Below, in pieces: positions 1 to 64,000 of a DNA stretch of 64,000 nucleotides. The position numbers and the translations under genes were made by a program. The first letter of the stretch is position 1, and the number at the start of each line of letters is the position of its first letter. The notes beneath the pieces were generated by a model. That model searched no databases. It had not been told where the DNA came from and saw only the letters and a list, made by a program, of their open reading frames with translations. Origin of the DNA: Minisyncoccota bacterium (GTDB lineage Bacteria > Patescibacteriota > Minisyncoccia > Phycocordibacterales > UBA12088); assembly GCA_041908795.1 (NCBI GenBank), contig JAYRER010000048.1, forward strand, positions 18,413-82,412, in the 5' to 3' direction.

Positions 1-1125
1 ACGGAGCGCAAGACCAATCGCCACGGAAAAACTTGGACCCGCCGTCTTTAATACATTCTCCATAAATGCGGGTGCTTGAGTATGGCTGAATGGGTCAGCT
101 ATTTCGAGGGGTAACTCAAGTTGCCTGTAGGCAAAGTCACGTAATCCCACTCCCGTGGCACCACCTCCCGTAAGAACCACTTTACTAATAACTTTGTTCT
201 GCTTCTGCTGGTACGCCAGGAGCACGCGTCGCGCTTCAATAAAAATGTAGTCCATTACGAGTGTTGCCGCGTGTGATGTAGTTCCCTGCCCCTTTTTGTC
301 CGCAAGCGAAAGGGTTCGCTTCAACTCCTCCGCCTTATTAAACGTCACGTGGCTCGTGTTACTTATAGAAAATGTAACATGCTGGCTTCCCTTACTTATT
401 ACGTGTGAAGATACAACCACACCAAGCTCCACTATGTACACCTTTGTGGTTGCGGCGCCGATATCAATGATCGCAACAGGGGCCATGCTACGTTCTACTG
501 TGGCCCGAATGGTACTGAATATCTCTATTTCGTAAAATGCGGGGGTTATTCCTGCGAACTTGTACGCATCCGTATACTTTCTAAGCACCTCGTTATGTAT
601 CGCCACCAAAAGCACGAGGGCCTTTTCATCTCGCGGGTCCGGCGCAACCCCCTCGGCAGACTGCTGTTCCTGAAAGTAATGCAGTTCCGCTTGGGGCACC
701 ACAAACCAATCGAGCTGAACCTCGTTAATAGGCACCGGAATATACTTACGTGCCTCGATGGGTATCATGCTCGCGAGCTTGTTGCCCGTTAAGGGAGGTA
801 GTTCTATGAGCCGCACCAGACTTGAAGCGAAGGGTACCGACGCACCACAGACTGTCGCAGTCACATTCGCCTCGCGCATGAGGTCTTTGATGGCTTCCGC
901 GATTTTATCAGGCTGGAGATTCGTGGCTTGGCCAATTTCCTCCCCACCGAATGGGCCGAGTGCAATCTCACCGTAGGTTTCAAGAACAATAACACCCTTG
1001 TCCTTACGCAACTGTACCAACTTGATCGAGGATGTACCTATATCCACACCAAGCACACTCGAGTTACGATTCTGCTCGATAAACGGCTTTATCTTTGCAA
1101 GTAGTTGGTTGAGATTACCAAACAT
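1..1125 (-). CDS. pilM: Type IV pilus assembly ATPase-like protein PilM (actin-like fold), truncated at the window edge (C-terminus outside)
   Basis: Manual reverse translation from ATG at 1125: MFGNLNQLLAKIKPFIEQNRNSSVLGVDIGTSSIKLVQL...TGGGATGVGLRDFAYRQLELPLEIADPF. The GVDIG/FtsA-PilM-like ATPase pattern is present. The frame runs open to position 1. The ORF track omits it because it is edge-truncated. Confidence 0.8.
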   Translation of the reverse strand, partial: MFGNLNQLLAKIKPFIEQNRNSSVLGVDIGTSSIKLVQLRKDKGVIVLETYGEIALGPFGGEEIGQATNLQPDKIAEAIKDLMREANVTATVCGASVPFASSLVRLIELPPLTGNKLASMIPIEARKYIPVPINEVQLDWFVVPQAELHYFQEQQSAEGVAPDPRDEKALVLLVAIHNEVLRKYTDAYKFAGITPAFYEIEIFSTIRATVERSMAPVAIIDIGAATTKVYIVELGVVVSSHVISKGSQHVTFSISNTSHVTFNKAEELKRTLSLADKKGQGTTSHAATLVMDYIFIEARRVLLAYQQKQNKVISKVVLTGGGATGVGLRDFAYRQLELPLEIADPFSHTQAPAFMENVLKTAGPSFSVAIGLALR

Positions 1126-1154
1126 ACAACAATATGAATATGCGTCGCACGATA

Positions 1155-1176
1155 CACATGCACATGCACATGCACC
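1155..1176. repeat. Short tandem repeat (CACATG)x3-4 in the divergent pilM/comFC intergenic region
   Basis: acacatgcacatgcacatgcac read directly from the sequence. A related catgcacata..cgcacatgg motif lies upstream of comEC-C near 59360-59385. Confidence 0.5.
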
Positions 1177-1224
1177 CAGTATACAGGAGTCCAATGAGAG
1201 CTGGAACAGGTATACAGTGTACAT

Positions 1225-1866
1225 ATGCGTCAAGAAATTTTTGAGCTGCTTTTCAATTTGCTTTTTCCGCACCACGCACGCGAACGCGCCGTACGTCTAC
1301 TCACTCCGCGCACGCTCGGTGTACGCGCACGTACCATCGTGCCACCACGCCCATGCACGTGTGCTCCGCTCCCCTACCGCGACGAGCTCGTGCGTACCGC
1401 ACTCCATATGCTCAAGTACAAGGGGTACCAACGCGCGGGAGTGGTGTTCGGACAAGCGATTGCGCCGTACCTCGCCGAGCTCGTGGCAGAACGGCGCATG
1501 TTCGGCAGGTACCACAACGCCCTCTTGGTTCCGATACCCCTTACCAAGGCACGTCTTAAGAAACGTGGCTACAACCAATCTGAAATAATCGCGCATGCGC
1601 TTCTCGCAGAGCTTGGAAGTTCTACTATTGAAATCGCCACCCCACTTACACGGGTACGTGAGACACTCCCACAAGTCACCATGAAGGGCAGAAGCGCGCG
1701 GTACAAAAATCTTGCAGGAGCGTTTCGCGCGACGTTGCGACTCGAGGGACGAGACATCATCCTCCTCGACGACGTGGTGACCACGGGCGCCACACTTTCC
1801 GCCGCACAAACAGAGCTCTACCGTGCGGGCGCACGCGATGTCCTTTGTATTGCGGTCGCGCACTAG
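1225..1866 (+). CDS. comFC: ComF family competence protein, phosphoribosyltransferase domain (ComFC)
   Basis: 213 aa ORF. C-terminal PRTase signature IILLDDVVTTGATLSAA. The N-terminal half is ComFC-like. Confidence 0.75.
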   Translation: MRQEIFELLFNLLFPHHARERAVRLLTPRTLGVRARTIVPPRPCTCAPLPYRDELVRTALHMLKYKGYQRAGVVFGQAIAPYLAELVAERRMFGRYHNALLVPIPLTKARLKKRGYNQSEIIAHALLAELGSSTIEIATPLTRVRETLPQVTMKGRSARYKNLAGAFRATLRLEGRDIILLDDVVTTGATLSAAQTELYRAGARDVLCIAVAH

Positions 1867-1951
1867 GCACGTGGGAGTTCAACTCCCACGTGAGACAAGT
1901 CGTCTATGTTAGCCTCACCCCATTTCGGCTTCTGATCCCGATTTTCAATTT

Positions 1952-2041
1952 TGGCGGAGGGTGAGGGATTCGAACCCTCGAGGGGTGTTACCCCCTACCT
2001 CGTTAGCAGTGAGGCGCTTTCGGCCACTCAGCCAACCCTCC
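1952..2041 (-). tRNA. tRNA-Ser (anticodon GCT)
   Basis: Reverse complement GGAGGGTTGGCTGAGTGGCCGAAAGCGCCTCACTGCTAACGAGG...GGGTTCGAATCCCTCACCCTCCGCCA. It has a 7-bp acceptor stem, T-loop GTTCGAATC, a long variable arm, anticodon loop CTGCTAA, and an encoded CCA. Confidence 0.85.
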
Positions 2042-2461
2042 GTTTGTTTTAGTCTACACGTTGTACCAACTTCTTGAATGCTTGACCACCCTTGAATCGT
2101 TTTATTCTCTGTTCCTCCGCACGCGCCTGTGCAAGTGTAGCAAACTCTGCGCGTCATAACAGAGTCCAAGTACGCCCACGCGTCGTGCGAGTTGCTATAC
2201 CCGCATTGTGACGAAGAATGCGCACCTCGAGATCCACAGTGGAACCCACATAGTGCCTTCCGTCTTCAGACTCTAGAATGTACACCCATGCCATACCCTA
2301 ACCTCGTCGGCAGCTCGCCCCGCCTTGGCGGGGTGCGCGCTTAGGCCACCAAGCACAACCCTCCAATGTGACGCATGGTAGCGCATCTCTGCGCACACCA
2401 CAACACGACACACTCCTCGCCACCGATCGCCACCATAGCGCAATGGTGCTAAAGTACACCT

Positions 2462-2776
2462 ATGACCAAGAACCCCTACATCAACGCACTTGTTGCGATA
2501 GTGTACATCATCCTTGTCGCTCTCGTGCTCTACGGCACACCTCACATAGTCGGAGGTAAGGATAATTTCCTCATGCCCGTTGTTGCAGTGTCTCTCTTCA
2601 CCCTCTCCGCCGCACTCATGGGGTACCTTTTTCTCTACACCCCCATGCTGCTTCTTCTTGATGGTAAAAAAGTTGAGGGAACACGTCTCTTCCTCAAAAC
2701 CGTAGCGGTGTTTGCGGGCTGTACGGCCGTTGTGTTTGGTGCCATGGTCATACTCTCGCGGCTCATGGGAGCGTAG
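2462..2776 (+). CDS. Small hydrophobic membrane protein (about 3 TM), unknown function
   Basis: 104 aa ORF with clear TM-like hydrophobic stretches. There is no strong SD. Confidence 0.4.
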   Translation: MTKNPYINALVAIVYIILVALVLYGTPHIVGGKDNFLMPVVAVSLFTLSAALMGYLFLYTPMLLLLDGKKVEGTRLFLKTVAVFAGCTAVVFGAMVILSRLMGA

Positions 2777-2780
2777 AAAG

Positions 2781-2804
2781 AATTACGTAATCGATTACGT
2801 AATT
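2781..2804. repeat. Perfect 24-bp palindrome AATTACGTAATC|GATTACGTAATT (copy 1), with two TTACGTAA cores
   Basis: Read directly. It lies 5 nt after the stop of the 2462-2776 ORF and about 58 nt upstream of the channel gene start. A near-identical copy lies at 9867-9890. Confidence 0.7.
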
Positions 2805-2861
2805 CACAACAGCGTGACTCTTTGCTTCATCGCTACCGCCCTCCATGCTACCTTAGACGGT

Positions 2862-3638
2862 ATGCGGAGACATCATAGAACGTGGCCACTCGAACACACC
2901 CTGCGCGATTGTTTCTACAACATCCACTCGCCGTACTTTCACTTGATCAATGACACCCTTGCGGCCATAACCACACTCGCGACACTTGCGGTCATACTTG
3001 AAACGGTACCCTCGCTTACGGACTACCACCCATACTTTCGCGTCGTTGAGACAATTGCGGTTGCGGTATTTACCCTCGAGTATCTCGCCCGCATCGTCGC
3101 TCGCAGGCGCGATGTGGGTGCGTATGTGTTGAGCCTCTTTGGTATTATCGACCTCCTCGCAATCATTCCCTCACTCTTCGGAATATCGAACCTCACATGG
3201 CTCAAGACGGCGCGTGTACTTCGTATTCTGCGGCTCCTGCGACTTGTCCGTGTTGCGCACGCGCGCGATGCCGCACGCAGGCACCATCGCAAGGACCCCG
3301 ACGAGCACGAGACGCTCTTCCGCCTCGCAATCGCGATATACTTCGCGAGTCTCCTCATTTCTATCACCATTTTTGGGACACTTATCTATGTGGCCGAGGG
3401 TGGCGTGAGCGAGTTTGGCTCGATTCCGCTCGGTATGGTGTGGGCCGCCAAAGTAACGATGGGTGGGGTAGCACAGCACATGCCGCAGACGGCATGGGGC
3501 GACCTCATTACCATCGGTGCTCGCTTCACCGGCCTTGCGCTTTTCGGTCTCATGCTCTCCCTCATCGGAAGCTCCATGCGGTCTATCCTGTTTGGGACCC
3601 CCACACTTGATGGTGTGGTACAGCGTCGGCGTCCGTGA
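2862..3638 (+). CDS. Voltage-sensor (6TM) ion-transport family channel with a degenerate K+ selectivity filter
   Basis: S4-like RVLRILRLLRLVRV. The pore region FGSIPLGMVWAAKVTMGGVAQHMP aligns to the K-channel FxSIPxAFWWAVVTMTTVGYGDMxP but lacks GYG. Start moved from the track's 2712 to the in-frame ATG at 2862, since 2712 overlaps the upstream ORF. Confidence 0.65.
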   Translation: MRRHHRTWPLEHTLRDCFYNIHSPYFHLINDTLAAITTLATLAVILETVPSLTDYHPYFRVVETIAVAVFTLEYLARIVARRRDVGAYVLSLFGIIDLLAIIPSLFGISNLTWLKTARVLRILRLLRLVRVAHARDAARRHHRKDPDEHETLFRLAIAIYFASLLISITIFGTLIYVAEGGVSEFGSIPLGMVWAAKVTMGGVAQHMPQTAWGDLITIGARFTGLALFGLMLSLIGSSMRSILFGTPTLDGVVQRRRP

Positions 3639-3675
3639 GGTTGCGTAGAGCTACAGGTGCGGGTACCATAGAGTC

Positions 3676-4008
3676 ATGCGATACGTCCTTCTCATTATTG
3701 CACTGTGTGCGCTCGGGGTTGGCGGGTACTACCTTGCACGCGAGCGGGGCTTCCTGGGGTCCACCCTCCCCTACAACCCTCCCACCGCAGAAGACCTCCG
3801 ACGACTGGAAGAAATACAGCGCTCAAGCGCAACCATTGCTCCTGATGCCAATCCCGGTGCCAGTGTGCGCCCACCCGGCTCACTCCCGCGCCCCATCGAA
3901 GCAACCACCACAGCGGCAACAAGCTCTCCTGATGTGACTTCTACAACATCAAGCGATGTGGAAGGCGAAACACCAAGTGATTTGAACTCCGCGGAAGAGG
4001 TCGAATAA
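3676..4008 (+). CDS. Hypothetical membrane-anchored protein with a low-complexity Pro/Thr/Ser-rich tail
   Basis: 110 aa. An N-terminal TM helix (LLIIALCALGVGGYY) is followed by a PT-rich segment. Confidence 0.4.
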   Translation: MRYVLLIIALCALGVGGYYLARERGFLGSTLPYNPPTAEDLRRLEEIQRSSATIAPDANPGASVRPPGSLPRPIEATTTAATSSPDVTSTTSSDVEGETPSDLNSAEEVE

Positions 4009-4027
4009 CCTCTGAATACAAACTCAT

Positions 4028-5599
4028 TCACTTGTACATCCTTCGTACGTACTCGAGCATCGCGGCGGTATCGGCTGTGGGATCAGGTGAATCAAGTGCA
4101 ACGAAGAGCACAGGTCGGTTAACTCCCCCAAAAGTGAGTGAGAAAATGCTCACCATATCTTTCTCGTGAACATCGCCAACAGTTGCACTTGATGTCGCGA
4201 ATGCGAGGAGTACCGCTGCGGGAACACGATGCTGTTCCGTATGTTGCTCGAACAATGCCACACGCTCACCACTCGTTGACGTTTCGCTCGCAATGCCCCC
4301 CAAAAAACCGGTCGTGCTGGCAAAACGATGCGTGGGCTCCATGGTCTCCCACACCGGCTTGCCATACCACGCCGTGTTGAGAGTACCTGCGGTGAGTGAG
4401 AGTACGAATGGGCGATTGTTGTAGAGGTAACGCGCGAGCACATAAAAATCCTCCGCAGTTGTCTCGTTGCCCTTCATACTACCTGTAGGCTCCGCAAATG
4501 TCGTGCTATGCATGCCGAGCGCACGCGCCTTACCGTTCATTAACTCTACGAACCTGTCGCGTCCAAACGACGCCGCTATCGCTTCCGCAGCCGCATCGCT
4601 GTTCTCAAGGAGGAGCGGGAAGAGGAGGTCGTAGAGACTGTACGTTGCGCCCGAGGTAAAGCGCATGTGGGTGCTCGTACTCACCGTCTCCGGGCCCGCA
4701 ATGCGCCCCTCAATGTTTTTATACTCACTCGCAACGAGCGCCCCCATGAGTTTCGCGGCAAGGGTCGCGTGGTGCTTCGCCTCCGACTCATTGGTGAGAA
4801 GTATGAAGCCGTTTTTCAAATCAGCCACAAGGTAGCTCTGCGCCGCAATGTCAGGCGCGTTCAAACGATAACGGTAGTTGTCGTGCGAAAAATCGTCCTC
4901 GTATACGAGTATCGGCATCCCCACATCCGTAAGCTCGTAGACCGCTTTTGCGTAGCTGTCTTCGAGGCGGATACACCCGCCCGAGTAGGTGGACGCGACA
5001 GGTGTGCCGTCGGGGTACGTGGGCCACCCGTGAATGAAGAAATTTCCCTGAAAGGGAATGCTCCACGGCATGTTCACCTGCCCGAAACTTGAGAAGTGGT
5101 TTTTTGCCTTACTCTCCGCCTTGTAGAGCCCCGCGGGAGTCTCCCACCAGCTTCCCTCCTTCCCTTTGCTCTTGATGGGCACCGACGTTGCCATTTCGCC
5201 GTTGCGGTACACGGAAAGGTTCATGGTGGAGAGGTTCGCGACTATGAAGTTTGCACCTTCGCTCTTGAGTTTGTGTTCCACATCGGAGAAAAATGTCACG
5301 TTGGAAAGCGCGGGCCACGCACCCTCAACAAGCTCCGTGGTACTAGCCGTTCCGGGCACAGAAACCGAGTAGGTGTAGAGGGGCTGTTTGGGCACCGAGT
5401 ATCCGGCGAATGCCGCGAGGGACAGGGCACATGTTGCCGCCACAAACGAGATGACGAGTGTGTACGTGCGACGCACACGCCCATCGGGTTGCTGTGCAGT
5501 GTCCGCAGATGCGAGGGAGGGAGACGAACCGTCGTCGTATGGCGGCTCATGGTACGGCACGGTCTCTCCCTGTCTCGTACGTCCGAACATGCCCATCAT
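4028..5599 (-). CDS. L,D-transpeptidase (YkuD) domain protein fused to a C-terminal D-Ala-D-Ala carboxypeptidase (S11/PBP5)-like domain, possibly degenerate
   Basis: YkuD catalytic motif HGWPTYPDGTPVASTYSGGCIRL. PBP5-like SxN region LLLENSDAAAEAIA. The canonical SxxK and KTG motifs are not evident. Start set at MMGMFGR (5599) so it does not overlap the upstream PduO gene. An N-terminal TM anchor is present. Confidence 0.7.
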   Translation of the reverse strand: MMGMFGRTRQGETVPYHEPPYDDGSSPSLASADTAQQPDGRVRRTYTLVISFVAATCALSLAAFAGYSVPKQPLYTYSVSVPGTASTTELVEGAWPALSNVTFFSDVEHKLKSEGANFIVANLSTMNLSVYRNGEMATSVPIKSKGKEGSWWETPAGLYKAESKAKNHFSSFGQVNMPWSIPFQGNFFIHGWPTYPDGTPVASTYSGGCIRLEDSYAKAVYELTDVGMPILVYEDDFSHDNYRYRLNAPDIAAQSYLVADLKNGFILLTNESEAKHHATLAAKLMGALVASEYKNIEGRIAGPETVSTSTHMRFTSGATYSLYDLLFPLLLENSDAAAEAIAASFGRDRFVELMNGKARALGMHSTTFAEPTGSMKGNETTAEDFYVLARYLYNNRPFVLSLTAGTLNTAWYGKPVWETMEPTHRFASTTGFLGGIASETSTSGERVALFEQHTEQHRVPAAVLLAFATSSATVGDVHEKDMVSIFSLTFGGVNRPVLFVALDSPDPTADTAAMLEYVRRMYK

Positions 5600-5600
5600 A

Positions 5601-6167
5601 CTAGCGATACGTGGGGGTCGTTTCAGCAACCCCGTCCATGTGGTTGGCGTAGCGAGCAAGCGCAAAAAGGAGCGAGGAGAGGCGGTTGAGGTACGCGAGT
5701 GTGGGAGAAGACACATCGCGAATACCCGACTCATGCACGCCCACCACCCTCCGCTCCGCTCGCCTCGCAAGGGTGCGTGCCACATCAAAGAGCGCGGAAA
5801 GGTAGGTCCCGCCCGGTATGGAAAAGCCGGTCAGTTTTGGAAAAAGTGTTTCAAGCGTATCCGTCACACGCTCAAGCGACTGCACCTTCCGTGGGGTAAT
5901 GTGCTTGTCCGCTCCCGCCACTTCCGCTTGTATAATGAAAAGGTTCTCCTGCACCTCACGCACCACATCTTCAAGTGTCACCCCTTTTTTGGTGACGGGG
6001 ATACGCACACTTCCACGTTCCCTGATATCCGCCCTCGCAAGGCCAAGATAGCTGTTGAGCTCGTCGAGGGTACCAAGCGCCTCGGGAAGCGCAGAACTCT
6101 TTGAGATGCGCTCGCTTGAGTTGAGTGTCTTGGTAGTGCCACTATCCCCTTTTCGTGTGTAGAGCAT
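5601..6167 (-). CDS. ATP:cob(I)alamin adenosyltransferase, PduO-type/MMAB family
   Basis: MLYTRKGDSGTTKTL...LGTLDELNSYLGLARA matches the PduO N-terminal signature YTKTGDKGxTSL...DELNSxLG. Confidence 0.7.
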   Translation of the reverse strand: MLYTRKGDSGTTKTLNSSERISKSSALPEALGTLDELNSYLGLARADIRERGSVRIPVTKKGVTLEDVVREVQENLFIIQAEVAGADKHITPRKVQSLERVTDTLETLFPKLTGFSIPGGTYLSALFDVARTLARRAERRVVGVHESGIRDVSSPTLAYLNRLSSLLFALARYANHMDGVAETTPTYR

Positions 6168-6409
6168 ACCTCAAGTATACCAAATGGTGCCCGTCGTGCG
6201 CATCCTCCCTTCATGGTTCCTTTACATACACTGTGGTCCAATAGGAAAAGAACGATGACGCACCGGGGAGGCTGTGAGGAAGCATAAAAAGTGAGAAACC
6301 GCGTGCGCTGTTCTTTTAGTCGCGCTCGCACATGGGCGTGGACCAATGACATGTCAAACGACTAACGCCGGCGGGCTACTTCACTGGAAGTTGCTCGCCG
6401 GCGTGTTTC

Positions 6410-6583
6410 TCATCCTCTTTCTTCGCCCTGAAATGGTCCTCTCTCCGGGGCTTCGTAGTTTGAGCCGCCCCGCTGCTCATGGAGGCCATACGCAGTCCAC
6501 ACGGCAATCGGGTCAGTTTCATCAAACACAACTCCTGTGCCAAGCTCAGCTGTGCGCGTTCGTGAGACACTGTCACGTTTCAT
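6410..6583 (-). CDS. Small hypothetical protein (57 aa)
   Basis: On the mRNA, ATG is preceded by a strong SD: GGAAGGAGAATCGGCATGAAACG (AAGGAG, 7-nt spacer). Protein MKRDSVSRTRTAELGTGVVFDETDPIAVWTAYGLHEQRGGSNYEAPERGPFQGEERG. Same strand as the PduO and Ldt genes. Confidence 0.4.
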   Translation of the reverse strand: MKRDSVSRTRTAELGTGVVFDETDPIAVWTAYGLHEQRGGSNYEAPERGPFQGEERG

Positions 6584-6785
6584 GCCGATTCTCCTTCCAT
6601 CACAAAACGAAGTAACAACGAAGCACAATACGTGCGGCTACCGACCAGAAAAAAGCATGCGAACAAATCAGCAACATACACAGTGTGCCCATGCTTCCCA
6701 CTGGTTACGATTTTGTCACACGAGAATCATTTGATATCCCTTTGTTTATTTTGAAATCCTAAAATCTAATACCACACACCATCAT

Positions 6786-9005
6786 GTGACGTCAATGAGC
6801 ACACTCCTCACGTGCTATACTCACCCCATGTCGGAACCTATAGTTAACGCACACATTGCCCCCCACACCCACACAGAACAGTACTTCCGCCTCCAAGAAC
6901 AGCAGAAACGGGCGCTGAACCGCCTCGGCATTCGCACCCTCGCCGACCTCCTCTACCACTTCCCCACCCGCTATGAAGCGGCGGGTGACGAGCGCACCAT
7001 TGCGGGTATCGAAGCGAACGCCGATGTCGTCCTTTTCGGCACCGTACGCAAGCCCGCAACGCGCAAAACATGGAAAAGCAAGGTGCCCATCGCAGAGGCA
7101 TGGCTTGAGGACGGCACCGGAAAGCTCAAGCTCATGTGGTTCAACCAGCCGTACATTGCCAAACTTTTGGAGGATGGGGCCACGGTCCGTGTTGCGGGAA
7201 AGGTGGTCGGTACAACAAGTAAGTACCTCGCGAACCCTGAAATTGAGCGCGTGTCCGAGCTTCCCCCGCAGGAGGATTCAATTTTTTCAACGGGAGAGAG
7301 GGCGGAGGGTGCCGAGCTCTTTGCGGTGTACCCGGAATCGTTCGGCATCACCTCCCGGTGGTTTCGCCACGCGATAGCGAAACTCCTCAATGAAAAATTG
7401 CACACCACACTACGGGACCCCATTGATGGAGCAATCCTTGCGCGCTACCACCTACCGACACTTGAGAGCGCGCTCGTATGGGTACACCAACCAAAAGAGA
7501 GTAAGAATGCGCAAGCGGCGAGAAAACGCTTTGCGTTTGAAGAGGTGTTTCTGATACAGGTGGCGAAACAGCAAGCACGCCACGAGAACGACCTTCAGCC
7601 CACTATTCCGATACCCGACGGCGCTGAACGTTCCCGTGCATTTATCGCCCGCTTGCCGTTTACCCTCACAGAAGGCCAGGAGCATGCGGTGGCCTCAATC
7701 CTCACAGACATGGCACATCCTCCCGCGATGAGCCGGCTCCTTGAGGGCGATGTGGGAAGCGGAAAGACCGCCGTTGCCGCCGCAACAGCATACGCTGTTG
7801 TCACAAGCTCCCCGAGCGGACGACCCTCGGCCACGCTTCAGGTGGCGTACATGGCCCCGACTGAAATTCTCGCGGAACAGCACTTTGCATCCTTCATTGA
7901 ACTTTTCAAACACCTCCCGATACAGGTGGGACTTATCACGAGCACCGCATGTAAAAAGTTTCCCTCAAAGGTCAGTCCGTCGAGTGCAACAAAGGTGAGC
8001 AAAGCGCAATTCTTGAAGTGGGTTCAGAACGGCGAGATTTCCATCATCATCGGCACCCATGCGCTCGTTCAGAAGAATGTTCGCTTTCGAGACCTCGCCT
8101 ACGTCATCATCGATGAACAGCACCGCTTTGGCACCGCCCAGCGCCAAGCGCTCGTGCGGAAGGACAACGTGGTGCCCCACCTCCTCTCGATGACCGCCAC
8201 CCCTATTCCTCGCACGCTCGCACTCACGCTCTACGGCGACCTTGACCTCACGGTACTCGATGAAATGCCGCCCGGACGAAAGCCCGTCATCACGGAGGTG
8301 GTCGCGAAAAGCGGGCGCGACCGCATGTACGACGCGGTGCGCCGCGAGCTCGACCGCGGGAAGCAGGTCTACGTGATATGCCCCCGCATCGAAGACCCCG
8401 ACCCACGGAAAGTCGCCGCAATACAGGCGAAGAGTGTGCGCTCGGAAGCGGCACGCTTGCGCATGAAGGAGCTCAAGGGGTACCGCATCGGTATCCTGCA
8501 CGGGCAGATGAAGCCGATCGAAAAAGATGAGGCGATGCGCGCATTCCTCACACACGAAACCGATGTGCTCGTGGCAACTTCGGTCGTTGAGGTGGGAGTG
8601 AACGTACCGAACGCAACGGTCATTGTGATAGAGGGGGCGGAACGCTTCGGTCTCGCCCAGCTCCACCAGCTCCGTGGGCGCGTGGTGCGTTCCACCGAGC
8701 AGGCGTACTGCTACGTACTCACCAGTGAAGGTGATGTAACGGGCCGCCTTCGAGCGCTCGCACGCGCGAAGAACGGCTTTGAGCTCGCCGAGCTCGACCT
8801 CAAGATTCGCGGGCCCGGGGAGCTCTACGGAAGGAGCCAGTCGGGCCTCTCCGACCTCGGCATGGAGGCGCTCAAAAACTTAAAAATGGTTGAAGCGGCT
8901 CGGATCGAAGCGGAGCGCATTGCGCGCGAAGACCCTGCGCTTGTGATGCACCCCATGTTGCGCGACGCCATCGCCTCACGCCGCGACCGTCTGCATTTTG
9001 AGTAG
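6786..9005 (+). CDS. recG: ATP-dependent DNA helicase RecG
   Basis: 739 aa. Helicase motifs GDVGSGKT and DEQHRFG, with a C-terminal RecG fold. Alternative ATG starts at 6795 and 6828. The track start is GTG. Confidence 0.9.
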   Translation: MTSMSTLLTCYTHPMSEPIVNAHIAPHTHTEQYFRLQEQQKRALNRLGIRTLADLLYHFPTRYEAAGDERTIAGIEANADVVLFGTVRKPATRKTWKSKVPIAEAWLEDGTGKLKLMWFNQPYIAKLLEDGATVRVAGKVVGTTSKYLANPEIERVSELPPQEDSIFSTGERAEGAELFAVYPESFGITSRWFRHAIAKLLNEKLHTTLRDPIDGAILARYHLPTLESALVWVHQPKESKNAQAARKRFAFEEVFLIQVAKQQARHENDLQPTIPIPDGAERSRAFIARLPFTLTEGQEHAVASILTDMAHPPAMSRLLEGDVGSGKTAVAAATAYAVVTSSPSGRPSATLQVAYMAPTEILAEQHFASFIELFKHLPIQVGLITSTACKKFPSKVSPSSATKVSKAQFLKWVQNGEISIIIGTHALVQKNVRFRDLAYVIIDEQHRFGTAQRQALVRKDNVVPHLLSMTATPIPRTLALTLYGDLDLTVLDEMPPGRKPVITEVVAKSGRDRMYDAVRRELDRGKQVYVICPRIEDPDPRKVAAIQAKSVRSEAARLRMKELKGYRIGILHGQMKPIEKDEAMRAFLTHETDVLVATSVVEVGVNVPNATVIVIEGAERFGLAQLHQLRGRVVRSTEQAYCYVLTSEGDVTGRLRALARAKNGFELAELDLKIRGPGELYGRSQSGLSDLGMEALKNLKMVEAARIEAERIAREDPALVMHPMLRDAIASRRDRLHFE

Positions 9006-9073
9006 CGAACCCGTGAGGGCTACGTGTGAGGTACTATTGGTACACTACCTTTCACTCGTTGCACAGGTAGTAT

Positions 9074-9724
9074 ATGTATCCAACCATGCACACTATACGA
9101 GAACGATGGGGCACGTTAGTCGGGCTTTCCGTTGTTGTGGCGCTCTTCCTTGTCGCGTCCGTGCTCACACGCATGTATGGAGAAATGCTTAGCGAGCTCA
9201 TGCAAGGTCACGAGTATGCGGGGATGTTTCTCTACGTTACCGTTACCATCGTTGCGGTGGTGCTCGCACCGTTCTCAACCATACCCCTGCTCCCGGTCGC
9301 CGTTACGTTGTGGGGACCTTTTCTTACCGCCCTACTCTCGATACTCGGTTGGACCATTGGTGCCGGGGTGGCATTTCTCGTTGCGCGCAGGTGGGGCACA
9401 CGACTGGTACGGAAGATCGTTTCAATCGAACGCATCGCACGCCTCGAACGCATGGTCACGACGCACCACCCGTTCCTCACCATTACCCTCCTTCGCATGG
9501 CGGTGCCGGTTGACATTCTCTCGTACGCTCTCGGTCTATTTTCCAAGGTCAGTTTTCGAACGTACCTTGCCGCAACACTTGTGGGCGTGACACCGTTTGC
9601 GTTCGTGTTTGCGTATGTCGGAACACTCACCCTCACCAGACAACTCCTCATCCTTCTCTGCGTCGGGCTCGCGCTCGTGTTCATACACATTCAAGAACCC
9701 TTGGCAAAACCCCCAAGTTCTTAA
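9074..9724 (+). CDS. TVP38/TMEM64 (DedA/SNARE-associated) family membrane protein
   Basis: 216 aa polytopic membrane protein with a DedA-like core. Confidence 0.6.
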   Translation: MYPTMHTIRERWGTLVGLSVVVALFLVASVLTRMYGEMLSELMQGHEYAGMFLYVTVTIVAVVLAPFSTIPLLPVAVTLWGPFLTALLSILGWTIGAGVAFLVARRWGTRLVRKIVSIERIARLERMVTTHHPFLTITLLRMAVPVDILSYALGLFSKVSFRTYLAATLVGVTPFAFVFAYVGTLTLTRQLLILLCVGLALVFIHIQEPLAKPPSS

Positions 9725-9734
9725 AGTGTCAAAA

Positions 9735-9770
9735 CATTCGTTTAGAACGCTATAGCGTTCTAAACGAATG
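9735..9770. terminator. Perfect 16-bp-stem hairpin (cattcgtttagaacgc-tata-gcgttctaaacgaatg), likely a bidirectional terminator between convergent genes
   Basis: Read directly. TTTT follows the hairpin on the minus strand and an A-rich tract follows on the plus strand. It sits 10 nt after the TVP38 stop. Confidence 0.55.
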
Positions 9771-9866
9771 ACTGCCAATAAAACAAAATAACAGTGAAGC
9801 TGTTGCTGAGATATAGGGATAGTATATGCCTCAAAATACGACCAATGCGTGCAAAGTTGTGTATAA

Positions 9867-9890
9867 AATTACGTAATCGTTTACGTAATT
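9867..9890. repeat. 24-bp palindrome copy 2 (AATTACGTAATCGTTTACGTAATT, 1 mismatch to copy 1)
   Basis: Read directly. It is flanked by T-rich tracts on both strands, in the convergent intergenic region 9725-9925. Confidence 0.7.
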
Positions 9891-9925
9891 CTTTTGTGCT
9901 ATCTTCGCGCGTACCACGCAGTCAT

Positions 9926-10308
9926 TAGAGTATGTTGAGGGCGCCTTCGAGGAGCGAGCGCATCACCGTGGCATCACCTGCGGGAATGAGCGAGCCCTTG
10001 CGATACTCAACGGTTCCGATGATGGTTTTGAGTACCGCGCGTGCGGCGACGAGGTTGCCCTTCCCTCCCTTCTTGATGAGCCCCTCGGCGACGAGGACAC
10101 GGCCGTTGATCCACGCGGCAAGTCAGTGGGGAATATCCGCACTCTTGGTGTACGCGTGCAGGAGTGCGAGGTAGTCGAGCGTGGTCTGCTCCTCCCCACC
10201 CCTACTCGTGGTGTCGACCATGCCGTCGCCATCGAAGTCGAGCTCGATAAAGGGCACACTGTCTTGAACTTTCGCGACACTTAAAACGAACCGTTGTTGA
10301 AAAACCAT
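9926..10308 (-). pseudogene. Hypothetical protein gene interrupted by an in-frame TGA at about 10123-10125. Possible pseudogene, sequencing error or recoding
   Basis: Manual translation of the minus strand: MVFQQRFVLSVAKVQDSVPFIELDFDGDGMVDTTSRGGEEQTTLDYLALLHAYTKSADIPH-TGA-LAAWINGRVLVAEGLIKKGGKGNLVAARAVLKTIIGTVEYRKGSLIPAGDATVMRSLLEGALNIL-TAA. The protein-like frame continues 65 codons past the stop. Confidence 0.4.
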
Positions 10309-11709
10309 ACTTGGCCAACCAAAGCAATAGAGCCATTATGCTACACTCGGTGCATGCGAGGAACTATACATGTGCTCATGGGGGCGTGGGCGTACGTGTG
10401 CCAAGAGTGGAGACGTGCGCACGTAGCTTTTAGAACCCTGTTCATAGTAGTAGCCGCCTTACATATCGCATCCGTGTTCCTTCTACCCGCATTCGGTGGG
10501 ACATACTCCGGAACACAAGACCCTCTCGAGTATCGGATGATGGCAGAACATATCCTCTCCCACGGGGTGCTCTCGATTGCACACCCATGGGAGCAGAACC
10601 CCGACATCTACCGTGGGCCCGGGTACTCGCTCTTTCTCGCTCCGCTCCTCCTACTCGATTCCACAGCCACGCTTGCCATTCTGGTACAAAAGCTGCTGCT
10701 CTTTTTGGGCGGTTTTCTTGTACTGTGGCTTGCACTCACGTTTGGATTGTCGCGACCTCTCGCATGGAGCGGAGTACTGCTCTACCTGGCAGAACCCTAT
10801 CAGTGGATTCTCTCACTTCAGACCATGACCGAAACCGTATTTACCTTTCTGTTCCTACTCCTGTGCGTGGGGGTTACGTACCTCACAGTGTACCGTGCTT
10901 CACTCCAACAACAGCATCGCTGGAGTGTGAGCATTGGCCTTGCGGTAGTGGTGTCACTCGCGACACTTGCAAAGCCGACCGCGGCCATACTCGCCCTCCC
11001 GCTCCTTGTGTTTCTGGTTGTCTTTCACGGGTGGAAACTGGCCACCGTCGCGACGCTGGCCATAGTGGCAATGCTCAGCCCGCTTATCGTACGCAACTAC
11101 ATGCTGACCGGAGATATGCTACTGAGCACCACTCCCTACTACAACTATGTACAGGGGTTTGGCACCGAAGCAGAGAAGCAGGCGGTAATCGGTACCGATA
11201 GGCGTACTGATGAGAAGGGACGACTATTTCTCATTATTGACGGCTTCACCCTTGATGGGTATGAGAACTTAAAGCGTGTGTACGCACAGGTCACCGAGCG
11301 CACCTCACTACTGGAGAGCATTGACGATCAGGTTATGTGCTCGCATCATGTCCTTTTTCATCGCTACAAGCCCCACTTTGCAATGCTGACGCAGAACCGC
11401 TTTTCATTTCTTGACAGAACAATAGATTACGCAGGGTTTTCCTTTATGGGCATCGTGTACCTCCTTGCACTTATAGGCACGGCCACTGTTTTACGTACCC
11501 GAAAGGCCCTTTTCCCCGTGGTTGCGACGGTGGGCGCATGGTTCGCACTTATTGTCTTTGCCAACGTGTGCATGGGGTACTCGCGCATGCTTATCCCGAT
11601 GCACGGCCCACTATTTATCATGGCTCTTGCCGGACTCGCTGCGCTGTTTGGGTGTGCCCGAAGAAGCGGCATAGTTGCGCTCACGTCGGCGGTACAACGC
11701 GCGAAGTAG
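10294..11709 (+). CDS. Polytopic membrane glycosyltransferase, GT-C superfamily (ArnT/PMT/GT39-like)
   Basis: 471 aa with more than 10 TM segments and hydrophilic loops typical of GT-C/GT83/GT39. Alternative start at 10354 (MRGTIHV). Confidence 0.55.
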   Translation: MLKNHTWPTKAIEPLCYTRCMRGTIHVLMGAWAYVCQEWRRAHVAFRTLFIVVAALHIASVFLLPAFGGTYSGTQDPLEYRMMAEHILSHGVLSIAHPWEQNPDIYRGPGYSLFLAPLLLLDSTATLAILVQKLLLFLGGFLVLWLALTFGLSRPLAWSGVLLYLAEPYQWILSLQTMTETVFTFLFLLLCVGVTYLTVYRASLQQQHRWSVSIGLAVVVSLATLAKPTAAILALPLLVFLVVFHGWKLATVATLAIVAMLSPLIVRNYMLTGDMLLSTTPYYNYVQGFGTEAEKQAVIGTDRRTDEKGRLFLIIDGFTLDGYENLKRVYAQVTERTSLLESIDDQVMCSHHVLFHRYKPHFAMLTQNRFSFLDRTIDYAGFSFMGIVYLLALIGTATVLRTRKALFPVVATVGAWFALIVFANVCMGYSRMLIPMHGPLFIMALAGLAALFGCARRSGIVALTSAVQRAK

Positions 11710-12582
11710 TTGCGGTGAAAAAGGAAACAGTGCGCCTAGAAGTGCAAGAAGATAGTGTCTCCTCCCTGTCACACGAAATGCCTCGTAAAGGCGTTGAATC
11801 GCCCTTCCCTTTTTGCCCGCAAGCAAGAGCCCCATACCTGCACCATACGCAGGAGGGCCGAAATTTGCGGGACAGTGCGCCATGAAGTCATCGTGCATTT
11901 CATCAAGGAAGACGTCGAGTACTTTTGCTCGCTCGATAGAAAGTTTCAGATTTGGTCGCGCACGGTTTTTTGTCACGGAGTACTGGTCGCTGTTTGGATA
12001 GAATATCCCCAGTGGCTCCGCGTGGTAGTACGATTGTGTGCGCTTTTCTATTCTCCTAAAGAATATGAACTGCAGGTACTTTACCTCCCAGCGTGTCGTG
12101 CCGATGATGTTTCTACGAATGGTGGCGAACCCTGTTTTTATCCTGCGCTGGCCTCTCTCGCACAAAAGATCTTCGAAAGGAATCGGCCCGGTGGTACGCT
12201 CAAGACCCGTTACCTCACCGTCCGGCGTACGAAAGGGAGCTCCAACAAACCCAATGTCGGGATACTGTGTATACACCGTATGAATGGTTTCAAGTGCATG
12301 TGGAAAAAGCTCGTCGTCACTGTCCAAAAAAGCAATAATGTCGCCTCGGGCCTCGTCAATACCCCGATTTCTCGCCTTGTTCACTCCTTGGTTAGTGCCT
12401 AAGTTCACGTAGCGAATCTTGGGATGCTTGTACTTCCCCTCAAAGAGTTCCGCAGTCTTGTCCGTTGATCCATCGTCGATGACGATTATCTCAATATCTT
12501 GGAACGTTTGTGCGAGCACACTCTCGAGCGCACGCTGTACAAAAACCTCTCGGTTATACGTCGGAATGATGACGCTTATCAT
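11611..12582 (-). CDS. Glycosyltransferase family 2
   Basis: MISVIIPTYNRE...LDSDDE. GT-A fold with DxD. Confidence 0.85.
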   Translation of the reverse strand: MISVIIPTYNREVFVQRALESVLAQTFQDIEIIVIDDGSTDKTAELFEGKYKHPKIRYVNLGTNQGVNKARNRGIDEARGDIIAFLDSDDELFPHALETIHTVYTQYPDIGFVGAPFRTPDGEVTGLERTTGPIPFEDLLCERGQRRIKTGFATIRRNIIGTTRWEVKYLQFIFFRRIEKRTQSYYHAEPLGIFYPNSDQYSVTKNRARPNLKLSIERAKVLDVFLDEMHDDFMAHCPANFGPPAYGAGMGLLLAGKKGRAIQRLYEAFRVTGRRHYLLALLGALFPFSPQLLRALYRRRERNYAASSGTPKQRSESGKSHDK

Positions 12583-12584
12583 AG

Positions 12585-13298
12585 CTACCGAAATATCTTG
12601 TCACGAACATCGCGTGCGCGCCAGTAGAGCGGTGTGAGCATGAGGCGGAACTTCCAAAATGGAATATTGCGCGAAATGATGACCCGCGGTATGGCGTAGG
12701 GGTCGAGCGTCTCCCCGTCGTAGAGCACGCCGACGGGGCCGGTGGCATACTCGTAGTATTTCGCGGCAAACTTTTTCACCCGTGCGTCGAAGTTACCCTT
12801 GGGGTACGCAAGACCCACAACCTTCTTCTGTAAGTTGTCCTCTATGAGTTGTTTTGAGTGTGAGAGCTCGTAGTCAAGCTCACTGTCGGAGAGTGTGGTG
12901 AGGAGCGGGTGCGTGTGGGTGTGGCTCTCGATTGAAACGAGTCCGCTCGACTCAAGCTCTCGCATCTGCTCCCATGAGAGAAATCGAAATGTGAACCCCT
13001 CGGCATTCGTGTGGTCCTTCCCCACAAAATCAGTGGCAACAAAGATGGTGGCGTGTATGTTGTGCTTTTTTAAGATTGGGAGTGCGTTGGTGAGATTGTC
13101 CTCAAGACCGTCGTCGAATGAAAATGTAACATATACACAGTTCGCAGGGCTTACCCCCATTCGTGACAAGTTTTTGACTTGGCTTACCTGCGTAGAGCTA
13201 TTTTTGATCCTGTCATACTGCTGATTAAGTACATAGGGCTGTACAGCATGTACGTATGCCAAGTCAGACACCGAATGGTATGCGTAATTGAGTAGCAT
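12585..13298 (-). CDS. Polysaccharide deacetylase (CE4/NodB family), copy 1
   Basis: TFSFDDG...ALPILKKHNIHATIF...HTHTHP (NodB motifs). Confidence 0.8.
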   Translation of the reverse strand: MLLNYAYHSVSDLAYVHAVQPYVLNQQYDRIKNSSTQVSQVKNLSRMGVSPANCVYVTFSFDDGLEDNLTNALPILKKHNIHATIFVATDFVGKDHTNAEGFTFRFLSWEQMRELESSGLVSIESHTHTHPLLTTLSDSELDYELSHSKQLIEDNLQKKVVGLAYPKGNFDARVKKFAAKYYEYATGPVGVLYDGETLDPYAIPRVIISRNIPFWKFRLMLTPLYWRARDVRDKIFR

Positions 13299-14266
13299 TA
13301 CGCTGTGTTATGTTGTTTTTTGTAGTAGTCCCGCATCCACTCAACCGTGCGTCGCACACCCTCTTCAAGCGATACCGAATTTGTATGTCGTAAATCTCGC
13401 ACAGATTTACTTACATCCACATGTTTGTTTTTTGTGGTAAGTATCTCACTTTCAGCATAAGAGATGAGAGAAACATCTGCATGGGTATACTTCCACACAA
13501 GAGTAGCCAAATCTTCAATAGAATGTTCTTCGCTTCCTCCGATATTGTAGACTTCCCCCGCCTTAAAGTTGTCCACGATATTGCTAAGAGTTCGTACACT
13601 GTCTTCAAGGAACGTGGAAGTGCGAGTATGTCCGCGATACACAGTAACCGGTAACCCATGGAGGGCGTGGTATGTAAACTTGCAATTAACACTTCTGTAG
13701 GGATGGTACCACTCACCCGGTCCATACGTATTGAAAAGACGCACTACTACAGTTTCCGTTCCATGTTGTATTCTTGAGTTACGTACCTGTTGTTCATTTA
13801 CCCACTTTGAAAGAGCGTAATCATTGAGTTGCTTGACCTCTGTGGTATCCATTACATCCTCAACCATGGTGTCGGGAAAATCCCCATACACCTCTGAAGA
13901 AGAAAAATGTATGAGTTTAAAACGGAGCTTCTCCTGTAACCGGAGCATATGTTTTGTTCCAATAGCGTTGGAGCGCCAGACTTGCTCATAAAAATCCTCT
14001 CCATTCCACCTCCCAAACTCCGCCGCCGCGTGGTACACAAAGTCAAAGGTGCCATGCTTCTCGAACACCCGCTCAATTTGACGATAGTCGCCAACATCAC
14101 AACGTGAGTAAGAAGCCTCTGTTTTTGACATTTCATGTTCCCACCCAACCTCTCCTGGAGCGTGTTCCAAATCAACCCCAAACACGCTATGGCCTTTCTC
14201 TGTAAGCATAGCAACAAGCCATGTACCCACCACCCCACGAGATCCAGTCACAAGTATTCTCGACAT
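13298..14266 (-). CDS. NAD-dependent epimerase/dehydratase (SDR family)
   Basis: ILVTGSRGVVG Rossmann motif. YxxxK present. Confidence 0.8.
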   Translation of the reverse strand: MSRILVTGSRGVVGTWLVAMLTEKGHSVFGVDLEHAPGEVGWEHEMSKTEASYSRCDVGDYRQIERVFEKHGTFDFVYHAAAEFGRWNGEDFYEQVWRSNAIGTKHMLRLQEKLRFKLIHFSSSEVYGDFPDTMVEDVMDTTEVKQLNDYALSKWVNEQQVRNSRIQHGTETVVVRLFNTYGPGEWYHPYRSVNCKFTYHALHGLPVTVYRGHTRTSTFLEDSVRTLSNIVDNFKAGEVYNIGGSEEHSIEDLATLVWKYTHADVSLISYAESEILTTKNKHVDVSKSVRDLRHTNSVSLEEGVRRTVEWMRDYYKKQHNTA

Positions 14267-14294
14267 ATAAGGAATATTACATCAACATTTTCAT

Positions 14295-15107
14295 TTATTC
14301 CACTCGCTTTGCCAAAAAAACAAGGTGCCTTCCTAAAGGCAGTGCTGTTCTGCCAAGCGCTTGTTCGAAGGAAATAATGAGCCACCGCAGAGGTGCAAGG
14401 TGTAAAGGATACTTCAATAATGTATCAAAATACGGTCCGTCAACGTAGGAGCAGTACCTCACTTTTTTGACATCAAACCCATGCTGTTCAAGACTGGCTC
14501 GCAAACTTGTTCTACTAAATTCCCGTACATGTGCATCACCGTGACGTGCGAGCTCTTCAATAGTGAAATGCTCAAGTGAGTGGAACGACCGATACCCCAG
14601 CGTCCGCATGAGTCGACCCCACCACGTGCCATCGGCATTGTAGTTTGGTGTGGTGAGAAGCAAGTAGCCCCCGGGCTTGATGAGGCGACGCAATTCTTTC
14701 AGCATGGCGTCTTTATCGTGCACATGCTCTATCACCTCGGAGCTGATAGCGACATCAAATGAAGCATCATCTGCTGGTATTCTTTCGCCAACCGATGCAG
14801 TGAACGTTATGTGCTCCGCTTCACAAAGTGCTTTTTGCTTGTTTGCTTCGGTAATGAAGCTCTCAGCGATATCTACACCGAGCCCCTTATGAATGGTGTC
14901 GCGCGCACGAAGAAGTTGGCGCCCTGTTGCACAACCCACATCGATAACCGCCTCATGTGGCACGGTCCGAAGCAATCGATCGATTGCCTCCTCTCGCACA
15001 TAGTTGGTGAGACCCACGCGGTGTGTAGGTTGAAACTTGTACCCTCCGTAGAGGTACGCTTTCTCTTTTCCAAACTGCTCCCACATTAGTTTGTAGCTAC
15101 TACTCAT
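14295..15107 (-). CDS. Class I SAM-dependent methyltransferase, copy 1
   Basis: VIDVGCATG motif I, EVIEHV, PGGYLLLTTPN. Confidence 0.8.
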   Translation of the reverse strand: MSSSYKLMWEQFGKEKAYLYGGYKFQPTHRVGLTNYVREEAIDRLLRTVPHEAVIDVGCATGRQLLRARDTIHKGLGVDIAESFITEANKQKALCEAEHITFTASVGERIPADDASFDVAISSEVIEHVHDKDAMLKELRRLIKPGGYLLLTTPNYNADGTWWGRLMRTLGYRSFHSLEHFTIEELARHGDAHVREFSRTSLRASLEQHGFDVKKVRYCSYVDGPYFDTLLKYPLHLAPLRWLIISFEQALGRTALPLGRHLVFLAKRVE

Positions 15108-16245
15108 GGTCTAGTTCGCTCACAGCCGAAGCAAATTGCTTTCCTATGGTATGCCATGACAGGTACTCCGCTGTAAAAGCCCGTGCTGCGTTCCCCACTT
15201 TTACACGTCCAGCAGGCCCCATGGCGTGTACCTCCTTGAGGGCCTGTGTGAGTCCATCCACAATACTGGACGGGGAAATCACAATGAACGGCGAGGGTGC
15301 CACCTGCTTCTTTTGAAGTTCCGCAACCGGTCCCACATCGGTGACGATAACGGGGACACCGAGCGCAAGGTACTCGGGTAGTTTCGAAGGAAATGCGTAC
15401 TCGGTCATTGGATGGAGAGGTCGGGGAATCGAAAGCACGTCAGCTTTTGAAATAATTTTTCCTACGTCCGTATGAGGAACATTCTGGTGAAGTTCGATTG
15501 AAACATCCAAATGCTTTTCCTTCAATAGATTACGCAATTCCCCCGCATCCCCACTCACCACAAACAGCAATGTGAACGGGAACGATTTTTCGGATTGTAT
15601 TCTTGCAACGGCCTCTATGAGATCTTCTGTCCCCTGGTACCCACGAAGGTTGCCCATGTACCCTATCACAAGTGGCGTAGAAGGAGCTGTGACATCCTTT
15701 TCAGTGTGCACAGGATAGTCCTCCAAGTCCACACCACCATAGATGGGCACGAACTTCGAATTAACCCACGCGTAGTAAGAACCGAGTTTGCTTGAAACAG
15801 GAAATACACGATCGTACCAGAAAAGCCAAAAAGCGGTGCGCAGTTTCATGCACCAACTTTTCCAATGCCCTATCGCTCCCTTGAATCGCCACTCTTCGTG
15901 CAGCAGTCCATGGAGGTCAATACCTATGGAAACCCCAGTACACAACTTAAGCACTACAGGCAATTTAACGTTCGTTTCTGTACTGGTTAAAACCACTTCA
16001 ATCTTTCTTTCACGCACCAGTCGCTTCAATGTGGTAAGTTTTTGTATGGATGTGCCTGTGGGGTAAGGTATAAAATCAACATTCTTCGCATCTGTACCAA
16101 GCGCACACACCGTAACATCGTGATGCTTGGTGAGTTCCGTCAGTAAGTGGTGAATACGAATCGGTGTTCCACGAAGTGGATTCCGAAGGTCGGTGCTTGT
16201 GATATACAACACCTTCTTACGAACAATTTGGTTATCTTGGTTCAT
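15100..16245 (-). CDS. Glycosyltransferase family 4 (GT-B)
   Basis: 381 aa. C-terminal GT1/GT4 domain (EYLALGVPVIVTDVG). Confidence 0.8.
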   Translation of the reverse strand: MNQDNQIVRKKVLYITSTDLRNPLRGTPIRIHHLLTELTKHHDVTVCALGTDAKNVDFIPYPTGTSIQKLTTLKRLVRERKIEVVLTSTETNVKLPVVLKLCTGVSIGIDLHGLLHEEWRFKGAIGHWKSWCMKLRTAFWLFWYDRVFPVSSKLGSYYAWVNSKFVPIYGGVDLEDYPVHTEKDVTAPSTPLVIGYMGNLRGYQGTEDLIEAVARIQSEKSFPFTLLFVVSGDAGELRNLLKEKHLDVSIELHQNVPHTDVGKIISKADVLSIPRPLHPMTEYAFPSKLPEYLALGVPVIVTDVGPVAELQKKQVAPSPFIVISPSSIVDGLTQALKEVHAMGPAGRVKVGNAARAFTAEYLSWHTIGKQFASAVSELDHE

Positions 16246-16630
16246 TCTTTGCAGAATTACATTAGAATCTCCACACCAAAAGTCTCCATCTCAAACGCGG
16301 CGACAACCAGACGCCTTGTGAGTTCCAGTTCTATCGTACGGCACCAGCTGAAACAGGTGCCTCGCCTTTCTCCTCTCATACGTGAGAATAGTATACCTCT
16401 AAGCCGGAAGCGCCACATATGAGACAAGGAGTATGACTTTACATTTTATTGTATCTTTTTGTACACGTCACTTTCTTCAGCTGATGGTGCACCGCCGTAG
16501 AGCGTTTCAGCGATGAGTTCTGGTTTGGTCGCGAGGCACATGCGAGTATGGTATCACACAGCACGTGCAATTCGTATTTCAAAATCATGGAAATGTGTCA
16601 GTTTACATGAGTGGAAATCAAGCAAATCAG

Positions 16631-17824
16631 CTAATTTCCATGAGTTTGTATGAATTTGAGGATGTTGTGCGCTCGTTTTTCCCACGTGTACTTTTCCTTT
16701 ACCTCGCGGCGGGCTTTCTCTGCGCGGGTGGCGGCCGCCTCCTGGTCGGCAAGCACGGCGTGTACGCCGCGCGCCATGTCCTCCGCGTCGCCGGGTCGCA
16801 CAAACACCGCGAGCGATTCGTCGAGTATTTCCCGCACACTCGGAAGGTCGGTCGTCACCATGGGGATCCCGCTCGCCATGTACTCAAAGAGCTTGATGGG
16901 GCTCATGAAGAGGCGGTAGTGTTCGAGGTCGGGGTACGCCATCACCAGCACGTCACAGACGAGGAAGTACTGCGGGAACTCCTTCTGGGGAATGTGCCCC
17001 ACCACCGTCACATCCTCCCGTGCGATACCCGCTGCGGCGCAGAGCTCATTGATGTACGGCTTTTCATGCTCCTCGACACCCGCCAAAAAGAGGAGCGCGT
17101 GCGGGTGCTTTTTCTTCACCGCCGGGAAGCCCTCGATGAGCTCCTCGACCCCCTTGCCCTTGCCCATGGTGGTGATTTTCCCGAGGTGGCCCACGATGAG
17201 CCGATCTTCGGGAAGACCGAGCGCCACGCGGAGCTCCGACTTTGTAAGCGGACTCTCAAACCGCTCGGGCGAAACGGCGTCGGGCGCCACGAGTACCTTT
17301 TCGGGGAGAATGTTCCACGTACGTACATAAAAGTCCTTGAGTCCTTTGGTTATCGCCACACAGTGGTGCACATTACGCAGTATTGCTCGAATATGAATGA
17401 GTGGCCGTTTAGTATGGATTTCGTATACGAGGCGGTTTGTACATAAGCTCAAGAAGAATCCCGTAACCTCATCACGCGAATAAATGACATCGGGTTTCAA
17501 AACGAGTGCACGAACAGTCGCTACAAGAGCAAACGTTAGCAATTGCAACAAGTGCCCCGTTTTCCCAAGCCAATGCCACTCAAGTGACGGACATCGCACT
17601 ACTCGAAAGGAGTGGGTCACTCCGTAGAACGCACACACATCTTCTTTCAAGCGATACTTGCTGTCGGCGGTAACTAATGTCACCTCCACCTTCTCTCCAT
17701 GCATAGTTGCATGAGAAAACGCCTCGCACATTTTAACAATTTGGACGCTATATGCCTTGTGTGAAGGTATACGCCCGTTTGAGACATACACAAGATGCAT
17801 ACTTCTAGTTCTTAGGAGAGACAA
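16631..17824 (-). CDS. Glycosyltransferase family 4 (GT-B)
   Basis: EYMASGIPMVTTDLP. GT4 C-terminal domain. Alternative start at 17800. Confidence 0.8.
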   Translation of the reverse strand: MSLLRTRSMHLVYVSNGRIPSHKAYSVQIVKMCEAFSHATMHGEKVEVTLVTADSKYRLKEDVCAFYGVTHSFRVVRCPSLEWHWLGKTGHLLQLLTFALVATVRALVLKPDVIYSRDEVTGFFLSLCTNRLVYEIHTKRPLIHIRAILRNVHHCVAITKGLKDFYVRTWNILPEKVLVAPDAVSPERFESPLTKSELRVALGLPEDRLIVGHLGKITTMGKGKGVEELIEGFPAVKKKHPHALLFLAGVEEHEKPYINELCAAAGIAREDVTVVGHIPQKEFPQYFLVCDVLVMAYPDLEHYRLFMSPIKLFEYMASGIPMVTTDLPSVREILDESLAVFVRPGDAEDMARGVHAVLADQEAAATRAEKARREVKEKYTWEKRAHNILKFIQTHGN

Positions 17825-19469
17825 TAAAACGATTGTTGATTACCAAAAAATCAATCGCTCCGGTTGTACACGAACGCAGCGCATCGTCCACCGATGACAC
17901 TATGGGCTCCTCGTGCATATTAAAGCTGGTGTTCACCACACAGGGGATACCTGTGTGTCGGTGGTAGGCGGCAATGACATCGTAGTACGCTGGATTGACT
18001 TCCCTTCGTACAAGCTGTGGACGCGCGGTACCGTCCACATGGGTGACAGCCGCAATCTTAGCCCTCCACTCCGGCCGCACGGAATATGTCACCGTCATAA
18101 ACTCCGCCGCATGGCGGGACGGCTCCACATTCTCAAATAAGCTATCAGCATGCTCGTAGAGGACACTCGGTGCAAAGGGCATAAACTCACTCCTGCGTAA
18201 TTTTTTGTTGAGCGAGTCGTTTATAGTATGGTCGGTTGGACGAGCAAGTATGCTTCGATGTCCTAGTGCCCTTGGGCCAAATTCCATCCTGCCGTCAAAC
18301 CACCCCACCACCTTCCCCTCTTGAAGAAGTACCCCAACGCGTTCGGCCGTATCTTTTTCTTCTTGATACAGAATTTTATTTGCCTCGAGGTATGCTCGAA
18401 CGGCTTCATCTGACGCGTGAGTTCCAAAATACACATGCGGTAGGCGAGACGAGTCCTTCTTTTTCTCGCATTTCACGTGGTGATAGTACAGTGCACTCCC
18501 AAGCACCAGCCCCTCATCACCCATCGCCGGCTCGACAAATAATTGCTCTGGCTGACAACGTTCAACAATGCGCTGGTTCATTTTCACATTTGCAAAAACT
18601 CCTCCCGCGACGGCAACTTTGCGTACGCCCGTACGGTCCATGAGTGCACTCACGTGACTCACCACTCGCTCTTCCAGGAGGTGTTGGGCATACGACGCCA
18701 CCTCTTCTCGCGTGAAGCGTGCACATAATGCAGCCACCCACTTCTGAAGCTCTTTACTGGTACCACGATGAAAGTGGAGCCCGTCTTCGCTTACGGTAAC
18801 AGGATCAGGTGCACTATGTGGCGCAACAATTTCTGGGTCTGCATACGCCGCAAGGCCCACCACCTTTCCCTCATGACGATTTGGTGTAAAGCCAAGACCC
18901 TTGGTGACATGTTCGTAAAACGCTCCCAGTGACTCGCCCGTATCCCCTTGCACTATCTTCTTCCATGACACCCCCTCCACAACCCATGCGGTATGCGAGA
19001 GTGAATCACCAAGCCCATCCAATGTTACGACGAGCGCCTTGTCAAACCCGGAATGGAAGTAAGCGCTGGCGGCGTGCGCGGTATGATGATCCAGAAAAAA
19101 GAACTCGGGCTTCTTAGGCAGGGAATGAAACAAACGGCGTATATCTCTCTCACGCCGAAACACTTGGTAAATATTCAGCATGTTCCCAAGTGTAATTTTA
19201 GGTCGATAGGAGATGAAACCATTTATCCCACCTAACTCAAACTTGCGCTTGAGGTACCCAGCGGCATCAAGATGGGAAACCGTCACCACGTCAATATCTG
19301 AAAGCGAGAGGCCACTATCGGTGAGTACAAATTCTAATGCCTGTGTGGGAAAACCCCAGTAAAATTTTTTACGGTTAAGACGCTCCTCGGAAACACACGA
19401 CTCTACCACGCCGTTTTTGAGCACGGCGGCGGAAGCGTTATGTCCATCATGGATCGAGAGTATGTTCAT
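17805..19469 (-). CDS. Carbamoyltransferase (NodU/CmcH/HypF-like family)
   Basis: MNILSIHDGHNASAA...HHTAHAASAYFHSGF...FMPFAPS (carbamoyltransferase N- and C-terminal domains). Start trimmed to the internal ATG at 19469. Confidence 0.8.
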   Translation of the reverse strand: MNILSIHDGHNASAAVLKNGVVESCVSEERLNRKKFYWGFPTQALEFVLTDSGLSLSDIDVVTVSHLDAAGYLKRKFELGGINGFISYRPKITLGNMLNIYQVFRRERDIRRLFHSLPKKPEFFFLDHHTAHAASAYFHSGFDKALVVTLDGLGDSLSHTAWVVEGVSWKKIVQGDTGESLGAFYEHVTKGLGFTPNRHEGKVVGLAAYADPEIVAPHSAPDPVTVSEDGLHFHRGTSKELQKWVAALCARFTREEVASYAQHLLEERVVSHVSALMDRTGVRKVAVAGGVFANVKMNQRIVERCQPEQLFVEPAMGDEGLVLGSALYYHHVKCEKKKDSSRLPHVYFGTHASDEAVRAYLEANKILYQEEKDTAERVGVLLQEGKVVGWFDGRMEFGPRALGHRSILARPTDHTINDSLNKKLRRSEFMPFAPSVLYEHADSLFENVEPSRHAAEFMTVTYSVRPEWRAKIAAVTHVDGTARPQLVRREVNPAYYDVIAAYHRHTGIPCVVNTSFNMHEEPIVSSVDDALRSCTTGAIDFLVINNRFIVSPKN

Positions 19470-19580
19470 AGCGAACGCGTCATGTGAGCAGTGTACCGTT
19501 TTTCCGAACAACACGCACCACCTGCACGCTGTGGGCTTTGTGCGAGGGGAGCTTGGTATTGGCAATGTAGAGGAGTCGGG

Positions 19581-19892
19581 TCATGAGTTTTGCTCGTCTA
19601 GAAGGCGCGCGGTGTGCAGGATTCGAGAAACGCGAAGGTCTGTATCTACCAAATCGTAGTAGATACAGTATCTTGGCGCGAACACAAACGAACGGAGACC
19701 GGGGCGGACATCGTCGCGCAACCTCCCTATCTCCCCGTGACAGGCGAGTATCGTGCAGCACCGTTCAAGGTTACGTACAAACTTTTCTGCGGCGCGCACG
19801 TCGTGGTCAGACAGGTAGCGCAGTATTTCCTCCACATCACGGAGTGCGGGTTCAGAAAACTCATAGCCGCCATCCCTAGTGCGTTTGGTCAT
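19581..19892 (-). CDS. parE: Type II toxin, ParE/RelE superfamily
   Basis: 103 aa small basic protein, translationally coupled (4-nt overlap) to the upstream antitoxin. ParE-like CxYYxxxxD core. Confidence 0.65.
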   Translation of the reverse strand: MTKRTRDGGYEFSEPALRDVEEILRYLSDHDVRAAEKFVRNLERCCTILACHGEIGRLRDDVRPGLRSFVFAPRYCIYYDLVDTDLRVSRILHTARLLDEQNS

Positions 19893-20188
19893 GGAGTGAC
19901 CTTGTTCCTTTTGTGCTTTTTAAGTATTTCTCGTGCCCGACGGAACACCGTATCACTCGAAACAGTCTTACCTTGCTCTATTGCGGCGTCACCCACTGCA
20001 ATCGCGGTTTGAAGCGCAATAAGCTCTTGCTGACGAAACAACTCCTCCATCTCAAGTTTGCGCAGTGACTCACGGACCACCTCGCTCGCAGAGATGTAGC
20101 GGCCGGATTTTACCTGGTCGCGAATAAACTTCTCCTGTTCCTTGGTAAGTGAAATGTTAGCCATACACCAATGGTACCGGTATAACAA
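19889..20188 (-). CDS. parD: Type II antitoxin, ParD family (COG3609-like)
   Basis: MANISLTKEQEKFIRDQVKSGRYISASEVVRESLRKLE matches the ParD/CC2985 antitoxin N-terminus. Likely start at 20164. Confidence 0.65.
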   Translation of the reverse strand: MLYRYHWCMANISLTKEQEKFIRDQVKSGRYISASEVVRESLRKLEMEELFRQQELIALQTAIAVGDAAIEQGKTVSSDTVFRRAREILKKHKRNKVTP

Positions 20189-20194
20189 AAATTG

Positions 20195-21382
20195 TCAATT
20201 TTTGTTATACGCCTCGTTTTGCCCGGATAGCATTTCCATCACCCCATTGTACTCCGAGAGACGCCCTGCGACGTACATGCGGGCTCGCGCAACACGCTCG
20301 GCAATTGTGGGGTGAGCGGTGCGGATGCGGTCGAGCTCTCGGTCAAGTGCTTCAATGCCGTTCTCTTCACCCCACACGAAGGCACGCTCACCCTTTTCCC
20401 CGGCACTCTCGAGGAGCCCCTCCGCACGGCTCACGATACAAGGTGTCCCCACGTACATGGCCTCGAGTGGCACCATGCCGAGCGACTCACTGCGCGAGAA
20501 AAGCAGGAAGACATCGGCGTCAACGTAGTACCGCCAGAGCTCATGGTGAGGCACGGTGCCCGCAAAACGTACGTGGTCGGCGACACCGAGCGTGACTGCG
20601 AGCACTTCGAGACGGTCGCGGAGAATGCCGTCGCCCGCTATGACGAGTGTCGCCTCTTTGAGGGCGAGAGCGGCAAACGCCGTGAGCAAGCGGTCGAACC
20701 CTTTTTCAGGTTCAAGCCGGCCGACCGAGAGGAGCATGAGGTGCCCGTCGGGAACGGCAAGCGCGGCCCGCACCGAGCCCTTGTGCTCGCGGGCGGTCGT
20801 GAGGTCCGCGGAGTCGCGCGAGAGCGTGTCGGGGAAAAAGCGATGCGTGCGGCTCGCCGGTATGCCCACGTGTTGCGCGTAGAGCGCCGCCGCGCGGCTG
20901 TTGACGAAGCACACATCAACGCGCGGCACGGCGATGCGCTCGATCTGCGCCTCCACGAAAAGCTTGAGTCGTGCGAGGGGGCGCGTCTTGAGAAGCGTTG
21001 CGGGCAGGTTCGCCACAAACAGCACGACGCGCGCACCCGTCTCTTTGCGCACTCGTGCGGCCGCGGGCACCAAGCTCATGTCGTAGGTCACAACCGCGTC
21101 CGGCACGTACCCCCGCGCACGCAAGAGTGCGGGTAAACGAAGCATCATGACAAGTGCATAGAACGGGCGAAGGTGTCTGAAGCGAGCACGCAGGTGCACC
21201 GTTTCGAAGTGGTCGTCCACCCTGAGGTAGTAGTGCTCTGGCCCGAAGGACACGAGGAACATGTCGCACTCGGCAAGGCGTATGCCATCGCGCTCGAACT
21301 TGGTCCGCATCTCGGGCACGTTGGTTTTGGCGAGGTTGCGCCAATCGAAACTGAGGCAAACGAGTCGAGGTCGGGTGGTCAT
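20195..21382 (-). CDS. Glycosyltransferase family 4 (GT-B)
   Basis: LEAMYVGTPCIVSRAEG. GT4 domain. Start trimmed to ATG (MTTRPRLV). Confidence 0.8.
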   Translation of the reverse strand: MTTRPRLVCLSFDWRNLAKTNVPEMRTKFERDGIRLAECDMFLVSFGPEHYYLRVDDHFETVHLRARFRHLRPFYALVMMLRLPALLRARGYVPDAVVTYDMSLVPAAARVRKETGARVVLFVANLPATLLKTRPLARLKLFVEAQIERIAVPRVDVCFVNSRAAALYAQHVGIPASRTHRFFPDTLSRDSADLTTAREHKGSVRAALAVPDGHLMLLSVGRLEPEKGFDRLLTAFAALALKEATLVIAGDGILRDRLEVLAVTLGVADHVRFAGTVPHHELWRYYVDADVFLLFSRSESLGMVPLEAMYVGTPCIVSRAEGLLESAGEKGERAFVWGEENGIEALDRELDRIRTAHPTIAERVARARMYVAGRLSEYNGVMEMLSGQNEAYNKN

Positions 21383-21478
21383 GTGTGTGCGCGAAAGAGG
21401 GCACAGCCCTCGTACCACGGCTCTCCCGGGTGAGGTTGCCGGATGCCTCTGCGGTATGCGCAGTATACCCCGTGTGCG

Positions 21479-22459
21479 CTACGTGCGCCGCGCTTCAGCT
21501 GCCGGCGTCGCAAACCGCTTTCGTGCCTCCGCTTTGGGGCCGTAGAGGTTGTGAGTGTACCACGCCACCGCCCGCTCGATGCCGTCTTCCACCAAGACCT
21601 CGGGTTTGTACCCGAAGTGGTGCTTGGCGCGCGAGATGTCGGCGATGTACTTCACCACCTCCCCTGTGCGGTTATCGTGTATCTCGATATCGTTGTCGGT
21701 GCCGAGTTGACGCTTCATGAACTCCGCCACTTCGACGAGCGATTTGCCCTGCCCGTAGGCGATGTTGAACATCCCGCCGGTACCCGCTTCGAAGTGCTCG
21801 ATGCCAAGCAAAATGCCGCGCACGGCATCGCTGATGTAGGTGAAGTCGAGGAGCTTGTCGCGCCCGAAAATCTTAAGCGGCTCACCCGCGAGGCACTGCC
21901 GGATGAAGAGGGGCACGACGCGGTCACTCTCATCATAGAGCCCGTAGACGTTGCTGAAGCGGTAGATAATCGCCTTAAGGCCGTAGCATTTCTGGTAACT
22001 GTGGACGAGCGCTTCCCCGCTCATCTTGCTTGCGGTGTAGGGGCTCGGGCAGTTCCAGATGCGCGTGTCCTCTTCGGCGTGGGTCACCTTGCCCGTGTTG
22101 CCATAGACCTCACGACTTGAGGCAAACATGAGGCGTGGCATGTTCCTGCGGCGCACGTACTCGAGCACGTTGAAGACCGATAGAAAGTTGTCGCGCGCGA
22201 GTGTGGGGTCAATGACGAGGTTGTGCACTCGGGCATTCGCCGCGAGGTGGATGACGAGGTCAGTGCCACCATCGGGGAGCTTTTCGAGCACACCCTCAAG
22301 GTCACGCAGGTCTTGGCGGATGGTCTTTGCTTCAATGACCGGATCCCACTTGTTTTCGCGCCAGTCGACACCGGTCACCTCAAAACCCTGCGCCAACAAC
22401 TTCTGGCACAAGTAGGTACCAATGGTACCACTGCTTCCCGTAACAAGGACCCTTCGCAT
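21479..22459 (-). CDS. NAD-dependent epimerase/dehydratase (UDP-sugar 4-epimerase-like)
   Basis: MRRVLVTGSSGTIGTYL...YTASKMSGE (GxxGxxG, YxxxK). Start trimmed to 22459. Confidence 0.85.
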   Translation of the reverse strand: MRRVLVTGSSGTIGTYLCQKLLAQGFEVTGVDWRENKWDPVIEAKTIRQDLRDLEGVLEKLPDGGTDLVIHLAANARVHNLVIDPTLARDNFLSVFNVLEYVRRRNMPRLMFASSREVYGNTGKVTHAEEDTRIWNCPSPYTASKMSGEALVHSYQKCYGLKAIIYRFSNVYGLYDESDRVVPLFIRQCLAGEPLKIFGRDKLLDFTYISDAVRGILLGIEHFEAGTGGMFNIAYGQGKSLVEVAEFMKRQLGTDNDIEIHDNRTGEVVKYIADISRAKHHFGYKPEVLVEDGIERAVAWYTHNLYGPKAEARKRFATPAAEARRT

Positions 22460-22476
22460 AGCGTACCCAGAGTGTA

Positions 22477-24585
22477 CTACTCCTTGCCAAGGTCGGACAA
22501 CTTGTCCCAATCCACATAATGTAGCCGAACAGTGCTCCCGGGCACGATGCCACGCTCGTCGTAGATAATAGGCACCGCTTCTTTGTACCGAGGGTCGTCG
22601 AGCTCCGCGAGGTAGGGCTTTAGCGAAACCGTGCGGTCGGAAATGATGAGCCACGTGCCACGCGGGTCGCGGTGGTACGCGAGCGCCTCCTCCAAGGTGT
22701 CGAACTTGCCGTAGCGAATGATCTCAAGCCCCGTCTCGGGCGCCTTGAGCTCGGAGAGGTTGCGCCCCGCAACGGTGGTGTCGGGAAGAAGCATCATGGG
22801 GTAATCGCCCTCATCAAATGAGACGAGGGTGCCCCGCGCCTTCTCGGCCGTCACGTACGCCCATGCGGGAAGTGTGCTTTGGTCTGCGCGCTTCATGAGG
22901 AGCATCGCGGGTGTGATAAGCGACCAGAGCACAATAGCGAGTGTGAGCGTGGCGAGGATCGTTCGCTCGTAGCGGTGTCGACCAACCGCGTGGCGGATGC
23001 CGAGAAAAGCGACGAGCGCAACGAGCGGAACGATGGGCACCACGTAGCGCCCCTCGGCAAACACCGAGTAGAGTGGCGCGAGACCGGCGACAAATATACC
23101 CATGAAGAGCGCGACGGGAATGAACCGGCGTGTTGAGATACACAGGAAAAGTCCGCCAATATACGGCAAGAGGAGAACGGGCAGAATGACCGAACTGAAG
23201 CTGTTGGGCTCCCAGCCGTGCACCATGGAAAACACAAGCTTCACGAAACCATCTATGACAAACTTGTGGAACACCTCCGCAGAGGTGTGCGTGGCGAGGT
23301 ACTCTCCCAAGGTCGGCACCGGCACGTTCGGTGTCCACACATCCATGGTGAAGTCTTCGACGAAGTACTTGTCGTTTTGGCCGTAGGTAAACGCGCTCCC
23401 GAAGGCTTCATGACGCGCAATGAGGAATGGGGCCGAGAGCGCAAAGAAGAGCGCGATGAGCCCAACGGAAGCGAGTGCCACGTGGCCTGCGTGCTCGACA
23501 AGCGAGCGCGCATGGTCGCGGATGCGCACGTGTGTCGCGAGGTAGGTGAGCACCACAACACCGAGGACAAAAAGACCGTTTGCGCGCACGTAGTAGGAGA
23601 TGGAGGCAAATATGACGGCATAGAGAATATGGTGGGGGCGTTCGAGCGAACGAATGCAGAAGTAGAGTGCCATGAGGGAGAGCACGAGAAAGAGCCCGTC
23701 GGAGGAGAAAATGGTTGAGTAGTAGATGAGCCACGGATGCGCGGCAATGGTGAACGTCACGAGTGCGGTAGAGAAGCGGTCGAGGAATTGCCGCGCAATG
23801 AGCCACGTCGGCACAACCGCAAGCGCACCCACAATAACCCCGAAGAGCTGTGCATAGGGCATGAGCTCGAAGCGGCTTATGGGCTCGAGAAGCCATACAA
23901 ACGGCGCGAACAAGAGCGAGGTGCCGATTGCGTGCGAGTAGGGAGGTACCCAGTTGCCCTGCGCTATCTCTATAGCTTTTAAGAGGTAGAGGTAGGAGTC
24001 ACCCGTGAAGGTGGCGACTGCAGAAAAATCGGTTGCAACGTAGCGTACCACGAGCGCGAAGACGAATGTAGCTCCAAGGAGAAAGAGTGAGCCCCGCTCG
24101 AAGACCGGTTCGCGTTCCTCACCGCGCGCACGCTCCGATATACCCTTACGTACGAGCTCTCGCAGGGTAAGATGGTCGTTCTCCTTGTGAATGAGTCCGA
24201 AGGTGAAGTGCTTGTGCCCCCAAAAGCTCCAGACTGCAACGACGGTGACTGCAATGAGTTTTGCGATGAGCACGTGCGCATTTGTGCCCTCCACGAGAGC
24301 GGTTATGACCGCCTGGTTTATCACGAGCCCCACAAGCGCAACCGCAACAAACACACCCGCCTGCGTCGCCACGCGCGTGCTCGTGTTATTGAAGGTGAAC
24401 ACTTTGTTGAGCGAAAAGTTCGTCGCCATGCCGGCGCAGTAGCCAAGGCCCGCTGCCCAAAAGTAGTGGAGGCCCGCACCCGCCGTAAGCACTGAGAGGA
24501 GCCCCATATCAACGACTGTCGCCGCACCCGCAAAAACCGCGTAGACAAAAAACTGCCGTACGCTGTCGCTCACTCGCTCCATCAT
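22477..24585 (-). CDS. Fusion protein: N-terminal GtrA-like domain plus large polytopic GT-C-type membrane glycosyltransferase
   Basis: The N-terminal 130 aa have a GtrA-like 4TM pattern (FFVYAVFAGAATVVDMGLL...NKVFTF). About 570 aa with more than 12 TM follow. Confidence 0.65.
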   Translation of the reverse strand: MMERVSDSVRQFFVYAVFAGAATVVDMGLLSVLTAGAGLHYFWAAGLGYCAGMATNFSLNKVFTFNNTSTRVATQAGVFVAVALVGLVINQAVITALVEGTNAHVLIAKLIAVTVVAVWSFWGHKHFTFGLIHKENDHLTLRELVRKGISERARGEEREPVFERGSLFLLGATFVFALVVRYVATDFSAVATFTGDSYLYLLKAIEIAQGNWVPPYSHAIGTSLLFAPFVWLLEPISRFELMPYAQLFGVIVGALAVVPTWLIARQFLDRFSTALVTFTIAAHPWLIYYSTIFSSDGLFLVLSLMALYFCIRSLERPHHILYAVIFASISYYVRANGLFVLGVVVLTYLATHVRIRDHARSLVEHAGHVALASVGLIALFFALSAPFLIARHEAFGSAFTYGQNDKYFVEDFTMDVWTPNVPVPTLGEYLATHTSAEVFHKFVIDGFVKLVFSMVHGWEPNSFSSVILPVLLLPYIGGLFLCISTRRFIPVALFMGIFVAGLAPLYSVFAEGRYVVPIVPLVALVAFLGIRHAVGRHRYERTILATLTLAIVLWSLITPAMLLMKRADQSTLPAWAYVTAEKARGTLVSFDEGDYPMMLLPDTTVAGRNLSELKAPETGLEIIRYGKFDTLEEALAYHRDPRGTWLIISDRTVSLKPYLAELDDPRYKEAVPIIYDERGIVPGSTVRLHYVDWDKLSDLGKE

Positions 24586-26093
24586 GCGCTCACGTGTGCC
24601 GGCTCACCCTCCGGTTTCTTTTCCTCCCCCTTCTTTTCACGGAGCTTGCCTTTCTCGTAGTACTCCTTCTCCGCACCGATGGCATCGAAGTCGGGCTTCA
24701 CGTGTTTGAGAATACCCTCCGCGGCGGCGATGCCCATTTCGAGCGAGTGGTCTTGGTTGTTGTAGCGGAAGCGGCCGGGCCTGCCGATGTAGTGGAGGTT
24801 CTCGAAGGTGTCGAGCCAACGCTTCACCGTGGCAAGCCGCTCGGGGTACTCGAGGTCGTAAATGGGGTAGACGTGCGCGCGCTCTAGCTTGTAGTAGCTC
24901 CGCACGTCTTTTCGTGTGAAGAAACCGGCTTTCTCGATGTGCGGCATTGCGAGCTCGAAGAGTCGGTCTTTATCGGTGTTCCACAGCTCGTCCCCGCGCG
25001 TGACGAAAAACTCAATGAACCACGACGTCTTGCCCGGAGGGTTCATGTCGTCGCTGAAGTTTTTCATCTCCGCCACACGACCAAACGGTACCTTGGTGTC
25101 GGGGAAGTAAATCCACTGGTCTCCCGTGATGCGCTCCTTGTCGAGTGTCACGAAAAGGTACGTCTGGTCGCGCCACCGTAGCTTGCTCGCCGCTTCGCGC
25201 ACTTCGCTCGGGGGCGCGGGCTCAAGGAGGTCGAGAAAGCGCGTGAGCGGAATGGAGCTCACCAAGGCCTCCGGCTCCATGCGGTAGAGCCCCTCGGGGC
25301 CCTTGAGGTCCAGCGAGGTGATGCGACCGTTCTCGTGGCGAATGACCCTAGGCTCCGTATTGAGGCGGATGTCGCTCCCCTTCTCCTTCACGCGTGCCGC
25401 GATGGTCTCATAGATAAGACCGGTACCGAATTGCGGGTAGTAGAACGTGTCGACGAGCGACTTGGGTTCATCGCGCTTCCCGAGACCGAGCGCTTTTTTC
25501 ACGAGCGAAACGACGATGGCGCGTATGGAGAGCCCCTTGATGCGTTGCGCCGCCCAGTCGGGGTGGAGGGTACTGCACGGTACGCCCCAGATTTTCTCCG
25601 TGTAGTTGAGCATGTTGAACGAGCCGAGCGCGTAGCCGAAGTTTGCGACGATGTAGTCCTCGAACGTAGTCTTCGGGTGGTAGAGAAGGCCGTACTCAAT
25701 GCGCGCGAGCGCATAGGAGAACATCATGCCCGCCGCACGCACGAGACCGATATTCTTTAGCGCCTGGGTGGGATTGATGGGGTAGTCGTAGAACTTCCCA
25801 TCGATGAATTGGCGTGTCTGCCGTTTCACCGTAATCCACTTCTCATTGATGAGGTTCTCAATGAATTCATAGAGGTACGGATTCTTCGAGAAGAAGCGGT
25901 GGGGACCGATATCGGTACGGAAGGTGAGGTTGCCTTCTTTGAACTCAAGAGTCTGCGCGAGTCCTCCCACCCGCTCGTCTCGCTCGATAATAGTTGCGGT
26001 CTTGCCCGCTTTCGTGAGCTCCATCGCGGTCGCCATGCCGGCCGGTCCCGCCCCTACGATGAGTATGCCGCCTTTCGTTTCCATTGGCGACAT
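24582..26093 (-). CDS. FAD-dependent oxidoreductase (amine oxidase / UDP-galactopyranose mutase-like superfamily)
   Basis: ILIVGAGPAGMATAMEL dinucleotide-binding motif, 503 aa. Confidence 0.7.
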   Translation of the reverse strand: MSPMETKGGILIVGAGPAGMATAMELTKAGKTATIIERDERVGGLAQTLEFKEGNLTFRTDIGPHRFFSKNPYLYEFIENLINEKWITVKRQTRQFIDGKFYDYPINPTQALKNIGLVRAAGMMFSYALARIEYGLLYHPKTTFEDYIVANFGYALGSFNMLNYTEKIWGVPCSTLHPDWAAQRIKGLSIRAIVVSLVKKALGLGKRDEPKSLVDTFYYPQFGTGLIYETIAARVKEKGSDIRLNTEPRVIRHENGRITSLDLKGPEGLYRMEPEALVSSIPLTRFLDLLEPAPPSEVREAASKLRWRDQTYLFVTLDKERITGDQWIYFPDTKVPFGRVAEMKNFSDDMNPPGKTSWFIEFFVTRGDELWNTDKDRLFELAMPHIEKAGFFTRKDVRSYYKLERAHVYPIYDLEYPERLATVKRWLDTFENLHYIGRPGRFRYNNQDHSLEMGIAAAEGILKHVKPDFDAIGAEKEYYEKGKLREKKGEEKKPEGEPAHVSA

Positions 26094-26254
26094 AGTAGCA
26101 AATCAGCTACATCCACGCACTTGAACACACAAACCCTTTGTGGCATAGCGCTTGTGTTGCCTCCGCATCCGTGCCACTAGGATGTACAAAATCTGCCAAG
26201 CACATGAGGGCGTAGCAGATCTTTTTTGACGATGCAACGTGTACCGCAAGATGG

Positions 26255-27088
26255 CTATGGCAGATGGAGAAGGTTCCGCGCGTACCGGCGCAGGTAGCGC
26301 CACATGCCATAGGCTGTGTCGTACATGCTGTAGAGCTCGAAGCGAAAAGGTGCGACATCGCGGGCCGGATAGCGCAGACGCAGGAGTGTGTACTTCACAA
26401 TGCGCTTCATAATTTCAAACGCACTCGCCCACTCGTGGTAAAGAAAGTCGAACGGATTTTTCGATGTATAGTCGTCGATGATGCGCGCATTGCGCACCGC
26501 CTTCTTATGCATACGCGCGAAGGTCATGTGTCCGTCGAGTGGCACCAGCCACGGCGCCTCTATGCGGCCGGTCGTGTACGCCTCGGTGTCGTAGCGCACC
26601 TTCTCGTGAATACGCTTCGTCATACGTGCGCCGGTCGTCCTGTCCCACAGGCGCACCTGGTACACACTCTTCCACATGCGGTACCGCACCGTCCCATCCT
26701 CACTCGTGTTCTGTTGACGTACCTCGTAGAACCGGTGCGCAGGGCTCGCTGTGCTCGTAATGGTTCGAATCTCCTCCACGAGCTCGGGGGTCGCAATTTC
26801 GTCCGCGTCGAGGTAGAAAAACCATCGCTGCGTCGCCCTCTCAACTTGTCTATTGCGCTCAAGCGCAAAGTCCTCGATACCTTTCCTCTGACTGCTCTGC
26901 TCCATGATGACTGCTCCGTGTGCACGCGCCACCTCAAGCGTCCCATCGGTTGAGCCGCCATCGGCAACTATCACTTCCGCGAAGTCATGCACACTCGCAA
27001 GACACCGCGCGAGCGACGCCTCACAGTTGTACGTCAAGACGCCGACCGTACAGGAAATGCACGCACGCTGTGAAGTCACTTTTTCCAT
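26255..27088 (-). CDS. Glycosyltransferase family 2
   Basis: VGVLTYNCE...YLDADE (GT-A, DxD). Confidence 0.8.
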   Translation of the reverse strand: MEKVTSQRACISCTVGVLTYNCEASLARCLASVHDFAEVIVADGGSTDGTLEVARAHGAVIMEQSSQRKGIEDFALERNRQVERATQRWFFYLDADEIATPELVEEIRTITSTASPAHRFYEVRQQNTSEDGTVRYRMWKSVYQVRLWDRTTGARMTKRIHEKVRYDTEAYTTGRIEAPWLVPLDGHMTFARMHKKAVRNARIIDDYTSKNPFDFLYHEWASAFEIMKRIVKYTLLRLRYPARDVAPFRFELYSMYDTAYGMWRYLRRYARNLLHLP

Positions 27089-27855
27089 AGGGAGGTGATG
27101 CGCTTGTACACGTCTACCGCGGGTGTGGTGCGAAGTGCGAAAAGTAAAAACGACATTGTGCCCTGGACCTCGACGCGGCGCAGTGCGAAACGATTGCTGT
27201 CGCTCTGCACCGAACCCTCGTACATCCCGAACGCCGCCTCAAACCCCATGTGTTGCGCCTCACCAACCACCGCGTCCGACTTCGCTCCGTACGCGTAGGC
27301 AAGGAGGCGCGGGGTGGTGCCAAGCTCGCGCATAATCGTGGCGCGCGATGTCTCGAGCTCCGAGCGGAGCGCGGTACGGTCCGCTTCGATGTCGGTGAGC
27401 CGCTCGTGCCGGTGGCCGTGCACCTCAATACCCATGCCGCCACGGGCAAGCTCGCGCACCTTATCCCACGAGTCCGGCCGCGCCATGCCAAGGAACGGCT
27501 CGGTCACTGCAAGGTCGGTCGTGAGAAAGAGTGTTGCGGGAACACCATACTTCTTGAGTATCGGAAGCGCGTGGGTGAGCGTATCACGATACCCGTCGTC
27601 GAAGGTGAGCGCGACCGCTCCGCGGGGAAGTGAAGCACCACCAAGGTGTGCGACAACTTCCGTAAGGGAGACGAGCGTACGGTGCCGAGCGAGCCAGCGC
27701 ACCTGCCGCTCGAACACAACGGGTGAAACGGAGAAGCGCGAGGCCGGGTCGGCAACGCTGTGGTAGGTGAGTACGACCGCGCCGCCCTGCCTTCCCGCAC
27801 CCAAGCGCCAGAGCATCCACGCAAGCGCGTAGCCGAGTGTCTTGAGAAACGTCAT
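27076..27855 (-). CDS. Polysaccharide deacetylase (CE4), copy 2
   Basis: ALTFDDGYRDTLTHALPILKKYGVPATLF...HGHRH. Start trimmed to MTFLKTL (27855), which gives a 4-nt ATGA overlap with the upstream methyltransferase. Confidence 0.8.
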   Translation of the reverse strand: MTFLKTLGYALAWMLWRLGAGRQGGAVVLTYHSVADPASRFSVSPVVFERQVRWLARHRTLVSLTEVVAHLGGASLPRGAVALTFDDGYRDTLTHALPILKKYGVPATLFLTTDLAVTEPFLGMARPDSWDKVRELARGGMGIEVHGHRHERLTDIEADRTALRSELETSRATIMRELGTTPRLLAYAYGAKSDAVVGEAQHMGFEAAFGMYEGSVQSDSNRFALRRVEVQGTMSFLLFALRTTPAVDVYKRITSLWKK

Positions 27856-28610
27856 GCCGGGTCGCCAAACTGCCGATCGCGGAAGATGGCATCGACGTCT
27901 TTCTTCACCGCCACCACCCCGATTTTGTTCGACCCTTGGGGGAAGAAGCGGAGGAAGAGCCGGTGCCACCATGCGCTCGACTTGTCGATGTACACCATTG
28001 TCTCTACCGCAAACCCATGCTCGTTAAGAAGCTGGCGGAGTGCCGAGGGGCCGTAGAAAATTTTGTGCTGGGGTTGAGAGAGGAGGTTCTTCTCCGCGCG
28101 ATAGCTCGCGAAGTTGTCCTTCGCTTCCTCGTAGGAGAGCTCCGGCACATCGCCCTGCGTGTTGCGCTTCTTGAGGTAGACCTGCGCGAGCGAGAGCATG
28201 TCATGGACATTGGGTGTATCGAGGATGAGCATGCCGCCCTCGCGAAGCACCCGCGCACACTCGCGGATGATGGTGCCCGGGTGCCAGCTGTGCTCGATAA
28301 CCTGCCCCATGTAGATGACATCGAAGCTCTTGTCTTTGAGAACTTTTGAGAGGTCATGGAGGTCACCTGTGAGCTGGTTCTTATACCCAAGCTCTTTCGC
28401 CAAGTTTTCGTTGAGGTCGAGTCCCCAGTACTCACCCCCCTGTGCCGTCACGAGCTCGCGGAGCCCGAGGTTGCTGTTGCCGTCACCGAGGTTGCCCACG
28501 TCGAGGAGCTTCACCTTCTTGCCGCGGAGCACGTGGGACACAAATGTGGTCCGCGAGCGGAACACCTTTGCGTCGTTGATGCGGGTGAATGTGTCGCGTG
28601 ATATTTTCAT
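27852..28610 (-). CDS. Class I SAM-dependent methyltransferase, copy 2
   Basis: LLDVGNLGDG, VIEHSWHP, GGMLILDTPN. Confidence 0.8.
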   Translation of the reverse strand: MKISRDTFTRINDAKVFRSRTTFVSHVLRGKKVKLLDVGNLGDGNSNLGLRELVTAQGGEYWGLDLNENLAKELGYKNQLTGDLHDLSKVLKDKSFDVIYMGQVIEHSWHPGTIIRECARVLREGGMLILDTPNVHDMLSLAQVYLKKRNTQGDVPELSYEEAKDNFASYRAEKNLLSQPQHKIFYGPSALRQLLNEHGFAVETMVYIDKSSAWWHRLFLRFFPQGSNKIGVVAVKKDVDAIFRDRQFGDPA

Positions 28611-29689
28611 GCGGTTTTATTTTTTAGAAATGCCTCGATATGGTCCGCGATGCGCTGTGCGGTTTTCCCGTCCCAGAGCGGAATGGAAACCGTAGTGCGC
28701 GCAAGCGGGAGTATCGCTTGGTATGCGCTAAGTATAGAGTGCTTTGTGATACCCGCAACCGTATTGGTACCCATGGTAACGGTGGTGGGGCGTTCGGTCT
28801 CGGTGCGAAGCGTGAGGCACGGCACACCGAGGAACGAACTCTCCTCCTGTATACCCCCCGAGTCGGTGAGCACAAGCGCCGCGCTGTATTGGTACTCGAG
28901 CGACTCGCGGTAGGAGAGCGGCGGAAGGAGGGTGACGGCGGCTTTCAGTGTGTCCATGAGCCCGTGCGCGTGCGCCATCTTCTCGGTGCGCGGGTGGAGC
29001 GGCATGTAGATGCGCGCATCGCGGGAGAGTGTGGCGAGCGCGTCGAGGAGCTCGGAGAGCACCTCGCGCCGATCGACGTTCTCTGCGCGGTGGAGCGTTG
29101 CGAAGAAGTACCGCTCATTGCGCACGGTGAGCGTGGGGAGCGTTGCCGCGAGGAGGTCCATCATGATGTTGCCGACCACATGCACCTCGCCCGTCACCCG
29201 CTCCGCCGCAAGCCGCGCGACGTCTTCGTCGCAAACCGCGTAGAGGAGGTCTGCGAGGTGATCGGTCACCACGCGGTTTGCCTCCTCGGGCATCGCACGG
29301 TTGTAACTACGCAAACCCGCCTCAACGTGTGCGAGCGGTATGTGGAGCTTGCGTGCAACGAGCGCCCCCGCCAAGGTCGAGGTCACATCGCCGACCACAA
29401 CGACGAGAGACGGGCTGTTTGAGGCAAACTCATCGGCGAGCTTTTCTATAATTTCCGCAAGCTGGCGAACTTCGTCGCGCGCGTTGAGGGCGAACACCAC
29501 GTCGGGACGAATGCCGAACTCATCGAAGAACTGCGATGCCATACGCGCATCGTAGTGCTGGCCCGTATGGATAAGCTGTGCGGCAATGTGTCGCGTCGCA
29601 AGCGCGCGCATGAGCGGCGCCGCTTTCATGAAGTTGGGCCGTGCGCCAACGACGACCGCAACGTGACTTGGTTGTGCGTGTTGGCTCAT
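28607..29689 (-). CDS. wecB: UDP-N-acetylglucosamine 2-epimerase (non-hydrolysing), WecB/MnaA
   Basis: VVVGARPNFMKAAPL...HTGQHYD...HVEAGLRS...DSGGIQEE. Confidence 0.9.
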   Translation of the reverse strand: MSQHAQPSHVAVVVGARPNFMKAAPLMRALATRHIAAQLIHTGQHYDARMASQFFDEFGIRPDVVFALNARDEVRQLAEIIEKLADEFASNSPSLVVVVGDVTSTLAGALVARKLHIPLAHVEAGLRSYNRAMPEEANRVVTDHLADLLYAVCDEDVARLAAERVTGEVHVVGNIMMDLLAATLPTLTVRNERYFFATLHRAENVDRREVLSELLDALATLSRDARIYMPLHPRTEKMAHAHGLMDTLKAAVTLLPPLSYRESLEYQYSAALVLTDSGGIQEESSFLGVPCLTLRTETERPTTVTMGTNTVAGITKHSILSAYQAILPLARTTVSIPLWDGKTAQRIADHIEAFLKNKTA

Positions 29690-30702
29690 GTGCCGCGTCG
29701 GATGTACTCGCTCATGGTGCGTATCAGCTCTTCCATAGAGTGCTTCGTGGTGACAAGGGTGCGTAGCTCACCTTCCGGCATTTTTTTCCAGACACCCTCC
29801 CGTATGAACTTCGCAATTTCCTCCGGCTCTTCGCTTGCGGGTGCAAGCGAAAGACCGATAGACCGCGCATTGTTGGGTGCGACCACGGGAAAGATGCCGA
29901 AGAGCATTCCCTCGAGCATGGTCTTGTCGATGGTGTCCTTAGCCATGTTGACCATGAGGCGGTAGCGGGGGTACACCGTCTTAAGCTCCGCCATGGGAAG
30001 CGGGCCCTTGAACATGACGCGCGCTGTGAGGCCCTCGCGGGTAACCAGCTCGTGGAGCTCGGCAACGTAGTCCCGCTCCACCTCGCGGCCATAGACGGTG
30101 AGCGTGTACGTGTCGGGCAGGTGTGTGAGCGCGCGAATGCACAGCTCGAGCCGCTTGCTTCTGCAGAGGCGGTGCACCGCAAGGAGGTGCGTCTCCGGCT
30201 CGCGCGTGCCATCCGGCGTGATGCCCTCGCTCCAGAACGCTACGTCAATGCCGTGGCGCGTCACCACCTTTTTCGGATTCCCCTCAAACTGGGGGAGGCT
30301 CTCCGGTGTCGCCGCGAACATGCGCCGAGCGATGCGCGCGGCGATGCGCGTGTGGAGCGGGAGCGTGTAGTGGGTGTACCAGAGGTACGTCGGAATATCA
30401 AGGAGCCACCACCACCAGCCGCCGACGGTGTAGTACTCGCTGTTCATGTGCACGAAAACACGATCGTAGCGGAGCGTCATGATGAGGCGCAAGAATCGGA
30501 AGGTGCGTCGCAGTCGCCCGTACCCCCGCTCTTTCCCGAGCGAGTGCACGGGAAACGAGTCGTCAAACGTACCCCGCAGAAGGCAAATGGCCTCGACCTC
30601 GAAGCCTTGGCGCATGAACTCCTTCGCCCAAAGAATAATCGAAGCGAGGTCGTCATCAGTGTCGTTGATTTTCTGTGTAATGATGAGCAAACGCATGGCC
30701 AT
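29686..30702 (-). CDS. Glycosyltransferase (GT-B, GT4-like)
   Basis: C-terminal GT-B domain. Start trimmed to the internal ATG (MAMRLLIIT). Confidence 0.65.
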   Translation of the reverse strand: MAMRLLIITQKINDTDDDLASIILWAKEFMRQGFEVEAICLLRGTFDDSFPVHSLGKERGYGRLRRTFRFLRLIMTLRYDRVFVHMNSEYYTVGGWWWWLLDIPTYLWYTHYTLPLHTRIAARIARRMFAATPESLPQFEGNPKKVVTRHGIDVAFWSEGITPDGTREPETHLLAVHRLCRSKRLELCIRALTHLPDTYTLTVYGREVERDYVAELHELVTREGLTARVMFKGPLPMAELKTVYPRYRLMVNMAKDTIDKTMLEGMLFGIFPVVAPNNARSIGLSLAPASEEPEEIAKFIREGVWKKMPEGELRTLVTTKHSMEELIRTMSEYIRRGT

Positions 30703-30770
30703 AGGGTACCACACCTTGCGACTTCCTGTGAGTTGCGCAGTACCTTGCCCAGCACGTACAATGGCGAAAT

Positions 30771-31670
30771 ATGCAACAAAATACTTCACAACTTTCGGAA
30801 CAAATCAAAGACTACAACGGTCGGGATTACCGTACCGTATGGCAGAAGCCCCACGCGGCGTTTGAGGACCGGTTCGAGGGCGGGCTCACGAAGCGACTCT
30901 TGACCGATGCGCCCGGATGGTTCATCGACATCGGCGGCGGGTATGGTCGCGTCTACCCCCTCTACAAGCGCGAAGGCAGGAAATCGGTCATCGTGGACTA
31001 CGCGATGAATTTGCTCGAGATGGCGGCCACGAGCCACGGCAAAGACAAGGACGCGTACTTCGTGGCGGCAAACGCCTACCACATGCCGTTCAAAGACGCC
31101 GTGTTTAGTGGCGGGGTAAGCATACGCACGCTCCACCACATGAACAAGCCGGAGACGTTCCTTAATGAATGCGGGCGCATCACCCGCGCGGGGGGCCGCG
31201 TGTGCATGGAGTATGCCAACAAGGGCAACATCGCGCGCCTCTTCAAGCGGGGTTTTCGTGCGCTCAAGAAAGACCACGAGCACTATGGCGATATGCACTT
31301 TGGGACCCACCCCGACTACTATGCAACGCTCGCACATGACGCAGGGTTTACCGTGGAGCGCAACCTCGGTACCGGCTTCATGCCGCGCTACATAAAGTAC
31401 GGTTTTCCGATTGGCGTACTTGCATTCAAGGAGCGCATGCTCGACGCATTCTTCGGCCCGCGCCGCCTCGCCCCTCTCATGTTCACCGACCTCAAGAAGC
31501 GAAAAGGAGAGAAGGACGAATCGCCGGTGGGCGACACCCTCCTCGACATACTCGCATGCCCCGCTTGCAGGGGTATACTCGAACCGATTGCACAGGGACT
31601 CCATTGTACCTCCTGTAAGCGCATCTACCCTAAGGTGGGTATGGTGTACGACCTGCGCTACACACCCTAA
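30771..31670 (+). CDS. Class I SAM-dependent methyltransferase (copy 3) fused to a C-terminal Trm112-like zinc ribbon
   Basis: FIDIGGGYG motif I. C-terminal LACPACRG...LHCTSCKRIYP (Trm112/UPF0434-like CxxC...CxxC). Confidence 0.75.
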   Translation: MQQNTSQLSEQIKDYNGRDYRTVWQKPHAAFEDRFEGGLTKRLLTDAPGWFIDIGGGYGRVYPLYKREGRKSVIVDYAMNLLEMAATSHGKDKDAYFVAANAYHMPFKDAVFSGGVSIRTLHHMNKPETFLNECGRITRAGGRVCMEYANKGNIARLFKRGFRALKKDHEHYGDMHFGTHPDYYATLAHDAGFTVERNLGTGFMPRYIKYGFPIGVLAFKERMLDAFFGPRRLAPLMFTDLKKRKGEKDESPVGDTLLDILACPACRGILEPIAQGLHCTSCKRIYPKVGMVYDLRYTP

Positions 31671-32510
31671 ATGACGGGCCTCTCACTCTTGGTGCGCAAT
31701 GGTGCGATACGTGCATGCGCTCCGTTTGCGCGCGTGGGCCTACGCAAGCCCCTGCGGCGCATCATTTCACTCCACGACATTCCACCCGACCACCACGATG
31801 CATTTCGTGCGAAGATGCTTTGGCTCTCGGAGTGGGCGCACGTGGTGTCGCTCGCCGACCTCTTCAACATGCGCGGGCTCGTCACGGATCGCATCAATGT
31901 GGCGCTCACCTTTGACGACGGTTTCAAGGAGTATGCGGGAGTGGTGGCGAGCACGCTTCGAGGGTTACACGTGCCCGCGACGTTTTTTGTGCCGAGCGGC
32001 GCCATCGGACTTACCGATGGGGCGGCACTGCGCTTCGCGCGTGAGCGACTCAAGCGTACCCGTGGCACCTTCGCGTTCATGAGTAAAGACGAAGTGGTGG
32101 AGCTCGCCCGCGACCCGCTCTTTTCGATAGGCGGACACTCGATGCACCACGCTGACCTCCGCACACTTACCGCGGAGCGACTCGACGAAGAAATTGCTGG
32201 AGACAAGATCGCACTTGAAACCCTCACAGGCACTTCGGCGCGCTTTTTTGCGTACTCGTTCGGTGGGCTCGCGAACGTGAGCATGAAGAGCATGCGCGCG
32301 GTCGAGCGCGCCGGGTACGAGGCCGCCTTCACCATCGTACCGTCGTTCTGGACACCCACGTCGCACCCCTACCTTGTGGGTCGCGACTCGCTCTCGGTTA
32401 CCGACAACGTAGCGCTCTGGCGTGCGTGGCTCATGGGAGGGTACGATGTTTTGTCTCGCTTAAAAAATTCGAGTGACCTTCGACGTGTTATGACTGAACA
32501 ACACATTTAG
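31671..32510 (+). CDS. Polysaccharide deacetylase (CE4), copy 3
   Basis: ALTFDDGFKEY...HSMHH. Confidence 0.75.
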   Translation: MTGLSLLVRNGAIRACAPFARVGLRKPLRRIISLHDIPPDHHDAFRAKMLWLSEWAHVVSLADLFNMRGLVTDRINVALTFDDGFKEYAGVVASTLRGLHVPATFFVPSGAIGLTDGAALRFARERLKRTRGTFAFMSKDEVVELARDPLFSIGGHSMHHADLRTLTAERLDEEIAGDKIALETLTGTSARFFAYSFGGLANVSMKSMRAVERAGYEAAFTIVPSFWTPTSHPYLVGRDSLSVTDNVALWRAWLMGGYDVLSRLKNSSDLRRVMTEQHI

Positions 32511-32543
32511 CACCGATGTGCCATTCGAAGTAGTATATTTGGC

Positions 32544-33455
32544 ATGGGGGTATTTATGTTTTCATTATTGAGCGGTTTACTTGATGCCCTCTCGCGTGTA
32601 CCCGTGCGAACGACAAAGTTACATGCACTGGTGTTAGTTGCGGTTGGTCTTACCATACCTCTCCCCCTCTATCTTCTGTTGTTGGTACTACAGGGAGTCC
32701 CGAATGTGGTGTCCAGTTTTTGGTTCTATCTTGCGTGGCACGTGCCCCTCATGGTGACGGCTCAATGGTTTCTTGTTATTGGGCATCGCAGAATGGAACT
32801 TTCACGCGCGGCGCCATACCTTGCGCTTACACCACTGTTTATGTTAGTTACCTCAAGCATACTTGTTGGTGTGACACCCACCATTGCAGGATATGTCGGA
32901 GTAGCACTCATCCCACTGGGAATCCTTGTACTCGAACTAAAGAAAACTGAGCGTGGGTGGTTACTTTTTAGTGCGGACAAAGGCGCACTCTACTTTATTG
33001 CGGTCGCCTTAATTTACAGTATAACGGCAAATTTAGACAAGTTAGCGATAGATGCATCGTCAGTTGCTTTCTATCTGCTAATAGATCACACCCTTATTGC
33101 TCTGTGTTCCCTGCTACTCTTTTTTACATTATCCTACTTTCCAGCTTCGGCCATCGAAACTCGGGACATTATGCACACTATCAAACAAGAACGGGTGCTG
33201 GTGGGCGCGTACGGGATACTGTTCGGTGTTTCTGTGATTGTTCACATGTACGCACTTACGCTTACCGAGCATCCGGAATATGTGATTGCTCTAAAGCGCG
33301 CAGGCACCATTGGCTTTGCGACACTTTCTTCCCTAGTGTTTCTAAGCTTTACACATCAGCAAGAAGAGAAGTGGGAGGATTTTCCAAAAAAAATTTGTGC
33401 TGGGTTGCTCGCGGGAATCGGTGTGGTTCTAATTGTTGTGTACGGTACACCCTGA
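32544..33455 (+). CDS. Polytopic membrane protein, EamA/DMT-like transporter (about 10 TM)
   Basis: 303 aa, 10 predicted TM, AT-richer than its neighbours. Family assignment from topology only. Confidence 0.45.
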   Translation: MGVFMFSLLSGLLDALSRVPVRTTKLHALVLVAVGLTIPLPLYLLLLVLQGVPNVVSSFWFYLAWHVPLMVTAQWFLVIGHRRMELSRAAPYLALTPLFMLVTSSILVGVTPTIAGYVGVALIPLGILVLELKKTERGWLLFSADKGALYFIAVALIYSITANLDKLAIDASSVAFYLLIDHTLIALCSLLLFFTLSYFPASAIETRDIMHTIKQERVLVGAYGILFGVSVIVHMYALTLTEHPEYVIALKRAGTIGFATLSSLVFLSFTHQQEEKWEDFPKKICAGLLAGIGVVLIVVYGTP

Positions 33456-33479
33456 TTGATAAGCGTTCCGCGTAGCGTG

Positions 33480-34169
33480 TTATGACACACGACCCATGTT
33501 TGTATACAGTACATGTTCCGCGCGGACGATATCGTCCGGCCTTCCAATGGGAAGCCAGAGGTCCTGCACCTCTACACGCACGGGCACGTCCCGTGCCAAG
33601 AGTGTGACGAGGTCGGTGAGGTAGAGCTCACCACCGTGGAGCGGTGCATTGTAGGAAAAAATTCGCTCGTCGAGCACCATGACGCCCGTTGAGATGAGGT
33701 TCGTGCTCGGGTGCATTGGCTTCTCCTCGATACCTAGGAGCGAGCCATCGCTCGTTAGCTTGAGCACACCAAAATCCTGCGGATGGTCGGTAGTTGCCGC
33801 GAGGAGGCCAAGCGGGTGGCGGAAGAGCCGCGCAAGCGCGGGCGCACCGTGGATGTCGTCCGCGTTCATAACGAGAAAGCGTCCGGTGAGAATGCTCTGC
33901 GCACTCTTGAGCGCCCCGCCGGTACCATGCGGGAGAAGCTGAGGCACGTACCGTATCCGCCGCCCTTTGTGCTCACCGCCCACGTACTCCTCAATGCGCT
34001 CACGCAGGTACTCCACCACCAGCACCACTTCATGTACCTCCTCGGGAAGCGCCTCAAGCACGTGCTCGATGATGGGTTTTCCGAGCACCCGCACCATCGG
34101 CTTGGGCACCGTGTCGGTTAACGGCCGAAGCCGCACTCCCTTCCCCGCCGCAAAAATAACGCACTGCAT
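33480..34169 (-). CDS. Sugar-phosphate nucleotidyltransferase (NTP_transferase family)
   Basis: MQCVIFAAGKGVRLRPLTDTVPKP (GxGxR motif of sugar-1-P nucleotidyltransferases). Confidence 0.8.
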   Translation of the reverse strand: MQCVIFAAGKGVRLRPLTDTVPKPMVRVLGKPIIEHVLEALPEEVHEVVLVVEYLRERIEEYVGGEHKGRRIRYVPQLLPHGTGGALKSAQSILTGRFLVMNADDIHGAPALARLFRHPLGLLAATTDHPQDFGVLKLTSDGSLLGIEEKPMHPSTNLISTGVMVLDERIFSYNAPLHGGELYLTDLVTLLARDVPVRVEVQDLWLPIGRPDDIVRAEHVLYTNMGRVS

Positions 34170-34271
34170 GGGAAAAGTGTACGTGGGACGGACCGAGCGT
34201 CAAGCGATCAATTCCGCTAGACCACTAAAGTAGTCAAATCAACTCAAATCAACTTAGTTGATTTATTTTTG

Positions 34272-35225
34272 CTACACCTTGTGATACTCACGATACCAGC
34301 GCACGAAATTCTTCACCCCCTCTTCCACGCGCACTCTCGGCTCGAAGCCGAGAGTGCGCCGAGCCTTTGAAATATCCGCATAGGTTTCGAGTACGTCGCC
34401 TGGCTGAAGTGGCTTTTCTATGACGTTCGCTTTCTTCCCAATCTCTCGCTCTATAATTCGTACAAATTCTCGCAGATGCACCGGTGACCCGGTACCCAAA
34501 TTAAATATTTCAAATCCCTGAGGTCGCACATCGAGCGCTCGCATAAACCCCTCAACAATATCTTCAACGTACGTGAAATCTCGCTTCATGTCTCCACTGT
34601 TGTAAAGCTCAATCGACTCACCGGAAAGCATCGCTTTTGTAAACTTAAACAGTGCCATATCTGGGCGCCCCCATGGTCCGTAGACACTAAAGAAACGGAG
34701 CATCGTGATGTTCATGCCAAACAGGTCCTTGTATGAAAACGAGAGAAGTTCCACAGCTCGCTTTGATGCGGCATATATTGACATAGGGGTATCCACACGT
34801 GTCTCCTCAGAAAAGGGCATCTCAAGGTTTTTTCCATACACTGAGCTCGTTGAAGCCATTACAATGTGTGGTGTCTTATACCATCGAGCAAGCTCCAAAA
34901 TATTGAGCGAACCCACATAATTACTGGAGGCGTACACGAATGGGTTTTCCAACGAGTACCGCACACCGGCTTGAGCGGCGAGATGAGCAACCGCGTCAAA
35001 CGGACCATACTGTACCCACACTCGTTCAAGGCTAGCTCGATCGCTTATATCGACACATTCAAAGTGCGCGTCGGGTACTATCCTTTGCACTCGAGCCAGC
35101 TTCAACTGTGGGTCATAGTAGCCGTTGAGGTTATCTACGACGACCACACGATGACCCTCGCGTAGGAGACGTAGCGCAAGGGTATTGCCGATGAAGCCGG
35201 CACCTCCGGTAACAAGTAGTTTCAT
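34272..35225 (-). CDS. NAD-dependent epimerase (UDP-glucuronate 4-epimerase/CapI-like)
   Basis: LLVTGGAGFIGN, YAASK, YGPWGRPDMA (typical GAE/CapI motif). Confidence 0.8.
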   Translation of the reverse strand: MKLLVTGGAGFIGNTLALRLLREGHRVVVVDNLNGYYDPQLKLARVQRIVPDAHFECVDISDRASLERVWVQYGPFDAVAHLAAQAGVRYSLENPFVYASSNYVGSLNILELARWYKTPHIVMASTSSVYGKNLEMPFSEETRVDTPMSIYAASKRAVELLSFSYKDLFGMNITMLRFFSVYGPWGRPDMALFKFTKAMLSGESIELYNSGDMKRDFTYVEDIVEGFMRALDVRPQGFEIFNLGTGSPVHLREFVRIIEREIGKKANVIEKPLQPGDVLETYADISKARRTLGFEPRVRVEEGVKNFVRWYREYHKV

Positions 35226-35336
35226 GTGACAGTGTTATACCACATGAAACTATTTTTGTCTCTTTGACAAATGTAACTAGTTTGTGTTATTGTCCGTACT
35301 GGCATATTCTCTGACCCTAGGTGAAGGAGCGCGACA

Positions 35337-36113
35337 GTGGAAATAGTGGTGATGTACCCGGCGTACTCGCAAGGAGTCATCCAAGACGACTTTTTGCTCA
35401 AGTTGCTACGTCATTTTAAAGAACCGAGCACAGAACCGAACACGTATCACATCGTACCCATCCTTAATGGGATGACAGAGGAGGATTACGAACGTTCTTT
35501 GAGCCAGTACAAGCAGACTGACTCAACTTTCGGAATCAAGGTGCACCCCTTGTATGCCGGAAAAACGACGGGTCTTTTTGGTACCTTGCTCTACGGATAT
35601 GGAGCGGTCGCAAAAACATACCCGAACGCAACAACTGTCCGAATGGATAACGCTGAACATTCCATTGCTGCCATCCCTGAATTGGCGACACCCGCAAGGG
35701 AAACGGGCGGAATGGTCGTTGGAGATCTCTGTTTCGACGATACGACCCTCCTGCCCAATACACCGGACTGGTACGCTCATGAAATAGTGTGGCCGGGCAT
35801 CGCTCATATGGTGAGCCCCACATCGCAACTACCCCTTTCGTGTGCGCATGGATTCCAAGCATTTGGCCCTCGAGTCCTTTCAAAAATCTTTGTTCGACTC
35901 AACCAAATGATTGAGTACATGTCCCTACGAGGCCCTCAACCAAAGTGGGGACTCGACTTTGGGATGGTGTGCTCCGCACTATTGGCGAACGTACCGGTTA
36001 ACATCTATCCGGTAAGGGCCGAATCACTTCGCAATAGGGATCTTGGGAAAATTGCCGACCAGCTTTCTGCTGCGGCGACGTGGGTCAGCGCCTACGCACA
36101 CATCAGGAAATAA
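35337..36113 (+). CDS. Hypothetical protein (possible divergent GT-A-like)
   Basis: GTG start with a strong SD (tgAAGGAGcgcgacaGTG). 258 aa with no recognisable motifs. Confidence 0.5.
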   Translation: MEIVVMYPAYSQGVIQDDFLLKLLRHFKEPSTEPNTYHIVPILNGMTEEDYERSLSQYKQTDSTFGIKVHPLYAGKTTGLFGTLLYGYGAVAKTYPNATTVRMDNAEHSIAAIPELATPARETGGMVVGDLCFDDTTLLPNTPDWYAHEIVWPGIAHMVSPTSQLPLSCAHGFQAFGPRVLSKIFVRLNQMIEYMSLRGPQPKWGLDFGMVCSALLANVPVNIYPVRAESLRNRDLGKIADQLSAAATWVSAYAHIRK

Positions 36114-36178
36114 TTTCGATATCAACTTAACCGCCATGGCAACGTGGCGGTTGTTCTTTTTTGTAAACACAGAGTCAT

Positions 36179-37270
36179 CTACTTTGTTTCTTCGAGCTTC
36201 TTTGTGACATACTCGTACCTACCTTTGGGGTACTTGAATGCAGAGATTGAGTCGGAAGAGTATTTGTAGTGGTACATACTTGAAATTTTTGACCCGTCCA
36301 TCACAATCGGGTACGCGTAGTAGCGCCACACACCGGGACCGTTGGGAATCACGCCGCGCGAGAGGTGCCAAAATGTGAAGAATGCGACACGAACCATCCA
36401 CGCGGGAAGCGGCAGTACTCGCTTCCCCACAATTTCCGCCATCGTCTTTGCATAGACCGGCTCACCGGGAGGTGTGATGTTAAACACTTCGTAGTCATGT
36501 TTCACGCTGGGATCGAACGCGAGGAGGGAGACAATATTAACTACATCATCTTCATGAATAAACTGACGCACCCATAGACGAGTCGAGGGAACAAAAGAAA
36601 CAAGCAGAGTCACCAGACGGTAAAAGATATTTCCCTTGAGCTCACCCGCAAGCGCCGCTTGTAGTCCGAATCGAATACGCGCATACCGTCCACGAGGTCC
36701 AGTAATCGCCGCGGGGCGGACAACAGAAACAACGGGGGTATGGCCTCCATTCTTCATTCCCTTCTCGTACATAGAAGCAAGCTCGCGTTCCGATTCTATC
36801 TTTTCAACCGCATAGCTGTACACCTTTTCTCGCATTGGCTCCTCTTCTCTGAAGTGATGCTCGAAAGAGTTGGTCGCATACGCACCGTACACCGCTGCGG
36901 TGGAGAAGTGGATCAGTCGGGCGACATGCGGCGCCCCAAACGCATAGGAAAATATCTCTCTTGACCCATCAACATTCCACTTCCACCCGAGCGCGCGGTT
37001 CCCATAGAACTCTCGTATTTGCCACGCACAGTGCACCACCACATCGGGCACATACTTTTCAACCAAGGCGCGCCATGCTTCCGGGTCTGATGTATTCGCC
37101 TGCACCCATATGAGTTTAGAATGATTAGCCAACTCATTGGGCCGGGCTTCCTTATCAAGCCCAATAACCAACGAGACATCTTCACGCGCAACCCACTGAT
37201 CACAGAGCATTCCGCCCACGTAACCCGCCGCACCTGTGACCACTACTACATGCCCAGTAGCTTCCCTCAT
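36179..37270 (-). CDS. NAD-dependent epimerase/dehydratase family protein
   Basis: VVVTGAAGYVGG Rossmann motif, 363 aa. Confidence 0.7.
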   Translation of the reverse strand: MREATGHVVVVTGAAGYVGGMLCDQWVAREDVSLVIGLDKEARPNELANHSKLIWVQANTSDPEAWRALVEKYVPDVVVHCAWQIREFYGNRALGWKWNVDGSREIFSYAFGAPHVARLIHFSTAAVYGAYATNSFEHHFREEEPMREKVYSYAVEKIESERELASMYEKGMKNGGHTPVVSVVRPAAITGPRGRYARIRFGLQAALAGELKGNIFYRLVTLLVSFVPSTRLWVRQFIHEDDVVNIVSLLAFDPSVKHDYEVFNITPPGEPVYAKTMAEIVGKRVLPLPAWMVRVAFFTFWHLSRGVIPNGPGVWRYYAYPIVMDGSKISSMYHYKYSSDSISAFKYPKGRYEYVTKKLEETK

Positions 37271-37275
37271 GCTCG

Positions 37276-38652
37276 CTATCCTACTCTAAAATGCGCCGCC
37301 ACGCGAACAAGTAGCGTTTTGATAGTCCGAAAAATTATCGCAAGGTCGAGCAACATGCTTCTATTCTTCACGTAGTAAAGATCATAGGCGAGTCGCACCT
37401 TACTCTCCTCAATAGATTGGGGGCTTATATGACCCGACAAGTACTGCTGATGGGTTTGTGCCCAGCCGGTGATTCCCGGTGGCACGGCATACCGTGCACG
37501 ATAAAAGGGAACGTGCTCAAGCAAGCGAACACCCAAACTCTCGATATCATTACGCGGACCGATTAGTGACATATTCCCCCAAAGAATGTTCCAAAGTTGT
37601 GGTAGCTCGTCCAGACTTGTAAAACGTAGGAAGCGTCCTACACGCGTCACCTTGTTTGAACCTTCCCCTTGCCAGTATCCTTTGTCGTTTTCAGACATTG
37701 TTCTTAATTTGTAGACCTTTAATACCTTCCCGTTCTCACCAAGCCTACGTTGCGATATAAATACCGACCCTCCATCGTCCAGTTTAATCATAATCATGAC
37801 TAGCGGGAGACACAATATGAAGAGCACCCCAAGCGGAACAGAGAGCATGATATCCGCACAACGCTTCGCCACTCGATACAGTCCGTCACTCGAAGAGGTG
37901 AGGTGTTGGAGAAACCACTCAAAACGAAGCGCGGAGAGCGGTACGCGATCAAACAATTCCTCGTATGCGGACTCGAAATCTATAAACGTGAGCCGCCGAG
38001 TACCAAACGAGTACTCCACAAGTGCTGCAATGAGATTGGCAAGCTTAGGGGTATACGGACTCGCTACAATAATGCTAATATCCTGATTCTTTACAACCTC
38101 GAGCGTTCGAGCAACGAAGTCCGGTGTCCTTTCAACCAAAGCGTAATCAACAATACGCACAAACTCATACTCGTACCGATAGTTGCCGTTTACCTCCCGA
38201 ACAAGCTCTTCTGCCTCCTGCCCCTCAGCAAGCAGGAGTGCCTTATACCTTTTCCGTGGGCGAAAGTGTGGGAAGAGTGTGAGACGCCACGCAACCATGA
38301 GAAGCGAGGAGACTCCGAGGTAAATGAGGAGATTGGTTTTGGGAGCAATGGGAAAAATTGGCAACAAGAAAAAAAGTGCCGCGGCACACAGCACATTTAT
38401 TGTTTGTGCGGTGAAAATGCGTCCAGGGAGACGTCGTTGGAGAATGACCGTATGCTTATCGTACAATCCTGCGATGAAGTATACTGCGAGCCAAACAGCG
38501 GAGAGAAAGGTGAATGCCGGAAGGTGATCCTCCAGTCGCACACGAGTGGGAAGCTCAAAATATCGCACAAACAGTGTGATATAAAGCGCCACAAGAAAAA
38601 ACGTAAGGTCTCCCAGCACAAGTATGAATAGTTCTCTCCGTCGTACATGCAT
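37276..38652 (-). CDS. Undecaprenyl-phosphate sugar phosphotransferase (bacterial sugar transferase, WbaP/WcaJ-like priming enzyme)
   Basis: N-terminal TM segments plus the C-terminal Bac_transf domain (KLRTM...[20 protein letters not shown]). Confidence 0.85.
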
Positions 38653-38694
38653 AGTGGAAATAGGTACTTGCTAGTGTATAGTATCGTTGTGCAT

Positions 38695-39885
38695 ATGGAA
38701 CCAACAAATACTCCTTCTGTCAAGAATCTGTGTATCGTGATCGCGATTACTAAGTCCAATTGGGGGGGTGCCCAACGCTATGTGCACGACCTCGCTGTTG
38801 CACTTCACGCGCAAGGCCACCATGTTCATGTTGTACTTGGTGGCACGGGGGAGCTTGCACAAAAACTCCGAGACGGAGGAATCGACGTATCCTCCGTTCC
38901 AACACTTACTCGCGACATTACCCTTACACAAGAGATCCGATCCTTTATTCATATCTATAAGGTGCTACGTACGATACGTCCTGACGTGCTACACCTTAAC
39001 AGCAGTAAAGCGGGAGGGCTCGGCGCACTTGCGGGAAGAGTGCTTGGGGTACCACGCATCATATTCACGGCACACGGGTGGGCATTTAACGAGCCGAGAT
39101 CCCGGTTCGTGTGTATATTGCTACGAACTCTGTACTGGATCACCATACTACTAGCTCACCGGACTATTGCCGTGTCGGCGGCCACCGCGCGTGACATCAT
39201 ACACCTGCCGTTCATGCGCTCACGTATCGAAGTGATACATGTTGGATGTACGTCTACAGCCATCCTTCCACGCAATGATGCACGCAGAGCTCTTGAGCAA
39301 ATGCATCCCTCGCTTGCGAGCATTTTTTCAAGTAACGCAAAAGTATTTGTAACTATCGCTGAGCTACACCCCATCAAGGGACACCATGTAATGCTTGAGG
39401 CTTTTTCACGCACACAGATGCACACTCCCTCAATGTACTGGGTGCTTATGGGGGATGGTGAACTTCGAGATGAACTACAGACGACCATTAAAAAATGGAA
39501 CCTGAATGAAAAAGTGTTGCTTCTGGGTCACGTGCGTGATGCGAGTCGCTACCTAAACGCATTCGACTACTTTGGACTTCCCTCACTTTCAGAGGGTCTT
39601 GCATACGTTCTCCTTGAGGCGGGGCTTGCAAATCTTCCTGTGATTGCCACGTGTGTGGGCGGCATACCAGAAGTTATAACCGATGGGAAAACCGGTCTCC
39701 TGGTACCCTCAAAAGATGCGAGTGCGCTTGAGAAGGCTCTCACCACACTTATAGCCGACACGCATCTGGCGTATTCGCTTGGCAGTGCTCTCAATACCCA
39801 AGTGCGAACCAACCACTCTCTAGCACAAATGGTTGCGCGCATCGTGGATGTCTACCACAATCAGCAATTCTTCAAAGAGGCTTAA
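38695..39885 (+). CDS. Glycosyltransferase family 4 (GT-B)
   Basis: LLEAGLANLPVIATCVGGIPEV. Start trimmed to 38695 (MEPTN). Confidence 0.8.
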   Translation: MEPTNTPSVKNLCIVIAITKSNWGGAQRYVHDLAVALHAQGHHVHVVLGGTGELAQKLRDGGIDVSSVPTLTRDITLTQEIRSFIHIYKVLRTIRPDVLHLNSSKAGGLGALAGRVLGVPRIIFTAHGWAFNEPRSRFVCILLRTLYWITILLAHRTIAVSAATARDIIHLPFMRSRIEVIHVGCTSTAILPRNDARRALEQMHPSLASIFSSNAKVFVTIAELHPIKGHHVMLEAFSRTQMHTPSMYWVLMGDGELRDELQTTIKKWNLNEKVLLLGHVRDASRYLNAFDYFGLPSLSEGLAYVLLEAGLANLPVIATCVGGIPEVITDGKTGLLVPSKDASALEKALTTLIADTHLAYSLGSALNTQVRTNHSLAQMVARIVDVYHNQQFFKEA

Positions 39886-40748
39886 GGATGTAGGATCTCA
39901 GTCCCGTACACACCTTCCAGAAGATCCGTGTCCTTGCCTGAGTCTCGGAGCAGTTCTATGTTCTTTTTTTCAAGCGCCCGTAGGAGTGTGATTGAATTTT
40001 TTCCATCGATATGTTTCTCAAAATAGTTTGCAAGTGCCGCAAAATCTTTGATGAAACAATGCCCACCTGCGCCCCGACCCAACACCGCACTTTTGTGTCC
40101 ACTCATATCCACAGGGTGCATGTGACTACTGCCTATTCGGGTGTCGGCTGACATTGCTTGTGCGAGCACTTCGTAGTCAGCTCCCACATTCTGACAGAGG
40201 TCGTACAGGAGGTTCATAAAAACCACCTTGGTAAAAAGGAAGCAGTTGCCACCGTACTTGATGAGTTCCGCGGTTATCGCGTCAGTTACCAGTTCGTAAG
40301 GTGCCCGGGGAAGTACCGCAAGTACTTTTCGAGCAGCGTCATGGTACACGTCTGTATCCTCTGGAATGCCCAGTATGTTTCTTTCCGGATTCGCTGCGTC
40401 GTAGGCAGCTGACTTCTCACGTAAAAACTCAGGGGAGTGGAGAATGAGTAGTGTGGGGAAATCTTGCTGCAGTCTGCTTGTCGTACCCGGCAGTATCGTT
40501 GACTTAATAACCGCAATCGCGTTAGGTCCTACCTTGGTGAGGGCATCACGCAATTGACGATCATTGAATCCCTCTGGTGTTGTTGGAGTAGGAACAGCCA
40601 CGAAGACGATTTCGCATTTTGATACCGCCTCCCCATTTTGTGCGTACGGCTCCTCAAGCGCATACCGTATCACCTGATACCCGCGCCGTTCAAAATCATC
40701 GGCGTAATTCTTCCCAATAAACCCTTGGCCTATGCATCCAATCTTCAT
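39882..40748 (-). CDS. Truncated UDP-glucose/UDP-ManNAc 6-dehydrogenase-like protein (N-terminal NAD and central domains only), paralog A
   Basis: KIGCIGQGFIG, IKSTILPGTT, SPEFLREKSA, catalytic-Cys motif GRGAGGHCFIKD. Only 288 aa, so it lacks the roughly 100-aa C-terminal UDP-binding domain. Confidence 0.7.
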   Translation of the reverse strand: MKIGCIGQGFIGKNYADDFERRGYQVIRYALEEPYAQNGEAVSKCEIVFVAVPTPTTPEGFNDRQLRDALTKVGPNAIAVIKSTILPGTTSRLQQDFPTLLILHSPEFLREKSAAYDAANPERNILGIPEDTDVYHDAARKVLAVLPRAPYELVTDAITAELIKYGGNCFLFTKVVFMNLLYDLCQNVGADYEVLAQAMSADTRIGSSHMHPVDMSGHKSAVLGRGAGGHCFIKDFAALANYFEKHIDGKNSITLLRALEKKNIELLRDSGKDTDLLEGVYGTEILHP

Positions 40749-40750
40749 AC

Positions 40751-41674
40751 CTATTTGGTTGCCTTCGGCTTTTTCTTCACTCTTTGCACTTTTCCCTCAA
40801 GACCGGCCCCTTTTCCGTACACACCTTCCAAAAGATCAATATCTTTTTCGGTCATCCTCAGCAAGTGGGTGTTCTTTCGTTCCATTGAGTAGAACACTTC
40901 CGCACCACGAGAATCCCCCGTTGCTTGCTCATACCATCGTGCAAACGCGGCCATATCCTTGATGTAGCAAGGTCCTCCTGCTCCACGACCGGGTACCGCG
41001 CCCGGGTGTCCGCTTGTGTGTACCGGATTGTTGTAGTAGTGCGCTCGAGATGAGAGATAAGGATCTGCATCAAGTGCACGCTTAAGCTCATCCCATGTAG
41101 CTCCAGTGGCTTGAGCCGCATCATACATTAGATTCGTAAATAATATTCGCATATACCCATGAAGATTATGTGCGTACTTGATGAGTTCCGCTTCATGCGA
41201 CGTACATACTTGACTGTGTACACTGGGAGGAAAATGCGACAGTACGGTTTGTGCGTGTTTTTTTGTACTTACCCCGGGAACAAACCCCACGATATTCATG
41301 ATGGGGTATGCCGCATCCCATCCCGCAGTCTTCGCAAGCAAGAACTCGGGAGAAAACATGACGCGAACATTAGGATACTGACTTTGCAGCACTTCCGTGG
41401 TTCCAGGAAGCAGGGTCGACTTGATTACTGCTATTTTTCCCTTTCCGACAAGAGCGATCGATTCGCGTACGATAGAATCATCGAATCCCTTAGGGGTGGT
41501 GGGGGTCGGTACCGCAATAAGAACTATGTCGCAAAGCGCTATTCTTGACTTGTTGTCGCGGTACGCATCTTCAAGCGAGTAGCGCACGGTCTCATAGCCA
41601 CGTTTTTCAAAATCATCGGCATAGCTCCTCCCAACAAACCCTTGGCCGATAAATCCTATAAGAGGTTGTGCCAT
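40751..41674 (-). CDS. Truncated UDP-sugar 6-dehydrogenase-like protein, paralog B (tandem duplicate)
   Basis: IGFIGQGFVG, IKSTLLPGTT, SPEFLLAKTA, GRGAGGPCYIKD. 307 aa, colinear with paralog A. Confidence 0.7.
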   Translation of the reverse strand: MAQPLIGFIGQGFVGRSYADDFEKRGYETVRYSLEDAYRDNKSRIALCDIVLIAVPTPTTPKGFDDSIVRESIALVGKGKIAVIKSTLLPGTTEVLQSQYPNVRVMFSPEFLLAKTAGWDAAYPIMNIVGFVPGVSTKKHAQTVLSHFPPSVHSQVCTSHEAELIKYAHNLHGYMRILFTNLMYDAAQATGATWDELKRALDADPYLSSRAHYYNNPVHTSGHPGAVPGRGAGGPCYIKDMAAFARWYEQATGDSRGAEVFYSMERKNTHLLRMTEKDIDLLEGVYGKGAGLEGKVQRVKKKPKATK

Positions 41675-41979
41675 AAAAAATATCGATTATTAGCTACTCA
41701 AAAAGATTAAATCCGGTGCGCTGGGTATTCTACCCCAAAAATCGCAAAATTGCTCGCGCGAGCTTGTCGGGGTCGTAACGAGTGAGTGTCCGACGCGGAG
41801 GGTCACCCCTCTTTGGCTTCTAGAGCTCTGCTGAATGGAGGGTGAAGTGTCCCTATGGTAACGATATGGGGAAGTTTTTCTCCGCAGGTCGCTGATTGTT
41901 TCGACGCATAACGAACCACCCTAGCACAGTCACATTCGGCTGCTACTGGAGCGGTGCGAGGTGCGTTATGATGTGACAG

Positions 41980-42987
41980 ATGAATGCTCGCACCATTATC
42001 CCAACCCTTATGCACGCAACAGGGTTGCCGCACATAATGAGACTGCGTCAACGAAACCGACTGGTTGTCGTGCTCTACCACGGCGTCACAGATGATATTG
42101 GTACGGGAATTTTCAACTACCGCGGAAAGTTTGTTTCAACACATACGTTTAATAATCATCTTGACTACTTTACACGTCACCACACCGTACTTGGACTCGA
42201 TGAAGCCGTACGTCTACTGTTTTCAGAATCTCCATTGCCTTCCTACCCTCTCTGTATCACATTTGATGATGGGTACAGGAATTTTTTTACCCACGCAGCT
42301 CCGCTTCTCAAGCAGTACCGAATGGCGGCAACCATGTTCCTCACCACCTCATTTATCGACACAAAGAAGCCCTTGTGGGTGGACCGCCTCGAGTACGCCG
42401 CGGGCCATGGAATCCACCCGACACTCCCTGACCGTACCGCGCGCGCAAAATTGGATGCGCAGATACGCTCAAGACTCAAGCAACTCCCGGACCTTGAGCG
42501 CGAATCCACGCTTTCTACATTTGAGGAGAAGGTCGCTGCAAAACTTGTCGATTTTGATGAGTCAAGGAGCGTATACGCACCCCTCTCGTGGAGTGAGGTG
42601 GAAACGTTGGAAAAAGAGGGTATGATGTTTGGTGCCCACAGTGTGCACCACCCTATTCTGACTCGCCTTACACCCGAGGCGCTGCGCGTAGAAGTGGGCG
42701 AATCAAGGGAATGTGTCACGAGGCGCTGCAAGAAATCGTCTTCGGTATTTGCCTATCCGAACGGACAATCGGGTGATTATGATGAGGTAGTCACGCGCGA
42801 AGTGCGCGCGTGCGGATTCACCGCCGCACTGACTACGATTCCCGGCAACAACAAAAAGACCACCAGCCCCTATGCGCTCAAACGCTACACGATGAGCACA
42901 CGGGACGTGGGGGCCTCATTTATTCAAAACGTTACTGGCACTAACACAGCACTTTCATGTCTACTACAACAACTCGGGCGGAGGTGA
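41980..42987 (+). CDS. Polysaccharide deacetylase (CE4), copy 4
   Basis: CITFDDGYRNFFTHAAPLLKQY...HSVHHP. Confidence 0.75.
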   Translation: MNARTIIPTLMHATGLPHIMRLRQRNRLVVVLYHGVTDDIGTGIFNYRGKFVSTHTFNNHLDYFTRHHTVLGLDEAVRLLFSESPLPSYPLCITFDDGYRNFFTHAAPLLKQYRMAATMFLTTSFIDTKKPLWVDRLEYAAGHGIHPTLPDRTARAKLDAQIRSRLKQLPDLERESTLSTFEEKVAAKLVDFDESRSVYAPLSWSEVETLEKEGMMFGAHSVHHPILTRLTPEALRVEVGESRECVTRRCKKSSSVFAYPNGQSGDYDEVVTREVRACGFTAALTTIPGNNKKTTSPYALKRYTMSTRDVGASFIQNVTGTNTALSCLLQQLGRR

Positions 42988-43742
42988 GTTTTTTCAATGA
43001 GCGCAGTCGCTCGTACCTTGATGAGTACGGAAAAGAGACTCCCGAGGGTTTTTCATTCCGTATGCGTCGCGAAGGGGTACTACGGGTACTGCCAGACGGA
43101 GAGGGTAAGCGCGTGCTTGATATTGCCGGCGGACCCGGTGTGATGATAGCCGGTTTGCGTAAAAAAGGATACGAGGTTGACTGTGTGGATGCGGCTCCTG
43201 AAATGGTTGCGCTTGCGGCCCAAGAGGCGCGTGGCGACGCTAAGGTTCACACACACGTCGAAGACGTGCTCGCTCTTTCATACAAAAATGGCACGTTTGA
43301 CGCGCTGACTGCCATGGGTCTTGTTGAGTACCTTGATGATCAGGACAGGGCGATGCGAGAAATGGCACGGGTACTCAAACCTGGAGGTGTTGCGATTATC
43401 ACGTTCCCCAATCGTTACTCTCTATGGCGTTTCTGGGCAGCAACACTGCGGACCGTTTTCTACCCACTGCGTACGCTGCACAAAAAACTGACCGGGAAGC
43501 CGGTGTACCCTATACGTCATCGAGAGTACACACCGGAACAGGCACGAGCGTACATGCGCATACACGGACTTGTGCCTGCGCAGACGATTTACTACAACTA
43601 CAAGCTCATGCCATTTCCTCTCGATAAATTTTTTCCACGATTGACCGTGATTCAGTCGAGCCTCTGTGAAGGTAGAGGGGGAGTATTCTCTCGTTTCTTC
43701 GCCACCGCTTTTATTGTGGAGGGGGTGAAGCGGGCTCTGTAG
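42957..43742 (+). CDS. Class I SAM-dependent methyltransferase, copy 4
   Basis: VLDIAGGPG, LVEYLDD, PGGVAIITFPN. Overlaps PDA4 by 31 nt. Confidence 0.75.
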   Translation: MSTTTTRAEVSFFNERSRSYLDEYGKETPEGFSFRMRREGVLRVLPDGEGKRVLDIAGGPGVMIAGLRKKGYEVDCVDAAPEMVALAAQEARGDAKVHTHVEDVLALSYKNGTFDALTAMGLVEYLDDQDRAMREMARVLKPGGVAIITFPNRYSLWRFWAATLRTVFYPLRTLHKKLTGKPVYPIRHREYTPEQARAYMRIHGLVPAQTIYYNYKLMPFPLDKFFPRLTVIQSSLCEGRGGVFSRFFATAFIVEGVKRAL

Positions 43743-44919
43743 TTTCCTCTATCGAAGAGGTCACGTCGTCAGTGATCCCCCTACTCCTCAGGTAGCAGGT
43801 CTCGAATGATTCTTTCATGGCAGCGAGGTACTCTTCATCCGTAGTCTGAAATTTGTCCTTGACTGCGGTTGCAGCAGCTTCTTTCAATTGTACTCGTAGT
43901 GGAAAACTTTCAATAAGGCTACGAAGTTTGTTGGCGAGACACTCAATGTCTCCCACAGGACACGCCAAGCAATGTACCTTATCTATCAATACCGAACCCA
44001 CGACGCCGACATTGGTCGTCACGATAGGGCAATGGAGCATCGCCGCCTCAACAAGGGTCCTACCAAACCCCTCAAACTCTGAGGTGAGGAAGTAGACATC
44101 GGCACTTTGGTAGTAGCATGCAACATTTTCCTTCCACCCCTCAAACACCACACGATTCTCAAGGTGTAGCTCTTTGACAAGCGAAACCAGTCTTTTTTTC
44201 TCCTTACCCTCTCCCACTATAATTAACCCAACACTCGGATAGTGAGACGCAAGAAGGTTGAAAGCACTAATCGCATCTTCAATACGCTTCTCCGAAGTAA
44301 GTCGAGACACCATGAGCACAGTGAATTTAAAGTAAGGATACTTTTCGTTAAGGTTTGTTACGGGAGGTTTTGTTGGATCAAGATTTGAAAAATCTACCCT
44401 TACAGGAAGCACCGTGAGGACCGCCCCCTCAAGAAGTCCCCGTTGTTCGAATGACTGGCGCACATGGTCAGAGACAATACGCAGACACTGTGTTCGTGCA
44501 ACAAGCCAATTAGCGAGATGCAATCGAATCCTATTGAGCATCCCACTCTCAACAAACTCGGGTGCAAACGGATCGGTGTGCACTTGGAGTTGAAGGGGAA
44601 GTTTGAGCTCTCGCGCGATAAGATACCCCGCCAAACCACACTCAAACGGATCTTGAGCGGAGACGAGATCCACCCGCTCTATGTTCTTCCCCATACGATA
44701 CGCGTCGTACACATAGAGGAGAGGATGACGACTGTTGGTGGCATACACCCATACGTTTGGGGCGATCTGTTGTTTTAAGAGACCTGTACCCCTGCGGGTA
44801 AACACAATAATATGGAGCTCATCAACAATAGCCCCTTGCTTTGTAATGCGCCGCCTAGCCTCGCTCTCGGCATCAAATAGTTTTCGCTCGCTCCCCACCA
44901 AGAGTACATTCATACCCAT
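43711..44919 (-). CDS. Glycosyltransferase family 4 (GT-B)
   Basis: EGFGRTLVEAAMLHCPIVTTNVG (GT4 EX7E-like region). Confidence 0.8.
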   Translation of the reverse strand: MGMNVLLVGSERKLFDAESEARRRITKQGAIVDELHIIVFTRRGTGLLKQQIAPNVWVYATNSRHPLLYVYDAYRMGKNIERVDLVSAQDPFECGLAGYLIARELKLPLQLQVHTDPFAPEFVESGMLNRIRLHLANWLVARTQCLRIVSDHVRQSFEQRGLLEGAVLTVLPVRVDFSNLDPTKPPVTNLNEKYPYFKFTVLMVSRLTSEKRIEDAISAFNLLASHYPSVGLIIVGEGKEKKRLVSLVKELHLENRVVFEGWKENVACYYQSADVYFLTSEFEGFGRTLVEAAMLHCPIVTTNVGVVGSVLIDKVHCLACPVGDIECLANKLRSLIESFPLRVQLKEAAATAVKDKFQTTDEEYLAAMKESFETCYLRSRGITDDVTSSIEETTEPASPPPQ

Positions 44920-45913
44920 AGAGTACCAGAAAATCCCTTGCTATGTCACGGTATGTTCTTCCCCATGGTAGCGCGGCGGCACGTGCGTGCCACATCCTGC
45001 GCTCATTCGAGTCAGCCATTCGAATAACTGCAGCTACGATATCTTCAAGCGAAAGGGGATCAACAAATAGCACACTGTCCTTGAGTGACTCACAGTATCC
45101 GGTCTCTTTGGTGAGAATAACTGGCACACCAAAAGAGAGTGCTTCAAGTGCAATATTTGGTGTTACCTCCGAAAGGGAGGGGAGCACGAGGGCCCACGCA
45201 CGCCGCATCACTCGATGTGCTTCTTCTTGCGGAACGTTGGCGAGAGTCACCAGCTCTATTTCAGGACATGTTGCGCGCGCACGCTCGAATGCTCGTGCGA
45301 GTCGCGCTGTGTTCTTGAGAAAAAGCGGCCTCCCCACCCACACGAAACGCTTACTAGGTGGCTCCTCTGGTACACTGCGTACAGGTTGCACATTCTCGAT
45401 AACTGCGGTTCGCTCGTACGGTATGGTATATGCGGCAACTGTGAGAGCCTGTTGCCATTGAGAAGAAAATACCACTCTGGTGGGTAGCGCGAACACCACT
45501 CTGCGAGTGATACACTTGAGTATTCGCTCATAGAAACTTAGCGGTGGTGAGGTCTGGTAAAATGTTGAAAGTGGTACCTCACACCTGGTACGCTCGACAA
45601 AACGTTCCCACAGGAAATCTCCACCACTACGCACAAATACACACGTACGAAAGAGGCGTGCCATGAGCACTGTAGGGATCGCGACACTCCACGTATCTAG
45701 GGAAATCACTAAGTCCGCTGTTTTTAGGGGTTTCCATAATCCTGCCGCAAACGCAACATGACGCACCACCTTCGGGTACATGCGATAGGTTGAAAACGAA
45801 ACAAGTGAAACTGTATGTCCTTCTGCCACAAACCCATCCCGTAACCCTTCAGAGTAGTAGGAAGGACCTCCCGCCTGCGGAGGACTCAACGGAGTAGCAA
45901 TAACAACGTGCAT
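44873..45913 (-). CDS. Glycosyltransferase (GT-B, GT4-like)
   Basis: LEALSFGVPVILTKETG. The track start is TTG at 45928. The in-frame ATG at 45913 is preferred. Confidence 0.7.
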   Translation of the reverse strand: MHVVIATPLSPPQAGGPSYYSEGLRDGFVAEGHTVSLVSFSTYRMYPKVVRHVAFAAGLWKPLKTADLVISLDTWSVAIPTVLMARLFRTCVFVRSGGDFLWERFVERTRCEVPLSTFYQTSPPLSFYERILKCITRRVVFALPTRVVFSSQWQQALTVAAYTIPYERTAVIENVQPVRSVPEEPPSKRFVWVGRPLFLKNTARLARAFERARATCPEIELVTLANVPQEEAHRVMRRAWALVLPSLSEVTPNIALEALSFGVPVILTKETGYCESLKDSVLFVDPLSLEDIVAAVIRMADSNERRMWHARAAALPWGRTYRDIARDFLVLYGYECTLGGERAKTI

Positions 45914-45926
45914 AACTACAGTATAC

Positions 45927-45959
45927 AAAAAAAGAAAGCGCCGTCATTCAAAACGGCGC
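45927..45959 (-). terminator. Rho-independent terminator (GCGCCGT-cattcaaa-ACGGCGC hairpin followed by TTTCTTTTTTT on the minus strand)
   Basis: Read directly. It terminates minus-strand transcription coming from the rplB side, immediately upstream of the glycosyltransferase start. Confidence 0.6.
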
Positions 45960-46491
45960 AAGTAGCCAACGGCTCGCTTACTACTGCGCATGGCGAACGT
46001 GATAGGCGCGGCCATGAGGAGTAGCGAGAGAATTACAACGACAAACACACAGAGCGAACATAACTGGAGGCACGCATACATCGATACCTTCGCATGCCCC
46101 AGCTGAGCACCAAGCGGTGCCGAATGAACAAGAGAAAGATTGGACCTACCCCTATTCCGTGTCCTGTTGCTTGTTCCGCTCGGGACACTGCTTATGGTCG
46201 CGAGTGTAATGTATGGACGTTCTCTACGCATCGGTCACCCGTATAGTGATGTGTATGCACCCGAAGTTTTCTGAGGCAGTTTGCCCCAGATACGTACCAC
46301 CGAACAATGCGCTGTTCGAAGCCACACGCCAAAGTTGCATGAGTGCAAACAACGCACTTTCTTCCAGTTCTTTAAGGACTTGGTCTTGTCGGTCACACAT
46401 CTGTCGGCTCCCATTCGTTTCAGTTCCTTAACCCAGTAAGCCAGAGTAACCACTTGTGCACAAGTGTCGTAGGGTGAGTTACCAAAAAATT

Positions 46492-47337
46492 CTACTTCCG
46501 GCGTTTACCCACCTTACGACGAGAAACAATGAGCTTGTTACTATACTTCTTTGGTGTGCGTGTTTTGTGTCCTTTGCCGGTAGGCTTGCCATAAATAGAG
46601 CGCGCACGACGGTGACCGCGACCTTGGCGACCCTCACCTCCACCGTGCGGGTGATCAACCGGATTCATCACCGTACCACGCACCGTTGGCCGTACACCGA
46701 GCCAACGACTGCGTCCCGCTTTCCCAAGCGTCACAAGTTGATGCTCTTCGTTGCTCACCACACCGATGGTTGCCCAACAAGTTGAGGGTATCTTACGAAC
46801 CTCAGTGGATGGCATTTTCACGTGAGTATAGGTGCCGTCTTGCGCCACCACATCACAAAAATTGCCCGCGGAGCGCGCAAATCGCGCACCCGCCCCCGGC
46901 TTCGTTTCAATGAGGTGCACTTGCGCACCTATCGGTATGCTACTCAGTGGCATCCGGACGCCAAGTTCAGGTGCGACGGACGTGGAGGCAATAAAACGAT
47001 CCCCCACCTTTGCCGTCTTGTGTGCAAGGATGTAGCGACGTTCACCATCCGCGTAGCAAAGAAGGGCGACATACGAGCTACGATTAGGATCGTACTCGAT
47101 GGATTCAATACGTGCGGGAATGTCGTGCTTGTTGAAAGTGAAGTCTATTTGCCGGTAGACACGCTTATGGCCACCACCTTTATGACGCGTGGTGATGCGT
47201 CCCTGGCTATTCCTTCCCACGGCCCGTTTACCTCCTTTGGTAAGAGCCTTGTGGGGCACGGAAGTAGTCACCACTGTTTTATAGGAACGAGTGGTCATGC
47301 TTCGGCGTGAGGGTGTGGTGGGGTTGTACTTTTTCAT
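46492..47337 (-). CDS. rplB: 50S ribosomal protein L2
   Basis: 281 aa, GGGHKRVYRQIDF...PVDHPHGGGEG. Confidence 0.97.
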   Translation of the reverse strand: MKKYNPTTPSRRSMTTRSYKTVVTTSVPHKALTKGGKRAVGRNSQGRITTRHKGGGHKRVYRQIDFTFNKHDIPARIESIEYDPNRSSYVALLCYADGERRYILAHKTAKVGDRFIASTSVAPELGVRMPLSSIPIGAQVHLIETKPGAGARFARSAGNFCDVVAQDGTYTHVKMPSTEVRKIPSTCWATIGVVSNEEHQLVTLGKAGRSRWLGVRPTVRGTVMNPVDHPHGGGEGRQGRGHRRARSIYGKPTGKGHKTRTPKKYSNKLIVSRRKVGKRRK

Positions 47338-47339
47338 AG

Positions 47340-47741
47340 TTATACCATGTCGATTTTATCGCCCTTTTTCAGAAACACGTATGCCTTCTTGTATCCCTTA
47401 ATCGTACCGCGACGGCGACGCATCGAGGAAACAAACTTTCGAGGGGCAACGCGGACGACGTTCACCTTAATGGGAGTTACTTTGTAGACTTGCTTGACCG
47501 CCGCCACAATATCACGCTTTGTCGCATCCACAGCTACCATGAACACATACATACCTTTTACCGTAGCATATGCCGCTTTTTCCGTAATGCGAGGTCCTCG
47601 TAGAATGTAGTCGGCACTCTTTGTGAGCGTTGTTATTTCACCTTTTTTCTTCAGTGACTTCTTCGCGGCGTTCGCAACAGAGGACACGCCCTTCGCATCC
47701 ACGTTCTCCTTTTTATCTCCTTTTTTTCCTAGGATAGCCAT
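47340..47741 (-). CDS. rplW: 50S ribosomal protein L23 with a Lys-rich N-terminal extension
   Basis: ADYILRGPRITEKA...KVNVVRV core. Confidence 0.9.
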   Translation of the reverse strand: MAILGKKGDKKENVDAKGVSSVANAAKKSLKKKGEITTLTKSADYILRGPRITEKAAYATVKGMYVFMVAVDATKRDIVAAVKQVYKVTPIKVNVVRVAPRKFVSSMRRRRGTIKGYKKAYVFLKKGDKIDMV

Positions 47742-47745
47742 AGTG

Positions 47746-48429
47746 TTATGCGTTAGTCGTCACCTCCTGACCCGCTCGTTTCTTAAGCACTGCAATCGCC
47801 TCTTCCGGAACAGACACGATAAGGTACTTATAGCGAAGAAGCTCAACAGGATTCAAATTGCGAACCTCTTCAACGAGCACATTGCCGAAGTTGCGAAAGC
47901 TTTTCTCTAACGTTGTACTACGTGAGGGGTGTGCGATAAGTGCGGTGTTGGTGCGTTTTGTTTTCAACTTCTCAAACCCCGCAATAGTGGAGAGGTCTAC
48001 CAACACCTGCTTTGCGACTTTAGTTTTCGGTTCACTAAGTGCGATGGTTTCCACAAAGAGCACTTCACCGTCCGCAAGCTTCTTTGAGAGCACCGCGCAG
48101 AGCGCCTTTGTTCGCATCTTTTTATTGATTTTCTGGGTATAGTCACGCTCGTTGCGAGGACCATGGGAAACCGACCCACCCCTCCAAATGGGAGACCTCC
48201 GTGTCCCATGGCGCGCATTGCCGGTACCCTTCTGCTTCCACGGCTTCTTGCCGGTACCGGAAACTTCGCTCGTGGTTTTGGTATGCGCAATAGGGTTACG
48301 TGCGTTCGCCTGCATCGCACGCACAACCTGCGAAACGAGATCTTTGTTCCACGCAACACCAAAAAGTGCATCGGGGAGTTGGAGTTCACCCGCCTGTTTG
48401 CCTTCGCTTGTGTAGATAGTTGCTTTCAT
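47746..48429 (-). CDS. rplD: 50S ribosomal protein L4
   Basis: 227 aa, KPWKQKGTGNARHGTRRSPIWRGGSVSHGP. Confidence 0.95.
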   Translation of the reverse strand: MKATIYTSEGKQAGELQLPDALFGVAWNKDLVSQVVRAMQANARNPIAHTKTTSEVSGTGKKPWKQKGTGNARHGTRRSPIWRGGSVSHGPRNERDYTQKINKKMRTKALCAVLSKKLADGEVLFVETIALSEPKTKVAKQVLVDLSTIAGFEKLKTKRTNTALIAHPSRSTTLEKSFRNFGNVLVEEVRNLNPVELLRYKYLIVSVPEEAIAVLKKRAGQEVTTNA

Positions 48430-48434
48430 GGTGG

Positions 48435-49040
48435 TTATGCCGCACGTACTTCAATGAGTGTACCGCGTCGTCCCGGTACGGCGCCCTCGAGAATAAGTTG
48501 TCCACGCTCATTGTCAACCGCGAGCACCTTGAGGTTTTTCACCGTCACACGCGTCCCTCCTGTGCGACCTGCCATACGCATACCCTTCGGTACACGAGTA
48601 CGCAAGCCACCGCCTATCGAACCCGGCTGTCGCGCATTGTGCTTTTGACCGTGAGATGCGGGACCTCCCGAAAACCCGTGACGCTTGATGACACCTTGGA
48701 ACCCTTTCGCTTTTGAAATGCCTGACACGGCAACCACGTCACCAGGAGCAAATGCATCCGCCACACCGTAGGTGCTCCCTGCCTCCGGCGCACTCACATC
48801 GTCCGTAAACCGATACTCACAAAAGTGGCGGAACAAGCCCTTGGTGCGTTGTGCCTTATGCACGTGAGACTCCTTTTTCGCGCCATAGCCCACCTGCACC
48901 GCTCGGTAGCCATCCTTTTCCAGAGTCTTCACCTGCGTCACTGTCATAGGCCCCACCTTGAGAATGGTCGCCGGATGTACCCTGCCGTCCTTGTCGAAAA
49001 CCTGGGTCATTTCTTCTTTTGTAGCTAAAATGAATTTCAT
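48435..49040 (-). CDS. rplC: 50S ribosomal protein L3
   Basis: 201 aa, GISKAKGFQGVIKRHGFSGGPASHG. Confidence 0.95.
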   Translation of the reverse strand: MKFILATKEEMTQVFDKDGRVHPATILKVGPMTVTQVKTLEKDGYRAVQVGYGAKKESHVHKAQRTKGLFRHFCEYRFTDDVSAPEAGSTYGVADAFAPGDVVAVSGISKAKGFQGVIKRHGFSGGPASHGQKHNARQPGSIGGGLRTRVPKGMRMAGRTGGTRVTVKNLKVLAVDNERGQLILEGAVPGRRGTLIEVRAA

Positions 49041-49374
49041 GCTTGTCTTTGATTCCTACGTATCGTGGACCTAAAAAAAATCGTTACCCTGCACTTTCGA
49101 AGAAAATACTATCCGAAACAACCGATAGAGATTGCGACACACCGCAACGTGTTGCGTCTGCAATGCTTAGAAAGGCTTAGAAAGTGCAGGATTGTAGAAG
49201 AATATAGTCGCTTTGCTCCTTATTCTTCTACAAAAATCGCCCATACCGGACCAGTCGCCGGTAAGGCGGAAAGTCCAGTGGTTTTTGGCTCTGTTGAGCC
49301 GAAAACATGGAGTTAGCAACAGTGCTAACCTATGAGCCCATGCACTATACAGGAACTATGTGTGGGATGCAAAT

Positions 49375-49403
49375 TTGACATAAATTATGTTGGATAGTAT
49401 AAT
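49375..49403 (+). promoter_or_regulatory. Consensus sigma70-type promoter TTGACA-17 nt-TATAAT on the plus strand, inside the rplC-rpsJ gap
   Basis: ttgacataaattatgttggatagtataat read directly. It matches the canonical -35/-10 hexamers exactly with 17-nt spacing, followed by AGGAG (49428-49432) and TTG at 49441. Confidence 0.5.
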
Positions 49404-49440
49404 ATCAACAGTAGTTCGCCACCACCGAGGAGTACGCAAA

Positions 49441-49671
49441 TTGGACATTGCGGTTCAGGGTGTTGCTGCGGTTATCACGTTCTTCTTTGCAGTGCGTGCG
49501 TTTGTGAAGGAGGAAAAGCGCAGTGCGGTATACGCGTTTTTTGGGCTCGCGTGGCTCATGTTCTGGTGCGCGTACCTCGATTGGCTCGAGATCCTCCACT
49601 GGGTGATGGACGCCACCTGTCTGTTTTTTGGTGCTTGCCTCCATATGTTCTTCATAAAAAAAATGTTGTAG
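49441..49671 (+). CDS. Small hydrophobic membrane protein (about 76 aa) on the strand opposite the flanking ribosomal genes
   Basis: The track ORF 49387-49671 begins inside the promoter spacer. TTG at 49441 has a GAGGAG SD 8 nt upstream. The product has 2-3 TM helices. Confidence 0.4.
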   Translation: MDIAVQGVAAVITFFFAVRAFVKEEKRSAVYAFFGLAWLMFWCAYLDWLEILHWVMDATCLFFGACLHMFFIKKML

Positions 49672-49742
49672 GCACCAACATGGTCTTGCTTCCAACCAAC
49701 AACCGCCCTTTCGGGCGGTTGTTCTGTTGTATTCTTTTGTCC

Positions 49743-50108
49743 TTAGCTCATCTTCACATCTATGTTCACGCCGCTCGGGAGAGACAGATTCGTGAGTGCC
49801 TCGATGATTTTTGGATTCGGATTCAAGATATCAATCACCCGCTTGTGTACCCGCATCTCGAACTGCTCTCGCGCGTCCTTGTGGACGAATGCGGCTCGGT
49901 TTACGGTATACTTCTTTATTTCGGTAGGGAGCGGCACGGGACCGACCACCTTTGCGTCGTAGCGAAGCGCGGTATCCATGATTTGTTTGATGCTCGCGTC
50001 AAGGATTTTATGCTCGTACGCGCGAATGCGGATGCGAAGCTTCGCGCCCTCACCCGTTACGGGCTTCACTGCACGGGTACGCTTTGCTTTTGTTGTGGCG
50101 GTGGTCAT
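49743..50108 (-). CDS. rpsJ: 30S ribosomal protein S10
   Basis: IRIRAYEHKILD...GPVPLPT. Confidence 0.95.
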   Translation of the reverse strand: MTTATTKAKRTRAVKPVTGEGAKLRIRIRAYEHKILDASIKQIMDTALRYDAKVVGPVPLPTEIKKYTVNRAAFVHKDAREQFEMRVHKRVIDILNPNPKIIEALTNLSLPSGVNIDVKMS

Positions 50109-50128
50109 AGTGAGAAAATAGTAGAAGA

Positions 50129-51334
50129 CTATGCCGTGACCTTGGTGACGACACCCGCACCAACAGTCTTACCTCCCTCGCGGATGGCAAAGCGTTGCTG
50201 TGCTTCGAGTGCGACAGGGGCGACAAGTTTAACCTTGAACGTCACCGTATCACCCGGCATTACCATCTCTACACCCTCAGCGAGTGTCACTTCACCCGTC
50301 ACGTCTGTCGTACGGATGTAGAACTGGGGCTTGTAGCCTGTGAAAAAAGGCGTGTGACGGCCACCCTCTTCCTTCTTGAGGATGTATACCTCGCTCTCGA
50401 AGTCGGTGTGTGGGGTAACTGAGCCGGTCTTTGCGAGCACTTGACCGCGGTGCACATCTTCCTTCTTCGTGCCTCGAAGGAGCACGCCTGCATTGTCACC
50501 TGCGCGTCCCTCGGTAAGTTGTTTGTTGAACATCTCGATACCCGTCACGGTAGTCTTTGTGGTGGGCTTGATGCCGACGATTTCTACTTCCTCGCCGACC
50601 TTCACTATACCGCGTTCAACGCGGCCGGTAACCACCGTACCCCTACCTTCGATGGAGAAGATGTCTTCGATGGGCATGAGGAACGGCTTCTCAACATCGC
50701 GCACCGGCTCGGGAATGTACGAGTCGAGCGTGTCGATGAGCTCGGTGATTTTCTTTGCCCACTCATCGTCGGCCGACTTCGCCTCGAGCGCTTTGAGGCC
50801 CGAGCCGCGGATGACGGGAGCGTTCTTGCCGTCGAAGCCGTGCTTGTCGAGGAGTTCACGGAGCTCTTCCTCAACGAGATCAAGCATGTCCGGGTCGTCC
50901 ACCATGTCGCACTTGTTCAAAAATACGATGATTTTGGGTACGCCTACCTGGCGAGCGAGGAGCACGTGCTCTTTCGTCTGGGGCATCGCGCCGTCGGTCG
51001 CCGCAACCACCAAGACCGCACCGTCCATTTGAGCGGCGCCGGTAATCATGTTCTTGATGTAGTCGGCGTGGCCGGGAGCGTCAATGTGCGCGTAGTGGCG
51101 GTTCGGACTCTCGTACTCACTGTGGTGGAGTGCAATAGTAATACCGCGCGCCTTTTCCTCGGGCGCATTATCAATGCCGTCAACACCCTCAACACGGGCG
51201 CTGTAGCCCTTGTCCTTGGCGAGGTTGCCAAGCACGTGAAGGATTGCGGCGGTGGTGGTGGTCTTTCCGTGGTCAACGTGGCCTATGGTGCCGACGTTCA
51301 CGTGAGGCTTAGACCTGTCGAATGCTTCTGCCAT
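50129..51334 (-). CDS. tuf: Elongation factor Tu
   Basis: 401 aa, [21 protein letters not shown]. Confidence 0.98.
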
Positions 51335-51516
51335 GGTCTTTTTGTTAATTCTGCGCTCCTTACGGAATTCAGGGCGCGAGAATGCCTCAACTCCGGAAGG
51401 TGCAAGCTAATAACGCCGGACGCGCCACCATTACGGCGACAAAAAAACACGCCCAGTGCGATACGTGCATCGTACCGTACCCGGGCGTGAAGTCAAGCGT
51501 TTGTGGTGGTGGTGGA

Positions 51517-52008
51517 TTAGTGGAGCACACGACGTTGCGGATCTCCTTGGCCAAGAGTGGCATCAGAATGAGGCAAGCCTTCATCGTACACACCATCTTC
51601 CGGTGTGTATGCGACTGCGAGATACTCTTGCCTGTCCATAACAATAGGTGTTCCGGCGACGATCGAAAGGAGGAGTGCTTGCCCCATGAATGTATAGGAG
51701 GTTACGCCCTCGCGATCTTCACACACCGTACGGAGGCACGGTACTCCCTTGAAAATTGCTTTCTTGAGAAGAATTCGCCGCACCTTGTTACTTGGCACCT
51801 CACGTGTGCCAAAAGATGCCTCGCAAACTAAAGTAGGCCCCGTATGAGATGACGGCATAACTCCCGCCAACGCCGCCATAATCGCACGTACCTCTTCCAC
51901 TCGAAGATGCACGCGCAGTTCGCGATGCGGCTCTCCTTGTGTTCGAAGCGCCACCACGCCATCGCGTCCAACACTCGTGACTCGTAGTGTAACTTGTGTG
52001 TCTTGCAC
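51517..52008 (-). CDS. Hypothetical protein, possibly a divergent bifunctional-nuclease (DUF151/BFN)-like domain, inserted between fusA and tuf
   Basis: GTG start with a strong SD (gaaAAGGAGatcagcGTG). Weak BFN-like pattern EVRAIMAALAGVMPSSHTGP ... GQALLLSIVAGTPIVMD. Confidence 0.5.
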   Translation of the reverse strand: MQDTQVTLRVTSVGRDGVVALRTQGEPHRELRVHLRVEEVRAIMAALAGVMPSSHTGPTLVCEASFGTREVPSNKVRRILLKKAIFKGVPCLRTVCEDREGVTSYTFMGQALLLSIVAGTPIVMDRQEYLAVAYTPEDGVYDEGLPHSDATLGQGDPQRRVLH

Positions 52009-52108
52009 GCTGATCTCCTTTTTCTAAACACCAAACCAGAGGAGAAGGTACCACACAACGCTGGTCGTCACAACGCACCAATTCTTTGGGGGTTCTGCAA
52101 GAGGCAAC

Positions 52109-54253
52109 CTACCCCCTCGCTTTCACAATCTCTGCCGCAACGTTTGGTGGCACGACTGCATAGTGATCAAACTCCATGGTCATGTTGCCACGCCCCTCGG
52201 TCATTGAACGGAGTGTGGTGGTGTAGCCGAACATCTCCGAGAGCGGTACTTTGGCGTTCACCGCAACCGCCATGCCGCGCGGCTCGCTCCCCTCGATTTG
52301 CCCGCGCTTGCTTGCCAAATGACCGTTGATGTCGCCCATAAATTTCTCCGGTACCACCACCTCCACCTTCATCACCGGCTCAAGAAGAACAGCGCCGGCT
52401 TTCTTGGCAGCCTCTTGAAACGCCTGACTTCCTGCGATTTTGAAAGCGATTTCGCTCGAGTCCACTTCGTGGTAGCTCCCATCAAAGAGGTCGCATGAGA
52501 CATCCACCATCTTGTAGCCCGCAACGACACCGCGGTCCATCGCCTCACGCACACCCTTCTGTACCGCCGGAATGTACTCCTGTGGAATCACACCTCCTTT
52601 GATGTTGTTCACAAACTCAAAATGGTCCTCACGCGAAACGTTATTGGGACGCTTTGCACCCTCCACCTCCTGTTGGAGCGGACGAAGCTTGAGCTTCACA
52701 TGTCCGTACTGGCCACGACCACCTGTTTGCTTGATGTACTTACACTCTGCCTCAGCCTCACGTTGAATGGTCTCACGGTACGCAACTTGTGGGCGACCCG
52801 TGTTCGCTTCAACCTTAAACTCCCGCTTCATGCGATCCACAAGAATTTCCAAGTGTAGCTCACCCATACCGGAAATTATTGTTTCACCCGTCTCCTCGTC
52901 TGACGTAATGCGGAATGTCGGATCTTCATCGGCGAGCTTCTTAAGTGCCATTCCCATTTTCTCTTGGTCTTGCTTTGTTTTCGGTTCGATACGCACAGAC
53001 ACCACCGGCTCGGGGAATACAATTTGCTCAAGAATAACAGGATTCGACTCATCTGAGAGTGTATGCGAGGTTTTTGTATCTTTTAGTCCTACCGCAGCAG
53101 CTATTTCTCCCGCAAACACTTTTTTCACATCTTCGCGCTTGTCCGCCTGGAGGCGCACAATGCGTCCGATACGCTCCTTATCACCCGTAGTGGTGTTCAA
53201 GATGTAGGATCCGGCCTCAAGGGTGCCGGAGTAAACACGGAAAAAAGTGAGCGCACCTACAAATGGATCCGTTTGGAGCTTGAACGCAAGAGCGCAGAAA
53301 GGTTCGTCATCGGAGGGGGCCCGTGTGACTTCCGCGCCCGTCTTTGGATCAGTACCCTTCACGGGAGGAAGGTCGAGCGGACTCGGAAGAAAATCAACGA
53401 CCGCATCAAGAACCGGTTGCACTCCTTTGTTTTTGAGTGCAGAACCGCAGAATACGGGAAAAATTTGGTTTGCGATAACCGCCTTCCGCAGGAGCTTTTT
53501 AAGCTCGTCGACCGAGGGCTCGTTACCCTCAAGGTAGTTATTCATCGCTTGTTCATCGTTTTCAACAATTCGCTCAATGAGCTCGGCTCGGTATTTCTCG
53601 ACATCCGCCTTCAAGTGTTCCGGCACTTCCACCATGGTGACGTTTTCTCCCATTTTTCCTTCATAATGGAAAGCTTTTCTTGTGAGGAGGTCGATTTGAC
53701 CATTATGTTGATCCTCTTCTCCAATGGGAATTTGCATGCGAACCGCAAGCTTTGAGAGGCGGTCGAGGATACTCGCATAGCTTCGCTCGAAAGATGCTCC
53801 GGTACGATCGAGCTTGTTGATGAAACAGAGGCGCGGTACATTCGCTTCATCAGCGTACCGCCAGTTGGTCTCACTCTGCGGCTCAACACCCGCCACACCG
53901 TCGAATACAACAACTGCACCGTCGAGTACACGCATTGAACGCTTTACTTCTGCCGTAAAATCGATGTGACCCGGAGTGTCAATAATATTGAAACGTGCTT
54001 TTTTGTTTTGATCTTTCGCATCGTCGCCGATTTTCGTCCAGAAGCAGGTGATTGCCGCTGAGGTTATGGTGATACCGCGCTCACGCTCCTGCTCCATCCA
54101 GTCGGTGACCGTATCGCCCTCGTGTACCTCGCCTATTTTATGACTCATGCCCGTATAGAAGAGTACACGCTCCGATGTGGTGGTCTTCCCCGCGTCGATA
54201 TGGGCAATGATGCCGAAGTTACGAACTCGCTCAAGTGGGTAATCTCTGTTCAT
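52109..54253 (-). CDS. fusA: Elongation factor G
   Basis: 714 aa, [17 protein letters not shown]. Confidence 0.98.
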
Positions 54254-54414
54254 AGTGTAATTACAGCTGTATGTCTTAATGATAGTGACTCGAAGGCCGT
54301 GAATAAAAAACGCGCCCTGCGCTTAGGAAGCACTATACAGGCTTTTTGCTCACCGCTCAAGCGCGACCAGTGAGACGTGCGTGCGGGTGTAAAAACATCT
54401 CGAAAGAGATATTT

Positions 54415-54885
54415 TTACCACGCGAAGTGTGCAAACGCACGGTTTGCTTCCGCCATGCGATGGGTCTCCTCTCGCTTTTTGAAAGCGGAGCCTTCGCTCT
54501 TTGAAGCCGCAATAAGTTCGTCAGCCAAGAACTGCGCCGCAGGTGCACCGTTCTTTGAACGGGTCGCGGCGATAATCCAACGCATTGCAAGGGCACGGCG
54601 TCGCTCAGGGCGAACCTCACGTGGCACTTGGTAGTTAGCGCCCCCAACACGGCGACTACGCACCTCAACGGTCGGTCCCACGTTGCGAATTGCTGCCTCG
54701 AACACCTCGAGTGGGTTCTCAACCTGCGCTTTCTCCTTTATGATATCAAGTGCGCCGTAAACCACCTTGCGAGCGGCTTCCTTCTTTCCGTCCCACATGA
54801 GGGAGTTAATGAACTTCGCAAGCTCCGCGCTCTTGTAACGCTCGTCAGGTTGCACGGGAATCTTCTTTTTAAGTGGTCTCCTCAT
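54415..54885 (-). CDS. rpsG: 30S ribosomal protein S7
   Basis: 156 aa S7 fold (KFINSLMWDGKK...). Confidence 0.95.
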   Translation of the reverse strand: MRRPLKKKIPVQPDERYKSAELAKFINSLMWDGKKEAARKVVYGALDIIKEKAQVENPLEVFEAAIRNVGPTVEVRSRRVGGANYQVPREVRPERRRALAMRWIIAATRSKNGAPAAQFLADELIAASKSEGSAFKKREETHRMAEANRAFAHFAW

Positions 54886-54908
54886 AAGATAAACATTGAT
54901 CTCTCTTT

Positions 54909-55325
54909 TTACTTCGCCGCCTTTGGTTTCTTGGCACCGTACATGGAACGACCTTTACGACGTTTGTCGACACCTGCCGCGTCAAGTTTACCGCGAACAA
55001 TAGTGTAGCGGATGTTGACGTCCTTCACACGACCGCCGCGCACCAAGACCACTGAGTGCTCTTGCAGGTTGTGTTTCTCACCCGGGATATACGCAGACAC
55101 CTCCATACCGTTACTCAAACGCACGCGAGCATACTTACGGATAGCGGAGTTCGGCTTGCGAGGAGTTTTAGTCGTCACCTTCACACAAACCCCACGTTTG
55201 AACGGCGCCGGGTAGTACGTCGGGTGATTCTTAAGCACATTAAAACCGCGTCCAAGCGCGGGCACCTTCGACTTGCGCACACGATCTTTGCGCGGGCTTC
55301 GTACGAGTTGATTGATGGTCGCCAT
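54909..55325 (-). CDS. rpsL: 30S ribosomal protein S12
   Basis: [13 protein letters not shown]...PKKPNSA. Start trimmed to the MATINQ ATG (55325). Confidence 0.95.
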
Positions 55326-55448
55326 GAGAAAATATCGGTACAAAAAACTGCGGTTTCGCAGTGGAGGTACTGTACTACATGCCATAATGAAACGCAAGGT
55401 GTACACAATGAACACACGTCGCACACCCCACCGTCGCGCTTCGTCGCC

Positions 55449-56093
55449 CTAGAACGGAGGCGTCTCACCTGTAAGCAGGACAAACACAATTCGTACGAGG
55501 TAGCTGATGACGGGACTTATGAACTGTACAAGGAGAAACAGGACGAGGAACAGTGCGAGGAGCCCGTACCGGTACATGAACTGTTCAATGGAATCAAACA
55601 CCCGCCCCGCATGGTGTGGGAGCACACTGCGGAGTAGCTTCGACCCGTCAAGGGGAGGTATGGGAATGAGGTTGAAAATGGCGAGTAAAATATTTACCAC
55701 CACAATGAGACTTGCGAGTTCACCGAACACCGGTGGTATCACCGGGCCCGCAAAACGCACGATCAAGCCGAAGAGGACTGCGAGCAGAATGTTGACCCCG
55801 GGCCCGGCACCCGCGACGAGCGCTTCCCCCCACTTTTGGTTTTTCAAATTGTATTGGTTGTACGGAACGGGCTTCGCCCACCCAAATAAAAATGGTGAGT
55901 GGGTGAGCACAAGAAGGCCGGGAATGAGAATGGAACCAACGAGGTCAATGTGTGGTACAGGATTGAGAGTCAGCCGCCCTGCGTAGCGTGCGGTGTGATC
56001 ACCCAGCGCATCCGCCATGTAGCCATGGGAAACCTCATGGAGGATGATAGAGAAAATAAGTATGAGAAAGAAAAAAATATCGACGGGGTTCAT
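55449..56093 (-). CDS. Site-2 protease family zinc metalloprotease (M50)
   Basis: HEVSHG (HExxH) in a TM helix, polytopic, with a second LDG motif (PPLDGS). Confidence 0.8.
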   Translation of the reverse strand: MNPVDIFFFLILIFSIILHEVSHGYMADALGDHTARYAGRLTLNPVPHIDLVGSILIPGLLVLTHSPFLFGWAKPVPYNQYNLKNQKWGEALVAGAGPGVNILLAVLFGLIVRFAGPVIPPVFGELASLIVVVNILLAIFNLIPIPPLDGSKLLRSVLPHHAGRVFDSIEQFMYRYGLLALFLVLFLLVQFISPVISYLVRIVFVLLTGETPPF

Positions 56094-56175
56094 ATCGGTT
56101 GCATTTAGTGAACACTATGCTACCATGTCGCAACGTCGGAAACTAGTTAGTCAAACCCGGCACCACAAAGAAAGT

Positions 56176-56418
56176 ATGGCAAAAAAATGCGCAGTCACAG
56201 GGAAAACCTCTCAAGTCGGAGGAAAGTACAGTAACCGTGTCCGCGCGACGCAGTTTAACCCTACCGGCACCACGAGGCGTAAAGTAAACCTCCTCAAGCG
56301 GCGCATATTTGTGCCTGAACTAGGCGAGTACCGCACACTCACCATCTCCACGAAGGCGCTCAAGACGATCAACAAGAAAGGTGCGTACACGACGCTTAAG
56401 AAGAGCGGCCTACTGTAG
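56176..56418 (+). CDS. rpmB: 50S ribosomal protein L28
   Basis: MAKKCAVTGKTSQVGGKYSNRVRATQFNPTGTTRRKVNL. Start trimmed from the track's 56044. Confidence 0.9.
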   Translation: MAKKCAVTGKTSQVGGKYSNRVRATQFNPTGTTRRKVNLLKRRIFVPELGEYRTLTISTKALKTINKKGAYTTLKKSGLL

Positions 56419-57033
56419 GAACGTCGCGTCGGTCCTCTGCTCGCTGTTTGATGCGAGACCTACGGGAACCTCGGTCACAAGAGGGCCTTTTTGTTTATAA
56501 CCACCATTTCTTTGCACGAGAGCAACCATAAGCGCGTCTTTGACGGCGTTTGGGTGTGGTACCTGCCTCATGATGAAATCGTCGCTTATCGAAGCGGTTT
56601 GAATGCGTACATTTCCGAAGTTGAGCCATGTCGCGATGAGACCCGAGACCTCGTATGTCACGTCTTGTATACGGTCGAGCGGAAAGCTCGAGACCTGTCG
56701 TATGAAAAAACCCTTTTGCTCCACATCGATGATGCGTCGATTCGTCACAATCCACACATCGAGCCAATGGTCACTCCATACCGCAAAGAACTTCATCCAA
56801 AGAAAAAGTCCAACAGTTGCCACCACGAACACCCCCAGCACTCCCGCAACGCCCCTGCTCACAAGCGTATCGGGAAGTGTGAGTGCAAACACCTCGCCCG
56901 CCAAGACCACAAGAACTGTGAGCAGGAACACCAGACCAAGCCCCGCAGCTTCGACTGCAACACGAAACCAATGGCGCCGCACCGTGCGAAGGATAGTCTC
57001 ATCGGGATGAAGTGGTACAAGAGCGCTTAGCAT
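56410..57033 (-). CDS. Membrane protein with a bacterial PH domain (YdbS/YdbT, DUF304-like)
   Basis: Two TM helices followed by a PH-like domain (NRRIIDVEQKGFFIRQVSSFPLDRIQDV). Confidence 0.5.
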   Translation of the reverse strand: MLSALVPLHPDETILRTVRRHWFRVAVEAAGLGLVFLLTVLVVLAGEVFALTLPDTLVSRGVAGVLGVFVVATVGLFLWMKFFAVWSDHWLDVWIVTNRRIIDVEQKGFFIRQVSSFPLDRIQDVTYEVSGLIATWLNFGNVRIQTASISDDFIMRQVPHPNAVKDALMVALVQRNGGYKQKGPLVTEVPVGLASNSEQRTDATFLQ

Positions 57034-57052
57034 GATGAAGAAGCTAGGAGCG

Positions 57053-57265
57053 TTAGAGAAACGTGGCGGTGAGTGCAGCGCCCACCATGAGCATGATGAA
57101 ACCGAGACTCACCAAAAGGTAGAGTACGGCGTTTGCGGCGGTTGTGAATCTGCCCGTCCCATACTTCTTCCAGTGCCAAAGGAGAATGGTACTGTACACA
57201 CCATAGAAGGTAATGATGAGAAATGTCGCAAACCAAAGGACGGAGATGGGGAGGTCGGAATTCAT
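57053..57265 (-). CDS. Small membrane protein (70 aa, 2 TM)
   Basis: Hydrophobic ORF directly upstream of, and co-oriented with, the PH-domain gene. No SD. Confidence 0.3.
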   Translation of the reverse strand: MNSDLPISVLWFATFLIITFYGVYSTILLWHWKKYGTGRFTTAANAVLYLLVSLGFIMLMVGAALTATFL

Positions 57266-57398
57266 GGGTGGTGTAGGTAGAAGTATAGCATCGGTTCACT
57301 CCCTGCAGGCAAAGACTTCTCTCTAATGTGTCACACCCTGCACAATGCTAACTTCTACTGTTCGGAATTTACATATGGTTGCATGGTACATGCTAGAC

Positions 57399-57426
57399 TT
57401 CACAATCGCTAAGACCGTGGTAAAAT
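57399..57426 (+). promoter_or_regulatory. Putative promoter TTCACA-16 nt-TAAAAT upstream of the esterase gene
   Basis: Read directly. It is about 38 nt upstream of the ATG at 57464, in an AT-rich intergenic region. Confidence 0.35.
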
Positions 57427-57463
57427 AATAGTTCTGAGATAAACAACCAAAATTAACAATCAT

Positions 57464-58453
57464 ATGTATACGCCTAGACTTTTTTTAAAAACACACTTTC
57501 TGGTACCAGTGGGTTTAGTAGCGCTCCTTATCTTTACGTCATGTGGAGTTTCATTTGCTCAGACAGCAAATAGTTTTCCAGGCGCGTCTACAAGTAGCAA
57601 CCTTTCAACTAACGCCATGACGGTGGAAACACGGTCAATGGTTATTAACGGAGCGAAGCGAACATATCAGATACAAAAACCAACCGGCACCGATGTACGG
57701 TATCCGGTTGTGATTGTGATGCACGGTGGTGGGGGTAGCATAGAGGATGCGCTCGTGTTGTCAGGCTTCCCGGCGCTTGCTCAGCGCGAAAAATTCATAC
57801 TTGTGGCACCTCAAGGACTTAAAGGTGGTTGGGATGCGGTTTCAAAGACGGGAAGTGCGGGAGATGTCAAGTTTATTGGAAAAATCATCGATACTGTCGT
57901 AGCAAAAGATTATGCAGACAAGACTCGTATATTTGCGACCGGAATGTCCGCGGGTGGCGCTATGTCGTTTCTTTTGGGTTGCGAGATGAGCGATCGAATT
58001 GCCGCTATTGCGCCAGTGGGAATTCTCATGCATAAGGATCTTGCTAAATATTGCAAACCTTCGAGACCTCTACCTATTATGGTAGTGCACGGTACGGCAG
58101 ACACGCACGTGCCCGCAGGAGGTGGCACTTTGAAGTATGCGACATACCACGAAGTTCTTTCTCAAAAAAATACTTTAACGTTTTGGGCTACACGTAATGG
58201 CTGCTTCAGTGGTGTGAGTGGTGCCAATCTTGAAAATACGAGTAAAACTGACCGTTCAACGGTGACCAAATATACGTATAAAAAATGTAAGAACGGCGTC
58301 GAAACATTGTTCTATGAGGTGAGAGGCGGAGGTCACACATGGCCTGGCGGTAACATGCCATTTTTGATTGGACTTCTCCTTGGAGTAACCAACAAAGACA
58401 TGAACGCTACGGAAACTATTTGGAAATTCTTTAACAACGTTGGTCACAAGTAG
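57464..58453 (+). CDS. Secreted alpha/beta-hydrolase esterase, PHB-depolymerase/LpqC-like family
   Basis: Signal peptide plus lipobox-like TSCG. VIVMHGGGGS, GxSxG as GMSAGG. The gene is conspicuously AT-rich (about 45% GC) relative to its flanks. Confidence 0.75.
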   Translation: MYTPRLFLKTHFLVPVGLVALLIFTSCGVSFAQTANSFPGASTSSNLSTNAMTVETRSMVINGAKRTYQIQKPTGTDVRYPVVIVMHGGGGSIEDALVLSGFPALAQREKFILVAPQGLKGGWDAVSKTGSAGDVKFIGKIIDTVVAKDYADKTRIFATGMSAGGAMSFLLGCEMSDRIAAIAPVGILMHKDLAKYCKPSRPLPIMVVHGTADTHVPAGGGTLKYATYHEVLSQKNTLTFWATRNGCFSGVSGANLENTSKTDRSTVTKYTYKKCKNGVETLFYEVRGGGHTWPGGNMPFLIGLLLGVTNKDMNATETIWKFFNNVGHK

Positions 58454-58511
58454 TGGGATTCTTAACTGATGGCAGAGATATTCACATTCATGTATTTTAT
58501 AGAGCGTTAGT

Positions 58512-59348
58512 TCATTCTCCGCAGGTAAATATCACCGTCCCTTCAGTGCAGGTACTTCGTATTATTGAGCCCAGGGTATGCAAGCGTTCGAGCACCTCTT
58601 TATGAGGATGGCCGTAGCGGTTATCACACCCAGCAGACACAATAGCGGCTTTAGGCGCAACCGCTGAAAGAAATGATTCCGATGATGAGGTGCGACTTCC
58701 GTGGTGACCGAGCTTGAGCACATCACTTTGAAGCATTACTCTTGAATCCACGAGGTACTCTTCTATAAATGAAGGTGAGTCTCCAGTAAGGAGAAACGAG
58801 TTCGTACCACACATGAGGCGCGCCACTACCGAGCCACTGTTTGCCTCAAGCCCCGTCACATCTCGATCGGGAAAGAGTATGTCGAGACGCACCTTGGGCG
58901 CGAGCATGAGTGTCATACCCGTCTTCACAAGGACCGGCTTTAACCCCTCTTCGCGCACCGCATCAAGAAGCATGCGATAATCGTCGCCATCATCGGCAAC
59001 ACCTGGCTCAAGAAACAAGCCCACATCGTAGCGCTCAAACACGTCAGGTAAACCACCTATATGATCAAGATCAGGGTGAGTTGCCATCACCACATCAATA
59101 CGTCGCTCGCTGGGACGTAAGAGGCCTCCGAGCTCGCGCAGTACAGATGTATCTGTACCACCGTCAATGAGAAGGCGACTGCCGTTCTCGGCCTCAATGA
59201 AAATGGCATCGCCTTGCCCTACATCGAGGAAGGCGACGCGCGCACTACCCAACCGCTCCGTTCCCGTCACCTCAGTCCACACGAGTATGTTCACGGTGAT
59301 GAGTGCGAGGAGTGCGTACCACACTGCATATGTTCGGAAATACTCCAT
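58512..59348 (-). CDS. comEC: ComEC/Rec2 C-terminal metallo-beta-lactamase domain protein (stand-alone)
   Basis: LDVGQGDAIFIE...HPDLDHIGG...KLGHHGS (MBL motifs of the ComEC C-terminal domain) with an N-terminal TM helix. Confidence 0.8.
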   Translation of the reverse strand: MEYFRTYAVWYALLALITVNILVWTEVTGTERLGSARVAFLDVGQGDAIFIEAENGSRLLIDGGTDTSVLRELGGLLRPSERRIDVVMATHPDLDHIGGLPDVFERYDVGLFLEPGVADDGDDYRMLLDAVREEGLKPVLVKTGMTLMLAPKVRLDILFPDRDVTGLEANSGSVVARLMCGTNSFLLTGDSPSFIEEYLVDSRVMLQSDVLKLGHHGSRTSSSESFLSAVAPKAAIVSAGCDNRYGHPHKEVLERLHTLGSIIRSTCTEGTVIFTCGE

Positions 59349-59456
59349 TGTGTGAGTGTAGCATGCACATACACGCGCACATGGATAGTGGTAGATACGA
59401 AACAGAGCTCCGCACTGCGGCGGAGCATCTGAAACATATAATGTTTGTTTCTTGGT

Positions 59457-59786
59457 TCAAGTCGGAGCGCGGCCAACCAGTTTGAGGCATTCACGCGGGA
59501 ACAAGACCGGAAACGTAAGTGTGCGGAGATACCTACGTGTAAAGTGAAATCCCTTGTCGGTTGGCTTCAAAACATTCGCGTGGGGAAACACTGGACGCAC
59601 GTATACCAAGCGTACAGGTCCCCTCATTACCTCGTCGCTCTCACAATAGCGACTAAGGTACATAAAATCAGGAGTATGCACACAGTATAACTGTCCAAGT
59701 GGATGCCGCTTGTCAGTTGAGAACAAGTCGTGCATCACAAGCGACACAATATCGCCGCCCAAGAGTTCTGGATACTTCATTTCCAC
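59457..59786 (-). CDS. Hypothetical protein
   Basis: Strong SD (ctcaAGGAGGataagGTGgaaATG). 109 aa with no recognisable motifs. Confidence 0.5.
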   Translation of the reverse strand: MEMKYPELLGGDIVSLVMHDLFSTDKRHPLGQLYCVHTPDFMYLSRYCESDEVMRGPVRLVYVRPVFPHANVLKPTDKGFHFTRRYLRTLTFPVLFPRECLKLVGRAPT

Positions 59787-59810
59787 CTTATCCTCCTTGA
59801 GTGAGTGCCT

Positions 59811-60959
59811 TTACCTAACGGCGGACGCTACCGCATGGACCACCCGCTTGTCAAACGCACTCGGGATGATGTGCGTCGGAGTGGGCCTCGCCACGAGCGC
59901 AGCGAGCTTTTTCGCTGACCTAAGCTTCATCACATCGGTAATCTGACTCACCTTGTGAGTGAGCGCACCATGAAAGATACCGGGAAACGCCAGCACATTG
60001 TTGAGCTGGTTCGGAAAGTCGCTTCGCCCTGTCGCAACGACATACGCCCCCGCAGTCTTCGCTTCATCCGGCATAATTTCCGGCACCGGATTTGCAAGTG
60101 CAAAGACAATTGGTCGCTGTGCCATGATACGGATGTGCTCGGGGAGAATGGTGCTCGGGCCCGAGACACCAATGAGTACGTCGGCTCCCGCCGCCGCTTC
60201 ACGCACACCTCCCACTCTTCGTTCAAGGTTGGTAAGCTCCGCAAGCTCCTTCTTGTACGGCAAGAGATACTGACGATCGGGCTCGATGATACCCTTACTA
60301 TCAACCACCACCACATCTCCCACACCGTACGTAACAAGAAGCTTCGCAATCGCGGTTCCCGCAGCGCCAGCACCAACAATTGCAACACGCACCTTCTGCA
60401 CACTCTTACGTACCACCTTGAGCGCATTAATGAGGCCTGCGAGCACTACAATTGCAGTACCATGCTGGTCGTCGTGCATGACGGGTATTGAGAGCTCCTC
60501 TTTGAGTCGTGTTTCTATTTCGAAACACTGTGGTGCCGCAATGTCTTCGAGGTTGATACCCCCGAATGAAGGCGCAAGTGCTTTTACGATGGCAATAATC
60601 TCCTCCGGGTCCTGTGTCGAAAGCACGAGTGGCACCGCGTCCACACACCCAAACTCCTTAAAGAGAAGCGCCTTCCCTTCCATGACGGGAAGCGCACCTT
60701 CGGGCCCAATGTTGCCGAGCCCCAAGACCGCCGAGCCGTCGGAAATGACGGCAACCGTACGACCCGTCCACGTGTATTCGCGCGTCCTTTCGGGGTGCTC
60801 GTGGAGAAACGTGGACACTGCTCCCACACCGGGTGTGTAGAGGAGCTTGAGCGCCTCGCGCGTGGCACGTGCCGTACCCCGGATCTCAATCTTACCTCCG
60901 AGCTTCTTATGAAGGGCGAGCGCTTGGTGCGCTACGGTGCGCGGAGTGCGGGGTTTCAT
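59811..60959 (-). CDS. NAD(P)-dependent malic enzyme
   Basis: TPGVG...VVVDSKGI...GAGAAG and FNDDQHGTA-like VMHDDQHGTAIV. Confidence 0.9.
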   Translation of the reverse strand: MKPRTPRTVAHQALALHKKLGGKIEIRGTARATREALKLLYTPGVGAVSTFLHEHPERTREYTWTGRTVAVISDGSAVLGLGNIGPEGALPVMEGKALLFKEFGCVDAVPLVLSTQDPEEIIAIVKALAPSFGGINLEDIAAPQCFEIETRLKEELSIPVMHDDQHGTAIVVLAGLINALKVVRKSVQKVRVAIVGAGAAGTAIAKLLVTYGVGDVVVVDSKGIIEPDRQYLLPYKKELAELTNLERRVGGVREAAAGADVLIGVSGPSTILPEHIRIMAQRPIVFALANPVPEIMPDEAKTAGAYVVATGRSDFPNQLNNVLAFPGIFHGALTHKVSQITDVMKLRSAKKLAALVARPTPTHIIPSAFDKRVVHAVASAVR

Positions 60960-61044
60960 GGGTCCATGCTACCACAACTCACACCTCATGCGCACACGCA
61001 CCACACGTGCTACCATATGTGACATACCAACTCACCACACCACC

Positions 61045-61644
61045 ATGCAGTACGAAGCGCGCACCTTTACACTGCCGGAAATTCCCGGCCTCTCCAAAGA
61101 CCAGCTTGAGGTCCACCTCGGACTCTACCAAGGGTACGTCAAGCACGTGAACCTCCTCTACGCGGAGCTCACGAAACTATCCGACTTCGGTGATGAACAC
61201 ACGTACACCATCGCCGAGCTTCGCCGACGACTCGGGTTCGAGTGGAACGGCATGCGGCTCCATGAGCTCTACTTCGAACAGCTCGAAGGGGGAGCGCGCG
61301 TTGCCGATGCCGACATCAAGTTCCACGAGCTCCTCCTCATGCAGTACTCATCGTTCACCAATTGGCTTCAAAACTTTAAATCAGTTCCCGCGCGAGGCCC
61401 GGGCTGGGCACTCCTCACGTACGACCCACTCGCACGTAGGTTTCACCATGTCTGGGCGGCCGACCACGAGGTGGGCCAACTCGCAACACTCCCCGTGCTC
61501 CTCGCGGTCGACCACTGGGAGCACGCCTACATGGTGGACTACAAACCTACAGAGAAAGGAAAGTACGTGGAAGCGTTCTTCAACGCACTCAATTGGGACA
61601 TCGTGGCGAAACGGTTCGACGATGCGACACGTACGAACGTGTAG
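61045..61644 (+). CDS. sodA: Fe/Mn superoxide dismutase
   Basis: DHWEHAY signature. Start trimmed to MQYEARTFTLPE (61045). Confidence 0.9.
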   Translation: MQYEARTFTLPEIPGLSKDQLEVHLGLYQGYVKHVNLLYAELTKLSDFGDEHTYTIAELRRRLGFEWNGMRLHELYFEQLEGGARVADADIKFHELLLMQYSSFTNWLQNFKSVPARGPGWALLTYDPLARRFHHVWAADHEVGQLATLPVLLAVDHWEHAYMVDYKPTEKGKYVEAFFNALNWDIVAKRFDDATRTNV

Positions 61645-63102
61645 CTACTCGCGACTCGCAGAGGTGCGCCAACGCACGTAGACGCTGATCGCCACAAGGT
61701 AGATACCGCACACGAGAAGTGGTGGGGGAGGCGGAACCGTAAGCGATGCGAAGGGTGCCTGCGCGAGCACGTGTGCGACACCGAGAAGGTATGCGAGAAT
61801 AGCGTGCGAAAAGAGCCCGAAGGGTGACGCGAGCGTCCCGCTTATGAGTCCGGCACACCCGGCAAGAAACGACACGAGCATGGCGAGCGGAATAACGGGA
61901 AGCGCGAGGAGGTTCGCGAGGAGCGCAACGAGTGAGAGCTCACCCGTGAGTGAGAGGAGGAGTGGAGCGACCGCACACTGTGTCGCAAGCGTGGCGGCGA
62001 CAATCGCACGAGCTCCGAATGAAGCGGGAATCCATGCAAGGCGACGCTCAAACCACGGCGAGAGCGTCACGAGTCCCGCGGTTGCGATGACGGAGAGCTG
62101 AAAGCCCGGATCGGAAAGGAGGATGAGTGGATTCCACATCACCATGAGAAACGACGCAACGAGAAGCAGGTGGAGCACCTCGACAGGCCGCACGAGGGAC
62201 CGAGCGAGGAGTGCGAGGAGTGCCATTATCGCCGCACGCACCGCCGCGGCACCCGCTCCCGCCATGAGTGTGAATGCCACAATAGCCCCCGCACCGACCG
62301 TAAAGCCTACACGTTGAGGAAACGCCCGCATGAGGAGGAGTACCGCGGTTGCGATGATGGTGAGGTTGAAGCCGGAGAGCACCACCACGTGGGTGAGTCC
62401 GACGACACGGAACTCCTCGGTAATTTTTTCACCGAGTGAGCGTTTCGCTCCCACGAGAAGCCCCGAGGCAAGCGCACTCTCCGGCTCGGACACCGTACGG
62501 TAGAGCGCACGCAAAAAAATGTGTTTCCCTTCGATGAGTGCGCGTCGCATGCCACGTCCCTCGCAGAGCACCTCGACCTTTGCAAACGGCACCTCGTAGA
62601 GGATGCCGTCTTTCGCAAGGTAGCGCGGGTAGTTGAAGGTACCCGCGTCCGTCGTGAACGGTTCGGGCCTTTTCAACGTTCCCAGAACACGCACTGTGTC
62701 CCCAAATCGCACGGGGGTGCGTCGCGGCGCATGTACCAACATCCGCACCTCTCGCGTGTTCTCGCGCGCTTCTACGGCAACCGTGAGGAGTGTGCGATTC
62801 TCGCGCACATCCGGTTCGCGCACCACCACACCCTCGTATGCAACCTTCGTACCGAGCTGTGCATCGAACTGTGCGTCGGGCACGGGGAGCGCAAGCTCGG
62901 TACGTACGGCTCCCGACACCGTAGCGACACACGCGAGTGCAAGCAAGAGAAATGGGCGACGTTGCGTGGCCGTGTAGAGACCCGTAAGCATAAGTGCGGC
63001 TCCCATACCCGCTCCCACGACAACGAGGGACACCTCAAACTCCGACCGTACGAATACACCCGTAAAGAACCCTGCGATGAGCGTGTAGAAAAACGGACGC
63101 AC
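61645..63102 (-). CDS. comEC: ComEC/Rec2 N-terminal part (DUF4131 plus Competence channel domain), stand-alone
   Basis: 485 aa. An N-terminal OB/DUF4131-like region is followed by a polytopic Competence domain (LTHVVVLSGFNLTIIATAV...). Confidence 0.8.
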   Translation of the reverse strand: MRPFFYTLIAGFFTGVFVRSEFEVSLVVVGAGMGAALMLTGLYTATQRRPFLLLALACVATVSGAVRTELALPVPDAQFDAQLGTKVAYEGVVVREPDVRENRTLLTVAVEARENTREVRMLVHAPRRTPVRFGDTVRVLGTLKRPEPFTTDAGTFNYPRYLAKDGILYEVPFAKVEVLCEGRGMRRALIEGKHIFLRALYRTVSEPESALASGLLVGAKRSLGEKITEEFRVVGLTHVVVLSGFNLTIIATAVLLLMRAFPQRVGFTVGAGAIVAFTLMAGAGAAAVRAAIMALLALLARSLVRPVEVLHLLLVASFLMVMWNPLILLSDPGFQLSVIATAGLVTLSPWFERRLAWIPASFGARAIVAATLATQCAVAPLLLSLTGELSLVALLANLLALPVIPLAMLVSFLAGCAGLISGTLASPFGLFSHAILAYLLGVAHVLAQAPFASLTVPPPPPLLVCGIYLVAISVYVRWRTSASRE

Positions 63103-63203
63103 ACCTCTACGGTACCATGCGGTGCGCTGGCGGCTACCACTTGCAAACTCCTGTGGTGCCTGTACAGTGCTCGCTAGTCAACAACGCCATTTGGGAGATC
63201 AGT

Positions 63204-63659
63204 ATGGATGGTGCTACCCATAGCCCAACAATTCAAGAGATACGTACGGCCGCGCGTGCTCGCAGGAAGAACGAAATACGAAAACAGGAACAACAGTTCG
63301 AAGACAATTGGCGTAATAACATCAAGGACGTCCTCGACAGGGCGGCGGATGAGGATGTGGACGCAGTTGAAGTGTATGCGCTCACCGACAATGATGTGGA
63401 TGAGGTCACAAAACGCGCACGCATACTGGCGCATCTACATGACACCAACACGCTCACAAGGGAACACTTGCGAGGGAGAGCGCACGTAATCGCGCGCATC
63501 ATCGAGGAGCATAGGTGCTCCGTCGCCATCCGTCTCTGCCCTCCATACAACGGCGAGGGGCCGGGCCGACTGCGGCTCAACGTCACAAGCTTTGTGCTCT
63601 GCGCCGAGCTCCCCGAGCCGGAGGAGTCTTTCGTTCTCACGGACGACATGCGCACGTAG
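63204..63659 (+). CDS. Hypothetical protein
   Basis: SD ttGGGAGatcagtATG. 151 aa, acidic, no recognisable motifs. Confidence 0.45.
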   Translation: MDGATHSPTIQEIRTAARARRKNEIRKQEQQFEDNWRNNIKDVLDRAADEDVDAVEVYALTDNDVDEVTKRARILAHLHDTNTLTREHLRGRAHVIARIIEEHRCSVAIRLCPPYNGEGPGRLRLNVTSFVLCAELPEPEESFVLTDDMRT

Positions 63660-63721
63660 GCTGCTCCGCAAGCTTGAAAGCACCGACGCCGGTCACCACA
63701 ACGTGGTGACCGGCGCTTCCG

Positions 63722-64000
63722 TTACCTACCTTGATCCATCGCCTCGTTCGCGAGGCGATCGGCGCGACTGTTTTCCGCGCGTGGAATGTGGGTGAAGGTG
63801 ACGTGCGGGAAGTCTTTGACGCGCATGTTGTGAATACTGATGAAGAGTGGGAAGAGCGACTCCTCTTTGATTTGGTAGATGCCGGAGAGCTGGCGGGCGA
63901 CGAGCTCGGAGTCCATGCGCACCTCAACCTCCAAGTTCTTACACTGCGGTGCACCGAACTGCTTTTTCACCATTTCAAGTCCGAGGATGACCGCATGGTA
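63722..64000 (-). CDS. rnhA: Ribonuclease HI, truncated at the window end (N-terminus outside)
   Basis: C-terminus ...HIPRAENSRADRLANEAMD. The frame stays open to the window edge (…YHAVILGLEMVKKQF…). Confidence 0.8.
   Translation of the reverse strand, partial: YHAVILGLEMVKKQFGAPQCKNLEVEVRMDSELVARQLSGIYQIKEESLFPLFISIHNMRVKDFPHVTFTHIPRAENSRADRLANEAMDQGR

Follow-up and report, generated by a model that had tools for sequence, protein, structure and literature searches.

The 64,000-nucleotide stretch of DNA studied here (the window) comes from an uncultured, ultra-small Patescibacteria bacterium (Paceibacteria/Parcubacteria-type), a member of a phylum of very small genomes that has been hypothesised to lack toxin-antitoxin systems for the most part (PMC12455944). 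On this chromosome, a pair of short genes resembling such a system lies within a gene cluster for cell-surface sugars, and the locus raises the question of what the pair is, how it came to sit there, and whether it has any part in the work of its neighbors. We consider it probable that the pair is an intact, canonical type II ParDE module with its own promoter-operator, which lies as an accessory selfish cassette at the seam of a mosaic glycan cluster.

The parD-parE pair and its setting

The cluster comprises around 20 glycan genes between 11611 and approximately 31604, all co-directional on the minus strand. The original prediction placed the pair within this operon, in the same direction as its neighbors and between a GT4 glycosyltransferase gene and a carbamoyltransferase gene, and Pfam searches confirm both. 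The upstream GT4 gene (20195-21418, minus strand; Glycos_transf_1, E 4.8e-34) has a third-codon-position GC (GC3) of 0.745; the downstream gene, at a GC3 of 0.523, encodes a NodU/CmcH-type carbamoyltransferase (17805-19472, minus strand; Carbam_trans_C, E 2.3e-63; Carbam_trans_N, E 9.6e-42), the true start of which is the ATG at 19472. Among the matches listed from species-representative genome contigs, homologues of the carbamoyltransferase are 36-44% identical, the best of them 40-44%, and come from unrelated phyla.

The antitoxin gene precedes the toxin gene in the same direction, and the two reading frames overlap by 4 nt, as had been described, in an ATGA at 19889-19892. Through this overlap parD (20164-19889) and parE (19892-19581) are translationally coupled, and the loci L112, L114, L115 and L116, which carry the nearest relatives of both proteins, show the identical gene order and overlap. 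One boundary has been moved. The antitoxin had been read from a TTG at 20188, which gives a frame of 99 residues (19889-20188, minus strand); its start is probably the ATG at 20164, because the N-terminus then aligns with those of homologues and the same 91-residue gene is called on the Logan contig L001, which was assembled independently, as well as in the protein collection. The frame from the TTG would thus be 8 codons too long, and its extension would reach into the palindrome and promoter-like site described below.

The 91-residue ParD-family antitoxin (19889..20164, minus strand) is predicted to comprise an N-terminal ribbon-helix-helix (RHH) that binds DNA and a C-terminal part that binds the toxin. 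It scores above the cut-offs of TIGR02606 (antidote_CC2985, ParD family; E 2.2e-17, 62.9 bits against 46.2) and Pfam PF03693 (E 1.5e-9, 38.5 bits against 21), with profile coverage of positions 1-60 of 70. Its sequence matches in the PDB are Vibrio cholerae ParD2, Mycobacterium tuberculosis ParD1, Mesorhizobium ParD and Caulobacter ParD1, the first of these (PDB 7r5a, 7b22) being the best solved match of the N-terminal domain (E 4.9e-6). The monomer model (pLDDT 84) has helices at residues 8-20, 26-63 and 70-87; the ribbon does not form in a monomer, and Foldseek was uninformative for this model, its best match being the antitoxin PrpA (7ycs_D) at E 0.31.

The toxin gene (19581..19892, minus strand, ATG start) encodes a 103-residue protein of the ParE family, in the ParE-proper group of the RelE/ParE superfamily. 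The protein matches Pfam PF05016 over profile positions 1-88 of 89 (E 8.8e-13, 49.1 bits, cut-off 23), while no NCBIfam toxin model matches it. Its AF2 model is confident (pLDDT 91.1, pTM 0.81) and has a beta-alpha-alpha-beta3 topology, with strands at residues 10-12, 67-72, 75-82 and 85-93 and helices at 14-30, 32-51 and 94-101; a long N-terminal alpha-hairpin packed on a sheet of three to four strands is the RelE/ParE (BECR) fold. In a Foldseek search of the PDB all 22 top-ranked structures are ParE-type toxins, the closest including M. tuberculosis ParE1, V. cholerae ParE2 and Caulobacter ParE1; those at ranks 1-15 superpose with TM scores of 0.74-0.85 and rmsd values of 1.2-1.7 Å, apart from one chain of 5ceg at 2.9 Å. 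Sequence matches in the PDB (E 2e-7 to 4e-5) are ParE2, PrpT, Mesorhizobium ParE and M. tuberculosis ParE1. The naming of the pair as ParD-ParE in the original prediction is borne out by these profile scores, by the ParE-folded toxin model and by the matches of both proteins to solved ParD and ParE chains, several of which come from the same complexes.

At E ≤ 1e-3 the toxin has 1074 relatives, the best of them 48% identical, and all 51 that were aligned belong to PF05016. Beyond the start methionine, 10 of the 11 invariant or nearly invariant columns are retained. Residue 53 is a glycine, against proline in at least 90% of relatives, and the C-terminal tail is atypical for the family.

Comparison with solved systems places the pair more closely. 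M. tuberculosis ParDE1 (Rv1960c-Rv1959c; PDB 8c24) and Caulobacter crescentus ParDE1 (PDB 3kxe) have the same antitoxin-then-toxin operon and a ParD/CC2985-type antitoxin, and their ParE1 toxins share the ParE fold with ours (TM 0.75-0.85) at 23-30% identity; the toxin described here differs from them in Gly53 in place of the near-invariant proline, in its C-terminal tail and in its Patescibacteria host. The toxins of both systems inhibit or poison gyrase (PMC10899793; PMC11980606). The best match of the toxin, in sequence and structure, is to E. coli O157 PaaA2-ParE2 (PDB 5cw7, 5czf; E 1.9e-7, 31% identity, TM 0.74-0.82). PaaA2-ParE2 belongs, with the separate DNA-binding regulator PaaR2, to a system of three genes. 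The antitoxin here is of the ParD/CC2985 type and not PaaA2, which makes this a plain two-gene ParD-ParE module.

Whether the toxin might instead be a RelE-like, ribosome-dependent mRNase has to be considered, since PF05016 includes an mRNase subcluster and leaves ParE and some RelE toxins unseparated (PMC11980606). Within this profile family the gyrase inhibitors of Caulobacter, Mycobacterium and RK2 fall in one subcluster and E. coli RelE in another (PMC11980606). The RNases RelE, YafQ and YoeB are clearly poorer structural matches to the toxin model (TM 0.46-0.72, rmsd 2.8-6.4 Å in Foldseek), and the E. coli RelE chain is absent from the PDB sequence matches even at E ≤ 10. The sequence and structure matches include the validated gyrase inhibitors M. 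tuberculosis ParE1, V. cholerae ParE2 and Caulobacter ParE1 (PMC10899793). We assign the toxin to ParE proper over RelE because its closest structures are ParE toxins, no RelE chain is matched, and the partner is a ParD/CC2985-type antitoxin rather than RelB; an mRNase is very unlikely. By its sequence and predicted structure, the toxin groups with experimentally validated, gyrase-poisoning ParE toxins and not with RelE-type RNases.

Taken together, the pair is a new, divergent member of the well-known ParDE family, genuine but ordinary. From what is known of this family, ParD dimers would neutralize ParE with their C-terminal helices wrapped round the toxin, and ParD would repress its own promoter through the N-terminal RHH ribbon. 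Were the labile antitoxin not replenished, free ParE would be expected to poison DNA gyrase.

A predicted promoter-operator upstream of parD

Over the end of the GT4 gene, upstream of parD, lies a 31-bp perfect palindrome (20180..20210) with 15-nt arms and a 1-nt center, GTATAACAAAAATTG-N-CAATTTTTGTTATAC, which is centered on the final base of the GT4 stop codon. The palindrome is unique in the window, and its arms are longer than any found in 30 block shuffles, where the longest perfect arm was 8-13 nt (median 9-10). Overlapping it on the minus strand is a sigma-70-like promoter match (20171..20198), composed of TTGACA (20198-20193), a 16-nt spacer and TACCAT (20176-20171), which agrees at 10 of 12 positions and places the -35 box at the palindrome center. 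This is the sole promoter match in 19000-21000 and the top of seven in 12000-31999; we note that the total number of promoter-like matches in the operon is not above that in shuffled sequence.

We propose that TTGACA-16-TACCAT, with its -35 box centered in the 31-bp palindrome straddling the GT4 stop codon, may serve as the module's own promoter-operator, in which the palindrome is the likely candidate for the ParD operator. As an operator candidate, the perfect palindrome with its embedded -35 box is clean and testable. With 6 nt between the end of the -10 box and the parD ATG, the transcript is predicted to be leaderless or nearly so, and parD transcription would start at or beside the ATG. 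The sequence GGTACCAT at the parD promoter fits the motif GGTANNAT, which is enriched in the window (34 copies observed against 16.8 +/- 4.2 expected) and recurs shortly before further gene starts, in one case 6 nt ahead of the ATG at 60959. A Shine-Dalgarno motif is missing from most genes in the window; with GGTANNAT near start codons, this hints that leaderless transcription may be common in the host.

The V. cholerae system offers a comparison for the operator. There ParD2 binds an operator of 33-39 bp in the promoter/operator region, with imperfect palindromic GTA[C/T]/GGTA boxes (PMC10776004), whereas the palindrome described here is perfect, 31 bp long and of different sequence. Four GTA[C/T] boxes do fall within ~48-53 bp upstream of parD (Poisson P 0.007), but 25 comparable places in the window make this enrichment unconvincing. 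The upstream regions of parD relatives hold no comparable palindrome; the locus L112 has a 7-nt inverted repeat and L116 an imperfect one of 9 nt.

The palindrome could alternatively form an RNA hairpin where the upstream GT4 gene ends. We rejected an intrinsic terminator as the primary reading, and keep it as an alternative: as RNA the palindrome gives an AU-rich hairpin with no U-tract behind it, and the surrounding 71-nt region folds at z = -1.7. The window has four further long perfect palindromes, of which at least two lie just past gene ends (9735-9770 and 63687-63715), and since these follow gene ends the palindrome at parD could belong to a genome-wide class of end-of-gene hairpins instead of serving ParD as an operator.

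The position of this site in the path of operon transcription also allows a reading in which the module acts on its neighbors. ParD or ParDE bound at the operator would block read-through from upstream, and transcription of the downstream half of the cluster would come from the parDE promoter, so that expression of its glycan-modifying genes (the carbamoyltransferase, a GT4, a methyltransferase and others) would be tied to the toxin:antitoxin ratio. Several features favor this: the GT4 stop codon is where the palindrome and the -35 box are placed, no terminator-like site is found on the minus strand in 19000-21000, the intergenic gaps downstream of parDE are short, no promoter match in the 20-kb operon is better than that of parD, and the V. 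cholerae ParDE operators respond to the toxin:antitoxin ratio (PMC10776004). But the idea is purely positional, and a random insertion between genes would give an equal arrangement; small RHH repressors are usually weak roadblocks; and all sampled relatives are without the module, so the operon evidently works without it. We therefore regard such gating as quite unlikely. In its strongest form, the palindrome on the GT4 stop codon and the leaderless internal promoter would make a ratio-dependent switch of the downstream glycan genes for carbamoylation, glycosylation and methylation. This we hold to be highly improbable; if it were true, individual cells of this episymbiotic Patescibacteria bacterium would differ in their surface glycan. 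In the ParDE module with its own promoter-operator that we favor, the pair would have no direct part in glycan chemistry.

Composition and scars at the module borders

The original prediction reported a change in GC composition near the module, and the change is real and sharp. GC3 falls from 0.745 in the upstream GT4 gene to 0.533 in parD (0.587 in parE), with the step at ~20220: in 80-nt windows GC is 0.36-0.40 at 20140-20259 and 0.60-0.68 from 20220 upward. The GT4 gene is the final gene of a high-GC block (20195-31604) with GC3 values of 0.69-0.79, except for an unannotated ORF at 30786-31604 (0.60). Homology of this GT4 to its relatives stops at residue 386-398 of 407, and the upstream junction (20195..20225, minus strand) covers its last ~10 codons (…GQNEAYNKN followed by the stop codon), in AT-rich DNA that includes the left arm of the palindrome. 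An assembly chimera as the source of the GC step was ruled out by the Logan contig L001, which is 100% identical to the window over 19391-20728; since this independently assembled contig spans both junctions, the arrangement is not an artifact of binning or scaffolding.

The downstream border shows no GC step and is marked by a gene fragment. A 35-codon ORF (19480..19587, minus strand) begins with an ATG that overlaps the parE stop codon as ATGA and ends 8 nt before the carbamoyltransferase ATG. Its first ~24 codons resemble the 5' end of a GT4 gene: when aligned with residues 11-34 of the GT4 encoded at 16631-17824, 12 of 24 residues match exactly and 21 of 24 are similar (pairwise E 1e-8), which was the single meaningful match among 17,426 ORFs (E 0.008). 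Judged by its sequence, this remnant is a recombination or deletion scar. We infer a seam at the module because it is bounded upstream by the end of the high-GC block and downstream by a truncated GT4 5' end. A toxin-antitoxin pair is absent from L082, the nearest comparable locus, found in a metagenome search with the upstream GT4 (45% identity); there the homologue of the upstream GT4 is followed directly by a gene of the other GT4's type, with an ATGA overlap. The original prediction had offered the module as the mark of a recombination junction or as typical of a mobile or variable island, which it may stabilise, and the junction is supported by the GC3 step, the GT4 remnant and the locus lacking the pair, whereas hallmarks of a mobile element are missing. 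No integrase, transposase or recombinase Pfam domain occurs in the large ORFs of the window, direct repeats of at least 10 nt do not flank the module, and the sole tRNA found is 17.5 kb from it.

An integron cassette is a further known setting for such modules, with V. cholerae parDE lying in a superintegron cassette with attC sites; here neither attC nor an integrase is present. The palindrome ends, GTATAAC and GTTATAC, are each one base off the attC core consensus (RYYYAAC / GTTRRRY), but the palindrome as a whole, perfect and 31 bp, is not attC-like (at least 60 bp, imperfect).

Deletion evidence directly beside the pair, together with the orphan sequence (at most 48% identity to anything), the proline-to-glycine change at a nearly invariant column and the atypical C-terminus, could also suggest a decaying or domesticated remnant, no longer toxic and kept because it was recently trapped in the operon. 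We regard this as improbable: neither reading frame is truncated relative to its profile (positions 1-88 of 89 and 1-60 of 70), 10 of 11 nearly invariant or invariant toxin columns are kept, the toxin model is confident, and the ATGA coupling and perfect palindrome are intact. Composition and scars together suggest an intact module, lodged as an accessory, selfish cassette at a recombination seam in the mosaic glycan cluster, and its most likely effect would be to make loss of the segment costly, that is, addiction.

Distribution of the pair among relatives

Conservation of the pair everywhere, which the original prediction had raised as the counter-case, is not what was found. Neither 5.8 billion clustered proteins nor 1.84 billion representatives include a ParE more than 48% or a ParD more than 51% identical, and the clustered collection includes the proteins of the closest relative, GCA_964383505.1, an incomplete metagenome-assembled genome. 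The EF-G of this relative is 96% identical, and its contig CAYLHB010000005.1 is collinear with 64000-43009 of the window. A word-index search with ParE matched only ParE itself, and no ParE relatives were found in metagenome and viral contigs. Because no close ParE turned up anywhere searched, including the closest relative's incomplete assembly, the pair appears, on these sequence comparisons, to be accessory. An HMM scan of the window together with 116 fetched loci turned up no additional ParE or ParD genes, which argues that ParDE is not a common passenger of the sampled carbamoyltransferase/GT4 loci.

Glycan loci are typical variable regions, and modules of the RelE/ParE superfamily have been discussed as defense elements (PMC11980606), so the pair may also be viewed as an abortive-infection, anti-phage module in a surface-glycan (phage receptor) locus serving as a hotspot of defense or variability. 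The adjacent GT4 indeed scores above threshold on the Pfam 'GT4-conflict' profile (38.6 bits), but this is far below its generic GT4 score (117.8 bits), and an unrelated metagenomic GT4 also matches. PADLOC finds nothing for the pair or four neighbors, no other defense genes occur among the annotated ORFs, and the viral contigs are without a ParE relative. We consider a defense role unlikely. For the accessory ParDE cassette that we favor there is a parallel in Ca. Nealsonbacteria DGGOD1a, a member of the Parcubacteria in which toxin/antitoxin families, some in predicted genomic islands, have been proposed to act in island maintenance (bioRxiv 10.1101/2022.04.20.488981); that report describes no ParDE pair inside a glycan operon, and, as far as can be detected here, the sequences are unrelated.

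The value of these results is mostly that of a correct annotation, of a divergent ParDE whose toxin, among billions of sequences, is no more than 48% identical to any other, and the current understanding of ParDE systems is unchallenged. The module also pinpoints a seam in a mosaic glycan region of 34 kb with a precision of a few bases, and a module at such a seam is a handy landmark for the reshuffling of surface-polysaccharide loci in Patescibacteria.

Assignment of the gene pair to the ParDE family

The two open reading frames lie on the minus strand exactly where the original prediction placed them, with a parE toxin of 103 aa (19581-19892) and a parD antitoxin first listed at 19889-20188; the toxin start overlaps the antitoxin stop by the expected four bases (ATGA, 19889-19892). 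While the antitoxin frame stands, its start needs correction: the ATG at 20164 (91 aa) appears better than the TTG at 20188, since its N-terminus lines up with those of homologues, both a separately assembled Logan contig and the protein collection carry this gene call, and the eight additional codons of the TTG start would cross the palindrome and promoter-like site treated in the next section.

The toxin covers the whole Pfam ParE_toxin profile (E = 8.8e-13; 49.1 bits, cut-off 23), and by sequence alone it matches the solved toxins E. coli O157 ParE2, PrpT, Mesorhizobium ParE, M. tuberculosis ParE1, V. cholerae ParE2 and Caulobacter ParE1. Among 1.84 billion representatives searched exhaustively with HMMER, 1074 relatives scored E ≤ 1e-3, all of about 95-110 aa, the best of them only 48% identical; PF05016 was assigned to all of the aligned toxin sequences (51/51). 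Because PF05016 also takes in ribosome-dependent mRNases, a subcluster with E. coli RelE among its members (PMC11980606), it matters here to tell these from the ParE-proper group, to which validated gyrase inhibitors belong (PMC10899793). An AlphaFold model built from an alignment of the best 50 relatives was confident (pLDDT 91.1, pTM 0.81); it begins with a strand and two long helices, continues with a three-stranded sheet and ends in a C-terminal helix. In a Foldseek search of the PDB, ParE-type toxins occupy ranks 1-22 without exception, and the closest matches (ranks 1-15) have TM-scores of 0.74-0.85 and rmsd values of 1.2-1.7 Å, save for one 5ceg chain at 2.9 Å. The RelE, YafQ and YoeB RNases rank below these (TM 0.46-0.72). 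That the toxin is a RelE-like RNase is thus disfavoured by both the PDB sequence search and Foldseek; the matches place it with the ParE-proper group, and the model shows the ParE-proper fold.

The antitoxin matches TIGR02606 (ParD family, 'antidote_CC2985'; E = 2.2e-17), Pfam ParD_antitoxin (E = 1.5e-9) and the solved ParD proteins of V. cholerae, M. tuberculosis, Mesorhizobium and Caulobacter, with six complexes common to the toxin and antitoxin matches (8c24, 5ceg, 7r5a, 3kxe, 6x0a and 7ycs). Its monomer model has the expected helices; a fold search with this model was uninformative, an unsurprising outcome for an extended chain whose folding depends on dimerization and toxin binding. In the nearest relatives of both proteins the antitoxin gene precedes the toxin gene, the two overlapping or lying a few bases apart. 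The profile matches, solved chains and ParE fold bear out the earlier ParD/ParE assignment. By every feature testable from sequence and model, the pair belongs to the ParDE family, within which it is a divergent orphan. Of the eleven toxin columns that are invariant or nearly so (start methionine excluded), ten are kept; the sole loss is at position 53, a glycine where the column is proline, and the C-terminal tail is atypical compared with aligned relatives. An inactive remnant is a possible alternative reading of the pair. Our data show an intact, translationally coupled ParD-ParE module.

A candidate promoter-operator upstream of parD

A perfect 31-bp palindrome with 15-nt arms (20180-20210) is centred on the last base of the upstream GT4 stop codon; it occurs once in the window and exceeds every perfect inverted repeat in 30 block shuffles. 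At its centre is TTGACA, which together with TACCAT 16 nt further downstream gives a 10/12 sigma-70-type match; 19000-21000 contains no other promoter match and 12000-31999 none as good, and the total count of such matches is not above chance. Ribbon-helix-helix antitoxins repress their own promoters via palindromic operators. The operator in the V. cholerae ParDE2 promoter/operator region consists of 33-39 bp of imperfect palindromic repeats (PMC10776004), whereas the palindrome here is perfect and spans 31 bp. From the palindrome, the promoter match and the operator architecture of these systems, we infer that 20163-20210 is a candidate promoter-operator of the module.

The palindrome may instead be an end-of-gene hairpin, as the window holds four other long perfect palindromes, two of them directly after gene ends: 9735-9770 (36 bp), 2780-2805 (26 bp), 34329-34359 (14-nt arms, 3-nt loop) and 63687-63715 (13-nt arms, 3-nt loop), compared with perfect arms of mostly 8-10 nt in block shuffles. 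The two just past the gene ends at 9724 and 63659 may be terminator-like hairpins without U-tracts, and one lies in the 3' part of a dehydratase gene (34272-35225). The 3' part of the parE coding sequence itself carries an inverted repeat whose perfect 10-nt arms lie 9 nt apart (19640-19668; CTGTATCTAC…GTAGATACAG).

In the promoter-operator reading, the end of the -10 element is 6 nt 5' of the parD ATG, which puts the expected transcription start at or beside the start codon and makes the predicted parDE transcript leaderless or nearly so. Such a start fits this genome, where a Shine-Dalgarno motif precedes almost no gene in the window (those for EF-G, EF-Tu and ribosomal proteins also lack it) and GGTANNAT, present at parD as GGTACCAT, is twofold enriched (34 observed, 16.8 ± 4.2 expected; 0/100 shuffles reach 34). 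The motif recurs just 5' of other starts, often 0-40 nt upstream of the start codon (for example 60966-60973, 9066-9073, 56117-56124 and 57419-57426), which suggests that GGTANNAT is a genome-specific -10-like element and that leaderless or short-leader mRNAs are frequent.

A proposed recombination seam in the glycan cluster

As originally described, the pair lies co-directionally between an upstream GT4 glycosyltransferase gene (20195-21418, minus strand) and a downstream NodU/CmcH-type carbamoyltransferase gene (minus strand; true start ATG 19472, stop 17805). About 20 co-directional glycan genes (11611 to about 31604) enclose it, in a glycan region of about 34 kb that extends to about 45.9 kb (11611-45928), beside the ribosomal protein operon. 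There is a low probability that the module gates the downstream half of the glycan operon.

Third-codon-position GC (GC3) is 0.69-0.79 in the annotated genes of 20195-31604 (0.60 in the unannotated ORF 30786-31604), 0.53 in parD, 0.59 in parE, 0.43-0.65 in the downstream genes and 0.55-0.62 in the EF-G and ribosomal protein genes. The break falls at about 20220, within the final ten GT4 codons, where homology to other GT4s also stops; a compositional change near the module had already been noted. Directly 3' of parE, with an ATGA overlap, is a 35-codon ORF (19587-19480, minus strand) that ends 8 nt before the carbamoyltransferase start. Its first 24 or so codons correspond to a GT4 N-terminus (12/24 identical and 21/24 similar to the GT4 at 16631-17824), and by its sequence this GT4 remnant is a deletion or recombination scar. 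In the nearest comparable locus, on a metagenomic contig, a GT4 like 16631-17824 begins immediately after the homologue of the upstream GT4 (45% identity), the two genes overlapping at ATGA, and a deacetylase lies beyond them; neither the toxin-antitoxin pair nor the carbamoyltransferase is present there. The GC3 break, the remnant and this GT4-GT4 arrangement agree with the proposed recombination junction. An independent Logan contig is identical to 19391-20728, which rules out the junctions as assembly artefacts. The search for mobile-element hallmarks here turned up neither an integrase nor a transposase, and neither an attC-like site nor flanking direct repeats.

Elsewhere in the glycan region, GC3 is 0.43-0.49 at 13298-16245 and 0.45-0.56 at 34272-45928, and 0.46 at 32544-33455 adjoins 0.71 at 33480-34169. 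The region is a compositional mosaic, which suggests that segments of it have been repeatedly replaced horizontally.

The upstream GT4 matches PF20706 ('GT4 in conflict systems'; 38.6 bits, threshold 26), as does its homologue on the metagenomic contig (1676-2890; 53 bits); this is probably cross-family similarity, as the score is far under generic GT4 scores. The otherwise tightly packed minus-strand operon has a 385-nt gap (16246-16630) that contains a weak promoter-like site (16471-16443, 9/12) and may mark the border between two transcription units. Two adjacent short paralogous ORFs (39882-40748 and 40751-41674, minus strand; 288 and 307 aa) each match just part of the N-terminal domain plus the central domain of UDP-glucose/GDP-mannose dehydrogenases, and may represent a tandem duplication, truncated enzymes or the halves of a split gene. 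A single 586-aa ORF (4028-5788, minus strand) joins a YkuD L,D-transpeptidase domain to a Peptidase_S11 D-Ala-D-Ala carboxypeptidase domain; it is unusual for these two activities, both of which remodel peptidoglycan, to be fused.

Distribution and proposed role of the module

In a word-index search of 5.8 billion clustered proteins, including those of the closest relative, GCA_964383505.1, the query was the only ParE returned and no ParD match exceeded 51% identity; metagenome and viral scans found no ParE. On these grounds the pair appears not to be conserved in the sampled relatives, which are incomplete metagenome-assembled genomes, and these searches argue against a universally conserved pair. 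[quoted passage not shown]

The original interpretation is supported overall, with the antitoxin start corrected. By analogy with its family, ParD would neutralize ParE and repress the operon, and free ParE would poison gyrase; on sequence grounds, the module would have its own promoter-operator at the palindrome. The context of the module points to an accessory cassette on a recombination seam within a mosaic glycan cluster, and the cassette probably acts mainly to penalize loss of the segment. A role in abortive infection is possible; PADLOC returned no match here.

The window EF-G (52109-54253) shares 78-88% identity with its counterparts in Parcubacteria, Paceibacterota and Kaiserbacteria genomes, and 96% with that of one NCBI assembly, GCA_964383505.1. 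A locus of this assembly (CAYLHB010000005.1, 28095-49185) is collinear with window positions 64000-43009 at 68-86% nucleotide identity, covering the ribosomal protein operon and the first glycan genes; its contig, which runs another 28 kb in the direction of the toxin-antitoxin pair, is the natural one to compare.

What the first reader, a model, noticed from the sequence alone, without database searches (positions are those of the whole stretch)
39882..41674. Tandem paralogous, C-terminally truncated UDP-sugar 6-dehydrogenase-like genes
Both proteins (288 and 307 aa) keep the NAD-binding GxGxxG, the KST(V/L)LPGTT and SPEFLxE blocks and the catalytic Cys motif GGxC(F/Y)IKD of Ugd/WecC-family dehydrogenases. 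Both end about 100 aa early and lack the UDP-binding C-terminal domain. Two such genes in tandem next to WecB (the usual WecC partner) suggest a heteromeric, non-canonical dehydrogenase, or one acting on a non-nucleotide (for example lipid-linked) sugar.
Basis: partly seen in the sequence, partly recalled or inferred. Interest (0 to 1): 0.55.

Follow-up and report, generated by a model that had tools for sequence, protein, structure and literature searches.

The report
Minimal two-domain sugar 6-dehydrogenase gene pair
Two adjacent genes encode intact members of a large, uncharacterised Patescibacteria family of UDP-glucose-dehydrogenase-like enzymes that naturally lack the usual nucleotide-binding domain yet keep every catalytic residue, so they are a short enzyme form rather than broken genes.

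Summary
The two ORFs are real: A is 39882-40748(-), 288 aa, and B is 40751-41674(-), 307 aa. They are 47% identical and 2 nt apart. Both carry the UGDH NAD-binding and central domains and lack the C-terminal UDP-binding domain. They are not truncations. Hundreds of listed homologues, nearly all from Patescibacteria MAGs, are mostly 250-340 aa. AlphaFold models are compact and confident (pLDDT 96.8 and 94.5). No missing domain is encoded nearby.

Seventeen of the 18 residues invariant in nucleotide-sugar dehydrogenases are kept, including Cys/Lys/Asn/Asp/Thr/Glu. Only Lys320, which lies in the lost domain, is absent. Tyr10 and Asp29 are replaced.

A and B belong to two old subfamilies. A keeps the glucose-recognition residues of UGDH, while B has a remodelled sugar pocket and tends to sit near polysaccharide deacetylases. 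Most loci carry one copy, so an obligate heteromer is unlikely.

Neighbours and gene fusions (GT4, GT2, TviC-like epimerase) place the family in envelope-glycan synthesis. The gene "next to" the pair is a GT4, not WecB, which lies 10 kb away.

The most likely function is two uronic-acid-forming dehydrogenases with different sugar specificities. Substrate handle and cofactor remain untested. This is a new variant of a known kind, of moderate interest.

The parts
40751..41674 (-). Gene B: 307-aa short sugar 6-dehydrogenase-like protein of the B-type subfamily, the upstream gene of the pair. Catalytic set: T87, E110, K166, N170, C236, D240. Sugar pocket altered: H169, G173, Y206, A114. It ends in an 18-aa Lys-rich disordered tail.
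   Evidence: ORF. PF03721 and PF00984 only. All family-invariant residues present. Subfamily signature. AF2 pLDDT 94.5, with residues 290-307 at pLDDT 54-58.
39882..40748 (-). Gene A: 288-aa short sugar 6-dehydrogenase-like protein of the A-type (mainstream) subfamily. Catalytic set: T84, E107, K164, N168, C231, D235. It keeps the UGDH glucose-pocket residues L171, R204, E111, F108 and D202.
41675..41979 (.). 305-bp divergent intergenic region between B and the deacetylase gene. It is the presumed promoter region of the B-A operon (inferred only).
   Evidence: Gene layout. No sigma-70 consensus match was found in 39500-42200, so the promoter is not identified.
38647..39885 (+). GT4 glycosyltransferase, convergent with A and overlapping it by 4 nt.
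   Evidence: PF13692, PF00534 and PF13439. NCBIfam GT4-type hits only, all below their curated cutoffs.
41980..42987 (+). Polysaccharide deacetylase (PF01522), divergent from B. This class of gene is enriched next to B-type dehydrogenases.
   Evidence: Pfam 81.5 bits. Found near 6 of 18 B-only loci against 1 of 110 A-only loci, Fisher p=2e-5, with some duplicate loci.
42957..43742 (+). Class I SAM methyltransferase in the same glycan cluster.
   Evidence: Pfam. Methyltransferases recur in related loci.
43711..44919 (-). GT4 glycosyltransferase on the same strand, upstream of the pair. It is the orthologue of the GT4 domain that is fused to the short dehydrogenase in other Patescibacteria.
   Evidence: Pfam. 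180 bits to the fused N-terminal GT4 domains. Fusions documented.
44873..45928 (-). Second upstream GT4-type glycosyltransferase.
   Evidence: Pfam. The same GT4-GT4 order occurs upstream of B in relatives L001, L082 and L154.
37276..38652 (-). Polyprenyl-phosphate glycosyl-1-phosphate transferase, the initiating enzyme of a lipid-linked glycan pathway.
   Evidence: PF02397 179.9 bits. TIGR03025 275.8 bits, just under its cutoff of 295.55.
36179..37270 (-). SDR-family NAD-dependent epimerase/dehydratase of unassigned specificity.
   Evidence: PF01370. Only weak NCBIfam hits.
34272..35225 (-). SDR nucleotide-sugar 4-epimerase-like protein. It is the orthologue of the gene that lies between B and A in the closest relatives, and is a candidate UDP-uronate 4-epimerase.
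   Evidence: PF01370 and PF16363. PDB hits include the UDP-glucuronate 4-epimerases 6ZL6 (150.7 bits) and MoeE5 (142.9 bits). 448 bits to the SDR between B and A in L154/L155.
33480..34169 (-). Sugar-1-phosphate nucleotidylyltransferase, which would supply an NDP-sugar.
   Evidence: NCBIfam TIGR03992 180.6 bits and the AglF-type UTP-glucose-1-P uridylyltransferase model at 123.5 bits, both below cutoff.
28607..29689 (-). WecB, the non-hydrolysing UDP-GlcNAc 2-epimerase. It belongs to the wider glycan region but lies about 10 kb from the pair.
   Evidence: TIGR00236 269.3 bits against a cutoff of 210.15.

Best explanation
Shown:
- A and B are intact, co-oriented genes 2 nt apart.
- Each encodes a full-length member of a large, essentially Patescibacteria-restricted family of two-domain ('minimal') sugar 6-dehydrogenases.
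- Relative to canonical UDP-glucose 6-dehydrogenase, the family lacks the C-terminal nucleotide-binding domain and a ~30-residue N-domain excursion.
- The family keeps 17 of the 18 residues that are invariant in nucleotide-sugar dehydrogenases.
- It sits in envelope-glycan gene clusters.
- A and B belong to two distinct subfamilies that usually occur singly.

Inferred:
- Each enzyme binds NAD(P)+ in the Rossmann domain.
- Each oxidises the C6 hydroxymethyl of a hexose twice, to a uronic acid. The aldehyde is trapped as a thiohemiacetal on the catalytic Cys (C231 in A, C236 in B), oxidised to a thioester, then hydrolysed. Lys/Asn stabilise the oxyanion and Asp/Thr activate water, as in UGDH.
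- A acts on a gluco-configured substrate, most likely UDP-glucose, because it keeps the Leu211, Arg244 and Glu145 equivalents.
- B acts on a different sugar, possibly a 2-acetamido sugar, because those pocket residues are replaced and B-type genes associate with deacetylases.
- The products pass to the SDR 4-epimerase and the GT4 transferases of the cluster.
- The pair is therefore two enzymes of different specificity in one operon, not an obligate heteromer.

Unresolved:
- How the substrate's nucleotide or phosphate is held without the C domain. Candidates are the family-invariant R225 in RGAGGxC and the conserved tail K272-D273...Y281-G282.
For: Intactness:
- The best 120 homologues of each protein are mostly 270-340 aa; all carry PF03721 + PF00984 and none is listed with PF03720.
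- Across the 237 listed homologues the median length is 292 aa.
- There are 147 clusters at E<=1e-30 in the 1.84-billion-protein representative library, nearly all 250-310 aa.
- 33 columns are invariant across 149 sequences with 52% mean column identity.
- The AF2 models are compact, with pLDDT 96.8 and 94.5.
- Orthologues of A and B in the nearest relatives are equally conserved, at 68-70% and 69-72% identity.

No hidden domain:
- tblastn and phmmer with canonical C-terminal domains find nothing in the window or in 1.78 Mb of related loci. The only hits are two separate full-length genes.

Chemistry:
- Equivalents of Thr83, Ser117, Thr118, Pro140, Glu141, Glu201, Lys204, Asn208, Asn219, Gly257, Gly258, Cys260, Asp264 and Asn287 are invariant or nearly so. 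The roles of these residues are taken from PMC4794789.
- The family profile matches UGDHs best: S. pyogenes 102 bits, against 49 bits for a UDP-ManNAc DH.

Subfamilies and specificity:
- Clustering and signature positions separate the two types. The specificity roles of index positions 355, 359 and 393 come from PMC4794789.

Copy number:
- 110 A-only, 18 B-only and 6 A+B loci.

Pathway context:
- GT4 genes occur in 58 of 74 loci, SDR epimerases in 32, GtrA in 15 and AsnB-like amidotransferases in 7.
- The family is fused to a TviC-like UDP-sugar 4-epimerase, to GT4 at either end, and to GT2.
- The order B-SDR-A is found in L154/L155.
Against: - The domain that binds UDP in every characterised family member is missing, together with Lys320 (UDP diphosphate) and Arg327 (NAD pyrophosphate).
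- Tyr10, which is 98% conserved and assigned to thioester hydrolysis, is F or W here.
- The Asp29 position, 99% conserved and binding the NAD adenosine ribose, is occupied by R28-Y29-A30. Kinetics, cofactor and even the final step may therefore differ.
- Both proteins score below the curated TIGR03026 cutoff: 125.4 and 79.9 bits against 189.8.
- Canonical full-length NDP-sugar dehydrogenases sit within 4-10 kb of short ones in two loci. This suggests the short form is not simply the local UGDH.
- No biochemical data or literature on the family was found.
- The specificity assignments for A and B rest on residue analogy and neighbourhood statistics that include some duplicate loci.
Confidence: 0.6

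Rival explanations
1. The short dehydrogenases do not use a free nucleotide sugar. Having lost the UDP-binding domain, they oxidise C6 of a sugar presented another way. That could be polyprenyl-phosphate-linked glucose, a glycan or glycolipid just built by the partner GT4, or a UDP-sugar held by the GT4 itself.
For: - The nucleotide-binding domain and Lys320 are lost, which should leave the active site open.
- GT4 genes are over-represented immediately beside the gene: 55 of 148 flanking positions, against roughly one in five at positions 2-5.
- Independent fusions exist to GT4 at either end and to GT2.
- The fused GT4 has an orthologue upstream in this window.
- GtrA-type lipid-sugar flippase-like genes lie directly downstream in several loci.
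- An ArnD-type deacetylase family is found near B-type genes.
- Canonical dehydrogenases co-occur with short ones in two loci.
Against: - Four independent fusions join the short dehydrogenase to SDR 4-epimerases of the TviC/WbpP/GalE type, which act on UDP-sugars.
- An SDR epimerase lies immediately downstream of B, or between B and A, in several lineages.
- Residues that contact the UMP ribose (Gly257 equivalent) and the beta-phosphate region (Glu145 equivalent) are kept. A new invariant Arg (R225) sits in that same loop.
- GT4 is the commonest transferase family in such clusters anyway.
- The proteins show no membrane-binding feature.
Confidence: 0.2
2. A and B form an obligate heterodimer, a non-canonical heteromeric dehydrogenase. 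A's Arg204 reaches into B's active site and so complements the residue that B lacks.
For: - The 2-nt spacing suggests coupled translation.
- The B-then-A order is conserved in three lineages.
- In canonical UGDH the Arg244 equivalent acts across the dimer interface. B-type proteins lack this residue while A-type proteins keep it.
Against: - 110 loci carry only the A type and 18 only the B type within 8-10 kb flanks, so each type must work alone.
- In L154/L155 and L001 an epimerase gene separates B and A, and in L082 a 377-nt gap does.
- Both proteins keep the complete catalytic set.
Confidence: 0.12
3. The family has moved to different chemistry. It might carry out a single two-electron oxidation or reduction like the equal-sized beta-hydroxyacid dehydrogenases. 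Alternatively it might release an aldehyde, or pass the thioester to a nucleophile other than water.
For: - Tyr10, assigned to thioester hydrolysis, is replaced by F or W.
- AsnB-like amidotransferases occur in some clusters.
Against: - The residue set specific to four-electron oxidation (Cys260, Lys204, Asn208, Asp264, Thr118, Glu141 equivalents) is invariant across the family. This would be unnecessary for simple beta-hydroxyacid chemistry.
- Sequence similarity to beta-hydroxyacid dehydrogenases is marginal: PF03446 at 22 bits.
Confidence: 0.06
4. The pair is a decayed or split canonical ugd. A frameshift or an adjacent ORF supplies the missing UDP-binding domain, or the genes are pseudogenes.
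For: Only the absence of PF03720.
Against: - There is no room: a 2-nt gap to B on one side and a 4-nt overlap with a convergent GT4 on the other.
- No C-domain similarity is found anywhere in the 64 kb window or in 1.78 Mb of related loci.
- The listed homologues are consistently short: best 120 hits mostly 270-340 aa, more distant clusters 250-310 aa.
- Residue conservation is strong and the models are confident.
Confidence: 0.02

Closest known systems
Bacterial UDP-glucose 6-dehydrogenase (Ugd/HasB/Cj1441; PDB 1DLI, 3PLR, 7KWS)
   Same: - The Rossmann NAD domain and the central helical dimerisation domain are shared.
- The catalytic Cys/Lys/Asn/Asp/Thr/Glu set is identical.
- The A type also keeps the glucose-pocket Leu211, Arg244, Glu145 and Phe142 equivalents.
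- This group gives the best sequence and fold matches.
- The setting is the same: glycan clusters with uronate epimerases and glycosyltransferases.
   Different: - The C-terminal UDP-binding domain is absent (PF03720, Lys320, Arg327).
- A ~30-residue alpha2-alpha3-beta3 excursion of the N domain is deleted.
- Tyr10 is F or W, and the Asp29 position is replaced by R-Y-A.
- An 8-residue insertion and an invariant Arg precede GGxC.
- A family-specific tail, KDxDLLxGVYG, is present.
- Both proteins fall below the TIGR03026 cutoff.
TviB/TviC and WbpO/WbpP pairs (UDP-HexNAc 6-dehydrogenase plus UDP-HexNAcA 4-epimerase)
   Same: - A dehydrogenase gene is followed directly by, or fused to, a TviC/WbpP-like SDR 4-epimerase.
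- This is a plausible model for the B-type enzyme, given its altered 2''-pocket and its association with deacetylases.
   Different: - TviB and WbpO are full-length three-domain enzymes.
- Sequence similarity of the short family to the UDP-HexNAc dehydrogenase group is weak: 33-49 bits against 102 bits for UGDH.
- The specificity of B is untested.
WecC / Cap5O UDP-ManNAc dehydrogenases
   Same: - Same superfamily and catalytic Cys mechanism.
- A shares the 'GGHC' His.
- A WecB gene exists in the wider region.
   Different: - The defining Arg152{259}, Pro155{262}, Arg211{359} and His242{391} are all absent. A has F108, E111, L171 and D202; B has F111, A114, G173 and D204.
- NCBIfam WecC model scores are 15.5 and 11.7 bits against a cutoff of 459.
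- WecB is 10 kb away and is not enriched near the family.
Two-domain beta-hydroxyacid dehydrogenases (3-hydroxyisobutyrate dehydrogenase type)
   Same: - Same size (about 290 aa) and the same Rossmann plus all-alpha two-domain architecture.
   Different: - Sequence identity is only 13-19%.
- The short family carries the UGDH catalytic constellation and UGDH motifs, and its nearest sequence relatives are UGDHs.

Membership tests
Nucleotide-sugar 6-dehydrogenases (UDPG_MGDP_dh; TIGR03026) | N-terminal NAD-binding Rossmann domain with GxGxxG (PF03721) | tested here: met
   PF03721 scores 58 bits (A) and 37.5 bits (B), above the cutoff of 27, but only profile positions ~70-180 align. GQGFIG / GQGFVG is present. 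hhalign shows the first beta-alpha-beta aligned, with a 30-residue deletion after beta2.
Nucleotide-sugar 6-dehydrogenases (UDPG_MGDP_dh; TIGR03026) | Central helical dimerisation domain (PF00984) | tested here: met
   63.1 and 38.9 bits against a cutoff of 25.4.
Nucleotide-sugar 6-dehydrogenases (UDPG_MGDP_dh; TIGR03026) | C-terminal nucleotide (UDP/GDP)-binding domain (PF03720), with the invariant Lys320 and the conserved Arg327 | tested here: not met
   No PF03720 hit. Alignments to PDB and canonical profiles stop at about residues 242-270. No such domain is found in the window or in related loci.
Nucleotide-sugar 6-dehydrogenases (UDPG_MGDP_dh; TIGR03026) | Catalytic residues Cys260, Lys204, Asn208, Asp264, Thr118 and Glu141 (S. 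pyogenes numbering) | tested here: met
   In A: C231, K164, N168, D235, T84, E107. In B: C236, K166, N170, D240, T87, E110. These are invariant across the family. Roles are taken from PMC4794789.
Nucleotide-sugar 6-dehydrogenases (UDPG_MGDP_dh; TIGR03026) | Tyr10 (98% conserved, thioester hydrolysis) and Asp29 (99% conserved, binds the NAD adenosine ribose) | tested here: not met
   Position 10 is F in 155, W in 43 and Y in 37 of 235 sequences. The Asp29 position falls in the invariant R28-Y29-A30 motif.
Nucleotide-sugar 6-dehydrogenases (UDPG_MGDP_dh; TIGR03026) | Score above the curated NCBIfam cutoff | tested here: not met
   TIGR03026 scores 125.4 bits (A) and 79.9 bits (B) against a cutoff of 189.8.
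Nucleotide-sugar 6-dehydrogenases (UDPG_MGDP_dh; TIGR03026) | NAD+-dependent four-electron oxidation of an NDP-hexose to an NDP-uronic acid | not testable with these tools
   Requires an enzyme assay.
UDP-ManNAc dehydrogenase (WecC/Cap5O) | Group-specific Arg{259}, Pro{262}, Arg{359} and His{391}, plus the NCBIfam equivalog score | tested here: not met
   A has F108, E111, L171 and D202. B has F111, A114, G173 and D204; definitions are. NF008286 scores 15.5 and 11.7 bits against a cutoff of 459.
Unnamed Patescibacteria short (two-domain) UGDH-like family | Length of about 270-310 aa; G-Q-G-[FW]-I-G; R28-Y29; R-G-A-G-G-x-C; tail K-D-x-D-L-L-x-G-V-Y-G | tested here: met
   Both A and B carry every invariant and nearly invariant column of the 149-sequence alignment.
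Beta-hydroxyacid dehydrogenases (NAD_binding_2, PF03446) | Sequence membership in PF03446 / the 3-hydroxyisobutyrate dehydrogenase family | tested here: inconclusive

The most novel reading that the evidence does not exclude
The short family is a UGDH-derived enzyme that has given up the nucleotide handle. It would oxidise C6 of a sugar that is lipid-phosphate-linked, already transferred to a glycan, or held by a docked or fused GT4 glycosyltransferase. Uronic acids in the Patescibacteria envelope would then be made after, or during, glycosyl transfer rather than at the UDP-sugar level. In genomes like this one, two subfamilies (A and B) would do this for two different sugars.
Probability: 0.2. 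Interest if true: 0.75.

Novelty: new variant of a known kind. Interest (0 to 1): 0.5.

Why it matters
All characterised UDP-glucose/GDP-mannose-type dehydrogenases use a dedicated C-terminal domain to hold the nucleotide. This work identifies a large, conserved family across Patescibacteria that dispenses with that domain while keeping the full catalytic machinery.

If these proteins still act on UDP-sugars, they define a minimal scaffold for four-electron sugar oxidation. That is useful for enzymology and for engineering, and it would correct the automatic 'UDP-glucose 6-dehydrogenase' or 'hypothetical' labels now attached to them.

If they do not act on UDP-sugars, they point to a new route to uronic acids in the poorly understood cell envelopes of these ultra-small, mostly uncultured bacteria.

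The A and B subfamily signatures give testable specificity determinants.

Tried and rejected
- Pseudogene or frameshift: rejected on gene spacing, the absence of C-domain similarity, the consistently short homologues and the confident models.
- Split gene supplying the C domain in trans: phmmer and a small profile built from three canonical C domains found no stand-alone ORF in 1.78 Mb of loci.
- Homology of the conserved tail to canonical motif 3 (the Lys320 loop): MAFFT suggested it. Neither hmmsearch against PDB nor hhalign against a canonical profile extends past residues ~242-270, so this is not supported.
- WecB/WecC pairing: WecB is not adjacent and is not enriched near the family.
- A first regex classification of subfamilies was mis-registered. 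It was replaced by HMM-aligned signature columns.
- Literature searches for a short or CPR UGDH returned nothing relevant. The BceC Tyr10 paper is not held.
- No sigma-70-like promoter was found upstream of B.
- A heterodimer or GT4-complex model, and mapping of R225/K272 onto the active site, could not be attempted. The structure tool handles single chains only and does not expose coordinates.

Full report
**Observation.** The window holds two same-strand ORFs exactly where reported. A is 39882-40748(-), 288 aa. B is 40751-41674(-), 307 aa. B is upstream; its TAG stop is followed by GT and then the ATG of A. The proteins are 47% identical (E=3e-92). Both match the UDP-glucose/GDP-mannose dehydrogenase N domain (PF03721, only profile positions ~70-180) and central domain (PF00984). 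Neither matches the C-terminal UDP-binding domain PF03720. The NAD motif (GQGFIG / GQGFVG), KST[IL]LPGTT and GG[HP]C[FY]IKD are present. 'SPEFLxE' holds for A only, since B reads SPEFLLA. The claim 'next to WecB' is wrong. The flanking genes are a convergent GT4 glycosyltransferase and a divergent polysaccharide deacetylase. The only WecB (TIGR00236, 269 bits) is at 28607-29689, about 10 kb away.

**Not a truncation.** There is no space for a missing domain: a 2-nt gap on one side and a 4-nt overlap with the GT4 on the other. tblastn with E. coli Ugd finds only the two short genes in the 64 kb, and nothing for its C-terminal third. The best 120 database relatives of each protein are mostly 270-340 aa. 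All carry PF03721 + PF00984 and none is listed with PF03720. Across the 237 listed homologues the median length is 292 aa. In a library of 1.84 billion cluster representatives, 147 clusters match at E<=1e-30. Nearly all of these are 250-310 aa; the longer ones are fusions. Eighty species-representative genome loci that encode a relative are, by record title, almost all Patescibacteria/Parcubacteria/Paceibacteria MAGs. A 149-sequence alignment with 52% mean column identity has 33 invariant columns. AlphaFold2 gives compact two-domain models with pLDDT 96.8 and pTM 0.92 for A. For B the pLDDT is 94.5, and only the 18-residue Lys-rich tail is disordered.

**Relation to canonical enzymes.** The family's nearest relatives in sequence and fold are true UDP-glucose 6-dehydrogenases.
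- phmmer against PDB gives E down to 9e-20.
- The family profile scores 102 bits to S. pyogenes UGDH, against 49 bits to a UDP-ManNAc dehydrogenase and about 33 bits to UDP-HexNAc types.
- Foldseek gives TMq 0.75-0.80 and TMt about 0.5.

Freas et al. (PMC4794789) list 18 residues invariant in nucleotide-sugar dehydrogenases. Seventeen have invariant or nearly invariant equivalents in the short family and in both A and B: G7, G9, G12, T54, S83, T84, P106, E107, E161, K164, N168, N179, G228, G229, C231, D235 and N263 in A numbering. The exception is Lys320, which binds the UDP diphosphate and lies in the lost domain.

Further differences from the canonical enzymes:
- Tyr10 (98% conserved, thioester hydrolysis) is F, W or Y in the ratio 155:43:37.
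- The Asp29 position (99% conserved, NAD ribose) falls within an invariant R28-Y29-A30 motif. This may mean altered cofactor binding, possibly NADP+, but that is inference.
- A ~30-residue excursion after beta2 is deleted.
- The loop before the catalytic Cys carries an 8-residue insertion and an invariant Arg (RGAGGxC replaces F/Y-G-Y/F-G-G).
- A conserved tail, KDxDLLxGVYG, ends the protein. This tail shows no detectable homology to the canonical C domain.
- Both proteins fall below the curated TIGR03026 cutoff.

**Two subfamilies, usually single-copy.** Clustering of 231 relatives splits them into an A-like group (137) and a B-like group (94). The groups have sharp signatures.
- A type: H104, R123, G167, L/F171, R204-I-G206, H209.
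- B type: F/Y104, no R123, invariant H169 (KYAHN), G173, Y/M/L in place of R204, Y214.

Three of these columns are the known specificity positions of the superfamily. They are index 355 (Ala207), index 359 (Leu211, at the sugar C2'') and index 393 (Arg244, which reaches across the dimer to the glucose 2''-OH). A keeps the UGDH-type Leu, Arg and Glu145 equivalents. B replaces them with Gly, Tyr and Ala.

I classified every family gene in 150 fetched loci by HMM-aligned signature columns. This gave 110 loci with A only, 18 with B only, 15 with other types and 6 with both. The six represent three independent lineages: this organism (window and L153), its relatives L001/L154/L155, and L082/L083. 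B is always upstream of A. In L154/L155 an SDR epimerase gene lies between B and A; L001 has a ~950-bp gap at the same place. That epimerase is the orthologue (448 bits) of window gene 34272-35225. Because each type normally occurs alone, an obligate A/B heteromer is unlikely.

B-type genes lie near PF01522 polysaccharide deacetylases far more often than A-type genes do: 6 of 18 loci against 1 of 110, Fisher p=2e-5, with some duplicate loci. That is also the arrangement here. This hints that B handles an N-acetylated sugar.

**Context and fusions.** In 74 genome loci the commonest neighbours within five genes are GT4 glycosyltransferases (58 loci). They occupy 55 of 148 immediately flanking positions. 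Next come SDR nucleotide-sugar epimerases (32 loci), GtrA-like proteins (15), methyltransferases, Wzy_C/TPR proteins (8), AsnB-like amidotransferases (7) and Ddl (6).

The window fits the same picture. Nearby genes are a sugar-1-P nucleotidylyltransferase (33480-34169), an SDR epimerase with UDP-glucuronate 4-epimerase relatives (34272-35225), a priming phosphoglycosyl transferase (37276-38652) and several GT4s.

The short dehydrogenase is fused to several partners in other genomes:
- a GT4 at the N terminus (L018, L034, L064, L067, P0239, P0245);
- a GT1-family domain at the C terminus (P0244, P0250);
- a GT2 (P0320);
- a TviC/WbpP-like UDP-sugar 4-epimerase (L020, L060, P0287, P0384);
- D-Ala-D-Ala ligase (P0241);
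- APS kinase (P0333).

The fused N-terminal GT4 has its orthologue in window gene 43711-44919 (180 bits). The epimerase fusions and the B-epimerase-A operons argue that the products are nucleotide-sugar uronates, as in TviB/TviC or Ugd/UDP-GlcA epimerase pathways. The GT fusions are compatible with that, and also with oxidation coupled to transfer.

**Mechanism proposed.** The following is shown:
- the genes are intact;
- they belong to a large short family;
- the catalytic residue set is conserved;
- they sit in glycan clusters;
- there are two subfamilies.

The following is inferred. Each enzyme oxidises the C6-OH of a hexose twice with NAD(P)+. It does so through a Cys-bound thiohemiacetal and thioester, yielding a uronic acid. 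A works on a gluco-configured substrate, most simply UDP-glucose. B works on a different sugar, possibly a 2-acetamido sugar. The products feed the SDR 4-epimerase and the GT4s. How the nucleotide or phosphate handle is bound without the C domain is unresolved. The invariant R225 and the K272-D273 tail are candidates, but coordinates could not be inspected.

**Evidence that tempers this.** The universal UDP-binding domain is missing. Tyr10 and Asp29 are replaced. Two loci carry a canonical 441- or 467-aa NDP-sugar dehydrogenase within 4-10 kb of a short one, which suggests the two forms are not redundant. A substrate that is not a free nucleotide sugar therefore remains a live alternative at about 0.2. 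It could be lipid-linked, glycan-bound or GT4-held.

**Novelty.** I found no paper describing a UGDH-type enzyme without the nucleotide-binding domain, or this Patescibacteria family. Source annotations are generic: 'UDPglucose 6-dehydrogenase', 'hypothetical protein', 'NAD(P)-binding domain-containing protein'. I rate it a new variant of a known kind. The tandem pair itself is the juxtaposition of two subfamily members in one glycan operon, and it is seen in only a few lineages.

Noticed in passing
window 20001-32000: GC content is about 0.58-0.61 here, against about 0.50 in the flanking glycan-cluster DNA. The block holds WecB (28607-29689), a GT2, an FAD oxidoreductase and other glycan genes. 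It may be a compositionally distinct, possibly acquired, segment.
   Followed up: no
window 35337-36113 (+): A 258-aa ORF inside the glycan cluster has no Pfam or NCBIfam match.
   Followed up: partly
window 40751-40804 (B residues 290-307): B ends in an 18-residue Lys-rich tail (...KVQRVKKKPKATK). The tail is predicted disordered (pLDDT 54-58) and is absent from most family members.
   Followed up: partly
L018:260-2221, L034:6909-8879, L064:6906-8867, L067:3225-5246; L020:1831-3588, L060:5921-7753; P0239-P0250, P0287, P0320, P0333, P0384, P0241: The short dehydrogenase is recurrently fused to other domains: GT4 at either end, GT2, a TviC-like SDR 4-epimerase, D-Ala-D-Ala ligase and APS kinase.
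   Followed up: partly
L149:19292-20617 and L108:13698-15101: Canonical full-length NDP-sugar dehydrogenases (441 and 467 aa, TIGR03026 at 301 and 288 bits) lie within 4-10 kb of a short family member on the same Patescibacteria contigs.
   Followed up: partly
L001:5050-6096, L082:8977-9990, L154:1321-2352: A CofD/YvcK-like gene (PF01933) sits immediately upstream of the B-type dehydrogenase in the relatives that carry the B/A pair. It is absent from that position in the window.
   Followed up: no
L018:3161-3952; L050:6421-7551: Additional divergent paralogues occur in two loci. L018 has a 263-aa, even shorter copy beside a GT4-fused copy. L050 has a 376-aa copy with an N-terminal extension about 1 kb from an A-type gene.
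   Followed up: no
L082:12221-13048 and P0333: A sulfotransferase gene lies directly after the B/A pair in L082, and an APS-kinase fusion exists elsewhere (P0333). This hints that some of these glycans are sulfated.
   Followed up: no
window 46492-55424 (-) and 1952-2041 (-): A ribosomal-protein / EF-Tu / EF-G operon directly follows the glycan cluster. A single tRNA-Ser(GCT) lies at 1952-2041.
   Followed up: no

What the first reader, a model, noticed from the sequence alone, without database searches (positions are those of the whole stretch)
45927..46491. The conserved S10/str ribosomal gene order stops at rplB: a terminator and glycosyltransferases follow instead of rpsS-rplV-rpsC
On the minus strand the order is rpsL-rpsG-fusA-tuf-rpsJ-rplC-rplD-rplW-rplB. 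It then runs into a 560-nt non-coding/low-confidence region and a strong terminator hairpin (45927-45959), and then directly into the glycan island. rplB-rpsS linkage is among the most conserved in bacteria. Its disruption by a 35 kb compositionally mosaic island suggests island insertion into the r-protein superoperon, a genome rearrangement, or an assembly join.
Basis: partly seen in the sequence, partly recalled or inferred. Interest (0 to 1): 0.55.

Follow-up and report, generated by a model that had tools for sequence, protein, structure and literature searches.

The report
Split ribosomal-protein operon in a CPR bacterium
In this tiny uncultured bacterium the normally unbroken ribosomal-protein gene row is cut after rplB; the missing half (rpsS onward) lies elsewhere behind its own promoter, which relatives with an intact row also carry and which probably let the cut be tolerated.

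Summary
On the minus strand the order is rpsL-rpsG-fusA-tuf-rpsJ-rplC-rplD-rplW-rplB. A 548-nt gap with a strong terminator hairpin follows, then glycosyltransferases. No rpsS, rplV or rpsC lies anywhere in the 64 kb.

It is not an assembly join. A separately built assembly and a sister species (92% L2 identity) carry the same junction.

I located the missing half. In both organisms rpsS-rplV-rpsC... sits on another contig directly behind a different glycosyltransferase, at least 47 kb away (at least 62 kb in the sister, if collinear).

The five nearest outgroups examined (L2 79-82% identical in the four measured) have rplB and rpsS 70-76 nt apart, so the split is derived in this two-species lineage.

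That short spacer is filled by a promoter-like site (TTGACA-17-TAnnAT), a hairpin and a U-run. The same module still heads rpsS in the split lineage. In more distant relatives 0.3-7.8 kb of unrelated cargo sits upstream of it.

In 45 non-CPR and 3 other CPR loci the gap is at most 41 nt and the motif is absent.

Best reading: rpsS was already its own transcription unit in this clade, which made the junction tolerant of insertion and separation. Insertion versus rearrangement is unresolved. Moderately interesting genome architecture, not a new molecular system.

The parts
54909..55334 (-). rpsL (S12), first gene of the str block. An M50 peptidase and a bPH-domain gene lie upstream instead of rpoBC.
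   Evidence: Pfam PF00164. The 142-aa stretch is 97% identical to L002.
54415..54885 (-). rpsG (S7)
   Evidence: Pfam PF00177, E = 5e-59.
52109..54253 (-). fusA (EF-G)
   Evidence: Pfam GTP_EFTU plus the EF-G domains.
50129..51334 (-). tuf (EF-Tu)
   Evidence: Pfam GTP_EFTU, D2 and D3.
49743..50108 (-). rpsJ (S10)
   Evidence: Pfam PF00338, E = 2e-31.
49387..49671 (+). Antisense 94-aa ORF in the rpsJ|rplC gap. It has its own 12/12 sigma-70-like promoter (49375-49403) and terminator (49698-49723).
   Evidence: Promoter and terminator scan. A 51%-identical homolog sits at the same place in L002. No Pfam family.
49239..49373 (-). Conserved promoter-like site (TTTGCA-18-TATAGT) plus a multi-hairpin leader upstream of rplC. 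It ends in the hairpin GTCCGGTATGGGC followed by a U-run.
   Evidence: Nearly identical to L002 while the flanks are about 60% identical. A consensus fold with L002, L084 and L087 gives 33 pairs, 8 of them with compensatory changes. No Rfam match.
49041..49228 (-). 190-nt segment between that leader and the rplC start. It is present in the window but absent from L002 and contains inverted repeats.
   Evidence: Pairwise alignment.
48435..49040 (-). rplC (L3)
   Evidence: Pfam PF00297. 83% identical to L002.
47746..48429 (-). rplD (L4)
   Evidence: Pfam PF00573, E = 2e-58.
47340..47741 (-). rplW (L23)
   Evidence: Pfam PF00276.
46492..47337 (-). rplB (L2), the last ribosomal-protein gene of this block.
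   Evidence: Pfam PF00181 and PF03947.
46082..46491 (-). Spacer after rplB with no recognisable gene or RNA.
   Evidence: Fold z = -0.04. Poorly conserved against L002. Rfam gives only E > 7 matches. No remnant of this organism's own S19.
45944..46081 (-). Possible small membrane-protein ORF, 45 aa (or 95 aa if it starts at 46231). One hydrophobic helix and a basic tail ...KRAVGYLRRFE.
   Evidence: A same-size ORF at the same position in L002. Weak similarity only: phmmer E = 2e-4 in a 112-sequence set, BLASTP E = 0.07. Part of that similarity may merely reflect the conserved hairpin DNA.
45928..45959 (-). Intrinsic-terminator-like hairpin (stem 45959-45938, T-run 45937-45928). It would end the rplC-rplB transcription unit.
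   Evidence: Terminator scan. -19.1 kcal/mol, z = -3.8. Stem and T-run are conserved in L002 within an otherwise diverged spacer.
45920..45947 (-). Promoter-like site for the glycan genes (ATGACG-16-TATACT). Its -35 element lies in the 3' arm of the terminator. The -10 element ends 6 nt before the GT4 start codon, which would give a near-leaderless mRNA.
   Evidence: Promoter scan, 9 of 12 matches. TATACT is conserved in L002. Weak on its own.
44873..45913 (-). GT4 glycosyltransferase, the first gene after the break.
   Evidence: Pfam PF00534 and PF13692. Gene call of 346 aa in L001. 65% identical ortholog at the same place in L002.
43711..44919 (-). Second GT4 glycosyltransferase.
   Evidence: Pfam. 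80% identical ortholog in L002.
11611..43742 (.). Remainder of the glycan-biosynthesis cluster: GT2 and GT4 enzymes, epimerases/dehydratases, polysaccharide deacetylases, methyltransferases, a carbamoyltransferase, WecB, Bac_transf, a GtrA-domain protein and a nucleotidyltransferase.
   Evidence: Pfam. The part from 30.8 to 45.9 kb is syntenic with L002. GC ranges from 44 to 62%.

Best explanation
The break is a real, inherited split of the S10 ribosomal-protein cluster. It is confined to a small Parcubacteria/Paceibacteria-type CPR lineage: the window organism and one sister species.

Unit 1 is rplC-rplD-rplW-rplB, possibly with a small membrane ORF. It is headed by a conserved leader after rpsJ. 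It now ends at a conserved intrinsic terminator (45938-45959). That terminator overlaps the promoter-like site of a glycan-biosynthesis cluster.

Unit 2 is rpsS-rplV-rpsC-rplP-...-secY-adk-map. It lies at least 47 kb away, directly downstream of another GT4 glycosyltransferase gene.

The split was tolerable because rpsS already had its own expression signals across this clade. A compact module sits directly upstream of rpsS: TTGACA, 17 nt, TAnnAT, about 7 nt, a short hairpin (often GCUCG...CGAGC), a U-run, then ATG 12-18 nt later. This module fills the whole 70-76-nt spacer in relatives with adjacent genes. It stays attached to rpsS wherever DNA has been inserted.

rplB|rpsS is therefore an operon border here, not an intra-operon junction. 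Like operon borders of the same supercluster in Gammaproteobacteria and Bacilli, it collects small insertions and can then be fully disconnected.

Shown: the gene order, the junction in independent assemblies, the location of rpsS, the polarity of the change, and the presence and position of the sequence module.

Inferred: that the module is an active promoter and leader, that the hairpins terminate transcription, and that this is why the junction is permissive.

Not resolved: whether the halves were separated by insertion that then grew, or by an inversion or translocation.
For: Junction is real.
- The same rplB-gap-GT4-GT4 arrangement is in Logan contig L001 (99.99% identical) and in sister MAG locus L002.
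- L002 is syntenic on both sides: bPH-M50-rpsL...rplB, then GT4-GT4-MT-deacetylase-UDPGDH-epimerase-NTP-transferase-deacetylase-MT.

The other half was found.
- S3 protein P0218 lies on CAYLHB010000006.1 of the same MAG as L002. The order there is ...epimerase-IspA-GT4 followed by rpsS-rplV-rpsC-...-secY-adk-map.
- P0214 is 97% identical to P0218 and at most 78% identical to every other S3 retrieved.
- P0214 lies on a contig from SRR26835459, the sample that holds the window organism. A GT4 C-terminus matching the sister's GT4 precedes rpsS on that contig.

Polarity.
- Among about 5.8 billion proteins, the window L2 has only a 100% hit, the 92% sister, and then hits of 82% or lower.
- Outgroups L082-L085 (L2 79-82% identical) and L087 (L2 not compared) have gaps of 70-76 nt and a full S10-spc row.

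The module.
- TTGAC lies at -63 to -69 and the hairpin starts at -26 to -33 relative to the rpsS ATG in about 18 loci. Stems differ between lineages: GCTCG/CGAGC, AGCTC/GAGCT, GGCTC/GAGCC, CCCGC/GCGGG, GAAGCT/GGCTTC.
- It is present in L089, L090 and L091 after the GT4 gene.
- The strict promoter pattern occurs within 100 nt upstream of rpsS in 23 of 31 clade loci, against 0 of 45 non-CPR and 0 of 3 other CPR loci. In those the gap is at most 41 nt.
- A covariance model of the module hits only upstream of rpsS and upstream of rpsN/rpsH, apart from two weak hits taken as chance (E about 0.3; window 33456-33513 and L056).

Recurrent invasion of the junction.
- Gaps of 0.3-7.8 kb occur in 22 other loci. 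No rpsS lies within 10 kb in L022 or L025.
- The cargo is unrelated between lineages: 98 of 112 ORFs are singletons.
- By my reading of the sequences, the cargo includes toxin-antitoxin-like genes, an IS200-type transposase, a pilin, a NUDIX hydrolase, GatA, PrfB and GlyRS.

Precedent. In other phyla, insertions at operon borders of this supercluster are followed by full disconnection (PMC8046335). Operon pairs there are joined by terminator-promoter overlaps (PMC6735719).
Against: - No transcript data exist. Promoter and terminator calls are consensus matches only.
- The GT4 promoter-like site scores only 9 of 12.
- The hairpin upstream of rpsS does not fold better than shuffled sequence when taken with its flanks (z = -0.14 and -1.2).
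- Covariation within the GCUC class is slight. Three of 5 pairs never vary, and 7 of 500 shuffles reach the observed score. The element could be a plain terminator, a protein site, or both.
- Eight of the 31 clade loci lack the strict motif within 100 nt. Several of these (L009, L011, L019, L020, L031) have a longer, different leader; at least L011 and L020 carry TTGAC further upstream.
- The link between the two halves is inferred from best-match logic and a shared sample or assembly. It is not a closed genome.
- The clade's branching order was not reconstructed. 'Independent insertions' rests on unrelated cargo, not on a tree.
Confidence: 0.7

Rival explanations
1. Assembly or binning artefact. 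The contig is a chimeric join after rplB, and the true genome has rplB-rpsS adjacent.
For: The source is evidently a metagenome-derived CPR genome. The sequence after rplB differs in function and is mosaic in composition (GC 44-62%).
Against: - The same junction is in a separately built Logan assembly.
- It is also in a different species from a different assembly, with diverged sequence (GT4 65%, L2 92%) and conserved synteny on both sides.
- The reciprocal junction GT4-rpsS appears in three assemblies: L089, L090 and L091.
- A terminator and a promoter box are conserved at the junction.
Confidence: 0.03
2. One-step horizontal insertion. A glycan-biosynthesis island integrated between rplB and the rpsS promoter, and rpsS still lies at the far end of one contiguous insert.
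For: - Glycan genes on the same strand abut both cut ends. After rplB comes GT4-GT4. Before rpsS comes epimerase-IspA-GT4.
- The cluster is compositionally mosaic, with a 57-62% GC block at 20-32 kb.
- The same junction takes 0.3-7.8 kb insertions in other lineages.
- A TrwB/TraG-like gene lies 5 kb upstream of rpsS in the sister MAG.
Against: - The insert would have to exceed 47 kb here and about 62 kb in the sister.
- It would include ordinary chromosomal genes: RecG, a PBP/L,D-transpeptidase, tRNA-Ser, DedA and PilM/FtsA.
- None of the genes upstream of the sister's rpsS is present in the window.
- No integrase, transposase or flanking direct repeats were found.
- The island has diverged in step with the rest of the locus and differs by internal indels between the two species.
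Confidence: 0.2
3. Chromosomal rearrangement. An inversion or translocation with one breakpoint in the rplB|rpsS spacer moved one half of the cluster. The glycan genes at both ends are simply the new neighbours.
For: - The minimum separation is large, and core genes lie beyond the glycan cluster.
- L022 and L025 show housekeeping genes such as glycyl-tRNA synthetase and M16 peptidases (my reading of the sequences), and no rpsS within 10 kb of rplB.
- Full disconnection by further rearrangement after a first insertion is the pattern reported for operon borders of this supercluster (PMC8046335).
Against: - Glycosyltransferase genes at both new junctions, in the same orientation as the ribosomal genes, would then be a coincidence.
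- Cumulative GC skew runs smoothly through the junction.
- No repeat that could have mediated recombination was seen.
- The relative orientation of the halves is unknown.
Confidence: 0.35
4. The spacer hides a degraded rpsS or a structured non-coding RNA, so the operon is decayed rather than split.
For: 548 nt without a recognised gene directly follow rplB, where rpsS is expected.
Against: - The organism's own S19 gives only a 20-residue chance hit (E = 6).
- An intact rpsS exists elsewhere.
- The spacer has no excess structure (z = -0.04).
- It has no Rfam match better than E = 7.
- It is poorly conserved against the sister species.
Confidence: 0.02

Closest known systems
Canonical bacterial S10 operon (rpsJ-rplC-rplD-rplW-rplB-rpsS-rplV-rpsC-rplP-rpmC-rpsQ), as in E. 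coli
   Same: Same genes in the same relative order within each half. The str block precedes, and spc-type genes and secY-adk-map follow rpsS... on the other contig.
   Different: - It is physically cut after rplB.
- rpsJ is also separated from rplC, by about 700 nt holding an antisense gene.
- Promoter-like sites and leaders sit before rplC and rpsS. E. coli has a single promoter and the L4-controlled leader before rpsJ (established knowledge).
- All 45 non-CPR loci examined keep rplB-rpsS within 41 nt.
[quoted passage not shown]
   Same: Small multigene insertions land between transcription units. In some descendants this is followed by full separation of more than 10 kb, the pattern seen here across the clade.
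   Different: - Most events examined in detail in that paper lie at borders between operons; one (nrdHEF between rplL and rsmC) lies inside the rpoBC operon. A search of the text for 'rplB' and 'within the S10' found no occurrence.
- Here the border lies inside what is one operon in those organisms.
- The phylum is different (CPR), and the cargo in this lineage is a glycan cluster.
Operon concatenation by inter-operon terminator-promoter overlap (Brandis, Cao and Hughes 2019, PMC6735719)
   Same: In relatives with adjacent genes, the 70-76-nt rplB-rpsS spacer packs a promoter-like site and a terminator-like hairpin with U-run together. In the window, the rplB-side terminator overlaps the promoter-like site of the GT4 gene.
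   Different: - In the rpsS module the promoter precedes the hairpin, so the hairpin would lie at the 5' end of the new transcript.
- No expression or fitness data exist here.
- That paper argues such overlaps hold operons together. In this clade the junction is frequently broken.
Ribosomal-protein leaders that act by transcription attenuation (for example the E. coli S10 leader bound by L4)
   Same: A short leader ending in a hairpin plus U-run just upstream of the first gene of a ribosomal-protein unit. It is seen before rpsS, before rpsN/rpsH and, in a longer multi-hairpin form, before rplC.
   Different: No sequence or Rfam relationship to any known leader. No evidence of protein binding. 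The rpsS element is a single 4-8-bp hairpin that could be nothing more than a terminator or a 5' stabiliser.

Membership tests
Canonical contiguous S10 operon | rplB immediately followed by rpsS-rplV-rpsC on the same strand | tested here: not met
   No S19, L22 or S3 lies anywhere in the 64 kb. rpsS is on another contig behind a GT4 gene.
Canonical contiguous S10 operon | rpsJ-rplC-rplD-rplW-rplB in order and tightly linked | tested here: inconclusive
   The order is kept. However, rpsJ and rplC are about 700 nt apart, with an antisense gene and a separate promoter-like site and leader before rplC.
Canonical contiguous S10 operon | Single transcription unit from one promoter upstream of rpsJ | not testable with these tools
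   Sequence predicts internal promoters before rplC and rpsS. No transcript data are available.
Intrinsic (Rho-independent) terminator | G+C-rich stem-loop directly followed by a U-run, downstream of a gene on the same strand | tested here: met
   An 8-bp stem with 6 G-C pairs, a 6-nt loop, then TTTCTTTTTT. z = -3.8. Conserved in the sister species. Termination activity itself was not tested.
Horizontally acquired genomic island | Integrase or transposase, a flanking tRNA or direct repeats at the ends | tested here: not met
   Pfam finds no integrase or transposase among the large ORFs between 1 and 46 kb. No direct repeats bracket the cluster. The only tRNA (Ser, 1952-2041) is far from both island ends.
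Horizontally acquired genomic island | Composition unlike the host, and absence from close relatives | tested here: inconclusive
   GC is mosaic at 44-62% against about 50-55% in the ribosomal genes. The cluster is shared with the sister species. It is absent from this position in the outgroups examined, but whether they carry it elsewhere was not tested.
Operon-border insertion hot spot (as in PMC8046335) | Insertions fall between transcription units, upstream of the next unit's promoter | tested here: met
   In 14 interrupted loci the strict promoter motif sits directly before rpsS (most also show the hairpin), downstream of the cargo. In adjacent-gene relatives it fills the spacer. That it is an active promoter is inferred.
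Operon-border insertion hot spot (as in PMC8046335) | Different, unrelated cargo in different lineages | tested here: met
   98 of 112 inserted ORFs have no homolog among the others at E = 1e-5.
Autoregulatory ribosomal-protein leader RNA | Conserved structure supported by covariation, and binding of a protein encoded downstream | tested here: inconclusive
   rpsS hairpin: position is conserved and alternative stems occur, but covariation is weak and there is no Rfam hit. rplC leader: compensatory changes in 8 of 33 and 7 of 26 predicted pairs, from only 4-5 sequences each. Protein binding cannot be tested here.

The most novel reading that the evidence does not exclude
In Parcubacteria/Paceibacteria-type CPR bacteria the S10-spc ribosomal-protein row has been re-partitioned into several autonomous units: rpsJ | rplC-rplB | rpsS-rplE | rpsN/rpsH onward. 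Each of the last three is headed by a conserved promoter plus a hairpin/U-run leader. For rpsS and rpsN that hairpin often has the same GCUC...GAGC stem. These leaders would be a clade-specific regulatory device for ribosomal-protein synthesis. The unit borders would act as preferred landing sites for accessory DNA such as toxin-antitoxin pairs, IS200 and glycan clusters. The window would be the extreme case, in which a border has been pulled apart completely.
Probability: 0.35. Interest if true: 0.6.

Novelty: new variant of a known kind. Interest (0 to 1): 0.42.

Why it matters
rplB-rpsS adjacency is one of the most stable gene neighbourhoods in bacteria. It underlies the habit of treating the 16 syntenic ribosomal proteins as a single co-assembled marker block when binning and placing uncultured genomes.

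In this CPR clade that block is repeatedly interrupted, and in at least one lineage it is split across distant loci. This has three consequences.
- Marker-block assumptions can fail for these organisms. Such breaks should not automatically be treated as misassemblies.
- It gives a natural test of the idea that insertions and rearrangements in the translation supercluster occur where transcription units already begin and end.
- It points to short conserved leaders before rplC, rpsS and rpsN. These are candidate control elements for ribosome synthesis in organisms where nothing is known about such control.

The direct juxtaposition of ribosomal genes with a large cell-surface glycan cluster is probably incidental, but it is stable across two species.

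Tried and rejected
- Looked for rpsS, rplV, rpsC, rplP, rplN and rplE in the window with E. coli sequences and with the organism's own proteins. Nothing found.
- Tested the spacer as a structured RNA or a known RNA family. Fold z = -0.04, and Rfam gave only E > 7 matches.
- Tested the 95-aa ORF. No Pfam family, and only weak positional similarity to the sister species. I keep it as 'possible'.
- Tried to pick out the lineage's S3 by correlating identity profiles between L2 and S3. This was not discriminating. One search was an empty script.
- Two S3 candidates chosen that way belonged to other organisms (P0133 and P0183). P0183 did yield a useful extra outgroup, L087.
- The successful route was an isolated pair of near-identical S3 sequences, checked by assembly and sample identity.
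- Tried to walk left from the window through the Logan assembly. This gained only 857 nt (a PilM/FtsA-like gene) and no link to the rpsS side.
- Looked for direct or inverted repeats bracketing the island. None was relevant.
- A MAFFT alignment of the rpsS leaders put the hairpins out of register, so stems were extracted by script instead.
- A mixed alignment of two rplC leader types gave no consensus structure. They were then split by type.
- The covariance model was trained on six close sequences, so it is biased towards GCUC stems and misses the CCCGC class.
- Five full-text literature searches found no description of these interruptions in CPR bacteria. This is absence within the held library only.
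Full report
**What is in the window**

Pfam scans confirm the minus-strand order rpsL, rpsG, fusA, tuf, rpsJ, rplC, rplD, rplW, rplB. rplB ends at 46492. The next recognisable gene is a family-4 glycosyltransferase (GT4). The gene call on an independent contig places its start at the ATG at 45913. A second GT4 follows it.

The 548 nt between rplB and the GT4 stop codon-to-terminator region break down as follows.
- A 410-nt spacer (46082-46491) has no excess RNA structure (z = -0.04), no Rfam match better than E = 7, and little conservation against the closest relative.
- A possible small membrane ORF follows: 45 aa from the ATG at 46081, or 95 aa from 46231. A same-sized ORF sits at the same position in the relative, but similarity is weak.
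The stem is 45959-45938 and the T-run is 45937-45928. It was found by the terminator scan and folds at -19.1 kcal/mol with z = -3.8.
- A promoter-like ATGACG-16-TATACT overlaps the 3' arm and T-run of that hairpin. It ends 6 nt before the GT4 start.
- The hairpin and the TATACT box are the only well-conserved parts of the spacer in the relative.

No S19, L22, S3, L16, L14 or L5 gene occurs anywhere in the 64 kb. This holds for E. coli queries and for the organism's own proteins, found later.

**Extent of the glycan cluster**

Pfam scans of the large ORFs show a glycan-biosynthesis cluster from about 11.6 kb to 45.9 kb. It may start at 10.3 kb if a weak PMT_2-like membrane protein belongs to it. 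Its genes include:
- GT2 and GT4 transferases;
- four NAD-dependent epimerase/dehydratases;
- four polysaccharide deacetylases and four methyltransferases;
- a carbamoyltransferase, WecB, a Bac_transf priming transferase, a GtrA-domain protein, a nucleotidyltransferase and two tandem UDP-glucose-dehydrogenase-like genes.

To its left lie ordinary genes: a DedA/VTT protein, RecG, a PBP/L,D-transpeptidase, an ion channel and tRNA-Ser. rpsS is not there. No integrase or transposase was seen, and no repeats bracket the cluster.

**Not an assembly artefact**

An exact-protein look-up of the window's L2 returned a Logan assembly contig from run SRR26835459. It carries rplD-rplW-rplB-gap-GT4-GT4-methyltransferase-deacetylase-... 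and matches the window at 99.99% over 8.8 kb.

A scan of one genome per species placed the organism among Parcubacteria/Paceibacteria-type Patescibacteria (CPR). It also found one close relative, a MAG contig CAYLHB010000005.1 (locus L002) with L2 92% identical.

L002 has the same junction and is syntenic on both sides. On the rpsL side it has bPH and M50 peptidase. After rplB it has at least nine of the glycan genes. Protein identities range from 55 to 88%, and there are a few indels, including a 4.7-kb segment present only in the window.

**Polarity of the change**

A search of about 5.8 billion proteins with the window's L2 found a 100% hit, the 92% relative, and nothing else above 82%. The genomic context of four of the next-nearest relatives (L2 79-82% identical) and of L087, reached through its S3 protein, shows rplB followed by rpsS after 70-76 nt and a complete S10-spc row down to secY-adk-map.

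In addition, 35 of the retrieved S3 proteins appear to lie on the same contig as one of the L2 relatives, judged by matching contig length. Some of those contigs are only 3-5 kb long. The split is therefore derived in the window-plus-sister lineage.

**Where rpsS went**

I searched with the S3 protein of the nearest outgroup and looked for an isolated pair of near-identical sequences. This mirrors how the window's L2 has only one close relative.

P0218 and P0214 are 97% identical to each other and at most 78% identical to everything else.
- P0218 lies on CAYLHB010000006.1, a different contig of the same MAG as L002. The gene order there is DUF4015, HAD hydrolase, TrwB/TraG-like, LTD/PKD protein, a 516-aa epimerase, IspA and a 403-aa GT4. 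Then follow rpsS-rplV-rpsC-rplP-rpmC-rpsQ-rplN-rplX-rplE-rpsN-rpsH-rplF-rplR-rpsE-rplO-secY-adk-map.
- P0214 lies on a 1.9-kb Logan contig from SRR26835459, the sample that holds the window organism. That contig begins with the last 35 codons of a gene matching the C-terminus of the sister's GT4. It continues with rpsS-rplV-rpsC.

None of the genes upstream of the sister's rpsS occurs in the window. A Logan contig that extends the window 857 nt to the left adds only a PilM/FtsA-like gene.

Minimum separations, if the halves are collinear at all:
- About 47 kb in the window organism.
- About 62 kb in the sister: 32 kb of contig follows rplB and 30 kb precedes rpsS.

**The same junction is unstable across the clade**

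Among the more distant Parcubacteria-type loci (L2 58-67% identical), the rplB-to-rpsS distance ranges from 52 nt to 7.8 kb. In L022 and L025 no rpsS lies within 10 kb.

The inserted ORFs are unrelated between lineages: 98 of 112 are singletons. By inspection of their sequences, they include toxin-antitoxin-like genes, an IS200-type transposase, a pilin, a NUDIX hydrolase, an SPFH protein, and housekeeping genes such as GatA, PrfB and glycyl-tRNA synthetase.

In all 45 non-CPR loci retrieved by the same scan, and in three more distant CPR loci, the gap is 41 nt or less.

**Why this junction**

Printing the 140 nt upstream of rpsS in every locus revealed a module with fixed geometry:
- TTGACA, a 17-nt spacer, then TAnnAT;
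- about 7 nt;
- a 4-8-bp hairpin;
- a U-run;
- ATG 12-18 nt later.

TTGAC lies at -63 to -69 and the hairpin starts at -26 to -33. In relatives with adjacent genes, this module is the whole spacer. In interrupted relatives it sits between the cargo and rpsS. In the split lineage it sits between the GT4 gene and rpsS, scoring 10 of 12 in the promoter scan.

The strict pattern occurs within 100 nt of rpsS in 23 of 31 clade loci and in none of the 48 others. L011 and L020 carry TTGAC about 120 nt upstream, ahead of a longer leader that again ends in a hairpin and U-run; L009, L019 and L031 share that longer leader type. Four loci have the promoter-like site so close to the ATG that the mRNA would be nearly leaderless.

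A covariance model built from six examples hit only two kinds of place in 0.72 Mb, apart from two weak hits I take as chance (E about 0.3; window 33456-33513 and L056 16259-16319). One is upstream of rpsS. The other is upstream of rpsN/rpsH, another junction where relatives carry insertions.

A promoter scan of an intact relative placed the best plus-strand sites before tuf, rplC, rpsS and rpsN/rpsH.

Stem sequences differ between lineages: GCTCG/CGAGC, AGCTC/GAGCT, GGCTC/GAGCC, CCCGC/GCGGG and GAAGCT/GGCTTC. Within the commonest class the stem is conserved rather than covarying, so statistical support for a structure is weak. The hairpin with its flanks does not fold better than shuffled sequence. 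No Rfam family matches.

**Interpretation**

In this clade rpsS appears to start its own transcription unit, so rplB|rpsS is an operon border.

This fits what is described for the same supercluster in Gammaproteobacteria and Bacilli. There, insertions mostly land between operons and are often followed by complete disconnection (PMC8046335). Neighbouring operons are joined by terminator-promoter overlaps (PMC6735719).

The new elements here are the position of the border (inside the classical S10 operon), the phylum, and the recurrence. Five literature searches found no description of it.

The data do not show how the halves were parted.
- For insertion: glycan genes in the same orientation abut both cut ends, which suggests a glycan-cluster insertion as the first step.
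- For rearrangement or later growth: the separation is large and core genes lie beyond the cluster.

I put these at roughly 0.2 for a single contiguous insertion and 0.35 for rearrangement. The remainder is a mixture of the two.

**Limits**

- All promoter, terminator and leader assignments are sequence predictions.
- The link between the two halves rests on shared assembly or sample and on unique best matches, not on a closed chromosome.
- 'Independent insertions' rests on unrelated cargo, not on a reconstructed tree.
- The clade name is taken from the titles of the database records.

Noticed in passing
window 49239-49373 (-): A roughly 135-nt stretch upstream of rplC is nearly identical to the sister species, while its flanks are about 60% identical. 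It holds a promoter-like TTTGCA-18-TATAGT and three or four hairpins. The last hairpin is followed by a U-run just before the rplC start in the sister. The same leader type is in L084 and L087, and a second type is in L010, L014, L016, L021 and L033. There is no Rfam match. It is a candidate ribosomal-protein (L4?) attenuator leader.
   Followed up: partly
window 49041-49228 (-): A 190-nt segment lies between that leader and the rplC start codon. It is present only in the window. It contains inverted repeats (CCTGCACTTTC...GAAAGTGCAGG and GTAGAAGAATA...TATTCTTCTAC). It may be a small insertion element or an added hairpin.
   Followed up: no
window 49375-49723 (+): A 94-aa ORF (49387-49671) lies antisense between rpsJ and rplC. 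It has a perfect 12/12 sigma-70-type promoter and an 11-bp terminator hairpin. A 51%-identical homolog sits at the same place in the sister species. It has no Pfam family. Relatives carry other cargo in this gap, for example a ParE toxin and a TrmB regulator in L083.
   Followed up: partly
L083 11230-11286, L085 16250-16320, L087 13185-13251: The promoter-plus-GCUC-hairpin module also occurs between rplE and rpsH, upstream of the likely rpsN position. Relatives carry inserted genes at that junction too.
   Followed up: partly
window 2777-2804 and 9867-9894; 9735-9770: A 28-nt self-complementary motif (AAAGAATTACGTAATCGATTACGTAATT) occurs twice, 7 kb apart. The copies bracket the ion-channel/PBP/RecG/DedA block. 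A perfect 36-nt palindrome lies just after the DedA gene.
   Followed up: no
window 35226-39897 and 39882-41674: A 4.7-kb segment is absent from the sister species. It holds a hypothetical gene, an epimerase, the Bac_transf priming transferase and a GT4. The window also has two tandem UDP-glucose-dehydrogenase-like genes where the sister has one, so the glycan cluster is still being remodelled.
   Followed up: partly
window 20000-32000: A block of 57-62% GC lies inside a cluster that is otherwise 44-53% GC. This suggests the glycan cluster has a mosaic origin.
   Followed up: no
window 55449-57033 (-): An M50 peptidase gene and a bacterial PH-domain gene lie directly upstream of rpsL where rpoB-rpoC usually sit. 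The sister species has the same arrangement, so the str block is also detached from rpoBC.
   Followed up: no
L089 1783-5549: In the sister MAG, a TrwB/TraG-like coupling-protein homolog and an LTD/PKD-domain protein lie 4-7 kb upstream of rpsS. This could hint at mobile or secretion-related DNA near the other cut end.
   Followed up: no
L034, L037, L041, L052, L054, L070: These loci, whose record titles name Eggerthellaceae and related Coriobacteriia, show 3-7 kb between rplW and rplB while keeping rplB-rpsS tight. This is a different interrupted junction of the same operon in another phylum.
   Followed up: no
L030 10944-11288; L026 2227-2616; L004 4449-4844: Directly after rplB in other relatives lie an IS200-type transposase-like ORF, a MazF/PemK-like ORF and a HEPN-like ORF. 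These identifications are my reading of the sequences and were not confirmed with a family search.
   Followed up: no
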